Assembly (NCBI GenBank): GCA_046563655.1
Contig: CM102289.1
Coordinates: 6,696,001-6,760,000 of the forward strand
Origin: Yuukianura sp. NJ FZ-2021
Lineage: Eukaryota
Reading direction: 5' to 3'
Length of the DNA: 64,000 bases
Shown here piece by piece: positions 1 through 64,000 of the stretch. The notes under the pieces were generated by a model. That model saw nothing but the letters and a program-made list of their open reading frames with translations, searched no databases and was not told the DNA's origin. Position numbers and translations under genes: made by a program. Position 1 is the first letter of the stretch, and the number at the start of each line of letters is the position of its first letter.

Positions 1-542
1 CGGAAAAACAAAAAACAGATATTTTAATGGATTTTTTTGAAAGTTATTACAGGTAAACTATGCGAATGTTCCTGTAGTACAGAGTTTGGTACAAGTAACG
101 TGACTAGTGAAGTGTCAAAAGCTATTTGAGCTGGACTTTTTTCGTTACCAATTGACCTTCAAAACCTAGAAAACAAAAAATAGTAACTCAAATAATGGAC
201 TTTTACTTTTCTGGACAAAGTTCAACTAGTCCTATGATTTTGGTTTAACTGTCCAACTAATCGTAATTAAACTGTGCTTAACCTACATTGGTATTGTACT
301 GTACACAGTTTATGTCATTTTTCTGCATTGCAGTTGCGGTTTTAGTTTTGGAAAAAAAAATGCTTGAAACGATTTGCAACATTACTCAATTGGGTTTCAC
401 TTATTTTGTCACTTGATTAAGTATTGGCCAGTTAAATTGTGAAATTCTGTAACAATGCTTGGAGAAAGTATGTTTTGTGTAAATTTTTCCACTTCAAATA
501 CATTTTTCCGTGAGCAATTTTGCTTTGAAGATTCAACAATTT

Positions 543-2019
543 TTATATTGGAACAATAGTTTCGTTTGGCTTGAGTCCAACTAACTTCACACTTTTTTCC
601 CAAAGAACCCGAGCGTTGTCGTCATTTTCTCCCAAATTACTTGCTCGAGATTTCTAAAGTAAGAAATATTTTTCTTATTTAACTTAATTTTCAAAGTTAT
701 AATTTTGGTAGAAAGTGATTTTTACTTGGCAATCAACAAAGTACTCTCCGCTCATTCCCTCAACTTCTTCTGATACAGCGACATGAATTGACGTTTGTGC
801 TCCTTCAACAGTCGTCTGTTGTGTATGTTTAATCAATTAATTGAATTTATTAAAAAGCTTAACCAAATTAAAATTAAAGAGACTCACTTTAGCGAAAAGC
901 CCGAAACTAAATGTTATGATTCGCCAGTACCAAACTTCATTGAGGGTAGCGCCAAACGCAGTTTTAACAACTCCTGGATGTAGAGAATTGACTTTAATTT
1001 CTTTAATTCCAGCATCTTTCAAGCGCCGATTGAGTTCTCTAGTGAAGTAGATATTGGCCAATTTGGATAACTTATAGGCTTGCAGCGTTGTGAACGATTT
1101 TTCGGAGTTAAGATTTTCCGGATCGAAAACCTTCACATATCTATGAGCATCAGAGGATACGTTTACAATTCGGGCATTTCCGCTTTTTTTCAACAAATCT
1201 GAAAATTGTAAAAATAAAATTCTTTCGGGCAATTATTACAAAAAAGATAACGTTTAAAAAAATACCTAAAAGCAAATGTGTGAGAAGAAATGGGGCAAAG
1301 TGATTCGTTTGCATGCACAGTTCCATTCCATCTTTCGTGGATTCTTGTTTCGTCATTGGAATGCCAGCATTGTTAATCAAAATGTCCAACCGACTCTCTT
1401 CGGCAACAATTTCTTTACAAAATTTCCGAACAGATGCCAGCGAAGCCAAATCCAGTTGTTTTAGTGCAACATTTTCATTACGAGAATCTTGTTTGACTTC
1501 CTCTGTATAAATAAAAGATCCACTCAAATTAACCGAATCATTAAAGTCGAAATTTTTTGTGGGAAATATTTTTTGCACGATTATTTTTAAAATTTAATTT
1601 TACCCAACGCAGCTTTTCCTCTTTCCAAGCTTCGGCAAGCTAGAATAACTCGAGCTCCTCGTTTAGCAAGGTCCTTGGCTGTTTCTAATCCAATTCCTAC
1701 ATAGAGAATTTTGACTTTTCCTTTCAAAATTTTTTCTTTTGGAAAAAATAAACTTTGCATAATGGAGTTTATCATAACAGTAAAATTTCCTCTTACCAAT
1801 GTTAGCTCCAGTGACGATTACAGTTTTTCCATCAAGTCTTTTGTAAGACGTACAAACTCCAACAGACAATTTAGCATAGACTTTAAAACCCAAAGGAACC
1901 AAGACAAAGATTGTGATGAGAATAGGTGAGTAATATGCCAACAAAGACACCGTTAAGGAATAAAACGCGAATTCAGTCAAATAGTAGTACGGATCGCTAT
2001 TGATTCCTTGTTTAACCAT
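543..2019 (-). CDS. Retinol dehydrogenase 11/12/14-like short-chain dehydrogenase/reductase, multi-exon (copy 1)
   Basis: Spliced exons give an N-terminal TM, VIVTGANIGIG, LDILINNAG, TNHFAPF, YKLSK (YxxxK), SLHPGVV, GAQTSIH and ARVLWEKS, with TAA at 543-545. GT-AG junctions. Confidence 0.9.
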
Positions 2020-2688
2020 ATTTAGTTTAGCAGGTGACTTGACGTGATTCGGGCTAGAAAATAAACTGATTGCCGTCAAGGTTTTGCTTTTGTAGCTAGC
2101 ATTTGGCGTGTGTAAAATTGACATATTAAAATTTGGGAACGCATGATTTGTAGAAACACGTCCTTGGCAAAAAAAAGAAAGCTGGTTTTTGTCGAGTAGT
2201 TTGCTGTTGGAGTCGCAGGTAAGTGCGTATCAAAGTAAATTTGCTAGAACTTTACTTTCGATCTGTAACGTCGTGAAACATAGCCTATTGCTTGGAATAT
2301 AAAATAACCATGATCGATACTGACAACGCTTGGGTGCGTACCTATTGGAAAAAATACTTGACCTAGGATTATGATTTTCAGAACTCCAAAATTACTTTTT
2401 TGAATTTCGAACTCACTCTTCAGTCCTCATCATGGAATTACAATAATTTTTGAAACAAACAGTGTAAATTGTTTTTCCTTCCGCGGAAAAACTTGAAGTG
2501 CAAGATAAGTTTCGGATATATACGTCGTTCTGATGCAATGCCAAAAACAATTCAATTTGATCAAGCTTTGAAAATTATTGCTTTTCAATAGAGTAGAGGG
2601 CTTTAACAATCAAGCATGCTAGATTAAATTTCAAAGAAATTTTAACTGCTACAATACACCAGTTGCACAGTTATTGAAAACAAAACTT

Positions 2689-4100
2689 TCAAACTGTTTC
2701 AACGATAATTTCTGAACGGAAGATAGTTTCTTCAGACTTGAGTTCAACTGCCACCATGCTCTTTTCCCAAAGAATCCTTGCGTTATCCCCATTTCGAGCC
2801 ATCTTAGTCGGCGTAGTTTTCTGAAAACCAAAAAAAGCTTAGTTATTTTGTACTATTCCTAAAAGATTTTGATAAAAACATACTTTTTACCTTGCAATCA
2901 ACATAATAACCTCCACTGACTCCTTCAACTTCTTCTGAAACAGCAAGGTAAATTGTCGTTTGAGCCCCCTCGTAAGGAGTCTAAAAATTTTGCAATGTTT
3001 AAAACTCAACAAAACTGAAATTTTGTTTATATTAAATAGAATGCCATAAAAGGATTGAAATTCTATAGAATTTTAGTTCCAATTTAGCATCAATGGCTCA
3101 CCTTAAAGTAGAACCACAAAATCAATTTGGAGAATTTAACGTAGCAAGCGTTACTGGTATTCAAAACGTTAGTGTGCACAATTCCAGGATGGAGGCAGTT
3201 GACCGTAATGCCTTTGATTCCAGCCTCTTCCAAACGCCGTTTTAACTCCGTAGTGAAGTAAATATTAGATAATTTAGAGAGTCCATACACTTGAAGCCCA
3301 GAGTAAGATTTCTCGGAATTTAAATTTTCTGGATCAAATTTCAAGATGCTTTTGTGAGCACTGGAGGCTGTGTTCACAATTCGAGCATTTCCAGTTTTCT
3401 GCATTAAATCTGTACAAGTGAAAAGAAAAACAAATTGAAATACATTTAGTTTAAAAAAAAGACGAGACAATTTACCGAGAAGTAAATTGGTGAGGAGGAA
3501 TGGTCCAAAATGGTTTGTTTGCATGCAAAGCTCAAGTCCATCTTTCGTTATTTCCTTTTTCGTAACAAACAACCCAGCATTGTTAACCAAAATGTCTAAT
3601 CGACTCTCTTCAGCAACGATTTCTCCACAAAATTTGCGAACGGATTCAAAAGAAGCCAAATCCAGTTGTTTCAGAACTACGTCGTCATTCCCTGAATATC
3701 GTTTAACTTCATCTACAAAATGCGAGTTTAGTTATGGTAAATTTGAAAATATCTTTAGTCTAAACATTTTTATAATCAAAAAATTGCCTAATGCAGTCTT
3801 TCCTCGTTCCATACTTCGGCAAGCCAAAATGAGCCGAGCGCCACGTTTGGCCAAATCCTTAGCCGTTTCTAGCCCGATGCCTTTAGAAATGAACTGGTTT
3901 CAGGGAAATTTCGAATTAGAATTTAGCTCTTTTGGGTTACCATTGTTGGCTCCAGTGACGATGACAGTTTTTCCGTCAAGTCTTTTCTTTGATTTGCAGT
4001 ACCCAATAGACAATTTGCAGTAGATTTTAATCCCTACAAGTATCAAAATCAAAAAGAAGACAATGCCAGCAGGTATTATGTAATACAGTAACGTGGACAT
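2689..4100 (-). CDS. Retinol dehydrogenase-like SDR, multi-exon (tandem copy 2)
   Basis: Same exon structure as copy 1: [35 protein letters not shown], with TGA at 2689-2691. Confidence 0.9.
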
Positions 4101-4394
4101 GACTATGATTTACAGCGACTCGGTTGAACTTCTACGTCAAAATATTTGCTTTAAATCGTTGCCCGTTATGGCCACGCGTCTTTCAAGTTTCTAACTCTAG
4201 GGTAAACTGTTTGTTTAAATTTCGAAATCATAGGTTTTCGCGTAACCGTGGGAGAGCAATCATTTTTTCCCTTTTATTTTCTAAAAACGTATCAGAAAGT
4301 TCTTAACAAATAGTGTGTGACTTACTCTACATTTACTGACTTGTACAATTAAAAAGCAGTAATTTTTCTCAAATTGTTTCTCAATCTCTTATGC

Positions 4395-4610
4395 CGACAT
4401 TATAGCTTCGTTTGGTTTGAGTCCAAATAGTCTACACTACGCAAAATCATAGCATTTCTAGCCGAGTTAAAAATTGACGCTTTCTAAAAGGAATACGAAA
4501 ATTTTTAGCTCAATTTTAACTATTAATAATATAGATGAAAATGATTTTTACCTTGCAAATTGCGTAGTACGCTCTATTGATGTGCTCAAGACTTCACTGA
4601 TGCCGAACTG
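4395..4610 (-). pseudogene. Degenerate relic of the last two exons of a third SDR copy
   Basis: 'ttcgtttggtttgagtccaa' (~4407) matches 'ttcgtttggcttgagtccaa' (~561). 'ttttaccttgcaa' (~4546) matches the donor at ~2885. No intact frame. Confidence 0.55.
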
Positions 4611-6600
4611 CATCATGCATAAATGAAAGTGCACAGAATAGATTGCATTCCATGGGCTTGTCACGTCCATTTGGTAAAAAAATAGTAAGTTCTTATTCTT
4701 TTGTGTTTGAGCCTTAATGCAGCGACAGAAATATTCGATTTTAACGATTCGGTAGTTTAATAATTTTCTGGGGCATGTTACAGTCTACATGGTGTTCCAA
4801 AAGTTAGTTTCATCTCATAAAGTTAAGAACTCATACGTTAAGTTTTAAGATACAAAGACTCAATGGTGGGAAATGAGACATGAGATGGAAAAGTTACACA
4901 AGGAGAAAAAAAAAGATGAAACTGAATTTTGGAACAACCATATCGTAGTTGTTCACTGGATGAGCATTAGCAACTTTTTTTGCAATCAAAATATCGTTTT
5001 AATTTCAAAAGCAAAGAAAAAATCACACTCAAGCAATACATGGAACTATATTTTTCAGGGCAATTCTGAAGAAGTTACACATATTATTGAAAATTCGTTG
5101 GGGCCATGTGCTTACGACGTCACTTTTTGATCAGATGCTCTACGGTCACTAATTATTTTGTTTTAAACGGCGCTAATTTTCACACAAGTCATTTTCTTTG
5201 CGGTAAAATAGGAGTGGAAGGTAATACACATTTAACCGTGACATCACTCCGTAAAAAAAACTTCTTTCCAAGGTCAAGGTCATTGCAGCAAAAGGTGTGG
5301 AGCTTATTAGCTCATGGACTTTATGAAATCATTTTCCAACCAGAAAAAAATGAAACTTTTTTCTTGATTTATTGTTTTGTCAGTTATGTATACAAGTAAT
5401 CATCAAATTTACTACCGATTAGCACAAACATAACCGGCTTTTCCCGCACATTTGAGCTTGAATTTACTCATGCGTTGCAGCTACTGTCTAATGACATCAT
5501 TAAGGTAAAATTTTTAAAATTTTTCGCAAACCCGCATTAGGCTTTACAGCGACGCAGTTAATCTAAAGTTTTGCGTTTGTTAGTTTTTAACAAAGACTTC
5601 GAAATTTTGTCTCAAATAATTGCAGAGTCATGACGTAGCCACGCCCTAAAACTTTAAACTTCTTTGCCTTTGTCTAGTTAATTATTTATCGAACCATTTT
5701 TAGCACAAACTGCTTATCGTTTTCCATTTGTGTTCCACACGAGCACGAAAAAGTTGTATGAAACACGCTTCTTCATTTCTTTTTAAGCTGAATTTTAGTT
5801 TCCAGATTTGGTCTTTATGGTTTAGTCGACTGGACATTTTTGCATTAAATTTTGGAAGCATGAATGTCCAAAAGAATTGAAATTGGTTGACAAGGTTAAG
5901 TGGTTATAAAACATTTTGTTTAGCAGGGAGATCATATCACCAAAGAAAGTGTCAAGAAGTGTTAACATTTGCTCGCAATTTTGAATTTCGGTTTAACTGT
6001 TTTTGCAAGTTAAATTTTTGGCACAATTTTTATGTCCCGCTTTTGCGCAGAAGTCAATTGACTTAACCTTTAAATTCGTTTAACTTGTGGCACCAAAATA
6101 ATTTTGAAGCACCCAATACCACAAACTTCCTCATTTTTTTCTGTTTTTAAGTGGTGATGGTATGCAGACAGCGCAATTTTTTCTGCAGTTTTACAAAGTT
6201 TCTAATTGAAGTCGAGGTTGAAACTTTTCGGATAAATTTGTTGCAATTGGTCCTTGACAAGGTCTCGTTTAGTAGCCGGAGCTGCAGAACAAGTAGGCGC
6301 GTCCATTTGCTACACAGTTAGGCAGATGCACATATTGCTAACAATTTGGCTCAATTGAATGTAAAGGTCCTTTGGATTTATTTAATCACAGAATTACCTT
6401 CAGGATGAAGATTAATGGGCCTTTGGTTTTATGCGTCTCATCCATCATCCATGCTCTTGCGCAGTCACCTCGAGATGCTCTGTGTCCTTCACTTGGGTGG
6501 CTGGCAACAAACAAACACCTACACTACATTACTTGCGTTGAGAACTTGTAAAAAAAATATCCAAGGAATTGCAAAAACAAAAAATAGCTCATTTAAGGTT

Positions 6601-7030
6601 CAATGCCATTTCATCGAATGAATTACAACGAAATGAATTTCCGCTAAAGAACTTCTCCGAAACCACAGTTCCAACGAAAGTTGAATTGCCCCGAAGGGAA
6701 TTACAACGAAAGTAGAATTACATAAACAAAAGTTGAATTACAACGAAAGTGGAACTTAATTGCAAAAAAAGTAGAATTACACCACCGCACCGGGTCTTCG
6801 GCGCGAGAAAATATGAGTGAATTCACGGAATGAAGCCGTATAGAAGGTTACCTACCAGTTTGATGTGACTCTCGTTGTAGTTCCACTTTCGTTGTGAATC
6901 AACTTTCGTCGTAAGTCTACTTTCGTTGCAACTCACTTTGGGGTAATTCAATTTTCGTTGCAATCGATTACTTGAAAACTTATTCGGAGAAATTCACTTC
7001 GATGCCATTCATTCGATGAAATAGCGTGCC
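6601..7030. mobile_element. Fold-back/MITE-like element with long imperfect inverted arms built from ~17-18 bp subrepeats
   Basis: Left 'atttcatcgaatgaattacaacgaaatgaattt' pairs with right 'aaattcacttcgatgccattcattcgatgaaat'. The repeated 'caacgaaagt(t/a/g)gaa' is mirrored by 'ttc(a/c)actttcgttg'. No ORF. Confidence 0.7.
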
Positions 7031-8215
7031 TACCATTACCCCATTATTATTCCAAGTGAACAACAAAGGATCTTAACATATTTTAAAATCTCGAACCAAC
7101 TTCGCAGGTTCCCGCTGAAAATGAGCAATGTACGTCAGTTCATGGGTTTTCTTAGTGCCCGGGGTTCTAGTTTTTCTCGCGTGTAAATTTTTCAAACCGG
7201 AATTTGTAAACCGGTAAAATCTGATCCACGTAAAACAAAATTTACCTTTTATTCTTGATTGAAAATTTCACAGAAACGGAAATAATGGCCATTTCTGAAG
7301 GATTTCCGAAAAATACTCTACGCGCAAGGAAAAATTTCTTTCCGAAGATGTTTAACTTACATGGCGAACAACTCGTTTATGAAAATGCTTAACGCGAGGA
7401 AGGAATTTTCGGGCTCAATGTACACGTTATGCAAATACGTCGTCACCGCACAGACCAAAAATCATGAAAACTTCACATGCCATAAAAATGCAGGAAGAAA
7501 ACGGAGGTTCACGTCCAAATTGCAGGAGAACGTGGCATGTTCTTAGTAAATTTTGCTTCAAAGTGCCAAAGTAACCCTGGATTTTGGCAATGATAATAAA
7601 AAGAAACGAATTGTGTTGATGGACAAGGTAATTGGTGAATCCCACGTTCAGCCCACTTCAAGTCAAGAACACTGCTGTCTTAAGAAAACGATGTTAAGAT
7701 CTTAGTGATGCCATCAGTAGTGCTTTTTGCCCTAGTAGTTGTAGTGCCTCTTCTAGAAACTGTTACGTCACTAGTTATTTAGATCCTTAGTCCCCCCCAT
7801 AACCCACTGACTGACATTCTCATAGCCTCGCCCATGATTTGCGCCTTCTTCCGAATCTCCATCGTTAAGAGTCTCAACTCTGCGATTTGCTGCCCAGGCA
7901 AGAACGAACTGATCACTTCAGACCAGATATATTTACAACACAGACAATCCCAATCTTAAAATCAGTTTTCAAAAGCCGCTTGCTCTGAACAGTCTCTCTT
8001 TGGAGAAAACTTCGAGCTTTTTTGCCATTTTGCCAATCAGTTAATAGTCAAAAAAAATTTGGACAGTAGTCGTACTTGGTTAGCATTGTTGCTGAATACG
8101 TTGCTTTTTTAGAACAGAGCTTAAAGCAATTGCAGCAGCTTTGTTTCTTATCTTTTCTTTTTGTAGTAATTTCTGGGAAAGTCGTAGTTTTTTAAAATTT
8201 AAAGAATTTAAAAAA

Positions 8216-11200
8216 ATGGCTACAAGAACAGGGAAACAGGGGACTCCAGAACCGGTCAAGGCTCCGACGCCTCCGAGGCAACTCCCTCCAGGGGCTCCTA
8301 TCACGCAGGCGCCAGCCAAAGTAGCAAACGGCCCACCTACACCAGCAGACGCAAAACTCAACGGCGGTAAGTTTTGTTCGAACAAAAAACTGGTTTATGA
8401 AATAACTCATGGTATATAGACTACGAAGGTTTTTGATTGACGTATGAGGAAAATTTTGGTAAAATGAAGAGTTCCATAACGCCTAACGCGCATCTTTTCT
8501 TTCAACTTTTCACACAATGTAAAATGAAGAATTTTGAAATTCAACCAAATGTGAAGAATTTATTTTGAACTAAAGTATCTCATAATAAGTTATATAACAA
8601 ATTATTGTTTGCTAAGAAATTTTTTTTCTCAGTATGTGTTGAATTCTCGTTCCCGTATTTTCAAAAGAATTTTTTCTTTGAATTTTTTTTGTAGGGGTAA
8701 TCCTGTTTAGGGCGTAAACATTTGGTTTGAAAGTGTCAGTTTTTGAAAATGTTCCAAAATATATGGAATCTAGGCTGTCGTGAGTCATGCGTCTGAATAG
8801 TTTAACTAAAGTTTCTATATCATGAAGATTTATATTTTTGAAACAAGCCTCCAATGCCAAAAACACACTGAGGAGTTCAAATGTCGCGCTGCTTTGCAAA
8901 AACAAGCGAAAAGATTTTCATGTCAAGGTGAAGATGAAGCTTTTTTTTAAACTATTGAGGAAGTAGCACCTTCATCCTGTCATTAGCGTCACGAAAAATC
9001 AAAATTGGTAAACCATAAACTTCAATTAACTTTCAATTAACATGCTAACCTTTGTGTAAACGATTTATACGTAAATTTTCTACTCATTGTTGCCAATTTT
9101 TTGCACGTCAAGACTCCACTTTGCAATTGTCATAAACATAATTCATATCCGTCTTCCAAGAAAGAATATGAGATTCCTGCTCCAGAAAAAAATCTTCACC
9201 TTGAGAATTTTTAGCAGCTTGACTCTAATTTATGCATTCGCCATTTTTTTTTGCATCGTTCCGGCTCCAGGGAGTCAGCCTCTATTTTTAGCATTTTTTT
9301 TGCAAATGACTTCCCGTAGTCAAAAGGCTTAAAAACGACACTATAAAAATTTAGTGGTCTACTTTACCTTATAACCAGACGAGAGTCATGAATTCTGGAT
9401 TTGGAATTGAACTGAATTTGGAACGTGCGGCGTAGGAGCATAGAACAAACGGATTCCGCAAAAAATGGGGTGTCACAGTGCAAAAAAAAATCGCGAGTGC
9501 AGATTTTAAGCACATGTGAAATGCAGGGGAGAAATATTTGGCAACATGAAAACTGAAAACCGGGTCGGATTTTTTTAAAGAAAAATTCGGCTCAAATGAC
9601 CGAATTATTTTTGGCACAAAAGTCATTTGTTTCATTCCATTGCACTTGGTGACCTGAATTGAAAAGCAATCTCGCTCGGTACTAAAAAGGCCATTTAAAA
9701 AACGTTACAAGTCATTAATTTTTTTTGAAATTCGTGATTTCAGAAAACGGATTTGTATCTTTGATGCGTCTTTCAAGATTGGATGAAAAGAATGCTCTGA
9801 TTGGTCTCAACAATCGTCTGGCTGCTATTATCGACCGAAATCAAAAGCTAGAGTCGGAAAATGCAAAACTCAACAAAGAGGTAATTGAAATAAAAAAATT
9901 GAAAAGAAAATTCAAACTGAAGGGATTTGGAGATTTGAAACTTCTCAAAGGTGAAAGCAGTTGAGGAACGCCTTGTTGTTACCACAAATAACTTGAAGAA
10001 GACTTTTGACAATGACAATGCGGGCCTTCGGAAACAATTGGAACTACTTGAGAAAGACAAAGTCAAACTTGGCTTGTCAGAATCGAATTTGAAGAATCAG
10101 CTAAATGACGCCAATGCAAAGTAAGCCCATATTTTGCATATTTTGTAAAATTTTGTAATTACAGAAAACATTAATATTATTTTTACCCAACAAACAACTA
10201 TTTAACTTGCCCCTCCCTCACATAAGTTTGTGTTTGCTTGTCAAAAACTGGCATCAATAGCTTTGAATTTTGGCACTACTAAGTAGTAGTGACAGTTTTG
10301 AACATTAGGCTGTCAGTCTTGTTATCCTCTTCGCGGTGAGTCACAAGTCGTCGGATTTGTCACCGAAATTTTTTGGCAAAGTTGAACAATTTTTACTTTG
10401 GCACAAATCGAAAAGCACCCGGCTAGGCGCTGTTTATGACACAAAATATGAGGGCGTCAATTTAGCCGAATTACAAAAATAACCTGAATTTTTCTGAAAT
10501 TCTAGAATTCAAAAAGGCGACAAAGAAAATGCTGATCTTCAAAAGAAGTTGAAGGACGCAGACGCCAAGAATGTTGGAAACGAAGCCGAAATTAAGAAGC
10601 AGAAAGACGATATCAATAAACTGATCAAACAGAATCAAGAGCTGACCGATGAAAACAAGAAATTGAAAGATGAAAATAACAAGTTGAAGAAGGCCAACGA
10701 AGATCAACTTCTCGCGCACGTCGAACTACAGAATGCTTTGAAGAACAAGGGAGAAGAACTGCAGCTTAAGTCACAAATTCATGAACAGGAAGTCTCTGTG
10801 ATCAAAACAACGAATCAGAACAAACTCCAGGAAATGGGCGGGAAACTTCAGAAGGAATACGACACCAAATTGGAAGAAGCCATCAAGGCTCTTCGAGCAG
10901 ACTGTGAGCGCCAAATTAAAAATAACAAAGACCAGCAAGACAAACTTTATAAGATGAAGGAGGGAGACCTCAAAGGTCAACTGGACAAGGTCAATTCAAC
11001 GCTCAAGTCAAAGGGAGACGAATTGGCCAATATTATGATCAAGATCACTGAATATGACACTAAGATTTCTGGAATGGAGGGTGAGAGAGCATCGCTTCTG
11101 CAGAAATTGAAGGGAGCGGAAGACAAATTGAAGGAGGTTCAAACAAGGTTGACGAACGATTTGAAGGAAATGGAGCGTCTTTTGAAACAATTGCAAGACG

Positions 11201-11481
11201 AAAAGAGTAAATTAATCAACGAGTATCAAGATTTGATGGAGGTCAAGGTGGCTTTGGATAATGAAATTGCTACTTACCGAATTCTGTTGGAAGGGGAAGA
11301 GGAACGGTAAGTGTGGGAAATTGCAAAATTCTAAATTGCCAATTTTTTACCTTCAATCCAAAAATTATGTTTGTTGTTGCTAAATTTTGGTTTTTGATTT
11401 TTTAGACTTTGCATCTCTCCAGCTGGGCTCAACAAGAAAGTTCAGAACGAATTGGAGCAGCAGATTATTACGTCGTTGTAA
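8216..11481 (+). CDS. Lamin-derived intermediate filament protein, tail-less (isomin-like candidate), 5 exons, ~444 aa
   Basis: Coil 1A 'SRLDEKNALIGLNNRLAAIIDR' and coil 2 end 'KVALDNEIATYRILLEGEEER'. Exons ~8216-8366, 9744-9880, 9951-10120, 10506-11306 and 11406-11481 splice in frame. The tail is only 24 aa. Confidence 0.88.
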
Positions 11482-11986
11482 ACTGTTTTTTAATGGAAAA
11501 CGAGTATTACATTTTCGCCAAAAAGTTTTTTTCGATTGTTTTTTTTTCCAAAACGAGACGAAAACAGGATGTGATTGTTAGTAAAGGGGGAAGAAGTAAA
11601 AAATTGTATTAGAAAGGTGCTAGAAGCTAATCAACATTGTAATTGTGTAAATATAGTTAACACTTTCGCAATTTTAACTTACATTGTAAACCTAACATAA
11701 ACAAGGTAGGTTATCCGCTTGCGAAATTTTATTCTTATGAAAAAATGGGTTAAGAAAAGTAAACGTTAGTTGAATAGGTTTTGTCTGTCATTTCAGTTTC
11801 ATTGAGCTTATTTTGCTTTTTTAGTGTATACGAATAGAACGCTTACTTTTATTAATAAAAGTCTAAAAATGTTGTTCTTGGAATTTTTTTTGAATGGTTC
11901 AAAAAAACTGGAGAATTTTTGGAAATAGAGCAAAAGCTGTGAGCGTCTTTATTGAACAGTTTGTCTTTTTTAGTTATTTATGAAAT

Positions 11987-12683
11987 TCATTTTGCAGCAA
12001 TTTCTGACAAAAATTCGAAAGTCCATGACTGGGAGTCTTTGTTCCCTTCGGCGTCAACAGCTTCAGAAAAGGAGACTCGGCTGCCAGTTCTGGAAAATTC
12101 AAATGAAATGTTTCAGCAAAGTTATTTAAATAATAAAATAACTTATATAAATTGTGCGTTATGAACGTGGTTCCTAACCCAGTGCTCGTGAGAAACGCTT
12201 CTCCATTGTGGAGCGTGAAAGTGTTGTCTTTTCCTTCTACTGGTTCGAATTTCCAGTTCACTGGCTCCTCCTTTTGACCTTCAGCGCAATCCGCTTTCCC
12301 GCGCTTCGAGACTTCATTGTTCTTGATCTTTTCGTTCCGAATAATCTGGATCTTCTTGTCTCCTGTTTGCAAACAATACAAAATAACAATGCATTTAATT
12401 AACTGAAAGATAAATAACAAAACTAAATAATATTGAATTCCATTCAGACTTTCACCTTCTTCACGGACTTTCACTTTCCACTTCTGCTCTTCCTGCTCTT
12501 CGTATGGAGCAGTTTTGACCGTTCGTGGACATCCGTCCGTCGTGGCAGTTAGAACCTACAAATTCAAATTCAAAATGTTAGCTATAAATAATAATTTGAA
12601 ATTAGGCGCGGATAGATCAGCCTTACAGCGCCATCCAAAGATGAGACGATTTTGTACCAGCCAGCCTTGAGTCCATGTTCCAT
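11987..12683 (-). CDS. Small (~140 aa) cytosolic ricin-B/beta-trefoil-like protein, 4 exons
   Basis: Spliced MEHGLKAGWYKIVSSLDGA-VLTAT...EQKWKV...PVNWKFEPV...NTFTLHN...DSQSWTFE. Three W-ending subrepeats, two of them QxW. No signal peptide. Confidence 0.65.
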
Positions 12684-14418
12684 GTTGATGAATTAGTAAA
12701 TTTGTGATGATCTGCAGATCAAGAAAGAATTAGAGTCAAGAAGTTGCTTGGTCAAGAACCAAAATGAATCTGAATTCTAATTTGAAAGTCTCCAGTAGCT
12801 TTTCGAATGGAAAACGCCCGGCGGACTATCAATCTAAAAACGACTCGACAAAGAAACATAGATTTAAACGGATATGACTCAAAACCCTACCCTTTGTCAT
12901 ATTTTTTTGGCTTTACAATTTAGTATTCAAGGTTAAAGGGTGAGGATACTCTAGGATCTGTCTGGACTTAAACAGACAAAAGATGAACACGAAGATCCGC
13001 ACAAAAATGCAACTGGCGCCGGATGACTTATGCAGAAAAATCCTCCCCCTTCACTATTTTTCCATACTCTGGATAAAGAAACTTCGAAAAATGATGAGGG
13101 ATGTTAAATCTTTTGTTAAATTCTGAACTTTTTAGAAAGAACTTTTGGAAATTACCCAACCGAATCATCTCATTCCTCTAGTTGGCCGTTTTACATCCTT
13201 ATAGTTAGTAATATGAATCGTGAATACGTGTGTAGTAAGGCTCATAAAGTTTTCCATTTGTGTAACTTCAACCGGTGGTGACCAACCACCCACCTCGGAG
13301 TAGTTTTCCATGTTATTTTTGCATGATAATTAATAAAAGAACGATGATCATGAATGAGGTAATTGTGGTAATGAGGTAATGCATAATGAGGTAGAAATTG
13401 GTTGCATGAATCATTCAACTGGAACTTTGTAACCATTTTGGGTTAGGCTTAATTCTACAACTTTCTGAAACTGCTGAAAAACTCGTTCCGGATTTGTTCC
13501 TGATTTTGGGGCGTAGGAATGTAAAACACCGAATTGACAGATCATTGCAACTTGCAAACTGTATATCCAGAATAAGCCATGAGAATACACAAAAATGGAT
13601 GGGTTGGATTGGAATGGAATGGAAGCCCTTAAAATGATGACGTATACAAATCGTTTGCAATTTTTAAAAACGTAATGTTATGTGGTTGATGATGTTATTG
13701 CTGACCCTCATTTACTACTAAACCTCAACATTTTTGTTAATGTTATACTCAATCATTAATCAACAGTATTGGAATGCGATCATTCAGTAAGTGCAAAATT
13801 AAAGTTTGCCATCTTATTTCTCATACACTTTAGTTGAGAAATTTATGTATACGTAGTACCGTTTCTTACCTCACATTTCTAATCGAAGTAGCTGAGAAGT
13901 TTATTCGCGGGAGTCCTTACTGGATGAATTGGCGCTGCTAATTTACAATTAGTGAGTGAAGTTGATTTTAATTAACATCTGTAGAAGGGGTTAATTAATT
14001 ACAAACAAAACAAGGCATTTTCAATTTATTTGAACACGCCAAGCAAAAACAAAGCAGGAAACAGAATCGCATGCAAACTTTTTCAGAATCCCTCCACTTT
14101 GTTTAAAGCTTTCCCGCCTGTAAGTGAATTTGAGAATGAACGAATCTCACATGTACTCGAGAAGGCTTTGTTGCATGACCTTTGACCTTTTACATGAAGT
14201 TTACCTCTTCGGATTCTCAGAGGCGAATGTACATTTATCAGAACTGCCTAACGAAAATATTGTAGGAGATAAGTGTAAAGTTTTAATAATTTAGCAAATG
14301 CCTTTTCAAAAATGTTAATCACTGTAACATAATTCATTAGTGTAAAAAACTTAACAATTTTACTTGCACATTTCGGAGTTATGGCCGGTGAGTTTGCTTA
14401 TTGGAAGAAGGTGTCAGC

Positions 14419-15020
14419 TCAAAATCTGTGAAACCGAAATTAATTAAACCGATTTTTCAGCCAATACTCTCCACCATAATAATGCAAGTTATGAATGACT
14501 GCCTTGCCTTTTTCGTAGTATGTAGAAAACGACACCAAGGAACATACAGAAAGCTAAGAAAATCAGAATTCGATCAGTGAATTCTCTTCGCCCATACTTC
14601 GACAGAAGTGACCTTGATGTTCCAATCGTGGCACTTTGATCATTCAATTCCTCTCTCGTATCCTTTACCTTGGCTGACGATTGTCCTGGTCAAATCAGAA
14701 AAACAAAAACTAAGATATATGTACACCAAAACTTTCTCTTTGCCTCAAACAAATCAATTCCACGCAATGTCAATTACCCAGTTGTTCCAAAGTCAAGGCA
14801 CTTTGATTCACTGTATTGAGCAGTAACTTCTGGGACCTGGATAACGAACTCGTAGTGTCAGTGGCGACTCTCCTAGCAGCTTCCGAATTTTCCAAATTCC
14901 TTGCAAACAAAAGGACAGATTATTACATCCGCACAACTTTAAAATTACAAGCAACCCAGACAAATTTAAAAAAAACATCTTTATCTCCAGAATCAATTTG
15001 TACTAAACTTACCGTCTCAT
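14419..15020 (-). CDS. BNIP1: Vesicle transport SNARE Sec20/BNIP1-like, short form (~104 aa)
   Basis: Spliced ...TTSSLSRSQKLLLNTVNQSALTLEQLGQSSAKVKDTREELNDQSATIGTSRSLLSKYGRREFTDRILIFLAFCMFLGVVFYILRKR matches the Sec20 C-terminal SNARE+TM signature (KYxRRExTD). Not in the ORF track. Confidence 0.8.
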
Positions 15021-15873
15021 TCTGTAGAGTTATCCACCGTATCAATTCACTAATTTCTTGCAGTGCACTTTCAGTATTTAATTTAGATCAGTTACACTAA
15101 TTTCCTAAAAAGTTAAGGCACGGTCTTTATAATTTGACTTTTTGACAGCCAACAGCTGACAGGCTTGAAAACAGCTGTTTGAAATTTGAATTCGACGCAA
15201 ATTCTTCTTTCTCGCTTGCGCAGTTGTGAATGCGGCCTAATTAATGAATCCATTTTAATTTATTTCATGTGAAAAATATTGAACGTAAATTAATTCGGAA
15301 ATTAGTTAATCCGGTTACAACTAACACGACTAATTCATTAACACAAGTTTACTAACCAGGAGAGGTACCGCGGCATCATTCGACGTCACCTTCACGTCGC
15401 TAACTGGCTAACTGATGGAATTATAAATAAAAAAAAAAGATCATACGAAAACACATATTACAAAAAAAACCTTACTGACACTTTTAGAATCCGTAAATAA
15501 GTTCACAATCAAGGAATGCATAAGTTTACACTTTGGATTGGACTCACCGTAAAACAAAAAAGAAAGGAATGGAATGGACTTCATTGTTTACAAAAACAAG
15601 GTTGACAATTTAGCTAAATTAGAATGTTAAGGAAAATCGTATAGTGAACAATTTGGTATTTCTAATCTACAAGTACTCATCGATTAGCATAAACGTTTTC
15701 GGGAGCACAAGCTATTATGTTACCCAGTAACTTAGAATTTTGCTGCCCGTGGAATTACATAAGGCTTCTAGTTTGTGGTTATGTCGTGGCGACGAGCGAG
15801 TACACGACTATAAGCTTGCAGTTGATGATAATCTTCGTTTTTACTTATGATGCTGTTCAGTCTACTTGTTCAT

Positions 15874-18800
15874 TCAGTTGGATCTTTCTGGTGATCCCAT
15901 AGGCGAGCTGTCACCGGAAGACTCCGAGAGGTTACGCAATTTCCAGAAAGAGACAGTCCCATCCTCACTACAATATTTACAAAGGTAGTTAGTTACTGAA
16001 TTGGCATGTTAGGGGCGTCATATGGAAAGTCCATATGCGCGCCCCGTGGACATCGTCATAATGTCATCCGTTTGGCGACGAGCAAGAGGAAGAAGACGAT
16101 TTGGAATAGGATGCTTCTGTGGCGAAAAACAAATACCACTACTCATCACAGAAGCATTCAGTCTCCAGAATTTCACTTGTCCAACGCTGCGTGCGTTTTA
16201 GTAAAATTAAATGTTAGTTTTTCATTAGTCAATTGTTAGTAAAAGCTTTCAAAATATCTGAAAACCCAACTCACTTTGAACCTGTAAAGAGGCACGCACT
16301 GTTCGACGCGAGGCAATTGACTCCGCCTTTATGAGCTTCAACTTGACCAATCATCCGTGCCGTGTCGGTGCTCCAGACTTTCATCGTTCCATCTCGCGAA
16401 GTAGAAACAAGGTACTGAGGATATAACGCTGGGACACAAAGGCCAGAAATCCAATGTCCATGAGCGTTGTTGTAAGCCTAATAAGAATTTTTTGAAAACA
16501 TTTCTTCCAAAACCTTCAAAGTCAATTCCTGAGAACTTACAAACAGAAATTCCGGTTTCGCGTTCAGATCCCATTTTTTGATACAATTGTCACGAGATCC
16601 GGAAAATAGCGTTGCTCCAGAAAGTGCCAAGGCTTCGATCCCATCGTAATGCGGAGGATTTAGAGTTGCCTTTGGAGGGACAGAGATATTCATCAGCGGT
16701 TCATTCGTGTCATAGGAATACACCTTGAGAAATAAAACCAAATATCGTTAGATAGTTAATACATTATGTTGACCTCAACAAGAAACATTTTTTGCTTACC
16801 TTGATGGAATGATCCTTGGAGCCAGTGACCAAGGTGTTGAATCCTCTTGAATTCTGAGTCTCCATGCACATGACTTGAGAAAGATGCTTTCCAGGTAAAA
16901 CGCCAATTGACGAATAAGTTCTCAAGTCCCACATTCGCACCATATGACCATAGCTGCTGTAAAGGGCTTTCGAGCTTTCGCAAACAGCAATGGAAGTTAT
17001 CTGTTGCTCCTTGTGTGGAAGTTGTAAAAAGCTTTCAGTAGCAGGTTCGGAAACGTAGCAGATCCCGGCAGAGCTGTGAAAAATCGTGTATGTTATTGCC
17101 ATAGTAAGATTTTGATTCAAATTCCGATTAGTACTGAATTACACTTACGACATATTTTTAACGCAAGCATTAGTTCTCAAGTCGTAGACACGAATATAGC
17201 AGGATGTTGCACAAAACAAAATCTGAGACTCTGGCCAATACTTTACACGGCAGATATTAGTAGGCGGACCAAGGAGAGTGCTGATCTCCTTCATTTCATT
17301 CAGATCCCAAATCTTTACGGAAGTATCCTTTCCGCTAGTGAACAGGCGATCCTCCGTTGCATAAATATCTAACACAGCTTTCGAGTGACCTTCAGCGACG
17401 TGTGTGAGAACGAAATGTGACTTCTACACAAACAAGAATATGTTCTTTATTAGTATAATTTATCCATACAAATAATATGCTTCTATTGGCTAGAATTTCA
17501 TCCACAAAACTTCTGTACCTGACTAGCTCTACTATCCCGAATGGCTCGAATGGATCCCAGATTGACTGCTGGATTGATCATGTTCGCTCCAGAAGTGCTT
17601 GAAGTGAGCCGCTGGAAAACATTTTCGTTTCCACCTCTTCTAGATGCTCCAGGAGAACCGGGAGCAGAAACTGAGCCATTTGTAGCTTCATCCCTGATTA
17701 CACAAAGCGTTAAAAATTATTCACTACAAATACAAGTGAAAACCCTAGTACTAAAAACTTCGTGAAACCAATTTTTGTAAACTTACACAATGAAGGTGGT
17801 ATCAGCGTTGAAGTTACCAGTAGGAATATGAGAGAACTCCGAATTAGAACCATTTACGCCATTCGTAGGAGCGGAGTGCGGAGCACGGTAAGTTGATCTT
17901 GCCCCGTTAATTTTGCGACCAGCCAAAGTTGGCTTAGATATTGGTTGGGTGACGGTCGTGACGTTGTTCAAAGAATCCGTGTTGGCTGAAGATACATCTT
18001 CAGTGTTCTTGCCAATATTGAAGGTCGGCCGGCGTTCCATTCTGTACGATAAGATAATAAGTGAGGAAAACAAAAAACGTACAGTTTAAGGCTACAATAT
18101 TTCCAGAAGTCGTTACCGGTTCTGACGAGCTGTAGTTGGGGCCCTGGTAGACTGACTACGAAGCAGTGGGCCATTGCGTGCATCAACCGGTCCTGGACGA
18201 ACTGTTTAGCAAAACAAAACAGAATTTAAGCTGAAATTGCAAAATAGTGCAAAAACTTCAATTCGCTCTTACCGAATCCATCATCTTCCACTACAGTAGC
18301 CGTTGCTGGCGCAGAAAGAACCAAGTCACCCATGAGTTCTTTTCGGCTTGAGGTAAGCCTTCTGGCCTTTGCCGAGATCAACGAACGGTCGTCACCTATT
18401 GCGACTGGAACTTGTCGTCGAACGAATCTCCTTCCGGAAGTAATTGGTGAACTTGGATAAGATTCACCTCCAGACTGGGTTTCAGGCTCAGCTCCTATGC
18501 TGCAAGTATAGGGAAGCAGCGTAAATGCAAAAGATTGGAACACAAACGATAGAATTTAGTGTCTAAACTAAACCAAATTACGTTTACGACCGTTAAACCG
18601 TTTCTCATGCAGACTCGTTGCTCATGCAGACTACCACAACAATAAAACGGTAACCCAACTAACTATTGGTTTTGTTTTTTAAACAATTCACAAACATTAT
18701 ACCCGGTCTGTACTAATACAAACCAACAAAAATTACAAAATACGAGAACGAAAGAGAATATTTCAGTTGTATGTGTGTCAGTGTGTCAAAACGTTTCCAA

Positions 18801-21800
18801 GTACAGACCTCCAGAATAGCCCAAAATAACCCGCGAAAAAGTAAATCAGTGCAAACAAAAAAGTAGCAGAAAATGACCACCCATCAGCTGAACTAAATGA
18901 ACATCCCAAATTCAGCGTGCATTTGGCAATCGAAATAAATGGGGGGAAATTAAACAAAAAACTAAAATCAATCTACAAAATTAAAAACAAAATGAAAACA
19001 AGGCAAATGTCAAATGTAAATGAAAGAAGATTTCTTGTTCTTACGCTTGTCCGTTGGATTCGGTTCCATTGCCGTTTGCCTTAGCCACGGCCCGATTCCG
19101 GTTTGACGCTCGGACATTGTTGATACGTAGGGTTAGATCCGGTGACAGATTTGGATCATTGATGCAGTACTTTGCGAACATGTGAGACAAGAGCTCATTG
19201 GCAGTTAGAAGTTCTCGAGTCAGCTGTAAAATAAAAGAATTTTTTTAGGTCAAGTCAAAATCAGTTGAATATTGAAATAATCAGAGAAACTTAAGCCTCT
19301 TTCACATCGGATACGCCGTAACAACTGTCTACGGCAATTGTGACGACGTATCCATTCACACCAAACCAACTCACCGCCGGTGAGTTGGACGACGGAAGAG
19401 AAAGTTGACGGCGGAAGACGGCTGAGGTGTTCACATTGCCTCACGGCTGCCGCCGTCACATTTTACGTCGTCAACTCTTCCTACAGGAGGAGATGGGAGC
19501 CCCAAAAGTTGAAAAGTTTCAACTTTTGGACCAACTCCGGCCGGACAGTTCCCATCTCATCCCAGCTGATCATCCTTCCCCCCTTCTTTCTACATAATCA
19601 GCAGAACCAAAGTAGGAAAACAAAAGAGTAACATTGTTTAAGTGCTAATTAACAGTTAATTAAGCTAATTAACTATTAATTGTGTCTTAATACATCACCC
19701 TATAGGGAAATACGTAGCTACACCTCCCAAAGCACGGTAATGGAACAATCTGCACATCAGTAATTGTAATCATTTGGTAGTTTTCAATTCATCTACTTCA
19801 TTTGTTGTCCCATATGACACTGAAAGGCGCCTTTCAAGAATTGTGTACAAATGAAGCTGTATCACACCGAGACCGGCGTAAAACTTTCCGTAGAAAAAAT
19901 TTACGGCGTAAAATAAGCCGGTGGTGCAGTGTGAAACCCTTCAACAACTGTCTACGGCAGTTTGTTACGCCGGCACAACTGCCGTCGGCAGTTGTTACGT
20001 CGTATCCGGTGTGAAAGAGGCTTTACATTGATGTTTTCTTGTTCAGCCAAACTCAACTTTGTGGAAGTATCTTTGCACTCATCAACATTTTCCATTGTAA
20101 AAGCAAACATCTTCTGCAACAGATACTCGCAGTCCTCTTTTGTAAGATGCTCGGTGGCAAGAGTAATATCTGGAATCTGTTCCATGGCTTTCGGACTGGC
20201 GGATGTGAGATCACAAATGGCTTTTTGGTTTTGCGAAACTTGCTCATCAGAGTAGTTCATGGAGGCAGTGAGTGTATCAATTTCATCGTTAAGTCTATTG
20301 ATGTCCTCCTCGTTTAGGTTCCCTCCACTAATCTGACTTTGAATTTGCTCAATTTCTTCTTTGACTTGATGGCGATTTCGGATGTGTGTCAGCATCTCGC
20401 TTTCCAACTGCTCCATCATTTTGCGATCGACATCTCTCTTCGCAAAGGCAGATTTCAATTCGTCCCATTTCTTCTTAGCTTTGGCAGGAGATCCTCTCTT
20501 GTGAACAGCAACTGTAGCGACTTTCCCAGCAGCACGGCGACTCATTACGTTCTTGTTGTGTCTCTTGAGTGCCGAAACTTCTTCAAGTTTTCTTTTGATG
20601 ATTTGCTCCTTGAGTCGATCTTTGGATTCAAGAGCACGAATTTGCACATCCTTCTTCCGTTGGTCCTTCTTGAGCTGAAGAATTTCTTTCATTCTCTTGG
20701 CATCGGTTTCACGGAACTTTACGTTCTCCTCCTTCAGTTGATTTTGGAGTTTGACTTTATTGCGTTTCATGACATCAACATCCAACTTGAGCGCGGCTAC
20801 TTGCTTCTCAACTGCCAATTTCTTTCGGACAAGGGCGTCGTGCTCTTTCAACGCCTCTCTCATCTTGGTAAGTTCCTTCTGTAGCTCGCTTACCTTAGCT
20901 TCGTACTCGTCCTTCACCTGGAATAAAACGAAACGATTAGTAAACAGTCTACAAATAAGCAACTTATTTGATATGATTGTTTTGGAATTCTCATTCTACC
21001 TGCTTGATTTTAGCTGTAGTTGGGGCACTTGGTTTGATATTTGTCAAAATCTTATCCCGTTCTTCCTCAGTATGTTTGATCTTTGTAACAAGGATTTGAA
21101 TTTGTTGCTCATACTGCTCTTTCGTATCCATGGCTCGCTTGTTGGACAGTTCCAGTTGTTCAATCAGTCTTTGCTTCGTATTAATTTGGTCATTTATGTT
21201 TGCAATTTCTTCTTGTACTCGAAGACCATCTTCATTGTCTTCATCCTCTTCAAAATCCCCTTCACTTCCACTGTGTTCCGAAGTATCTACACTTTCTTGA
21301 CTCTCTATTCCGTTGGCTTCTTCTACGGGTTCAGCCATTGAGCTCATCCCAGTTCGGCGCCTTTTCATCTTCCTCTCCAACTTATGTTTTTGAGATTCTT
21401 GATTTGCAATTTCCGTTTGAGCAGCACTTATTATATCGATGACGGATTCTGTTTCGACGGAGGTAGCTTCGAGATCATTATAGGCAGTTCCTGGTCTACT
21501 GGTCATTGGAACGTTCAGTCTCGGCGACAAGGACTGGTTCAGCAACGCAGCAGTCGTGCTCTGCTTCCTCTTGAGCAGTTCACACATTGCTTCAGACTCA
21601 AATAACTTGACACGGAGTTCCTCAATGTCCTGAGTGTACTTGCGAATAATCTGAGTAATGTCGGAACCATCAGGATTGCTTACTATGCCTTCGCAGGCTT
21701 TCTGGGCTAAAATCTCCGCATTTGAAGCTGTGATTCTATCCAACGACTCTTGTAAAACTTTGACACGACTTCGCAGCTTTTCTAGTTCCGCAGTCAACAT

Positions 21801-24522
21801 CACATTTTCTTGATACAAATCACTTTCAACCATCTCTCCATTCCCAGCAACAAGTCTTCCCTGTAAAGTGTGAAATATGAAAATAACAATTTTATACCAG
21901 TTAAATAACTTGGAATTTCTAAGTAATTTTGATTTACTAACCTGCTTATATGCAAGGAGCTCATGCTCCAATCGTGCTATTTCCTGTTTCAGATTCGAAA
22001 TAATTCTGGAACTCTTGTCCTGGTTGATGGTGACCTTGTTCTTGATGTTTCTGGCTCTATTGGCGTACTTCAACGTGTTCAAAGTTTCCACAAAATCGCG
22101 ATCACACGGTGAGATGCAAGCAATCATAATTGTTCTGGAGTTACCGCCCAACGAGTCCTGCAGGAGACGCGTCAACTTCGAATCACGGTATGGAATGTGC
22201 GAAGCCTTTTTTGCTTTGTCGCCGAGTGCCGAGATAACGTTCCCAAGAGCCAGCAAACCACAGTTAATAGAGATGCCTTCCTTGGCGCGATCTCCAACGG
22301 CACCAGTTCGCTTCAAACGTTCAGACCCGGCAAGATCGACGAAGTGAAATTTGGCCGACAGCGTTTCAAATTCTGGTGCGCTGGATTCTTCGCCCTGAAA
22401 ACATCAACATCACGGTGAGTACAGGTAACATGTGTTAAGTTAAGTCTATACGGCGAGACGTCTAACCTTTTCCTCAGGCTTGACTATACGCTGTTGGTAA
22501 ATGTGCAATGTAAAAATGGCGTGAGACCTGCTGGAACTGTCATTCATATTAGTTGAAGCTGTAGAACGAACAAGGGCTCCATCTCGCAGGCAAGTCATGG
22601 TCTCCGCTGCCGAGTTTACTTGTTTAGTCTCTACACCGAGCATAGATATTATTCCAGACGGATCTTCACGAATCTTGATTCCGCTCCTACCTTGTCGATA
22701 AGCCTAAAAAAGAAAAAAAATCAAAGTATTTCAATTCCAGGACGAGTTATATGTATTTACACTCCTTTTTGAGTTATCTTAACATTGCCAGACTACAGAC
22801 AAAGATGCTGTTAAGCATGGAGAATCTTAGACATGTAGGATTTCCATTTGAAGTTTCCTTGGCCACAGCTCATTTTCCTTTTCGGCTCGTGTAATAAGGC
22901 CAAATCTTAATTTTAATTTCCGGACTGTTTGACTTTGTGGTTCGTTAACTCCTTCGTTCAAAATTAACGAGTCATTCAGTGTCAGTAAAAGTGAAATTGG
23001 TAAATATCCAAATCACCTTTCCGTCATTCACGTTACGACCATATATAGAATGCTTCAAAACTTACATAGATTTCATAAGGAGTCCACTTATTCACCTCAT
23101 TCCATTTCCATTAACTAAATACCTTTTTCATTTTTGTTAGCATTCCATATAAGGCGACAAGGTCAAGATGATCTTTTACTCTATCCGTCAACCCGCCCAT
23201 TCGTTCTCATCCATTTGGCAAATACGCGAATTTACTTATTCCCATTTACAATTTTAGCGTGTGAAGTTCATGCACGCAGGGGAAGTTAACAAGGAAGTAT
23301 AAATGGTTTGCAAAGGCGTTTCAAAGTTAAATGAAAAATATTTCTATGCAAATTGAACAATGGGCGTTTCTAAAAAGCCTGCAAAAACTGAAAACACACT
23401 TTTTAGTGTTTTAGAAACTTACGCAATTGAGTTCAACTTGAAAGAGCGTGTAGGAGAATTAAATGCAGGAAGTAGGGGAATAAATTAGCATAGTAACTAA
23501 AGTAAAGTGAATCAAAGCAATAGCACTACCACTAAACACTAACCATTGACGGAGTACTGCCACCAAAAGCTTTGGAATCATTCCAGGAGCGAGCACTGCA
23601 AGGTGCGGAGTAATTTGAGTTGACGTCTGAGCCAGTTTCGGTTGGAACAGATGAAGCAAGCTTGGAAGTCAAGCAATGCTAATGAAGCAATTACATAAGT
23701 CAATTCTATAGAATAAGCTTTAAACACCACTTATCTTTAGTGCGAAAAGAAAAATTGAAGGATTATTTCAGGCTGTATGAGGTTTGGATTAATAAGAATA
23801 GTGTGGTCCTTGACGTGACAGAATTGGCTTTGATTAAAAAATTACCTTGATGTCAGAGGAAATTAGATCGTTGATTTCTTCGTTATGCAATTCCACGAAT
23901 TGCGCCTTTACAGTGAACTCTGGCGGAGATTCGTTTCGATCAAGCATTTCTTGCCGAATCTTGTCGATTCCATTGAACAAATGATGAACTGCCCGAGGAA
24001 TGATGCCTTGAGAGGGGGCCACTTCACTGAATGAAAGATGCTCCGTATCAAAACCAGTACCCATAGTATAAGTTTTGCCGGAGCCAGTCTAAAAACAAAA
24101 GAACTAACTAATAATAATCGAGATCACACCAAATTCATAGGATGAATTGTTTCTCGAATTCAGCTATAATCTTACCTGTCCATACGCCAAAATGGTTGCA
24201 TTGTAGCCTGATAGGCATCCATCTACAAGCTCCTCAACGGTGCTAAATACTTCCAGTTGCGAGACGTCGCTATCCAGGACATGATCAAAAGTGAAACCAG
24301 TATTACTCACCCAGATCTGAGGCTGCCCTGGTGTAACGCTGGTGCAAATCTGACACCCATCGATCGTCTCCCTTGGAACTCGCGGGCGAATCCTACAAAT
24401 ATCAAACATTAGTCCAAAAAATGTTCGAATACTAGGTAATAATTAAGTTAAAATTAAAGAATTGCTAATAAAAACTATCCACCAACTCACCTAACAGCAA
24501 CTCGAACGGATGATTCGTCCAT
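15874..24522 (-). CDS. KIF21: Kinesin-4 family KIF21/Klp31E-like motor (N-terminal motor, coiled coil, C-terminal WD40), multi-exon
   Basis: [64 protein letters not shown], long coiled coil and WD40 repeats ([14 protein letters not shown]). Confidence 0.95.
19294..20022. mobile_element. Non-autonomous PIF/Harbinger (Tourist-like) MITE in a KIF21 intron
   Basis: TIRs 'agcctctttcacatcggatacg' and 'cgtatccggtgtgaaagaggct', flanked by TTA direct repeats at 19291-19293 and 20023-20025. Confidence 0.85.
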
Positions 24523-25434
24523 TTTGGTTCAAAAGTACCACCTCAAATCCAGGGAAACTGCCTTGTCGGTCAACCGAGGCGATTCCGTAAAAATTTAAAT
24601 CATTCCTTGTTCCGGTAATACGCACAATCGCTCCAAACGTTCCTCCGAGCTCTGGGCTCACGAATTCCGCAGAAAGAGATCGCGTTCCAGATAGTACACG
24701 AGTGACCTTGACCGACAGGCACTTGAACTGACGGTGTGCAATACTAATTCCAGTCCGGTACAATAGTAAGGCGATCTGAAAGAAAACAATTAAAATGAAT
24801 TCCGTTACAAAGTAAACTAACGGTAACGGTTATAAAAGTTAAAGTTGACTGACCCTAATTAATTGACTCAGAGTTGTCCAGAGATTAGAGATACCAATAC
24901 TTCCTTGTTTTCTTACGTCACTTTACGTCCACAAATCCACAAAGAGCTTTCAACGGACACAAAATTAACGAACTCTTGGAAAGGAAGATGTTCACGGTCT
25001 TTATCTCGCAAAACTTTACAACTGACTGCACACAATTCTTTTTTTGATTGATCTTTACCTACTCTCTCTCAACGGAACAGGTTTTTGTCTTCGATTGAAG
25101 TACGGGCAACGCTTACGACTTGTTACCCGAATGAATTAAACAGATGTAAATGTATTATTACAAAATAGAATATCCATACTTTTAAGGACGTGTGTTATGC
25201 GTCTAATAAACAATAATCGTTAAATTTAGTAACCACGATAACCGAGCTTGTGTAGTTAGTAAAAGTTGCAGACATCGACAAAAAGAAACACCCTCGTGAG
25301 TGGTGAAAAAGGATCAGTGCAAATAACCTTGATAAAAAAAAAGTATGCACTTTCAAACAAACAAAACTGACGCAAGTTCGGTTGCCGTCGTTTGGGTTTT
25401 GTCAACAACTTTTCTGAGGCTGCGACATTGAAAT

Positions 25435-25716
25435 GCAAAAATGGTTTTGGTCAGCGTGGGAATGTCGTACAGTAACCCACAATATATCAAACTTTAGGAA
25501 AAGAGTTGATCTAGTACTATTACGTTTTAAAATTATGAAATTATAATTCTAACAATGAAAAAAATGGACACAAATATTCAGCCCCTTTTTCTGCATAGTT
25601 ACACTTGGAATTAAATAAGTTTGCAACGTAATAGTACTAGATCAAGTCTTTGCCTAAAGTTTGATATATTGTAGGTCACTGTACGACATTTCTACGCTGA
25701 CCAAAACCATTTTTGC
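25435..25716. mobile_element. MITE-like long inverted repeat (~92 bp arms, ~100 bp spacer)
   Basis: 25435-25526 'gcaaaaatggttttggtcagcgt...gatctagtactattacgtt' is the reverse complement of 25625-25716, with scattered mismatches. Confidence 0.75.
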
Positions 25717-26537
25717 GTGGCGGTGTTACAGCGGCATTTTGACCCCCAGTTTCCAGGGTGTCCGCACACCTTAACATAAAAAATTACTGGCAAGCCGTGC
25801 GGCTACATAAATAAGGGTAATGTAATAATTAATTAGACAGATGTCAAGGTGATTCCATGTTTATTTTCACAATACGTTTCAATTATTATTCAACGCGGAG
25901 CCCTCCACATTTTTCGTTGATAATTATTCCGTAATGTTCCCTCAAACAAAAATTATTTTAGAAGTGTCCTTTTTCACAGCACACGACGTCATGTTTGTCA
26001 TCTGCATTCAGGCAGGTCACATGATTCGTACCGCAAACAAAAATTTGCGTGCATCTCTGTTTTGAGAATTCAAGTTGATTTATTTTTAAATCATTTTTCA
26101 ATTTTATTTTAATATTTCGCTGGGTTCAAAATCTTACTTTCAATTATCTGTTCAGGTCAAATGGCAGGCGTTGTAATTAATTAAGCATGAGAGTATGACA
26201 GCACTACTTTTGGGTAGCTAACCATACGCAGCGAGTTGAACTTTTGTGGTACATTGGTGTAACCGTAACGTTACGTCAACTATCCCTGCTATACTTGACA
26301 TATTAGGGATGGACACTAACAATGTAATGTTTTCATTTATTTTTAATCGATATTTTAAATAATTTATTGACACTAGTTAAAATTATAACTGTATCAGCTG
26401 AATATATTTATTTTGTATTTCTTCCGTATTTATGAGTTGAAAGTATTCTTTGTTGTAAAAGCACTTCAATTTTGGCATTTGCTATAACCTTATTTGTAAT
26501 TTTGTTCCTGTATCTAGCATAATTTAATTACCAAAAT

Positions 26538-27786
26538 CTAATCAAAACATCGATTTTGTTTGAATAGCCCAGATTGACTAGCAAGAAGAATTACTTTATG
26601 TGCTAGGAAATACTGTTCAGGTTTTTCAACCATAGAAATTCTTTGTTTCCGTAGAAGGCACAACGTCCCAAGGAAGTCGACGACGCCGTCATCTTCCGCC
26701 ATGTCGTACACTATGTCAGCCAATAGAAAACTACCAGTTCGGCCAACACCAGCCTGCAAGATTTTTTGAAATTAAGAAACCGGGAATCTTGTAATTCTGA
26801 AATGTTTTCAAAACCTTACACTGCAGTGTACAAGCAATGGGTATGCTGCTGAAAACGTATCAGAAAGTTTGTACATTTGAATCAAACGAAGAATTGATCC
26901 AGGATTTTCTGGAACACCTAAATCAGGCCAATCGGTGTAATGGTAATGCACAAGAGGACGAATTACAGTTCCCTATAAATCAGGACCAAAATAAAAATAA
27001 ATTTTTATCTAAATTTTTGAATTCTGAGCTACAAATGTTGAATTTTGACTTTACCTTCTTTATTGAATAAATCCTACGCACGATGTCGCCATGATAGGAC
27101 GTCCGTTCTAAGGTCACTTCAATTTCTCCAAAGGTCATTGACTCCGCAGGGTAATACGCTATGCACTTGTTCTGAAATTTTGAAATCAAAATTTTGAAAA
27201 CATCGTCATTGTCAGTTTTCTAACTTCTAACCTGTTCGACGTCATTGTTGCTGGCCAGCATCACAATTTGAATCACATTCGTGTCCCAAATCTAAAACTC
27301 AAAAAAACACTATGGGAATTTTCATTTTGGGCATGGCGCATGCGCAGTAGTTTTTTGCGCATTATTCGATCTAACCATTCTGTAGAAATCGATGAGTGTC
27401 GTATGAAGTGGTGCCTGGGTGACGATGTAGCGTCTTTTGCCCTTGTAGCCATCGATCCAGTTGGCATTGATGTAGTCCGATTCACTTTCACCCGGCATTC
27501 TAGACAGGATTACTCGAGTCTGCATAACATCAATTTCAAAATTTCAGAAGTTTTAGAAACAAAAAATTCAAAAAATAAACTTCTTTTTCCAAACCTCATC
27601 GTATGCACCCAAATTGATTCCGGAATACCGATGTTTGACAATATTTTCAGGCAGTTGAGCTGCAGTCATGGACTTGACCTGCGCATCACAACGTCCTTGA
27701 CCATTGAATTCCGCTTCCCAAGAACCAGATTCTTCTAATCCATTCACATATTCTTCCAAATTGGATAATGAAATTGTATTGCTCAT
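26538..27786 (-). CDS. Single-domain non-receptor protein tyrosine phosphatase, 6 exons
   Basis: KHRY, DYINANWIDGY, YIVTQAPL, IVML, KCIAYYP, YTDWPDLGVP, VHCS|AGVGRTG and EQY motifs in order. Confidence 0.9.
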
Positions 27787-28359
27787 TTTCTAATTCAGAT
27801 TCAGAAATTTCACAAATTCAAAGATTTAACTTTTTCTAAAAATAGTTTACTCAAGTACAACAGCAACAAAAGTCAGCTGATCCGCTAATTTGAATTGATG
27901 GATTGAACTAATCCGTTCTGGTGCTACTTGTACTTACCAAAAACAAACTATAAAGCTCAAACTTTTTATAAAAACTGAGGGAGGTTGCTTTAAGGACGGA
28001 GAATGAAACCGTGTCAAGAAATAGCGTCGAGTGGAACAAAAAGCGGAAGGTCAAAGAAACTTTATCTCTATGCAGCATAATGTAAATGTAACACTGTTCA
28101 AATCACAAAAACTTTCGAACTTGAACTTTTGAAAATTTAACAATCGATACTTACTTGAATATAAGTATAGTTGTATTTTGTATATTGTCACAGAGAGCGG
28201 TGAATTTTTTAAAGAGACTACATTTTCCAAGCAACTTTTTATTTAAATCCGGAGAAATATTGCTCTTACAAATAATGCATTTCTATGCATAATTTTTAAT
28301 TATCTGAAACCAAAAATGCTGTAAAGTTTGCAGTCCCTTGCTAAAAGTACTTTATTGAT

Positions 28360-29274
28360 TTAATTGTTGGTTTCATTGCTGGTACTGGTATTGTTATTGA
28401 CTGGAACAGCAATTTCCCAGAGTCCAGCAAGCCGTTCCCTACAAATCAATAGAAAATGGAAGTAAAATCAATCACGAATAATTTATGTTTCGAAGATTAG
28501 GTAAAGTAGTACAAAAAAGTGTAAAAAAAAGTTTAGTGCAGTTAAAATGTTAACTTTTAGCGGCAAGGTGCAGTGGAATAATAAATTAACTTAAGTATTT
28601 AGAGTCTTTTCGTTGCTGATGTAAATCTAATTCTCTTGCTAAAATTTGGTTGACCGAATGCATGCACTTGATGGAAAGCATAAATTTAGTAACACATTTG
28701 GCAAGTTTAACGTACATCATGACTTTCCGTGTTTCGTCTGCCCAAACGTTCCATTCTTTGGCTTTTTGTGATTTCCATCGATTGACAACTCCGAAATCGG
28801 GCAGTGGAAAATCTTGTGGCAAGGTCAGAATCGGTTTGCAAACTTTGTTGCATCCTAAGAAAAACATTTCAAAGGATTTGATGGAGATGATGTGTTATTG
28901 TAAAGCTTTTTTTTAGTTAAACCTGTTAGGTTAGCAACAAATTCTTACCTTCTCGACAACATTTTTGACCTTCCGGGCATTTTGCATCGGTGAGGCAATT
29001 CAAATTTTCGTCAAAAGTACAATTTCCAGTGAGACTTATGGCCGGTGGACACATTCCAGCTTTTTTGAGCAGACTCGGCATGTCCTGTTTCGGCCTCCGA
29101 ATGTTAGCGATTCTTGCATCTTTTTAAAAATAATTCAAACAAGATCTTTAATACAATAAGTTATTTACTTAGTTATTTAATTATATAATTAATGCATTGA
29201 GTTTTTTGTGTGATGCAATTACAAGTAATGGCCACAAGAGCCAGTAGAAATAGAGCTCCATAAAATCTTTTCAT
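28360..29274 (-). CDS. Secreted single WAP (four-disulfide core) domain protein, waprin/crustin-like, 4 exons
   Basis: Signal peptide MKRFYGALFLLALVAITYA, then KAGMCPPAISLTGNCTFDENLNCLTDAKCPEGQKCCREGCNKVCKP (8 Cys). The phase of the last exon is less certain. Confidence 0.8.
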
Positions 29275-29629
29275 CTCGGAATTTTTTTTTGCAATCTCAG
29301 AAGTTAAAATTTTCAACAGAGTCGGTTATTTGAGTGATCACTGAACAGAAACTGAGCAATAGAAAGTTGAGATCTACTTATGCCTTTTTCAAAAAAAAAT
29401 TGAAACTGTTCATGAAAAACTGCTTGTCTGTGAAAAATTTATCTCAAATTGTGTTCTTGCAGCAGTTTGCAACAATTTTGCAAAAACCATATAAGATCAT
29501 TTTATGTCGAAATTTAGAAATTTCTCATTTCATATAAAAGTTTCTTTTAATAAGGTTGCAACTGGTGCACTTTTTGGACAAAGTTATCTCGTTGCTGAGG
29601 CAGGGGTCAGAGGTCAAATGTCCTTAGAA

Positions 29630-30226
29630 TCAAGCGCACTTCCACACAAGTACTCCGAGGTTTCCACCAAAGAAGAGGTAGAGCAAGTGGTGGGCCAAAT
29701 AGGTCACATCAAATGCAAAATGTTCACCAATTATTACGTGCCATCCATAACCATACAGCCTGTCCATCCTCTCCTTCACTTGCCTCGAACAAATCTGCAC
29801 AAACGAGGTCAATGACATTTCAAAAAGTTTCAAAATTCAAAATATCGTTTTTCATTTAAACAACTTGATCCAACAAAGCAATGTCATTGACATTTCCAAA
29901 ATGTTAAAGTACTATCAGTAACAAATTGTCACACTGTATTTACCGTAACGTCTGGAATGTATCTCTCAAGCATTCCTGTGACGAGGTCAATTATATCCTG
30001 TTTCGTATCTTCTGGAATATCCGCCATCTAACAAAAACTAATGCTATAGTTTATGATAATTACTTTCAAAAATTAAATATACCATGATTTATAAAATATA
30101 ACAGAATAAATAAGGACAGTGAACAATGTATACCCGTATTAAAGCGTAAGTTGGAACATTTGATTTTTTCTCTCGCTCCAAATCACCAGCGTTAGAGGTA
30201 GCGTGTTCCAGTGATCTCTTGTCCAT
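29630..30226 (-). CDS. DNAL4: Dynein axonemal light chain 4, 3 exons
   Basis: TYALIRMADIPEDTKQDIIDLV...VKERMDRLYGYGWHVIIGEHFAFDVTY...LLYLFFGGNLGVLVWKCA. Confidence 0.88.
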
Positions 30227-30749
30227 GTTTGTTAATTAAATAGTGTAATAATGTTATTATAATATTAACTAAGAGTATGGTTTGATTAGTTAATTGTTCA
30301 TAACTTCGTCAAAATGAACTCAAGTATAATCTATAAGAAGTGGTATCCATTGTTAAATCAATAGGTTTTGTGAATCGATTGCCTGCTTCGTACCCATTAT
30401 AAAAAAAATCAATTTTTGAGTAATCCCAAACGCTTTTGGATTTTTTTCATATTGTACAGAATTAGTTTTAATTCAAAACTAAATTAAACAAAAGCAAAAA
30501 CTATCATGCTAATTACTTCCTTTTGAGTAAACACAAACCAAGAACCGTATCATGTAGAATGTCCTGCAACCACGCGCTTAAAAGCGCAGTCTAATTATTA
30601 GTACTTTAGTGTAATTAGTTTTAATGTAGCTTTAAATTTAGAAAAAAATAATTTGGGAGAGCAATTTATTAAACTTTGGTTTAAACGTGTAGTTCAAAGA
30701 AACAGAGCTTGGTGGTGATCTGCGGAATTACAAACTCAATAGAGCAAAA

Positions 30750-31421
30750 ATGTCAATTTCCATTTACTTTCTCGTAGTTTTTCTCAACATTTTCACGCTA
30801 CTCGAAGGAAAAAGTTAGATTCCAAATGAAATCAAAAGCAAATTTTATAGTTTTGATTTTGATTTTGTCTTCTTTTTTTTTATACAGAAGTTGCACCCAC
30901 AAGTGTCCGAATTCCAAAAGTGTTGAAGCGGACAGGTCGTGCCGTACCAGTCGCTGCCGAAATTATTGTTCTTTACAAAAATCCAAATTTTCAAGGTTTA
31001 GAATTTTAAACCAAGGTTAACAATTGCTCAAATTTTTATGTTTCATAAAAAATTTATTTCTGCTTTGAGGTGAGCAATATCAGTTCATTGTTCCATATGG
31101 AAATCACTGTGTTGACCTTCCTCCTCAATGGAATGACATTGCAGTTTCCATTGACCCTGGACCAGCAGCTTGCGTAATTTTTTTTTAACTTCAATACAAG
31201 TGGCTTGAAAAATCTTATTTTTACTTCAACAAGTTAACTCTTAATTAGGTTATAATAATTGTGGTAAGTCTTAATTGTTTTTTTTTTGTATGTAGATAAT
31301 TGTGTTTGCAAATCAACAATGTTCTGGAAAAGGCGTCCGTCTCCAAAAATTTACTTTTGGATCCATGAATTTAAGCGATGTTGGTTTAGCGAAAATGGTC
31401 AGCTCTGCACGACTATGTTAA
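30750..31421 (+). CDS. Secreted single-domain beta/gamma-crystallin-like protein, 4 exons
   Basis: Spliced: signal peptide plus basic pro-segment, then IVLYKNPNFQG...HCVDLPPQWNDIAVSIDPGPAACIIVFANQQCSGKG...NLSDVGLAKMVSSARLC. Intron phases are consistent. Not in the ORF track. Confidence 0.75.
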
Positions 31422-31513
31422 TAAAGCATACCATAAAGCATATAAAGCAATTGTTAAACTTTTAATTGAAAAAGTTGCTTTAATAAAAATTCAAATTTTG
31501 AAAAGTGCGGTGT

Positions 31514-32267
31514 CTATCCAGAGGCTCTTCTTTTAATCGTAACTCGTCGAGTGTTCCGTGAACATCCTTTGGCGACAGATGCAATTGAACCAATTGGAAT
31601 TGGTGGATCAAATTCAGAAAATTGTGGAATCAGTGCCGGAGCAAAGACGTCAGACGGCTCTGGAACGAGGCACAGCGCACGTCCACGGTAAAACGGTTGG
31701 TCAAAAATCGTCCAAGGTTGGTTGCCAGTAATTATCAAGGAGCGCTGATTTCCAAAACTGTTTAGGTTTGGACTCTCTGATGTCACGTATTCCGATTGAC
31801 CTTGGAAATCTCTCGAAGCAAAAATGGTCATTGACGGGGCACGAAAATCTTGCCGATTTCCGATTGACCTTAGAGAGGTCACGTGGCCAGCGAGGATTCT
31901 TAGATTGACGCATCTTGCAGTAGGCTCGAAAAGATACTCCATTGGAGCAATTCCTTCATTGAAATTTTTTAATTCATAAAAAATCCATCTAAAAATTGAA
32001 AAAAAAAACATTGATGTAATGTGCCGAATTTGTCAAAACTTGAAAAACTTTTGATACTTACGGTCCCACTATGAAAACCGATCGTGCGAGGTCATCGAAC
32101 CGATAGGCTGAGAGGTCAGCGACGCTTGACCCTGTAGGAAAGTGAATGTATTCTCCACTACAACCTTCTGCTGAGAACAGTGACACTTTGGGTTCAAAGT
32201 TGGCAGCAGTCAAGGTCACCTTAATTGCAAAACACAACGCTACGAGAACTAAAATTTTGGAGTCCAT
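31514..32267 (-). CDS. Secreted two-domain beta/gamma-crystallin-like protein, 2 exons
   Basis: Signal peptide and four Greek-key-like motifs: LFSAEGCSG..FDDLARSV, WIFYELKNFN..VTSLR, IFASRDFQG..RSL and WTIFDQPFYRG..IASV. Confidence 0.8.
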
Positions 32268-33247
32268 TGTAGTTTAAGTTTTAATTGAGTTTCCCTCGTT
32301 ATATCCCAGAAAATGAAAAATTTACAGACACTTTGGTCGTAAATTGAAAACTAAACTGCCAGCAATTACTCGAAAATTTGAGTCGTTTCCAGAATTTAAT
32401 CTCTCAGGAAATGAAATGGCACGTTTTTATTTATTGTTCCGAAATATCATCGTCAGAGTTCCATAAAGTCTGTTCCGGGAACTGAAATTTAAATTTATTA
32501 TCCTTTAATCTTATTTTATGAGTCAATGTTTGCTGAATTTTGGTACAAGGGGAAAAAATGTTAACTTCAAAGCGTTTAAAGCCGAAAGCATAAGGTGTTT
32601 TTCTATTTGGGTATTCGACAGATTTTCCTTGAAATATCAATCATTCAGGAATAATTTGTAATACTTATTTTGAAATTAGCAAACCTCAGATATTTTTTCA
32701 GCAAACATACCTTTTGAAAAAGGCTATAAAGCATGAAAATGAAAATTGCAACCCAACTTTTGATTTTCACTTTGAATTTTTTAGTTAATTACTACGACCT
32801 TGACAAAAATAGTTTAAAATTTTAGCAAATCCGCATGTCGAGTCGAGCGTTACCGAAAACTAACGTCATCAACTACACTGTTATCAATTAATGAAAATTG
32901 TTCTCGGAAAACTGCAAAACGTGTTTTGTTGATATTTTTTTCGCATTTTGAAATTATGTTTTCCACAACACCAGCAAAATCTATGCTAGGAAAATTTTTG
33001 TAACCACTTGACTCTCAAAAGTTTGAAGGTCGCTATTCAAAACTTCATTGTTTCATCAGAATTCGGATTGATCTGTAGATTACGACAGATAAACTTTTAA
33101 TATAGTGATACTAACTATGAAAGTAGTTTTCTCAGTAAACGTTTGTTCATTAGTTGCTGGTTGGTATTGGATAAAAACTCAAATTTTTTCGTACAACAGA
33201 TCAGATTCCTATATTTCACAAATCATCGGCTCGAGAAAGTTTTGAAA

Positions 33248-33577
33248 ATGGCATTCAAGTTGACATCTTTGGTTCTCATTGCATTTCTGGCCGTTTGCGT
33301 ATTCGGCATTTCAGGAGAAATTGAAATAAATACTTTTTGCAAGGATATCCCACGACAAGGACCGGTCATCAACGACACGACGCTTGTTCAAGGCGGACCC
33401 TGCAACATCACTAACGAATCTGTTTGCTACAATCAGATCAGTCCACAACCCAAACCTTTCGACCATCGCTACTTCTTCCGCTGCATTTCCATCAACAAAA
33501 CTTGGGCAACCTACGCATGTCCAAAGCACCAAACTTGTTCACAGGTCGTCAACATGTGGGGATGTCCCTGTAAGTAG
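33248..33577 (+). CDS. Small secreted 8-Cys protein (family copy 1), intronless
   Basis: Signal peptide MAFKLTSLVLIAFLAVCVFGISG followed by a mature region with 8 Cys ending CPCK. Paralogues at 36059 and 37644. Confidence 0.85.
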   Translation: MAFKLTSLVLIAFLAVCVFGISGEIEINTFCKDIPRQGPVINDTTLVQGGPCNITNESVCYNQISPQPKPFDHRYFFRCISINKTWATYACPKHQTCSQVVNMWGCPCK

Positions 33578-34036
33578 ATCCAGGCCAACAAAGCCATTGA
33601 CTCGTAACTTAATTTCATGAAATCAATACAAAAAGATAATGAAATTATGTTTACTGTAATATACATTTTGGGAATTATGTATTGAAGCAATTACTGCGTT
33701 TGTTAAATTGCTTCAGTTGATACTAAAACTGATTAAAGCTTGGGAATAAACTTACTGCCTCGAAATTAATTCCGGTTCTGTGAAGTTAATTTTGAAGACT
33801 TTTGAAAAAAAAGTAATTCGAACTACCGAAATAAAATGTTGCCTTAATTGGAATTGCCTTAATTACGATTAAACTTGATCAGATTCGAATTTGATAAGAT
33901 TCAATGGGCTTTTGACACGAGTCCCATAAAAATGAAATCGTGAAGGCGCTTCTTTTAACATCAAGATCTTGGAATTTGTGATCAGTCTGGAATTGGATTT
34001 GGAATCAACCAGAACCTTCAAAAACAACCAACAACA

Positions 34037-35474
34037 ATGCTGACTCAGAAGGAACTGGACTTGGTTCAAGGTTTCGCGCGCGAAGTTTCCAATGGTTACT
34101 GGTATCCATTTGATTGGAGAAAAGGAGCTCTGTATCCGACCAAATCCAAAACTAAAATGGTCTTGGTCATTTTGAGTTGTATTTTCTCTACGGCGCAGAT
34201 GATTTACGTTGCTCTGCGTATGTCACCTAAATTCGGTGGCGGTTTGACCTTGACCTCTATGCCGTTTCATGGATTTGCGTTCATCATTCACATCCTGTAC
34301 TTTTGTTTCCACATTCACATGTTCCTTTACACAAAAGAAGTGTGTGAATTTCTGAACCAGTTGACCATTTTCAACGCCGAAACGGGTAAGATCCGTGTCA
34401 ATAATTTTAGTGCTGAAGGAATGCTTGTAGACCAAATTTGATTAAGTTTGAAATTGAAAAAATTACAAGTGTAAAATTATAGTTAGGATTAAGCAAAAAG
34501 TGTGGACACTAGAAACTGTCAATGGAAATTCTTCGTTTTTATCTGACGTCCTATTTTTTCTTAATTTAGGAAGAATTCGATTAGGAATGAAAATTTTACC
34601 GCCAAATACGCGTGAGAAAGTTGTTTTATTTCTTCGCCGTTGGATCAATGGAGCTGCACTATCAATTCTGGCAATTTATATTTTCCAACCAACAAATGTG
34701 TACTTTTTGTACTCATTAGTTCCAAATTGCTACCAAAGTTTACCGCTTCAATTCGTATTTTTTCCAATCGAAGCGTTCCTTGTTGCGTACAAAGTGATGA
34801 TTTTCCATCTTTTTGCAATTTTTCTCGGATTCTTTTACGTCGTGACCACAAATTTTTGGATACAAAAAGTCTGGTAAGCAAAACAATCAAAAAGGAAGTT
34901 AGCAAAACTCCATTCATACCAACTTTGTCAATCTTCTTTGTTGTTTGTTTTAAGTGTTGAGTGGTCTTCTGGGCCCGAGTTTGATGAAAACTTGACTCAA
35001 AACCTTATGATCTACCGAACGCTGACATTGTTGAACACTCTGTACAATTCAGCGTTTGCATCTTTCATAGTTCCAGTGTTCAAAGCTTTAATTGAAATGG
35101 CAATTGTTGTTTGTACTTACGGTTGTATTAGACTTGCCAACAAAATTCCATTCCAAGTGTACATGATGCTGCCAGGGCTAGCGTCTTTTCTGTTAGTAGA
35201 ACACACTTTTGCAGTTGACAGAATGGCGTCGGTCCATTTCATCTCAAAGGAACTAAGAAACAACTACAGACATAACTACCGAGCACTGCCACAATCTGGA
35301 GATGTGACAAAGCTGGAACATTATGTGGACAGATACCTGCTATCGTGTCGCCCTCTAAGATGTCAGCTGACTCCAGTCCTATTTGTCGAAAAGTCAACTA
35401 GGTTGGTTCTATTGAGCATGCTCGTAAATTTCGTTGTGACTTTGCTCTTGAGCGACAACAGATTGTCAAGATGA
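34037..35474 (+). CDS. Multi-pass (~7TM) gustatory/odorant-receptor-like chemoreceptor, 3 exons, ~390 aa
   Basis: Three hydrophobic ORFs join in phase at GT-AG introns. The C-terminus 'LLSCRPLRCQLTPVLFVEKSTRLVLLSMLVNFVVTLLLS' resembles the TM7 region of the arthropod chemoreceptor superfamily. Confidence 0.7.
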
Positions 35475-36058
35475 ACAACATTTTAACAATGTTCGTAGTA
35501 ATTTATTGCTTGAACGTTGAAATAAACGTATAGTGTAAAATCATGTAATGTTTTAAAAGGATTATTTGTTGATAATGTACAATGTTGTGCTAAAAGTGTT
35601 TTTCTGTTATGGATATATGGCATTTGATCGATTTTCTGTACGCGTAACAGTTCACAATGACATCAAACGTAGACATTATCAACCGCAAGAACGTGCGACC
35701 AGGCTGTACCTACCTTCAATAGATCACTTACGACTAAACAGTTACACTATATTTTTCGATGCATTGACTAAAAATCATCGCCGTGGGCAGGAACAATCAT
35801 ATTTTAAGGAAAATTACAGCACGTGACATACATATACGCATGTACATTATTATGTGTTATAGATATTAGAAGGTTATGAACTAGCGGCACCCATCACTGA
35901 CATCATGGCAGGACTGACGTCACCTAACGCCTTTGCTGATTGCTCTATTAGACGTAAAACACCCAACAATAAGTGATTAGCCCACTGAACTAACTCTCTG
36001 CTGTCCTCCAATACCACCATAATATTTCACAGACCTTCGATTCCAGAAAGGTTTGAAA

Positions 36059-36370
36059 ATGGTATTCAAGTTACCAATTTTGGTTTTTGTTACATTTTTG
36101 GCATTTTACGTAACTGAAATTCAATCACGACTTTGCAACGATAACCCAAGACAAGGACCGGTCGTGGACGATCCAAATGTTTTTGAAGGTGGGCCATGTG
36201 ACTGGATCGGTCAAACTATTTGCTACCACCAAGTGGATCCAAAACCCGCCACTTACGACAAGCGCTACTTCTACCGCTGCCTTTTCAACAGAACTTGGGG
36301 AACCTTCAGATGCCCGTTGTGGCTAACTTGTTCACAGTCTCGGAACATGTTCGGCTGTGCCTGTAAGTAA
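36059..36370 (+). CDS. Small secreted 8-Cys protein (family copy 2)
   Basis: MVFKLP... signal peptide. RQGPV, GGPC, CYxQ, RYFYRC, TW and CACK are conserved with copy 1. Confidence 0.85.
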   Translation: MVFKLPILVFVTFLAFYVTEIQSRLCNDNPRQGPVVDDPNVFEGGPCDWIGQTICYHQVDPKPATYDKRYFYRCLFNRTWGTFRCPLWLTCSQSRNMFGCACK

Positions 36371-36719
36371 GGTCAATCCAAAAACAAACTTAAGTCATTG
36401 ACTTTTAAGTTAAATTCATTCAATGTATCGACATAAGTAATAAATCATTTTTATTTGGTAAGTTGGTAAATATAACCACAAAAATTGACAGACAGCTACC
36501 AGCATCTTCACCGTACACTATATTTGTGATGTAAAAGTTGGGTAGATATTCATTTTTTATGCAGTTTCAGATTCAGTACTCAGATTTGTAAAACTGTTCA
36601 ACTTTATTGTTGGAGCTTAAAAAAAATCGAAGCATTCACGTAGGATTTTTACAAAACGTGACTAAACAATCCTAACTTTTCAAACACGGCAAAAGCTTTC
36701 TCATATGTTTGTTTGAAAG

Positions 36720-37118
36720 TTATTTTTGTTTGATTTCACTGTCGGAAGCCCACACGGCTTTATTGTTATTGTCGTAGATGACTAAATTTCCATCATCTTG
36801 AAAAACCATGCGCCTACCTGATCCGTTTGTTCCAGTTGCGAAAGCTACTCCGTCATTTTTATCGTAAATCACAAAGTTTCCGTCACCCTGGAACTGGGCT
36901 CGGTGACCTCGACCTTGCGTGTGAGAAGCCCAGAAGACCTTCCGTGCGTTGTCGTAAATGACCAGGTTTCCGTCATCTTGGAAAATCAAATTTCCCGCGT
37001 CAATTAGGCATTCGTCGCCCTTAGTAAGGTTATGATTCCTTTTGAAGTTGCATTCGGAATGGACAAAAACAGTAGCAATGGCAAGAACCAAACCAATTGA
37101 ACCGACCAGTCGCATCAT
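36720..37118 (-). CDS. Secreted bulb-type (GNA/B-type) mannose-binding lectin
   Basis: Signal peptide plus three QxDxNxVxY sites (QDDGNLVIY, QGDGNFVIY, QDDGNLVIY) and WAS motifs. Confidence 0.92.
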   Translation of the reverse strand: MMRLVGSIGLVLAIATVFVHSECNFKRNHNLTKGDECLIDAGNLIFQDDGNLVIYDNARKVFWASHTQGRGHRAQFQGDGNFVIYDKNDGVAFATGTNGSGRRMVFQDDGNLVIYDNNNKAVWASDSEIKQK

Positions 37119-37643
37119 CTAGAAAAAAGAAAACATATTTAAGGAAAGAAGTTAATCTTCCTTTATTTTAAAGTCAATTTTGGACTAACTTTATACTGTG
37201 TTGGTTGTACAGACGTGGTAGTAATGAAACAGAAAGTTGTTTTGAACTAATTTTGGGATTTCATAATTCGCCCGTTTTTTATGGATATAAGAAAGTTAAC
37301 AACTAGCGGCACCCATCACTGACAACAAGAAAAGCCAGGGCCAACGTCACCCAACGTCTTTGATGAAAGAAGGTTAAAAACTAAGGTCACCCAACACTTA
37401 CGTCATGCCATACCTCTGTTGATTCCTTAATTAGACATGGAAGGAACCAGCAATAACAATAAGTGATTAAACCACTGAACTTGGCTTCTTCTTCTGTATG
37501 ACAGGGAATTCAGATGTGAACATACCCGGGTCAAAAAGTGTTTACCGGTAAAATAAGATCTCGGAAATGTAGAACTGCATGTGATGCATGGAGAACTGCA
37601 TGGGGATGTACACAAAAGTTGTGGTCTCGATGAGATGAACACT

Positions 37644-37920
37644 TTGCGTATCCATTTCGGCTGAAGTTGAACAAGTTTATTTTTGTAACGATACTCCAAG
37701 AGAAGGACCGGTCATCAACGATCCAGATCTTGTTGAAGGTGGAGCTTGTAGCAAGGTTGGTGAAACTGTTTGCTACAATCAAATAACTCCAACACCCGCC
37801 AGTTACGACAATCGCCACTTCTTCCGCTGCCTTTTCAACAAAACTTGGGGAACCTACAAATGCCCAATGTTCAACGCTTGTTCACAGTCTAAGAACATTT
37901 TCAGCTGCCCCTGTAAGTAA
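37644..37920 (+). pseudogene. 8-Cys secreted family copy 3, 5'-truncated
   Basis: Intact mature frame (FCNDTPREGPVINDPDLVEGGACSKVGETVCYNQ...FSCPCK*), but there is an in-frame TGA just upstream and no ATG or signal peptide. Confidence 0.75.
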
Positions 37921-38351
37921 CATCCACCTAACTAAAAACTTAAAGTAATGAAATCAATGAAGAAAATAATAAAGTTTTGATTTACTAAAACATAAGGAAA
38001 TTATTGGGCAATTACTGCATGTGGTAAATTATTTCATTCATTAAGGTCGCTTGATGTTGCTTTACGTAAAAAACTGAATTGCCTGCAGTCTTGCAATAAA
38101 ATAAAAGTATCGGAACTACACAATGAACTTTTGTTCATTGCAAAGATGTTCATTTTGCGAAGATGATTAACATTTTAAGACTGTTTTTTCGTAGTAATTT
38201 ATTACTGGAATGATGAAATAAACTAATACTGTAGAATCATGATGCTATAGAATCAATGTTAGTAGATCAAAGTACAGTTGTGCTAAGAGTATCAACGGCA
38301 AATCGGTAAATTTGTTCGAAACCGGAATTGGTCTGGCCGGTACCTGTGTGT

Positions 38352-38812
38352 TTAACCTATAAAAACCAAAACATGAATTTCAAACTTAAATTGTGAACTG
38401 TTAAAAACAATGTTAATTTTTGATGGCCAACCGTAAAATCCACGTCCGCGGCCTGTGGAAAAGATTATTTTGATTTATTAAAAGTTATATACTTACTAAG
38501 TAAAATAAATATTTTGTACATGTTTTTCGATTCTTTGGACATACCGAAACCACCGCCATATCCGCCATAACCGCCTCCGAATCCACCACGTCCAAAGCCA
38601 CCTCCGCCGTATCCACCATAGCCTCCATATCCAAACTGTGGTGAACGTCGAACTCGCTCTGAAAGATTTTGGAAATTGTGAATTGTGAAAACTAAGCATA
38701 TTGAAAAGTATTTACTTTTATGTATCTTACCACCAGTAGAATCTTCTTCATCTGCAACAACTACTGCAGAGACAATTAGAAACAAAAATCCGCAAATTGC
38801 GAGGAACTTCAT
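38352..38812 (-). CDS. Secreted Gly/Tyr-rich propeptide (copy 1), 3 exons
   Basis: Signal peptide + acidic spacer + RVRR|SPQFGYGGYGG...GGFGRGRGFYG, followed by an extended tail. Confidence 0.75.
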
Positions 38813-39247
38813 GTTGATAACGATTTTTGATAATCAGATCACGACGACTAGTCCAAATTTAATAAAATCCGAAGCAGCTCCAGCATCCTTTTATATCTCC
38901 AGTTTCAAAAGACTAATCATCTACGCTCTGTCATCTTCAAATTCCCAAGAAATCCAAGGAACAATGGGAAATTACGTCATCTTTTTTGTTCGTTTACTTC
39001 ATTTTTCTAGAGAAAATCAAAAAAAAAGTTACGAAAATAATTGGAATTAGTGTGACAAAAAATGATAAAAAATTTGTTCGTACAAAGGTGTTGAAAGAGA
39101 ATTTGATATGGTGACGCAAAATCTTACAGAATCTCCGTATCCTGTTCCAATACTCGCAAAATTGCAAAAAAAAAAGTGTCTTCATTTATGACATTTTTTT
39201 GTCAAACAGATCAGATTCATGTTCACAAATCTTCGAAAGTTTTAAAA

Positions 39248-40790
39248 ATGGCATTTAAGTTACACATTTTGGTTTTTGCTACATTGTTGGCTATTGGCTT
39301 ATTTATATTACGGCCAAAATTACAAACTCTGCACTTTGCAACGAATGTCCAACCGCCAACACACGTGAAAACGTTGAGTCATTTCTTCAACGTTGGATTA
39401 ATGGAGCTGCACTTAACAGTTTTGACGATTTATATTTTTCGGCAAACAAATGTATACTTTTTGTAATCATTTAGTTCCAAATTGCTACTATAAACTTGAC
39501 TAAACTTTACCACTTCAATTGGTATTTTTTTCCAATCAAAGCTTTCCTGGTTGCATACAAAGTGCTGATCGTCCACCTTTTTTGAGTTTTTCTGGCATTC
39601 TTGTATACCATTACAAATTTTTGGCTATAAAAAGTATGGTTAGGAAAAACAACAAAGGAGGAAATGATACTTGCTACAGACACCAACTAGAAATTTCCGC
39701 TCCAATAACCTTTTGATCAAAACAATTTCTTAAATTGTTTGTGTGTTTCTTAGGTGTTGGGTGTGGTCTTGATGAAAACATGAGTAAAAATGTTATGGTC
39801 AATCTACCGATTGCTTACAACGCTGAACACTTTGTTCAACTCATCTTTTGCATCGTTCCAAATTCCAGTGTCCAAAGCTCCAAGTGAAATGAAAACGGTT
39901 GTACTTGCCGAAAAAATTCCATTTCAACTAATGATGCTGCCAGGAATGGCCTCTTTTCTGTTAGTAGAACACACTTTTGCAGTTGACAGAATGGCATCAG
40001 TTCATTTCATTACCAGAGGCGCAAAACATATTTTCTTACATATTACGTATTTTTATACTTTTAAAAAATGTTTCTTGAAAAAACATAAAAAATATTCTAA
40101 GATTTTGCCAAAAAGGTAGCATTTTTGCAAATTTTATACTATTTGTCATGTACAAATAGTTTAGCAAAGGTCCATGTAGTGTTGGGATAATTTTTTTTTA
40201 ATATAATGTTAAAAAATATTCACAACATAGGCACAACATAGTCACAACATAGCCACAACATAGTCACAACATAGTCACAACATAGCCACAACATAGTCAC
40301 AACATAGTCACAACATAGTCACAACATAGCCACAACATAGTCACAACATAGTCACAACATAGCCACAACATAGCCACAACATAGTCACAACATAGTCACA
40401 ACATAGTCACAACATAGCCACAACATAGGCACAACATAGGCACAACATATCCACAACATATCCACAACATAGGCACAACATAGCCACAACATAGGCACAA
40501 CATAGCCACAACATAGTCACAACATAGTCACAACATAGTCACAACATAGGCACAACATAGCCACAACATAGTCACAACATAGTCACAACATAGTCACAAC
40601 ATAGCCACAACATAGGCACAACATAGGCACAACATAGCCACAACATAGTCACAACATAGTCACAAAATAGTCACAACATAGCCACAACATAGGCACAACA
40701 TAGGCACAACATAGCCACAACATAGTCACAACATAGTCACAACTATGTTTTGTTATGCTACTCTTGAGGGAGAAAAGATTGTCAAGATGA
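39248..40790 (+). pseudogene. Chimeric pseudogene: 8-Cys family signal-peptide region fused to degenerate chemoreceptor exons 2-3, interrupted by a satellite-bearing insert
   Basis: MAFKL.. start, then homology to 34595-35240 (MMLPGMASFLLVEHTFAVDRMASVHFI) with frameshifts. Homology resumes at ~40755 ('gattgtcaagatgaacaacattt'). Confidence 0.8.
40221..40743. repeat. Minisatellite, 11-bp unit CACAACATAG(T/C/G), ~47 copies
   Basis: Direct tandem array visible in the sequence. Variation is almost confined to one position. Confidence 0.97.
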
Positions 40791-41068
40791 ACAACATTTA
40801 TTTCAACAATGTTCGTAGTAATTTATTGTTTGAATGTTGCAATAATCTATAGTGTAAAATCATATAAATGTTATAGAATGATTGTTTTGTAAATGAAGTA
40901 CAGTTGTGCTAAGAGTGTCGGCTGCAAATGTGTAATCTTGCTTCCAGCCGGAATTGAACTGACATGTACCGGCGTGTTTAACCTACAAAGCAAAACGCGA
41001 ATAAATTTAAAGGTTAAATTGTAAACTAAAAAAAGCTCTAGAAATGTAAATAATAATTTCTTGTATGC

Positions 41069-41445
41069 CTAACCGAAAAATCCATGGTGGTGATGATGAT
41101 GGCCTGGGGAAAATATTTTCATTTTTAAAAGAAACAATTTTTAACAATAAGTTAAGCATTTTGTAGAAGGTTTTTGATTTTTTGAACATACCGTAACCAC
41201 CGTAGCCACCATAACCGCCGTAGCCACCATATCCACCATACCCGCCGTATCCGCCATAGCCTCCATATCCAAACTGTGGTGAACGTCGAACTCGCTCTGT
41301 AAGATTTCGAAAGTTGCGAATTGTGAAAACCAAACAAATTGTACTATTCAGTTTTATGAATCTTACCAACAGTAGAACCTTCTTCATTTGCAACAACTGC
41401 AGAGACAATCAGAAACAAAAGTCCAAAAATTGCAAGGAACTTCAT
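41069..41445 (-). CDS. Secreted Gly/Tyr-rich, His-tailed propeptide (copy 2), 3 exons
   Basis: MKFLAIFGLLFLIVSAVVA-NEEGSTV-ERVRR|SPQFG(YGG)n-Y-GHHHHHHGFFG*. Confidence 0.8.
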
Positions 41446-42016
41446 GATGATGATTTTCTGACAATCAGTCACGACGACTAATCCAAATTTAATAAAATCC
41501 GAATCCGCTCCAGCATCCTATTATATCTTCCTTTTTAAAAGACTGATCATCTTTGCAATGTCATCTTCAAATACACAAGAAATCCATGAACAATGGGAAA
41601 ATACGTATATTTTTTGTTCTTTTACCTCATTTTTCTAGAAAAATCAAGAAAATAATTGGAATCAGTGTGACAAAAAATGACGTTGTTCGAACAAAGGTGT
41701 TAAAAGAAAATTCGATATGGTGACGCAAAACACCCGAATCTCTACTGTTCCAATACTCGCAAAATTACAAAAAAAAGTATCTCCATTTACGACACTTTTT
41801 TTGTCACTTCCATCTTTCAAGGATCATCTTATGCAACGTCCATCAAATCTTGAAAGGTGATTAATCTTTTCAGCAAAACTATAAAATCAATTAAGGTATA
41901 CAAAAAAATTTCTTAAAAAAAAATTGTAAAAATGAACGTTTATTACAAAAGCAGCAGAAGTTATAAAATAACCCATAATATAACAACTTTTCTTAAATAA
42001 CTTTGATATACATTGT

Positions 42017-42929
42017 TCACGTGACCTTGATTGTCTTATTCCGATGTTTCTCCAAGCATTTTCGTTTAATTGTTCCATTTTCGTGTGCTAGCAAGTGCCT
42101 GCGCAAATTACCTCTTTGATTAAACTTCATTGAACACTTTGGACATGGATACTCATATTCAGCATTATTTTTAAAATGGATTTTCAAGTGTCGCTGCATG
42201 TGAGTCTTCTGATTGAATCGTTTCTTGCAAACTGGACAACTGTAAGGGAATTCTTGTGTATGAATCCTCTTGTGAATTGTAATTTGACCACTTTGAGTAA
42301 ATCTTTTGTTGCAGATTTTGCAAGCATATGGCTTATGTGAATCTTCGTGATCATCTCGTTCTTGCTGTTCCTCAAACAACTTGCCACAAAATTGGCAGTC
42401 ATGAAGGAAGTCCGATGCTTTCGACTTCCCAACCAACTGAACCGAATGTTCCCAAGTTTTAAAATGGGCTTTCAGTGCTATCTTGGATAAAAAGTTAACT
42501 TTACAAGGTACACAGGACCAAGTTTTTTCGCCGTGTTCTTCAACCATTTCTTGCTTCACTGTAACACCGAATTTCGGTACTGATTTCTTGTCTTCTAGTT
42601 CCAGTTTCGGGATTTTATCAATCCTTTTTAACTCGACTTTGACATCTTTAAGTTCATGTTTAAGCATAGGATTGGTCACCCCACGACCTTGGCTTTTGTT
42701 TTTTCCAGAAGATCCACTGATTCCATTTTCGGTATGATCAATTCTTGTCAATTGGATTCTTGGTATGTACACCTCCGATGAGTCCGATTCTATCTCCATA
42801 AGTGACAAGATGCGTCTGAAAATTAAAACCATGTTTAGTAATAGTAATATTACGTTCAATTTTGAAAACCAAAATTGAATTTACGAATTTGAAACAATTT
42901 AGAATTTACCCATCACGTGTATGGAACAT
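42017..42929 (-). CDS. C2H2 zinc-finger protein (5 fingers)
   Basis: CxxC-x12-HxxxH fingers with HKPYACKIC and HTQEFPYSC linkers. A probable short first exon (MFHTRDG) splices in at ~42815; an alternative start is MEIES. Confidence 0.88.
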
Positions 42930-43689
42930 CGGTCAAATTGTATGTAGTAGTGTTTTGTATGTTGTTTATGATGACCTTGGTCGTTTGAGTAAAGTATAAT
43001 ATTAATTAAATTACTGTAGACAAAAGTAATTCATCATTTTCTGTTTTGATTTGATAACAAAAAAAATTGGCAGGCAGCTACCAGCAAAGTATCTTTACCG
43101 CACACAACATTTGCATCTAAACGTTGGGCAGATATTCATTTTTTGCAGTCTCTAAATACAAGACAGTCGTGCAGAAAAGTAGTCGTAAAAGTATTCAACT
43201 TTTTTGTTAAAGAATAAGAAAAATTCGAAAGATTTACGTAAGCTTTTACAAAATCTCATTAAATAATTCTCGTTATAATGAAAGCTCCAAGTCAATTTAA
43301 TCAAAATCTTCAAAGCTTTTTCATACCGAATTTATCTTGAGCAAAAAATTGCCCATTTCTGAGTTTATTTGTGTATAAAATTGTTCCTTGACAAAAGCCC
43401 GCCATTTTAATTAAAAGCGGTTTTAAAATCGAAATCACAATAATACAAGAATCCTGAACCTGAACCGAAATGCCTTGTTTCGTTATTAAAGTAAACTTAA
43501 AATTACATGTTGGTTTGTGGATGGAATGGGATTAAATATTTTTCAGCTTCAGTGGCCTTCAAATTGTTGCAGAGGAGAGCGCAGGGGTCATCGGCATTAA
43601 CCTGAAAATAATAACATTGCAAGTCATTCGTTTTAGAATTTACCACAAAAAGCGAAGCTTGACGAATTAGACATAATAGCTTCAAAGAA

Positions 43690-44106
43690 TCAAAATGTAC
43701 CAAAAATCAAAATACCGTGGCGGTGGTGTCCATGATGATGGTGATGATGGCCATGATGATGATGATGATGATGACCTAGGTAAAGATAAAGTGTAAGCAT
43801 TAAAAAACTGAACCTGTAGCATTCTTACAGTTTGACCTTTCATACTTACCGTAGCCACCGTAGCCTCCGTAGCCTCCGTAACCGCCGTAGCCACCATAAC
43901 CACCATAGCCGCCATAGTATCCTGGAGAACGTCGTGCACGTCCTGAAAACATCATCCGTCCATAAGTTTACAACCGTATTTAGACAATAAAGTAGACATT
44001 TGACATGTAGTGTAGCCTTACCAGAGTGAGAGGAGTTGTCAGCCATGACCGTTGAGAAGACACATACAATGACCGCCAACAAAGCCAAAAATCCGATTGT
44101 TTTCAT
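43690..44106 (-). CDS. Secreted Gly/Tyr-rich, poly-His propeptide (copy 3), 3 exons
   Basis: MKTIGFLALLAVIVCVFSTVMA-DNSSHSG-RARR|SPGYY(GGY)7-GHHHHHHHGHHHHHHGHHRHG... Confidence 0.8.
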
Positions 44107-45153
44107 CTTTAATACTGCGCAAGTTCAGCCAAAAAGCTCAATTCTGAAAGTGAATGTACTGGACTCTGGGAATTTTTGAAAATCCTCTTTTTATACCTTC
44201 AGCAGCGGTCAATAGTTCCCGAAAATGACATCAGCAAATGAATTCTGCTGAACTGTGGTAAACGCACTTTCAATGTCAGCAAACAGTCCTCTTTTTTCTT
44301 TACTTAAGCATAAAAATCTTTCAAAAACAATTTTGCGAACTATCCTCGCAAAAAAGTGTAATGATTTTCTGAAACACAATTTCCATCGAATTTGTTTCGC
44401 AAAGTCACAAGTCGTAATATTTCTTTGAAAGAAAAGCAGGTTATGAATGTGAAAAAAATTCAATGTTATTTCAATATTTGAACAGCTAATTTCAATTTCA
44501 GTTTTTCATATTTGCACATTCGCAAATTGCGTCTTCATAATTTTGGTTCAGCTAATGCAAAGCTCTTGATGAAAACGGAGGTTAAGATTTCTAGCATCAG
44601 AACCCATAACCTATCACAGAAACTTTCCGTAAATGTATGAAAATTTTGTGTTGTTAAATCATTTTTAGTCGGAAATTAAGCAAACTAATGTATCGAGGCC
44701 GTTTCAAATGCAAAATTTGTGATACTTTCAGAAGTCGTAAAAGTTATCAAAGCCAAAAATTACTCAAGTAGCGTCTCTTTTGAAATGTTTTACAGTTATA
44801 CTTCGTAATGCTAAAGCTTCATGATTATTCAAGTTTTAGAAAGTTTTCAACATGCCTTATCGCTGCACAAAGTTCAAACATTTTCATTGTGTGATGTTAG
44901 GACTCTATATGATGACGATGAACTTGATCTTTTACGGTTTAGGCGTGGGATGTCTTCGTATAACGGCTTAAGCGATTCTGTGTGAAGAAGCATATGCGCG
45001 TGACGTATTAGTAACAGTAGCTTACATAGGAGAAAGTGACTTTGAAATTTCAGTTCTCATAGTACATGGTTCAACAGCCTTCCAGTCCCACTTTTCTTTC
45101 CAGTCGCGAAGTTTGAGTAACAAAATTAACGAAAAAGTTGAAATATCTTCACT

Positions 45154-46223
45154 ATGAACTCAAATGGAATTGATACCGTGAGAAACTCAACCTAACTTAC
45201 AAAATACAACTTTTTTTAAATGTTCAAACTTTAACACAAAATTGCAGAGTCACCCAGAGCATCCTCGAAACCTGATTCCTACATTATGTCGCCAGTTTTA
45301 TCATCTTGGATGGGTCACTGGAACGGGAGGAGGAATGAGCATAAAATACGGGTTTGTACAAAAAAAAATCGGATTTTGAGATGCCTTTTAAAAAAATGAA
45401 TAATTTCACTCCGATTTTTGCAGAGATGAAATTTACATTGCCCCTTCGGGCGTTCAAAAAGAGCGAATGGAGCCAGAAGATTTGTTTGTCCAGAATATCA
45501 AAGGAGAAGATATACAAGTTCCAAGCAAACCACTGAAAAAGAGTCAGTGTACTCCACTGTTCATGTGTGCCTATACAGGTCAGTGTCATGAACTTTGACC
45601 TCAAGAAACCTTAACCTTGAAATTTCATTTTTGAAAATTTTGATTTTAGCGCGAAGTGCTGGAGCTGTTATCCATACTCATTCCAAGGCAGCAGCACTGG
45701 TGACCCTACTCAGTAAAAATAACGAATTTAGAGTAACGCATCTTGAGATGATCAAGGTTAGAAAAGAGCAATTCAATTAAGAATTGGATTGCAGTAATCA
45801 GTTGATTAAGTAAGCGATGATTGACATTGATTTAACACTTTGCACTTCCGTAGGGTATTTACAATCCAAAATTGGGCCGTTACTACCGCTATGACGAGGA
45901 ATTGGTTGTGCCAATCATAGAAAACACGCCTTTTGAAGAAGACTTGAAAGATCGAATGGCTGAGGTGATTGAGCAGTATCCAGAGACCAGCGCAGTACTC
46001 GTGCGCAGACATGGAGTTTATGTCTGGGGAAAAGACTGGCAACAAACGAAAACTATGTAAGATCTAATTAAAAAAGTATTGTTTAAATTATATTTAGTTT
46101 CAGATTTGATAGCTTAATTAATTAATTTGGTGTAGGTGCGAATGCTACGACTACTTGTTCGAATTTGCACTGATGATGAAGTCCCATGGATTAGACGCTG
46201 CTCAGCCTCCTGTATCAGAATAG
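45154..46223 (+). CDS. APIP: Methylthioribulose-1-phosphate dehydratase (methionine salvage), 6 exons
   Basis: [74 protein letters not shown]. Confidence 0.95.
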
Positions 46224-46467
46224 GAACAAAATGGCAACAAGACGATGTGCAAAAATCGTAAAGACTACAAATTCCAAGACAAAAATATATTTTCAGTACA
46301 GAGCTCGACAGTTGAAGTTTAATTAAAGCTGCTATTTTGAACTTGAATTCAACATGTAATGTAATTTGTGACTACCAAAATGAATTTGTGAAAGACTATA
46401 CTAACATTATTTGCTTTCGCAAACTGTTTGAATGTGCTTAGAATTGTATCGTTTTTTGTTGCTGCTT

Positions 46468-47205
46468 TTACTGTCCAATACAGAGCAGATGAAGCCCAAA
46501 CTTGATTGATGCTCCCAGCATCATCAGGAGTCCAATGTATTGAAATCCTCCTTTCATTCTAAAGAACGGCAAATAAGATTAGTCGTAGCAATCGATTACT
46601 AACACTTTGTAAATACAACGAAGATTTCAGTACCTTTTTGCTGGATCACCGGTGTAGTATCCCTTAGCATATGCAATTCTGCCCAGAATCCAGATGACTC
46701 CTCCGATTGCTGTGAATACTGGCATTTCCAATCCACCCAAAAACAAGACAGCTAAAAATTGCGGGTAGTTTTCCATAGTATTCTGATGAGCTCTGCAATT
46801 GAAGTCAAAAAGCGGAATTTTTGAATTCATACTTTTGAATGGTCGGTGACGACATATCATCACTTTGGATTGTAATTTTACCGTTGGTAGCAATTAAAGA
46901 GGTCATTTGTCGGAGAATACATGGTTGGATAGTTAATTTTCAACTGCTTCCGCATTTTGCCGACCTATGAACAAACATGGAACAGGTTGATTAAGTTTAG
47001 TTCAAATTTTTCACTGAATCTTATGGTTTTTATTTTAAGGTAAAAGTTCTACCTGGATTCCTTTCCATGCCAGCATGAACGTCGAGGCGACGGCAGTCAA
47101 GACGACATATCCAAATCCGGAATTCAATTGGAAAGTGGCAACTCCCGGTCCTAGGGACGGTCCAATCGATGACCCACCTAGCAAACACTGCATGAAGTCC
47201 ACCAT
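46468..47205 (-). CDS. MGST3: Microsomal glutathione S-transferase 3 (MAPEG family), 4 exons
   Basis: [52 protein letters not shown]. Confidence 0.93.
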
Positions 47206-48028
47206 GACGAAGTTTCTTGTAAGGTCAACAAAAATCAAGTTAGGACCAAGACCAAACGACAGGCAAGTTATACTGTCTGTAACTTACTTGCGGAATTTAT
47301 ACTCGTCGTTTATAAAAAGCCGACGATCATGGGATTGGAATGACTGGACAAAAATTACGTGTATTTTTACTGTTCGTTGTTTTTTGCTTGGTCATCCACT
47401 CCGACTCCACTTCCCCAACTTAGTGCAATGTTGTTCTACTCTTATATTGCTCAACTGATTAAATTGAAACAATGGATAAGTGTGTCCTTGGCTGGAGCAA
47501 TTGGACAAAAACAGTTCGAGTGTTTTCGACACGAACGAGATGAAATTGGCATTGGCGGAGGCGGGTCTTCCTCTTCACTCGTCATGACCATTCCAGGAGC
47601 TGTCAAGGATATTATTTGTGCAAAACATTTAAAAGTGAATTCATACTTATAGATTTTAATGTTCGATGTTGCTGGTTGCATGCAGAGGGGGGAAATTTTT
47701 AGCTTTGTCTATTTTGCCTTTACTCAATTTTTGTACCGGATGAAACATAAAGTTTGTTTACATTTTGATGTGGCGGGAAAACGTTTCTTCCAAAGTTTTT
47801 TTGATGTTCCGCTGCCACTGCCAGCGGACCGCTACTGGGGAGGAGCGTATAAATTCTGAATTTTAGTTTCATTTTAGATTGCACTAAACATCCATGTCAA
47901 GGTAAGGTCACAGGGTCAATTCGAATTCATACGTGAGTTGTTGTTGAATCGGATATTGACTTTTTAATCAGGCTTGATTTTTTTTTCATTAGGAGGGAGA
48001 ACATAAATCAAAATCGAATGCAGAATTT

Positions 48029-50029
48029 ATGAGCATCATGAAGGCAAAAACAGAAAAATTCATTTGGAAATCAGAATTTGAGAAGGAATTTCAAAACTAC
48101 TATCGTTCTGGCTCCGAAGCCGGAAAACCGAAACTATTTCTTGAAGTCCATCATGTTGATGGTGATGGCGTGTATTTTCTTAACATGACCAACCTCATTG
48201 TACTTTTCATATTTGAAAAGTACAACATCTCGAATTGGTTCCAGCTGAACATCATTTGCAAAACCGAATCTGCAAACGAAACGAATGGTAATGCATCCAA
48301 AGATGTCATCATAAAATATCGCAGAGGCAACGGCGACATACCGATTGAACATTCTACAAACTCTAATATGCTACCAAAAGAAGTCACGTCATGTCAAAGA
48401 CCATCAGTATTTCTTGAAGGATCAACTAATTTTATTATTTCCGGTCTCACACCAGTCCTCCGATTCTTAATAAAATATTCCATGTGTAATCTGGCTGCTG
48501 TGGCATCTCAAGAAGGCAATGAAGAAAACCCATCGACATCAGTTTTCGAAAAACTACTTGGTCACTGTGGAGCATGCCTTAGCGCCTGTGCCGAAGCTTC
48601 TACATGGACAACATTTTGCGAAGTAGACATGTCACAACGAATGATTGCAGCTCTAGTGGAAACTATTGCGAAATGTAAGACAACTGGAAAACTTACATTA
48701 CCAGTTGATTTGGTCCGCTTCGAGAATCATTTGGGCCATCCTACCACTGCTGACAAACTACAGAAAACGTTTCTAAGTCGACAGGGATCAACATGCAGAA
48801 CGAATGGAACAAATTGCAAAACTACTTTGGACCAATCCTGGAACTTTACTGAAGGAAAGTATCCAACATTATCAGACGTCTTGCTCTTTTGTCCAGTACA
48901 TTTAAGTGTCCAGCTTCTTGGTCAAGAAGTATTCAGTATCCATTTGCCACTACTTACAAATTGGTACACGCGAATGGCAGAGATGCTAGATGCAGCATCC
49001 CTAAAACTGTCAATTGCAGCACCGGATGACAAGACAGCTGACATCGCTGATACTTTGGCTGGTTTTAAAATTGCGAATTTCACCGTAAGCTTACCCCACG
49101 TTCCGTTTGAATCTCTGTACAAACGTGGTCCACCGAAGGACAACAAATGGGAAATGCGGGAATACACTCGTCAAGAAAACGTTGAAGAAGCATTTCAATT
49201 TCTGGAAGACAATGGAATTGAGTCTCTGGAACTAGCGCTGGAGGACTTACCGCTGGAGAGTCTCCTAAACTGGGACAAAGTTCCCGTGTCAATCCATCCC
49301 GTTGGAGGTCACGTTCCAGAATCCCGGAGACTTCGGAAAGGCCATCAACTGGCCAACGTACTTCAAATGGTCGAATTTGTGTACAACGAAAGATTGAAAC
49401 AATTTCCACTTCAAAAGACTACAATCGTTGACTTTTGTTCCGGTGGCGGGCATTTGGGAATCCTCGTCGCCTGGAAGTTACCAAAGACTGAAGTAATTCT
49501 AGTAGAAAACAAGGGAGAATCTGTACGAAGAGCGCAAGACCGAATTCGGAGTTTGGGTTTAAAGAATATCAAGTTGTTCCAGTGCAATTTAACCAGCTTT
49601 TGTGGTCAATTTGACATTGGAATTGCTCTGCACGCATGCGGGTCATCTACAGACCTTGTTCTGAACAAATGCGAACAAAACAATGCAGCTTTTGTCGTGT
49701 CGCCATGCTGCTACGGAAGTATACGGAATACCGAGTCGGTGCAGTATCCCAGAAGTAAGAAATTTATGTCCAGTGGACTCAGCCATCGGCAGTATCTGAT
49801 CCTGGCCCACGCTTCGGATCAAACACATGATGAAACCATAAGTAAAACACCACAAGGAATTAGGTCAATGATGCTTGTGGACTCGGATCGTTTGACATAT
49901 TTTGAAGAGCGCGGCCGCAAAGTTTGGTTGAAAAAAATGACACCGGAAACGGCTTCACCAAAAAATCATATCCTAGTTGGCATTCCATCCCAAATTGGGT
50001 CTGTAGCATTAGCTGCGGTCACACAATAA
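48029..50029 (+). CDS. GSTCD: GST C-terminal domain-containing protein with C-terminal SAM methyltransferase domain, intronless
   Basis: 666-aa ORF with SGLTPVLR, WTTFCEVD, RKGHQLAN, IVDFCSGGGHLG, ALHACGSSTD, PCCYG and SPKNHILVG. Confidence 0.92.
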   Translation: MSIMKAKTEKFIWKSEFEKEFQNYYRSGSEAGKPKLFLEVHHVDGDGVYFLNMTNLIVLFIFEKYNISNWFQLNIICKTESANETNGNASKDVIIKYRRGNGDIPIEHSTNSNMLPKEVTSCQRPSVFLEGSTNFIISGLTPVLRFLIKYSMCNLAAVASQEGNEENPSTSVFEKLLGHCGACLSACAEASTWTTFCEVDMSQRMIAALVETIAKCKTTGKLTLPVDLVRFENHLGHPTTADKLQKTFLSRQGSTCRTNGTNCKTTLDQSWNFTEGKYPTLSDVLLFCPVHLSVQLLGQEVFSIHLPLLTNWYTRMAEMLDAASLKLSIAAPDDKTADIADTLAGFKIANFTVSLPHVPFESLYKRGPPKDNKWEMREYTRQENVEEAFQFLEDNGIESLELALEDLPLESLLNWDKVPVSIHPVGGHVPESRRLRKGHQLANVLQMVEFVYNERLKQFPLQKTTIVDFCSGGGHLGILVAWKLPKTEVILVENKGESVRRAQDRIRSLGLKNIKLFQCNLTSFCGQFDIGIALHACGSSTDLVLNKCEQNNAAFVVSPCCYGSIRNTESVQYPRSKKFMSSGLSHRQYLILAHASDQTHDETISKTPQGIRSMMLVDSDRLTYFEERGRKVWLKKMTPETASPKNHILVGIPSQIGSVALAAVTQ

Positions 50030-50689
50030 TTAATCAGTTAAACCGAATTTATTTGAAGGAAAAATAAAATTTTAGCAAATCAACATTTTTAAATTTTAGC
50101 GGATACGCCTTGCAGTTGCAATGGTCTATTTTTTGTGGAATGGAATGTTTTCCCTGTCAATTTAAATTTGAACGTGGTACTACATTTCCATTAGTTAGTA
50201 TTATTCAAAATTTTGACATTCCGTAATCTGTTTTGCTTTTCACGTAGTTTTGATGAGTTCACTGTCGATTAGACAGTCCGAAGTTGAATTAGTTCTCAAG
50301 GTTTTAATCGCAAAAACCTCTTTGTGCACCACACTACACCATTATTGCAGAACTCCGCTATGCCCTTCAGTTGACCTTGAACTTTTCAACAGCCTCCTCG
50401 CCACCGCACAAAAAAATCACGTTGGAGATTTCTACAATTACAAGCTTGCTATCTTCCTATCATGGGAACATGTGAATTTCCCTTCTATCGGTATAAGTTC
50501 CCTGCAATAAACTGCAAAGCAATGGAAGAAGAAAGAAACTCATGTTAAGCTTTATGACGGCTCCTGTCCTACTTTAATAAAATACAGCATCCGCCGGTTC
50601 GCGATTCCAGAAGACTTTTTCTAGAGCGAGAGATCTTCTGCAGGAAGGTAGAGAATTTCGTTCCGGTTTTTGTACTTTTCAGCACAACA

Positions 50690-52175
50690 ATGGGAAAAGT
50701 ATTGCTAATCGCGGGGTTAGTGTTGTCAGTAGTAGCAGCATGGGGAGTTTACAACGTTTTGAAAGACGGCGAGCCACCGGTCATTCCAGATTTCTACTGG
50801 GGACCAAAAGAAAAGGGGACCCATAAACAAGATACGTCAATCCGACCATTCAAAATCAACGTCGACGACAAAATTTTGGCGGATTTGAAACAGCGACTAA
50901 CTATTGAAAGTTCGGCTGATGGAAATCGGTTGACCCCACCACTGGAAGGAATCGGGTTTCAGTATGGATTTAACACAAATTTTCTGAAGACGGTTGTAAA
51001 TCATTGGTTGACGAAGTATGACTGGAGAGCTCGTGAGAAGATGCTGAACAAGTATCCGCATTTCAAAACGGATATTAATGGCCTTGACATTCACTTTCAA
51101 CATGTCAAACCGACTGCTAACAAGAAGTACAAGGAAACGAAACCACTTTTGCTGCTGCATGGATGGCCAGGGTCGATCATTGAATTCCAAAAAGTCATTC
51201 CCCTCCTGGTGGAACCGGCAAACTCTGAAATCAATTTTGAGGTAAATTTTTTTTTAATTTCTAAAAGAAATTTCAAATTATTTTGTGTAACATCAGTTAA
51301 CGTTCTTCAAATTTTCAAATCAGCTGATCATTCCATCTCTTCCTGGATATGGATTCTCCGACGCTCCTGTTCGTCCAGGACTCGGAATGGTTGAAACGGC
51401 GCCAATTTTTTTGAAGTTGATGAAACGACTGGGACATGAAACTTTTTACGTCCAAGGCGGTGACTGGGGAGCAATGATCGGAAGTCACATGGCAGCTCTG
51501 TATCCCAAGAACGTTTTAGGATACCACTCCAATATGTGCGTCAGCAATCACCCAGTATCAACTATCCGTCTTCTGATTGGTTCAATCTGCCCGTCCTGCT
51601 TTCTAGAAGAATCTGATGCTCAAAAAGTTTATCCACTGTCGAAATTCTTCAGTACTATGCTTGAGGAAACTGGTTACTTGCATCTCCAAGCAACAAAACC
51701 AGATACCGTGGGAGCTGGACTTTCAAATTCTCCCACCGGTCTGGCAGCCTACATAATGGAAAAATTTTCAACTTGGACGAATGAAGCATGGAAGACAAAG
51801 ACTGACGGAGGATTGGTTCCATACTATAAACTGGACGATCTTCTGGACAACGTTATGATCTATTGGGTCACAAACTCCATCACAACTTCAGTTCGGTTTT
51901 ACGCAGAGGGACTTTCAAAGAAGACTTTCGCTTATGAGATGGACAAAGTTCCAGTCAAAGTGCCCACTGGATGTTTCTCTTTGCGGAACGAATTTCTGGG
52001 ACAATCCGAATTTCAAATTCGTGACAAATTTCCCAACCTCGTGAGCTTCACTCGACACCCGACGGGCGGGCATTTCGCTTCTTTTGAACTGCCAGAACCA
52101 TTTGCTGTCGATGTCATTAAATTCTTCAACATTGTCTACAATAACGACAAAAGCGGCAAAGCTAAGACTCAGTAA
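50690..52175 (+). CDS. JHEH: Juvenile hormone/microsomal epoxide hydrolase, 2 exons (intron ~51242-51322)
   Basis: N-terminal TM, YWG, IRPF, HGWPGS, PSLPGYGFS, QGGDWG, HLQATKPDT, GGHFA. Confidence 0.94.
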
Positions 52176-52900
52176 AACCCAGAAGCTATTTTCCTTACTT
52201 ATTCAAATTTTTCGGTTCCTTACAAAAACAATTAGCAATTTATGAAAACCTTAAAATTCTTTGGAGATGAAAGTTACAAAATATTTAGATATGACAAATC
52301 CGTTCATGAGGCTTTAATAAACTAAAACATGGAACTGATTTTGAGCTTACTTTGTTACTGATTTCTGAAAATTTTGATTTCTTTTCTTTTCTTTTTTCAA
52401 AAATGTGTCATTCCGGTTCTTGGTTGTTGGAAAGGACGCATTATGATTGATTATTTTAACCTAAATTTAATTAAGATCAATTTAGAGAAATTCTGGAAGG
52501 ATTGTTCATTGACGTCAAACTCAAAGCAATGTTGGAAGAAACCACAATTTCCGTAGACCTTTTTGTTTTTCTGGTCATTATGACTATAAAGACAAGCGAC
52601 ATTTTCCTAAATTTTAATTATTAATTTCACACCGTCTTCCTTGTAAAAGCAGAACAAATTTAAGTGTTGATAGCTTGTTAGGAAACTAAAGTTTTCAAAG
52701 GTTTAGTGCAAGGATATAAATCTAGATTTTGAAAACCGCAGAAAATAATGAGACCCGAGTGTTCTGAAACAAATTGATTACTACTGCAGCAGGAAGATTC
52801 CAAAAAATTAGTTCAATTTCAAATGTGCTTTGTTCCAAAGTTCAACATCAGTATCATTTTTGTTGTCAAAATTTTGTGACAAAAAATACTGAAACAAAAA

Positions 52901-54796
52901 ATGGGTTCCACATTGTTCTGGATTCTCGGAATTCTAACTTGCTGGACCACTGTCACTGGAAGGCATATCACGACAAGGTGTATCCATTTTTACGATGTGT
53001 ACAATTGCATGGAGTACAGTTGCGACAAAATTTTGGATTTAGCAACATATGAAAAAGATTTTAAAAAAGACACGGATGAATTTATAGAAAATTCGAGAAT
53101 TTGTGAAGCCACTACTCCAATTCAAAATGCTCCTGGAAAGAGTTACAGCGAGTTTCCTCCAAAGTAATTTTGAAATCAAATCTAAACTTAAATAAGCATT
53201 TTCAAGTTTATTTTCTGAAATTTCGATTTTTTTTGTTTCAGATATTTAAATTTTGGAAACAGATCAACATCATTTTTTCATCATCTCAAGGACAAGCATA
53301 CAAAAACAAACAAATACTGCTACGATAAAATGGAGCCTACGACTGGACCAGACACTAGCGCAGAAATACTTGAACCACAGAGCAGGAAATACAAAATTTG
53401 CACTCCCATTAAACCGTATATTGTACGTCAGTTTTTCTAATCTTATTTATTGGAACTCAAAACTTTAAAAAAATTAGTCGAAACTTTTATTTTGTACAGA
53501 ACAAGCAAATTCGTGACTACCAACAAATTTCTACTTTTGTCTCACCCATTTTCATATTTTTGCCAATTTGCGTCTTTCTACTCACCTACGAAATTCAAAA
53601 TTTTCATGGATGGACTCATTTTACGAATGCCTGTTGCGTGTTTAGCCTTTACATTTCTTGGGGTCTGCGCTATTTGTACTTCAGAGAAAGTAATGTTGGA
53701 CTTGGAAGTTTCCGCTGCACAAGTTTCGCAGCAGTTCAACACTATTTGCATATCAGCGTCTTCTCTTGGCTCGTTGTGGCTTGTCATGATCTTCAAAAAC
53801 TGGCGTAACTTATAAAAAAAATTCTTAAAAAATACTATTTTATAAAGTTCATATTTTTTGGTCCTAGGGAATCACATTCTTCAGGAAAAAGTCTTGACAC
53901 AAAGAAACAAATTGTCATGTACACAAAACTTTCAATTTTTGGTTGGGGAATTCCGGCAGCGTACCTTGGATTTCTAAAATTTGTTGCAATAGTGTTCACG
54001 TAATTGCTCGAAAAACATTTTTAGAAAAAGTGAAATTTTAGCCTTCTTAACTTTCTGAAAATTTATTTCTACAGATCCCTTGGCATGGACAGTCAAAGTT
54101 ACTTTGCCTCTTTCATTTTACCGGAATATGGAAAATTTCGTTGCTTTTTGGCTTTCAACGCTTACTGGCTTCATCTGTTCTTTCCAACTCTGACACTATT
54201 TGTGGCAGCCATTTTCTATAACTGGAGAACGTTGAGAATCATTCTACAAAACAAAAATGATCTATCGATGGAACATGCTGTACAAAAAGTTAATGTCATA
54301 AGGTAGGCAACTTAAAAAAAATTCAAAAATCAGTATTCTAAAAATGCTTCTTTTTCTTCAGAAACATGGCTTGTCTAAGAGCCATAACTTTAGCGTCTGT
54401 TTGTTGGGGCTGCGACGTATTTCGGTCTCTCCTGACAGCATATGACCGTGGAGGCTTGCTCTGGCTGCGTGTTCTTTTGGACACAATTATTTTGTACCAA
54501 ACAATTCCAATTTGCTTCATCTACTCATGTAGACCGCATATTCTAAATCACATGGAAGCCAAATATCCTGTTCTCAGTTGTAAGTAAATCGGGAAACATG
54601 GTTAAAAACCTAGGAATTTGTGACAAAATTTTGTTAAAAATATAATTTTTTCTTAGGTCCCATCGAAGCTAGCCGGAAATATCTGCACATCAAACGGAAG
54701 GAAGTTGACCCAGACGTCGTCACACAACTACGCGTTCACCGTAAAAGTGAAGGCGACATTCTTGAGCTACAACAGAGGTCACTCCAATCTTCATAA
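52901..54796 (+). CDS. Divergent Methuselah-like (family B) GPCR, multi-exon
   Basis: Signal peptide and Cys-containing ectodomain, then 'YTKLSIFGWGIP', 'PEYGKFRCFL', 'LFFPTLTLF', 'VCWGCDVF' and 'ICFIYSCRPHI'. Internal splice sites are partly uncertain. Confidence 0.6.
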
Positions 54797-55913
54797 ATTT
54801 TGTGTTCCTAACTCAACTTAGAAATCAATAGTTAAGGTAGAATGGATTTTTTAGTTAACTGCAAACTACAAATTAACATTGTAGATAACATGCTAAAACT
54901 CGAATTACCGTTGCATAATACCGCTTTTTATTTTTTCCTTCCTAAAGTGGGTAATATGCTTGTTTGATGCAAATACTAACCTAACTTTTTTTTTTGAAAA
55001 TGTCTGTATCTAATGCCGGCAGACAAGGTTTTGGAAGGTTTCAAGCTAATGAGTGCAAAATACAACGTAAAAGATGAATTCTCAGGATTTACGACGTAGT
55101 AAGCTTTTTTTTCTGAGATTCAGTTGGGTTAGCATGAGTTACGGGATCTAGGATTTGGTCCATGGACGGGAGATGCGTAGGTGAAAGCAAGCGGAGGACC
55201 AAGACGGAGGAAAAATCGATGCAGAGATCCCTTCCGAATCCAAAAAGTCTCATTTTAGCTCCAGAGACTTTCACTTTCACTTCCTCTACTTTCACTTCCA
55301 CGTCGTCTCCCTTCCTGCTCTTTAAACAGTTCTCAAGAACTAACAAAAAACTTATTCGTTTCAGTTCGTGACATGCAGTGACCCAAGCTACACAGTTCGT
55401 AGTTTCGCACACTCCCATGTGTAGTTCACTTATTCCTAGTTTTGTAGAACTAAATCGCTGGAAGTTGACGCCTACTTCCAGGTTTTGTCACTCCGAAAGT
55501 CCATCGCACACTAAATCTTGAGCTAATTAATTGTTCAGTGTCGAAGCAAGAGACTTTGTAAAGTGGGGAACTTTCTCCTGGAACTTTTTAAATCTTTCCG
55601 CTCGTTCTGCCTCTTCTGTGTTGTTTGCGTGTTTGGTGTCAATAAGGTTAAGTCTCAGGTTTAGACACGTGGGAGGAGGTGCCACTTTGGCTAAGAGGGG
55701 AACTTCAAACTCCTTGTCAAGGAATGATTGACAACTTCGACGGCGGCTTGGAGACAAAACGGGACAATGAATTTGCAATGAGAACACGGCTATTTCATTA
55801 ACTAAATTTAGTTTTTGTGCGAATATAATTGCCAAATTGGATTTATTTTGATAAATTTTATGAAAAGTTGTTCCTCTTGGTTTTTAATTGATCTTGTTTA
55901 ACAAAATCCCGAA

Positions 55914-58900
55914 ATGTCGGCAATTGTGGAACTTCCGAGCTTATCGGAGAGTACAGAGGAGGACTACTCTGTGCCAATTCCAATTCAGACTTTCCTTTGG
56001 AGCCAAACGTGTCCATTTATCAGGCCTAAACTGGGAAAACTACACGAGGCAACGTGTGTCGTAAGTTCAAACATCTTTTGCACTAATTAAAGAAGTTATT
56101 ATAAAGTTAAAGAGCACAAAAATTAAATTTTGTCAAAATAAAATTTTCAAAAGAATTTCAGCGATCAATATCAATATGCCTTAGTTTAAAGATTTCGTTC
56201 ACTTGAATTCCAACTGCTGAAAATTTTGAAATTTAAATTTTGAAAGCATGCTGGAAATATAATTTAGTAATGCAGGTCTAAAAAATAATTCCGAAATGTG
56301 AGAAAATATTAAAACAATAAACTTTCGCGGAATTTACCAAAAGTTTCATCAAATTTGGTGACTAACGGTGTAGTCATAAGTTCGCAAATTTTTTTAAATA
56401 TTTTTTTTTTCGCAACTACGAAAACTTGGCACTTAAATTCTAATAGCTTAAGAAATGTGTAGAGTCGAATTTCGAACGGATAAAGTGTTACACACTTAAA
56501 GCATTGAAACTTTTGACTTTTGCTGCATAAAGTTAGGTTCAGTTTAGGTTGCATATAGGAAGTAAGTTGGGAATTATAGATTTTTATTAGGGTCATTAAG
56601 CTCTTGCCTACTAAAGATCCTAGGAGAAAGTTCTGATTGTGCTACCGTAGGCTCAAAGACTATTCAAACCCACCCGCGCTCTAAGAGCTTTCCAAATCCA
56701 AGAAAATGATGGATATAATTTGGGCGGAGATACATGTGAAAGGTACAGAAAAGTGTCGACTAGCCAAGCCAAACACTAATGTGTGCTTCAAAAGGCTAAA
56801 AATTTCTTCGAAATTACTTTTTTTTTGTCTCATTTTGAATGAATAGAAAGCGAGGTGACTTTTCCAATTTTAATTTTTGGCGCTTCTCATTTCTGTTTTA
56901 AAAATGGATAACCAATAATGAAGTTTTTAAATTTAAAAAAGTCTTGGCGGTGGCAGTTTAACCTCAATTGGGATAGTTCAATGCTTTTAATTTTGAGCAA
57001 AATCAGATTGTAGCAAAACTAGAACTAAAATTGTGAAAAAAGTTAGTTTGGGTTTTTGGAAACTTTGCGGAGAAAGTCAGGCTCGCTGCGCTGTTGATTA
57101 ATTTGATTAGAGTGAAAGGTTAGCAATGTTAATGATGAGAATTGCATGATAGCGTGCAGTGCCTTGCGATGGATCCACACTTTTCCGCGCCAGACGGCCA
57201 AAGTAGGCTTTGACAAACATGTCCATCCATCTGCTTTCACTCTCACTTTAGAACCAACACCAAAAGTTTTCCTTCAACAACAAATTGTTCAACTACAAAC
57301 TGCTCAACAGCCTGTCATTATCCTAGTTGGTGACACCTACCCCTTACATTTGGCGCTCAATTTGCTTAAAAAAAATCCACCATACAGACAACAATTTAAA
57401 CAGCCATTATACTAAGCAAACAACTTAAAAAGCTTTCAAGCTTATGAGAATTAGCTAAGTATCAATTACTTGAAATTTTTCTTTTCTTTGCCACGTCCGC
57501 TTTCATTCATAACTTTGACGAATCGGATTAAATTGTAGACAAAGCGAGAATTGGAAAGTGAGTTCACTGAAGTATTTTCTTTTAGTTGAACACTTTTTTG
57601 TTGAGTTTTTTCTTGTTGCTCATTTTCAGTAAAGCACTATGTATTGGCGGTTTCAGATAAAATTTTGAGTGAAAAGGCGACCAGGTTTTAGGTTGAGGTC
57701 CAGAGAAAGTGAAATGCGTCCCAACTGGGTAATACTGTGATCGTAAAAATCACTGGCGGAAATGCAAGGATTAATAGTCAAGATACGGAGTGACCCGAAA
57801 GGTCATGACCTCCACTGAGGACCATTTGACTCTTGTTGAGGTTGAGCACTTAAGCTATTGTAAACCTTTAGCTGTTCCGTGTCCGTGTCACGCTTGAAAA
57901 AAAATCTGAGATTTCTTACGTTTACACCATAAGTTCATGCACGATTTTTTTGTTAATAAACGGAAAAGTGTCATAAATTACATCAAAAGTTTCCTGGAAA
58001 TATCAAAAAAATGACACAAATGAGCGTTGTAAATCTTAAAATTAAAGATAAAAAGCAAAATATATTTTGCAATTGTAACAACGAAGTTTAAATGAGTTTT
58101 TTTTTAAGAAATTCTAGGTGTCAGGATTGCTAGAAAAATATGTTGGAAAAAGAAATTTATGCAAAATCAGATTAAAATTTATTTACTTTTTTCAAATGTG
58201 TTTATACGTTTCTAACTAACTTGTAATTTTTTGTACCAAAAGTTTTGCCAAGTCCCAACGACAATTCATGTAAGCCCAGCCACTCACTAATCTCTTTCAC
58301 TAAAATTCTGCTCGAATGTCAATGACCTTTTGTGACCTTTACCTTTTGGCTGTACGTTTTACTTAATTTAACAAAGTTTAATTCAATACCGTAATGTTCC
58401 GCCTGCGTTTCTCCCGTCTCGTAATTACTGTAATTTAACCCCTGTGCATATCAGCAGCATTTTGGTGGTTCTATTTTTGGTCCTTACAGTATTTGAGGCA
58501 TGAATTTGGTCATGTCATGCTTCGCAATGTCATTTTACTGTGACATGTCCAAAACTCTGTCTTCAACGTAGAGCTTTTCTCTCCTGTCGTCATGTATCGT
58601 CTTTTCCTTTCACTTTTAGGCATTTTTCTTTCCTTGATGAAATGGAATGGAAATGCTTTTCCAATATTCTGTGTTAGGTTTTTAGAACCAATTTCTTACG
58701 CAAACGAAGTCAGTGCTATTTTTTCAAACTAGCCACCTCTTTTTCGTCTCGTCTGTTTTCTCCTCAAAATCAAATTGTCTTCTTCCTTTTGTTCTCATTT
58801 CCATTTTAGGAATGGCCGATATTGGACGATTTTTAATATTTTGATAGACACGCCTTTCAGTTGACTGTAAGCGGAGGTCAAAACAAAAGGAATCTGTGAC

Positions 58901-61900
58901 CTTTGACCTCCGAGCTAAACATCGCTGTATCAAAAAGTATATATTATTGTAAACCGTGCGTAGTTTAGATTTGGTATAAAATAGTAATTGTGGATGGTAA
59001 AAGCCTGTTTTTACGTTTTGTTGGAGCTGGGCATCGTGAATTATTGCTTCAAGATGTCTCGATTTTTTTTTAAATGGAAAAATTTCTGAAAAACGAGCAG
59101 TGAATAATTTCCGTTGTTCTTGTTCTTTACACGCAAAATTTCTAAATTCTTGGACAATTTTTTGAACACAGGAAATCAGAGAAGCTTGCAAGGTAACACA
59201 AACGAAAATACCGTAAAACTTGTAATAAGTTCTATAAATAACTTAACTAGTTGGCAAAAAAAGATAAGTTGATAAATCTTGATATTCAAAGATATCAAAA
59301 ATAGTGGTGATCTCTTATGATGGCAATTTTACTTTAGCCTCTTATTTGAAGTTTTACGGTAAACTTGTAGCGTTATTTGCATGCAGTTTTACCAAGTGAA
59401 GACTACTTTTAATCGACTAAATATTTTCCAATTTGAGAAAGCCCATTATTCTGATTTGAGAAATTTCAATAAAACTAAATTGATTTTTAGTCTCTGGAGA
59501 AAGTGCTCGTACAGAACATTCAGTTTGGACTTTCTCCAAGCTTAACAGAAGCGATGAAAACTGTTCCAAGGTGGCGGATGATTCAAACAGCATTTCCACA
59601 CGTGATGCACTGTACTGCTCAACTGCTAGGAAACAGGTTAAATGCTTCAAAAAAATTGGAATTTTTAATGATTTGAAAATTTCGTGACAGAGAATCAAAA
59701 TTTTAGAAAACAGAGTGGTATACAAAGTGGACTTGGTGCGGCGGAAACAAAACTGTTGTACACGCTTCATTGGATTTTGATGGATTGTGCTGAGGAGTGC
59801 GCAGACGCTGATTTTGAAAAAAGAATAAACCATGCAAGCTCGTTTCATTTTTTGTTTCCGATTTCAACAGTGACGGTAAGAAACAAGACAAACTTTTTTT
59901 GACAAAAAAAAATTGACTTTTTTGTGGTTCTATATTTTTAGCTTTTCGTGTACCTATTTGGCCCTCTGTGTCACCAATTAAGATCAACAGATTTTAACAA
60001 CTTTCGACTAGAAAATGGATACCGCCTTTGGCCAGCCATGTGGGGTCACAAGACGCCTGACCTCGTCACGTTCACATGCGCAGTCAAGCCGCAACAGTAC
60101 CTTGACCCCTACTTTGTTCGGAAAGTCAAAAAAGACATTTACGGGGACGTGTTCGTTGGTGGAAGTAAGTAACTGCAGTGTTGTATATATTTCACGGTAG
60201 GGTACTTTTTTTTTCGTTTCAGTGAAGCAAACTGAAAAATTGAAAAAAAAACTGAAACAACCACTGCTGTTGTGTTTAGTTTAGTTTCTTTCACATGGAG
60301 TTTTTTTTTGCTTAGGATTTTCTTTAGTTAATTTCAGTTTTTTCACTTTTCACTGAAAAGTGAAATATTTCACTGCTAACACTGAATAACTGTCAGGTCA
60401 TAAACATTTCTGACCTGACCAATGACTGTCACCGCAAAATGTAACGATTCTCTTATTTTCCAGGAGCGCCCAAAGCTGACGAAGGTCCGCAACCAGCTCG
60501 TTCGACGTCTACACCACCCCCAACTCCGGAACATGTCAAGGCCGAGTACAGCACTAACCTTGTGCTGGAAGAAGAACTAGAAAAGTTGGTTTCAGCTCCA
60601 TCAGCATCAGGCTCAGGAGGTCAACAGGTCACTGGACCATTTCCAGAAACTATTCCAGAGGAGTCCTCCAGCAACGAAGAAGAGCACGTAATGATTTTTC
60701 GGTTAGGTTCCATTCCAGAATCGGACGGTCTCAAAGAAGGAACTCTCTTCAAAGTCAGTCACGTGAGTCACAACAGGTTTTAAGTTTACCGCTAAATTCA
60801 AATTTTGAAAGTTTAAACTTACCATCTTAGGTTACTGTTCGTCAGTCCAGCAGTGAGTCAAACAAAGTTTCACCAGCTGAGAAGGCTAAGGATAGGAAGG
60901 GCTCAACGGAGTTCCGTTCCCGGACGGATTCTTCTCCGCGAACTTCGATTTCCCGCGGAAACGGAGCGTACGTTCCGGCTCAACCGACTCCAAGTTCATG
61001 CAGTTCGTCAATCACAGCAAAACCGCCATCGGCATCCAAACCGCCCGGTTTAGGAAACTTTACGACCTGGAAAAAACAATGTCTGGCAACTTTCATGGTT
61101 AGTTAAGCTCACTAACCTAATTTATTCCACCAAAACTTAACATATTCAAACAAATTGTGTTTAACCTAACCTTCCAGGATGTAGCCGTCATGCGTTGTGT
61201 TTTTATTCCACATTGGGAAGAGGAAGGAGTTGTGTGGGGGTTAACATTTTTGTTAAAGCGATTAGAAGAAGTTGCAGCATTGAAGGAACTGATCGCTAAA
61301 GAAAAGAATTTAACACAAAGACCTCGTAGCAACTCGCTTCCAACGCCAAAACCAAACAAAGCTGCCTATTTGGCCGAACTTGCGAGCATGCGAAGTTCGG
61401 AACGCGAGAGTAAAGACAGTAGTGATACGACTAAAATTAAACTAAAACCGTCTCTTAGCACAAAGTCACACAAAAGTTCCGGTGGATCGCAGCAGTTCAT
61501 TTCATACTCAGCTTGTTCGTCGCCAACTGCTGAACGCAGATCAACGAGTCGGCGCGGAAGTGAGAAAGGATCGAAGAAAAAATTGACGATGTCTGATCTC
61601 CGAGCTTTTGTGGAAACCAAACTCCTGTCGAAGTCTGACAAAGCTTTAGAAAAAGCTGGAGAAGTTCACCCGGTAATTTCAAAATTTCATAAAAAATGAC
61701 AATTTTTTTAGAAAAAATTTATTTTGTTCTTTGAACAGGAGAAACCGGAAAAAGAAGTTGACGATTCCCCAAGACCGCAATCGGCTCTTGACCGTCGCGA
61801 TGAAATTGAAAAAACCGCGCGCGTAACTGGAACCGGCAAAATGGGAGACAACTTTTTCGCTGAACAATCGAATCTGTTCAAAGGAAAAAGTATGCCCAGC

Positions 61901-64000
61901 TTGAGGTAATCAAATATCCAAAGTTCATTTGAACATACATGTGTAGAATTCAAAATTTTGAAATGTTTGGCGCCCTATTCGTCTGTGGCCACTTTACTAT
62001 TACTTTTCCTTCCATTCAATGTCTGTAACCATTTATATGCAATGTTTCGTCTTGAAATCACACCATGTCTTAGGGTTTCCAATTTCTATAAGTATCGATA
62101 TCGTCTTGTGACTTCCCCTGCTCTCTAACGGCCCTTTGCCTGAACTAAAACACTTTTTATCACTAACAAACCAGCCAATCACATTCCATTTTACCCAACC
62201 TTCTCTTCTGTAACCTGTAACACTTTTTCTCTTCTCTATTCTATCTTTCTGCGCTGAAGCTGTTTGCTAGTTGATGAATTGGCAGCATCAACAGGGTAAG
62301 TTACACAACAAAAGAGAGCCATTTTAGGTTTTCCATTGCGCCGACGTACTTACTATACTGATAGCTGTTTCCACGCATGAAATGCTTAACACGTATCTGG
62401 GCATCCACCTTCTAGTTAGTCGCTTTTAGATCAACTGTGCAAATCTTGTCACCTTCGAATATTTCAACCAATGCTTGCTTACCAGCTGATGTTGAGCATT
62501 GTACAAGAGCTTGGAACAATACTGGAAACTGTTTGCAGGTACATCGGACTGTCAAGTCTCAGTGGAGATGCGAAACGTGTCAACGAACGAATGAATTTTC
62601 CAAATCCCATAATTACTGTTACGGAACATACGCCTGCGCCAACTCCATCGCCGGAAAGAATGTACCGGTAAGGCATAGCTGAAGGCGGATTGAACGGATT
62701 GAGGTTTGAATGTATTTTTTGAACTTAGACGCCGAGCAAGCTCCGTCGACAGTCAGCTGAGTGAATTTGTGCAAAAATTTGTGCAACATCGTAGCGGTGG
62801 GGGTTGGAGACGACGTAGATTTCTTGGAAGATCCAAAAGCGATAGTAAGATTAACTACAGCGTGAATGAAGCAATGGAGGCTCCAGGAACTGCGCCGTAT
62901 ATCACTGCTGATGGAGAGATTAACGTTAAAGTGATTTTTAAGGTAAATTCAAAACTCAACCCCTGTTCAAAATTTGATCAATGTCGATAAAACATGTTCA
63001 AAATTTTCCGCCTTTTCAATAATGTAAAGTTAACATGATTCAACAGGCATTGCATACCGTCTGTTCCCGTGAATCCATCGTACGATCGGTCAAAGTGTGT
63101 GCAGTGGCTCTCAGCTTGATTGACCTGCTTTTCCTAGAGGTTGAAAAAGACGAAGAGGTTGCCCTTGTTTTGGACACAATTATCAAGTATGTTACAAAAA
63201 TCTTAATTTTGTATTAATTAATTAATTCAAATTAATTAAACAGGATAACGACTTCTATGGGCTGTGCCCATGGTTGTGGAGATGCCCAACGCTGTAGCCA
63301 ATCAGACACTGTCCGGTCACATGTTCATAGCTTGTTCCTCCGAATTTCACACAAATTCCGGGTTCAGTTTGGAAAATGTTTTCAGCGCATGGTCACTACG
63401 CAGCCGCTGGCTGACATTATGGACTTCTTCCATTCACTTTGTGGATTTTGTATTGACCCGACTACACTACTGTCACCTCAAAGTAAAGACTTAAAAAAAA
63501 CTTAAATGAGGATTTGAGTTAAAAATGTTTTCGAAATTTCAGATCCAAAAATTCGAGATTTCTACGCTAGCTACATGAGTGGAATGGAAAACAATCACGG
63601 GAAAGTGGAATGCCACATTTTCAAGGCCGTTTTTAAAAGATTAGTTTCCCGCCTAGCTTCTGTTTCAAAGGAACTGAAAAATTCGGACAATATGGTAAGA
63701 CCCTATGAAGAAAAATTTACTTCCAAATTTCAAAAATTAACAACTGAAACCGTTTACTTCTTAAACTTCTAACATTCTAGTCACTTTACTGCGATGTTCG
63801 TCAATTCATTACTTATGTTTACGAAAACGATGGAAACACTTTTCGAAAAGTTGCACTCTCAGCTCTGATCGACTCTGTAAGAATATTTGGTGCTCCAAAT
63901 TATTTCAAAATACATTCCAGATTTTCAAAATTCTGTTTTAGATGGAAAGTCCAAACAAAAAAGATGCTTCTAGACAAACTCAAACTACCCGTATTGTGAG
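55914..64000 (+). CDS. unc80: UNC-80 (NALCN channel auxiliary subunit), 5' part; runs off the window
   Basis: VPIPIQTFLW, LEKVLVQNI, LGAAETKLLYTLHWILMD, YLFGPL, FRLENG, DVAVMRCVFIPHWEEEGVVW, GKSMPSL, NPIITVTEHTP, GCAHGC. Confidence 0.95.

Follow-up and report, generated by a model that had tools for sequence, protein, structure and literature searches.

Arthropods have long been held to lack cytoplasmic intermediate filaments. According to the published accounts, springtails, copepods and tardigrades each re-made cytoplasmic intermediate filament (IF) proteins from lamins (isomin, 2011; Hering et al. 2016), and a 2025 preprint takes lamin-derived cytoplasmic IFs as settled for tardigrades and collembolans. 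Isomin of Isotomurus maculatus (FJ264504) is described as forming filaments in vitro and as building the terminal web of the midgut (Mencarelli et al. 2011, BMC Biol 9:17). As reported by Hering et al. (2016, eLife 5:e11117), collembolans possess lamin duplicates from which the NLS has been lost, isomin clusters with these, and it is placed together with collembolan transcripts inside the arthropod lamins. The same report describes cytotardin of Hypsibius dujardini as likewise a lamin duplicate without NLS, LTD or CaaX box, which is cytoplasmic and of independent origin in tardigrades.

Here we analyse a gene present in a 64-kb stretch of DNA, the whole of which is referred to as the window. 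The gene adds to the springtail family of tailless lamins already described, and is not a new invention. Very probably, it is a member of the collembolan family of lamin-derived IF proteins that goes back to a duplicated arthropod lamin lacking its tail, and its product is predicted to have a role as a cytoplasmic filament. The collembolan transcript list of Hering et al. (2016) may already include orthologues of this gene.

Structure of the Gene

Reading and splicing of the window gave an intact ORF over five exons on the plus strand at positions 8216-11481, with a CDS of 1335 nt that encodes a protein of 444 aa. The four introns measure 1377, 70, 385 and 99 nt, and all four have GT-AG borders. 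Exon 1 (8216..8366, +) carries the start codon and most of a Pro/Ala-rich head (residues 1-50), and its final G is followed by the donor GTAAGT. Its start, MAT.., corresponds to MASK.. of the relatives; the homology of this exon is weak (P0138, E=0.8 at 8192-8368, tblastn), and it gave no Pfam match. Exon 2 (9744..9880, +) encodes the end of the head (..FVSLMRLSR), followed by coil 1A with the helix-initiation motif (EKNALIGLNNRLAAIIDRN..). It matches positions 1-32 of the Pfam Filament profile (E=5.2e-5), and its region was matched in tblastn by all eight lamins as well as by P0002, P0138 and P0005. Exon 3 (9951..10120, +), whose splice sites are present, encodes the last part of coil 1A, linker L1 and the beginning of coil 1B. 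Taken alone it has no Filament match in Pfam; tblastn matched it with P0002 (64 %, E=3e-17) and with P0138 (66 % over 9945-10121).

The largest part of the rod is encoded by exon 4 (10506..11306, +), which contains the remainder of coil 1B including 42 residues of lamin type, L12, and coil 2 as far as the termination motif (..EIATYRILLEGEEE(R)). This exon alone matches Pfam Filament (PF00038) at profile positions 56-312 of 313 with E=2.6e-33 and 116.5 bits, the gathering cut-off of this family being 40 bits, which is far beyond chance. Its identity is 90 % to P0001 and 68 % to P0002. Exon 5 (11406..11481, +) encodes the 24-aa tail (LCISPAG...ELEQQIITSL) and ends with the stop codon TAA at 11479-11481; the tblastn HSP of P0002 reaches position 11478. 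A likely polyadenylation signal, AATAAA, is located at 11854..11859 (+), and is the sole AATAAA or ATTAAA in the region 11482-12100. If it is used, it would likely set a 3'UTR of ~0.4 kb.

Features of the Encoded Protein

The protein consists of a 64-aa head, a 356-aa rod and a 24-aa tail. This agrees with a preliminary description of this DNA, in which a Pro/Ala-rich head, a rod of about 356 residues and a tail of 24 residues had been noted: the head contains 12 Pro and 8 Ala, the exact count of the rod, from EKNAL starting at residue 65 to EGEEER ending at residue 420, is 356, and the quoted tail was recovered in the spliced translation. The rod has a pI of 7.07. L, I and Q are the most common residues of the tail, which contains two Lys, and Cys is present only at residues 286 and 422 of the protein. 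The consensus of IF proteins reads ..LNxRLAxxIxxxxxLExxN for helix initiation and ..EIATYRxLLEGEE for helix termination. These motifs are found at the two ends of the rod, in columns that are invariant or near-invariant in two alignments (A1 and A2). By its rod match and its end motifs, the window gene is a member of the IF protein superfamily.

Runs of three or more K/R residues are absent from the entire 444-aa protein. No NLS was found in the sequence of the head, and no basic cluster or NLS in the 24-aa tail between rod and C-terminus. Three K-K-x-K motifs are present, all of them inside the coiled-coil rod (residues 166, 183 and 204), and these may constitute a cryptic NLS. The last four residues are ITSL, and the protein therefore lacks a CaaX box. 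The translation, the motif scan and the LTD searches presented below bear out that LTD, tail NLS and CaaX box are all missing, as had been pointed out before. The earlier view that SLMR stands in place of the lamin-type head site also holds, because P0002, P0138 and the canonical lamin P0143 read T-P-T-R at the aligned position. We take the head T-P site preceding the rod to be a mitotic CDK1 site. An alternative head exon with T-P-T-R was not found in intron 1 by tblastn with P0002, P0138 and P0005. A minimal S-P site is located directly after the rod, at residue 424.

Search for Lamin-Tail Exons

The 18.5 kb downstream of the gene (11482-30000) was screened for exons encoding a lamin tail. 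None of its 131 ORFs, comprising 116 plus-strand ORFs of at least 38 aa and 15 minus-strand ORFs, matched Pfam LTD (PF00932) at E<=0.05. In tblastn, none of eight lamin queries gave a lamin-tail match below E=0.01 anywhere in the 64-kb window, and lamin queries did not detect a second IF gene in the window either. The sequence contains no Ns, i.e. no assembly gaps. A weak lamin-tail match at 27406-27567 (E=0.018 and 1.1; two mite and crab lamins) was rejected, because the ORF in question (27184-27735) did not match any Pfam family at E<=0.05 and because minus-strand genes intervene between it and the IF gene.

The next gene downstream, at ~14.5 kb on the minus strand, encodes Sec20, and beyond it lies a gene for a KIF21-like kinesin with WD40 repeats (16.3-22.4 kb, minus strand). 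The window also contains an epoxide hydrolase exon, which is 57 % identical to that of the collembolan Allacma fusca and equally 57 % identical to that of a carabid beetle.

Spliced transcripts of relatives that are 52-69 % identical to the window gene (L001, L003) end in short tails, and in the transcript contig L001 the rod is followed without interruption by a short tail, a TAA codon and the UTR. The closest of these relatives ends in ...LEQQIIT-L like the window protein, and the same tail ending is present in P0002 and P0138. The tails of all 16 clade relatives are 10-46 aa long. Since no LTD exon lies in the 18.5 kb downstream and the transcripts of relatives end in short tails, exon 11406-11481 is the terminal coding exon, which is how it had been modelled initially.

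Comparison with Lamins and Collembolan Relatives

The 356-residue rod aligns without gaps with all three canonical lamins that were compared (P0143, Nilaparvata and Xenopus B1). Vimentin and keratin 8 show a gap of 42 residues in coil 1B at window residue 160, whereas the window protein keeps these 42 residues. The rod is 68.5 % identical to that of P0002, 52.1 % to Folsomia P0136, 40.9 % to Folsomia P0013 and 38.1 % to Orchesella P0139; identity drops to 36.8 % for the sister lamin P0143, 29.2 % for an insect lamin and 24.0 % for vimentin. Thus, canonical arthropod lamins (P0143, 596 aa; Nilaparvata lugens lamin Dm0, P0149) have the gap-free 356-residue rod in common with the window protein, but they continue in a tail of ~190-200 aa with KRKR, LTD (PF00932) and CaaX (CVIM in P0143), all of which are lacking in the window protein. 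An S-P after the rod is common to P0143 (..RLSISP..) and the window protein (..RLCISP..).

Collembolan IF proteins without an NLS include 'Lamin Dm0' P0136 (519 aa) and P0013/P0014 (421/417 aa) of Folsomia candida, and 'Lamin-C' P0139 (413 aa) of Orchesella cincta. With these, the window protein shares a rod of lamin length, the lack of LTD, NLS and CaaX, and a tail within the range of 10-46 aa. P0136, whose head is long and whose coil 1A is normal, appears to be the orthologue of the window gene: rod identity is 52 %, and both proteins have the C-terminal motif [LI][DE]xQI. They differ in tail length (24 aa in the window protein and 34 aa in P0136), and in the head of the window protein, which is unrelated in sequence, the T-P-x-[RK] site found ahead of the rod in P0002, P0138 and P0136 is missing.

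Phylogenetic Analysis

The main tree was a careful ML tree of 41 rows, rooted on K8, vimentin and NF-L, which are its only cytoplasmic IFs and all from vertebrates; a second tree was a quick tree. The trees were built without isomin, cytotardin and copepod sequences. In the ML tree, the 17 LTD-less rows are all united in one clade (100/100), which includes two proteins of Folsomia candida and one of Orchesella cincta, all annotated "lamin". Most of the close relatives are metagenome or metatranscriptome proteins; NCBI names those of Folsomia 'lamin Dm0' and those of Orchesella 'Lamin-C'. LTD-bearing sister sequences are P0143 and P0246, and P0143, a lamin with LTD, NLS and CaaX, is the sister of the LTD-less clade (100/100). 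Together they group with insect and decapod lamins, with weak support (80/88), within a protostome lamin clade (99/99). The lamin-derived origin proposed earlier is therefore upheld by a tree that places the window protein inside the lamin clade and apart from the cytoplasmic IFs.

Within the LTD-less clade, the window protein and Folsomia P0136 are part of a smaller clade of eight rows (99/98). Both the tree and the rod identities show that the window protein is closer to P0136 than P0136 is to the Folsomia paralogue P0013, and hence the tail loss and the paralogue split predate the lineage of the window. The quick tree has the topology of the ML tree, and in it a second LTD-less protein of Orchesella, the long-branch P0293, joins a 20-row collembolan group (99) whose named members, two Folsomia and two Orchesella proteins, are all collembolan. 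Two of 20 LTD-less rows in this tree (P0275 and a fly 'lamin-C-like' protein, P0262) group with insect lamins, so having a short tail is not enough to assign a protein to the clade. Both of these may be truncated gene models.

Discussion

We propose that the family founder was a duplicated arthropod lamin that would have lost the entire lamin tail, i.e. NLS, Ig-like LTD and CaaX. From what is known of IF biology, isomin and cytotardin, the rod is expected to pair into parallel coiled-coil dimers, from which tetramers and filaments would be built; assembly into filaments of ~10 nm, a property of the superfamily, has been demonstrated for isomin only. The missing NLS would cause the protein to be retained in the cytoplasm; lacking a CaaX box, it would be neither farnesylated nor membrane-anchored, and with the LTD the binding surface of the lamin tail would be gone. 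From the loss of these three elements we infer that the predicted role of the protein is that of a cytoplasmic stress-bearing filament, the cytoplasmic localisation and the filament formation being suggested by analogy.

The window protein could be imagined to be the strict orthologue of isomin, with the same function in the midgut terminal web. As published, isomin has the same architecture, in that its coil 1B is long like that of lamins, its tail is short, and the lamin-homology tail, NLS and CaaX are absent, and Hering et al. (2016) are reported to group it with other collembolan transcripts. The published description, through which isomin is known here, departs from the window protein in several respects. 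Its head is only 13 aa long, compared with 64 aa; the heptads of its coil 1a are described as lost and followed by a Gly/Ser-rich stretch, whereas coil 1A of the window protein is gap-free relative to lamins; its tail is given as rich in Gly (20.4 %), with residues 371-376 forming an Arg-Pro stretch, whereas the 24-aa tail of the window protein stops at residue 444 and lacks such a stretch; and its coils 1b and 2 are described as basic (pI 8.8 and 9.4), as opposed to a rod pI of 7.07. Isomin is moreover described with a stutter of two residues rather than four. Strict orthology is thus very unlikely, and this misfit makes it more likely that the window protein is a paralogue of isomin, as it probably is when isomin is judged by its description. 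Folsomia and Isotomurus belong to the same family, Isotomidae. In P0136, Folsomia already seems to possess an orthologue of the window gene, one in which coil 1A is normal and the head long; isomin is therefore most simply a further, more divergent paralogue. No protein named isomin was found among the homologues retrieved for the window protein.

The preliminary description had called the gene isomin-like and had offered two alternatives, either orthology with isomin or a cytoplasmic IF that was re-invented independently. The kind of protein was recognised correctly, namely a lamin-derived IF without LTD, but neither alternative is supported as worded. The first agrees poorly with the head, coil 1A, tail and pI of isomin as published, and the second is contradicted by the position of the window protein, which nests at 100/100 among LTD-less proteins that include those of Folsomia candida and Orchesella cincta; it lies in a known clade, and collembolan NLS-less lamins already appear in Hering et al. 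(2016).

It is highly improbable that the protein kept a function inside the nucleus or at its envelope, for instance through co-assembly and import with a canonical lamin or by entering the lamina after mitosis. Such a function would suit the lamin-length rod, its 36.8 % identity to the sister canonical lamin, the S-P site that follows the rod as in P0143, and the K-K-x-K motifs inside the rod. It is at odds with a head and tail devoid of an NLS and with the loss of the pre-rod T-P site found in the heads of P0143, P0002 and P0138; furthermore, isomin and cytotardin, the two proteins of such architecture studied experimentally, are described as cytoplasmic.

That the lamin tail was lost independently in an arthropod lineage outside the Collembola, which would make the window protein a fresh cytoplasmic IF, is extremely unlikely: the tie between collembolan and beetle in the epoxide hydrolase exon and the prevalence of metagenome and metatranscriptome proteins among close relatives leave room for it, but the window protein is nested inside the LTD-less clade and not beside it, and among the 20 rows of the clade, all those with a species name are collembolan. 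The DNA itself probably comes from a collembolan, one that has no close relative among annotated genomes. That the gene encodes a normal nuclear lamin, its LTD, NLS and CaaX exons having been overlooked because of alternative 3' splicing or a wrongly modelled terminal exon, can practically be dismissed, for although its rod length is indistinguishable from that of lamin rods and NCBI uses the names 'lamin Dm0' and 'Lamin-C' for its relatives in Folsomia and Orchesella, no downstream ORF (0/131) matches LTD, the best tail match in 64 kb (E=0.018 at 27406-27567) covers an ORF without Pfam support, minus-strand genes follow the stop codon in a sequence free of assembly gaps, and the relatives' spliced transcripts stop after short tails, which measure 10-46 aa in 16 of 16 clade relatives.

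For the collembolan lamin-derived family to which we assign the gene, the window provides as a new element a clean genomic model for one springtail-family branch, with its exon structure, a last exon that encodes the short tail, and a convergent gene on the downstream side. Taken with its relatives, it shows that the LTD-less proteins are monophyletic, that they are already divided into old paralogue groups, both present in Folsomia, and that annotation routinely mislabels them 'lamin Dm0' or 'lamin-C'. These results are of use for annotation and for the choice of targets in localisation studies, and leave the current picture unchanged. A more far-reaching and rather doubtful idea is that springtails rebuilt a multi-gene cytoplasmic IF system, composed of a P0136 type including the window gene, a P0013 type, and the divergent isomin and Orchesella P0293, in which the P0136 subgroup would form a distinct non-midgut network or a keratin-like heteropolymer with another group. 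It would entail at least two ancient LTD-less paralogue groups, that of the window being marked by the conserved C-terminal [LI][DE]xQI, and, if true, a keratin-like heteropolymer would have been derived from a lamin a separate time.

Finally, P0001, which is 90 % identical, apparently has a different and shorter reading after the rod, where intron 4 and the LEQQI part of the tail seem to have been lost; judging from its sequence, the tail may be labile or the P0001 copy may be defective.

Gene Structure, Rod and Head of the Window Protein

Reading and splicing by coordinates yielded a five-exon intermediate filament (IF) gene on the plus strand (8216-11481), with exons at 8216-8366, 9744-9880, 9951-10120, 10506-11306 and 11406-11481. 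All four introns (1377, 70, 385 and 99 nt) have GT-AG borders, and the 1335-nt ORF encodes a protein of 444 residues (50 kDa, pI 8.6), whose N-terminus (MAT..) agrees with that of its relatives (MASK..). An AATAAA at 11854 is the sole AATAAA or ATTAAA within 620 nt 3' of the stop codon. The window sequence contains no N, its GC content lies between 34 and 42 % and introns are short.

Exon 4 alone matches the Pfam Filament domain with E=2.6e-33 (profile positions 56-312 of 313) and exon 2 matches positions 1-32 (E=5.2e-5). Neither exon 1 nor exon 3 matches this domain on its own, although tblastn with relatives matches exon 3. The rod begins at EKNAL (residue 65) and closes with EGEEER (residue 420), which agrees with the 356 residues counted in the preliminary description. 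MAFFT aligned it without gaps to the rods of three canonical lamins, those of Nilaparvata, Xenopus (B1) and the LTD-bearing lamin P0143, each also of 356 residues, and placed a single 42-residue gap in vimentin and keratin 8 at window residue 160. The stretch absent from the latter two is the classical lamin/protostome coil-1B insert.

The head of 64 residues is basic (pI 10.4) and, as had been noted, rich in Pro and Ala (12 and 8 residues, respectively). Just before the rod it reads S-L-M-R, whereas the close LTD-less relatives P0002 and P0138 as well as lamin P0143 have T-P-T-R; the earlier remark that SLMR stands in place of the lamin CDK1 site is therefore right. An S-P is kept directly after the rod (..RLCISP.. 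versus ..RLSISP.. in P0143), apparently a remnant of the protein's lamin origin.

Absence of Lamin Tail Features

The tail consists of 24 residues ending in ..ITSL, and neither a run of three K/R nor a bipartite pattern is present anywhere in the protein; three K-K-x-K motifs all lie inside the coiled coil. The proposed lack of an LTD, a basic NLS and a CaaX box is thus borne out, and the preliminary observation as a whole is confirmed.

When eight LTD-bearing lamins were used in tblastn against the 64-kb window, all eight matched exons 2 and 4, and none gave a lamin-tail match below E=0.01. The best lamin-tail match (27406-27567, E=0.018) was rejected; the ORF over it (27184-27735) has no Pfam match. 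Downstream of the IF gene, a Pfam scan of 131 stop-to-stop ORFs, comprising every plus-strand ORF of at least 38 aa in 11482-30000 (116) and 15 on the minus strand, gave no match to PF00932 (LTD).

Spliced sequences of relatives provide independent support against missed tail exons. Contig L001, the P0138 transcript, contains the rod end, a 24-aa tail (..LEQQIITAL), TAA and about 100 nt of UTR, and contig L003 (P0005-like) has over 600 nt of UTR after its stop codon. The C-terminus of P0002 (431 aa) is ..ELEQQIITAL, compared with ..ELEQQIITSL in the window protein. A C-terminal [LI][DE]xQI is present in the window protein, P0002, P0138, P0005, P0136, P0004, P0007, P0009/P0137 and P0144, and absent from P0140, P0141 and the P0013 group; this subgroup-specific motif hints at a conserved tail function.

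P0001, from a genomic contig of a metagenome, is 90 % identical over exon 4 and reads YRLHLTSWNCFLY* (13 residues) after EGEEER. Compared with window 11307-11500, these residues resemble, in the +1 frame, the start of exon 5 plus the initial codons of the 3'UTR; P0001 seems to lack intron 4 together with about 54 nt of the tail exon (the LEQQI part). It may represent an allele with a truncated tail, a copy in decay or an artefact of assembly.

Relatives and Phylogeny

A word-indexed search with exon 4 returned 15 proteins with Filament as their only domain, the named ones being Folsomia candida 'lamin Dm0 isoform X1/X2' (421 and 417 aa). A profile search based on the family alignment and limited to 201-763 aa scored 8000 candidates, 133 of which reached E<=1e-10, and relatives were taken from the best 120. 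The matches listed include Folsomia 'Lamin Dm0' (P0136, 519 aa), Orchesella cincta 'Lamin-C' (P0139, 413 aa), several further short-tailed proteins and LTD-bearing lamins, among them P0143 (596 aa; KRKR, LTD and CVIM). When 1.84 billion representatives were searched exhaustively with a HMMER profile, 4399 proteins matched at E<=0.001 (1892 at <=1e-10, 296 at <=1e-30), and most of the best 150 are of lamin length. Name look-ups added Lygus fragments and another LTD-less Orchesella cincta 'Lamin-C' (P0293, 406 aa). Further short LTD-less 'lamins' are P0275 (388 aa) and, also found by name, P0262, a 400-aa 'lamin-C-like' protein from the fly Condylostylus longicornis.

A maximum-likelihood (ML) tree was inferred with IQ-TREE (LG+C20+F+G4 PMSF, UFBoot/SH-aLRT) from 41 rows: the window protein, 16 LTD-less relatives, 21 LTD-bearing lamins and three vertebrate cytoplasmic IFs as outgroup. 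Fragments (P0001, P0003, P0006, P0008, P0010, P0011, P0015), isoform P0014 and most vertebrate lamins and keratins of the profile search were omitted, and both this tree and the quick tree described below were built without isomin, cytotardin and copepod sequences. All 17 LTD-less rows form a single clade (100/100) with lamin P0143 as its sister (100/100); insect and decapod lamins join this pair with weak support (80/88), and all belong to a protostome lamin clade (99/99). The LTD-less clade holds two old groups, one that includes Folsomia P0013 and Orchesella P0139 (95/87) and a second with 12 rows (96/84). Within an eight-row subclade (99/98) the window protein is grouped with Folsomia P0136, its apparent orthologue, and adjoins P0002 (94/84). 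This tree is also the strongest indication of a collembolan source.

The same picture emerged from a quick tree with different sampling, which added P0245 to the LTD-less clade. It placed P0293 and another LTD lamin, P0246, in an unresolved group of 20 rows (99). P0293 has a very long branch among the collembolan proteins and may represent an isomin-like lineage. P0275 and P0262 were placed with insect lamins instead, and probably reflect either truncated models or tail losses of their own.

Relationship to Isomin

According to the published account, isomin, of about 40 kDa, comes from the midgut terminal web of Isotomurus; its head is 13 aa long, coil 1a is degenerate and coil 1B long, the coils are basic and the Gly-rich tail has an Arg-Pro stretch. 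It is described as lacking the lamin-homology segment, NLS and CaaX, and as assembling into filaments in vitro (Mencarelli et al. 2011). Hering et al. (2016) state that the ancestral cytoplasmic IF gene was lost in panarthropods, and group isomin with other collembolan transcripts within arthropod lamins. A 2025 preprint takes re-evolution from lamins in collembolans as established. Judged by titles and the beginnings of abstracts, we found no study from 2016 onward dedicated to collembolan lamin-derived IFs.

From these sources, this kind of protein is already known, and the present gene is a further member. The preliminary description was hence right in kind (a lamin-derived, isomin-like IF), but not in novelty. 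It had offered two alternatives, an isomin orthologue or an independent re-invention. However, set against isomin's published description, the window protein differs in its long head, normal coil 1A and non-Gly tail, and we therefore read it instead as an isomin paralogue.

The rod would form parallel coiled-coil dimers and, from these, tetramers and filaments, and the basic head would serve assembly as in other IFs. Lacking an NLS, the protein would be retained in the cytoplasm, and the loss of CaaX and LTD would abolish membrane anchoring and lamin-tail interactions.

Neighbouring Genes

The DNA 3' of the IF gene stop holds minus-strand genes, a further point against missed tail exons. An exon with a Sec20 domain (14492-14689; PF03908, E=2.1e-14) is probably part of a SNARE gene of the BNIP1/Sec20 type. 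Beyond it, as seen from the IF gene, lies a convergent KIF21-like kinesin gene (16274-22403), whose motor-domain and KIF21A-like domain exons lie at 19955-22403 and WD40 exons at 16274-17423. Upstream, two adjoining short-chain dehydrogenase/reductase genes of similar sequence (837-3731, minus strand; adh_short E=5e-21 and 3e-8) are apparently a tandem duplicate.

Three paralogous small plus-strand ORFs (33101-33577, 36023-36370 and 39107-39466) begin like signal peptides (MAFKL../MVFKL..) and contain conserved Cys. A hydrophobic, multi-pass-looking ORF comes after at least two of them (33959-35474 and 39784-40119, plus strand), an arrangement that looks like a repeated two-gene unit; none of the three ORFs tested here matched a Pfam family. 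The minus strand carries a bulb-type (B_lectin) lectin gene (36723-37118), two secreted-looking Gly/Tyr-repeat (GYGG..) ORFs (38465-38833 and 41007-41408), a beta/gamma-crystallin-domain ORF (31517-32032, E=1.9e-7) and a C2H2 zinc-finger gene (42020-42880). On the plus strand, a long single-exon ORF with a Methyltransf_32 domain (47993-50026) is followed by a juvenile-hormone-type epoxide hydrolase gene (50558-52175; EHN and alpha/beta hydrolase), an exon of which is about 50-57 % identical to hexapod proteins (57 % for both Allacma fusca and a carabid beetle).
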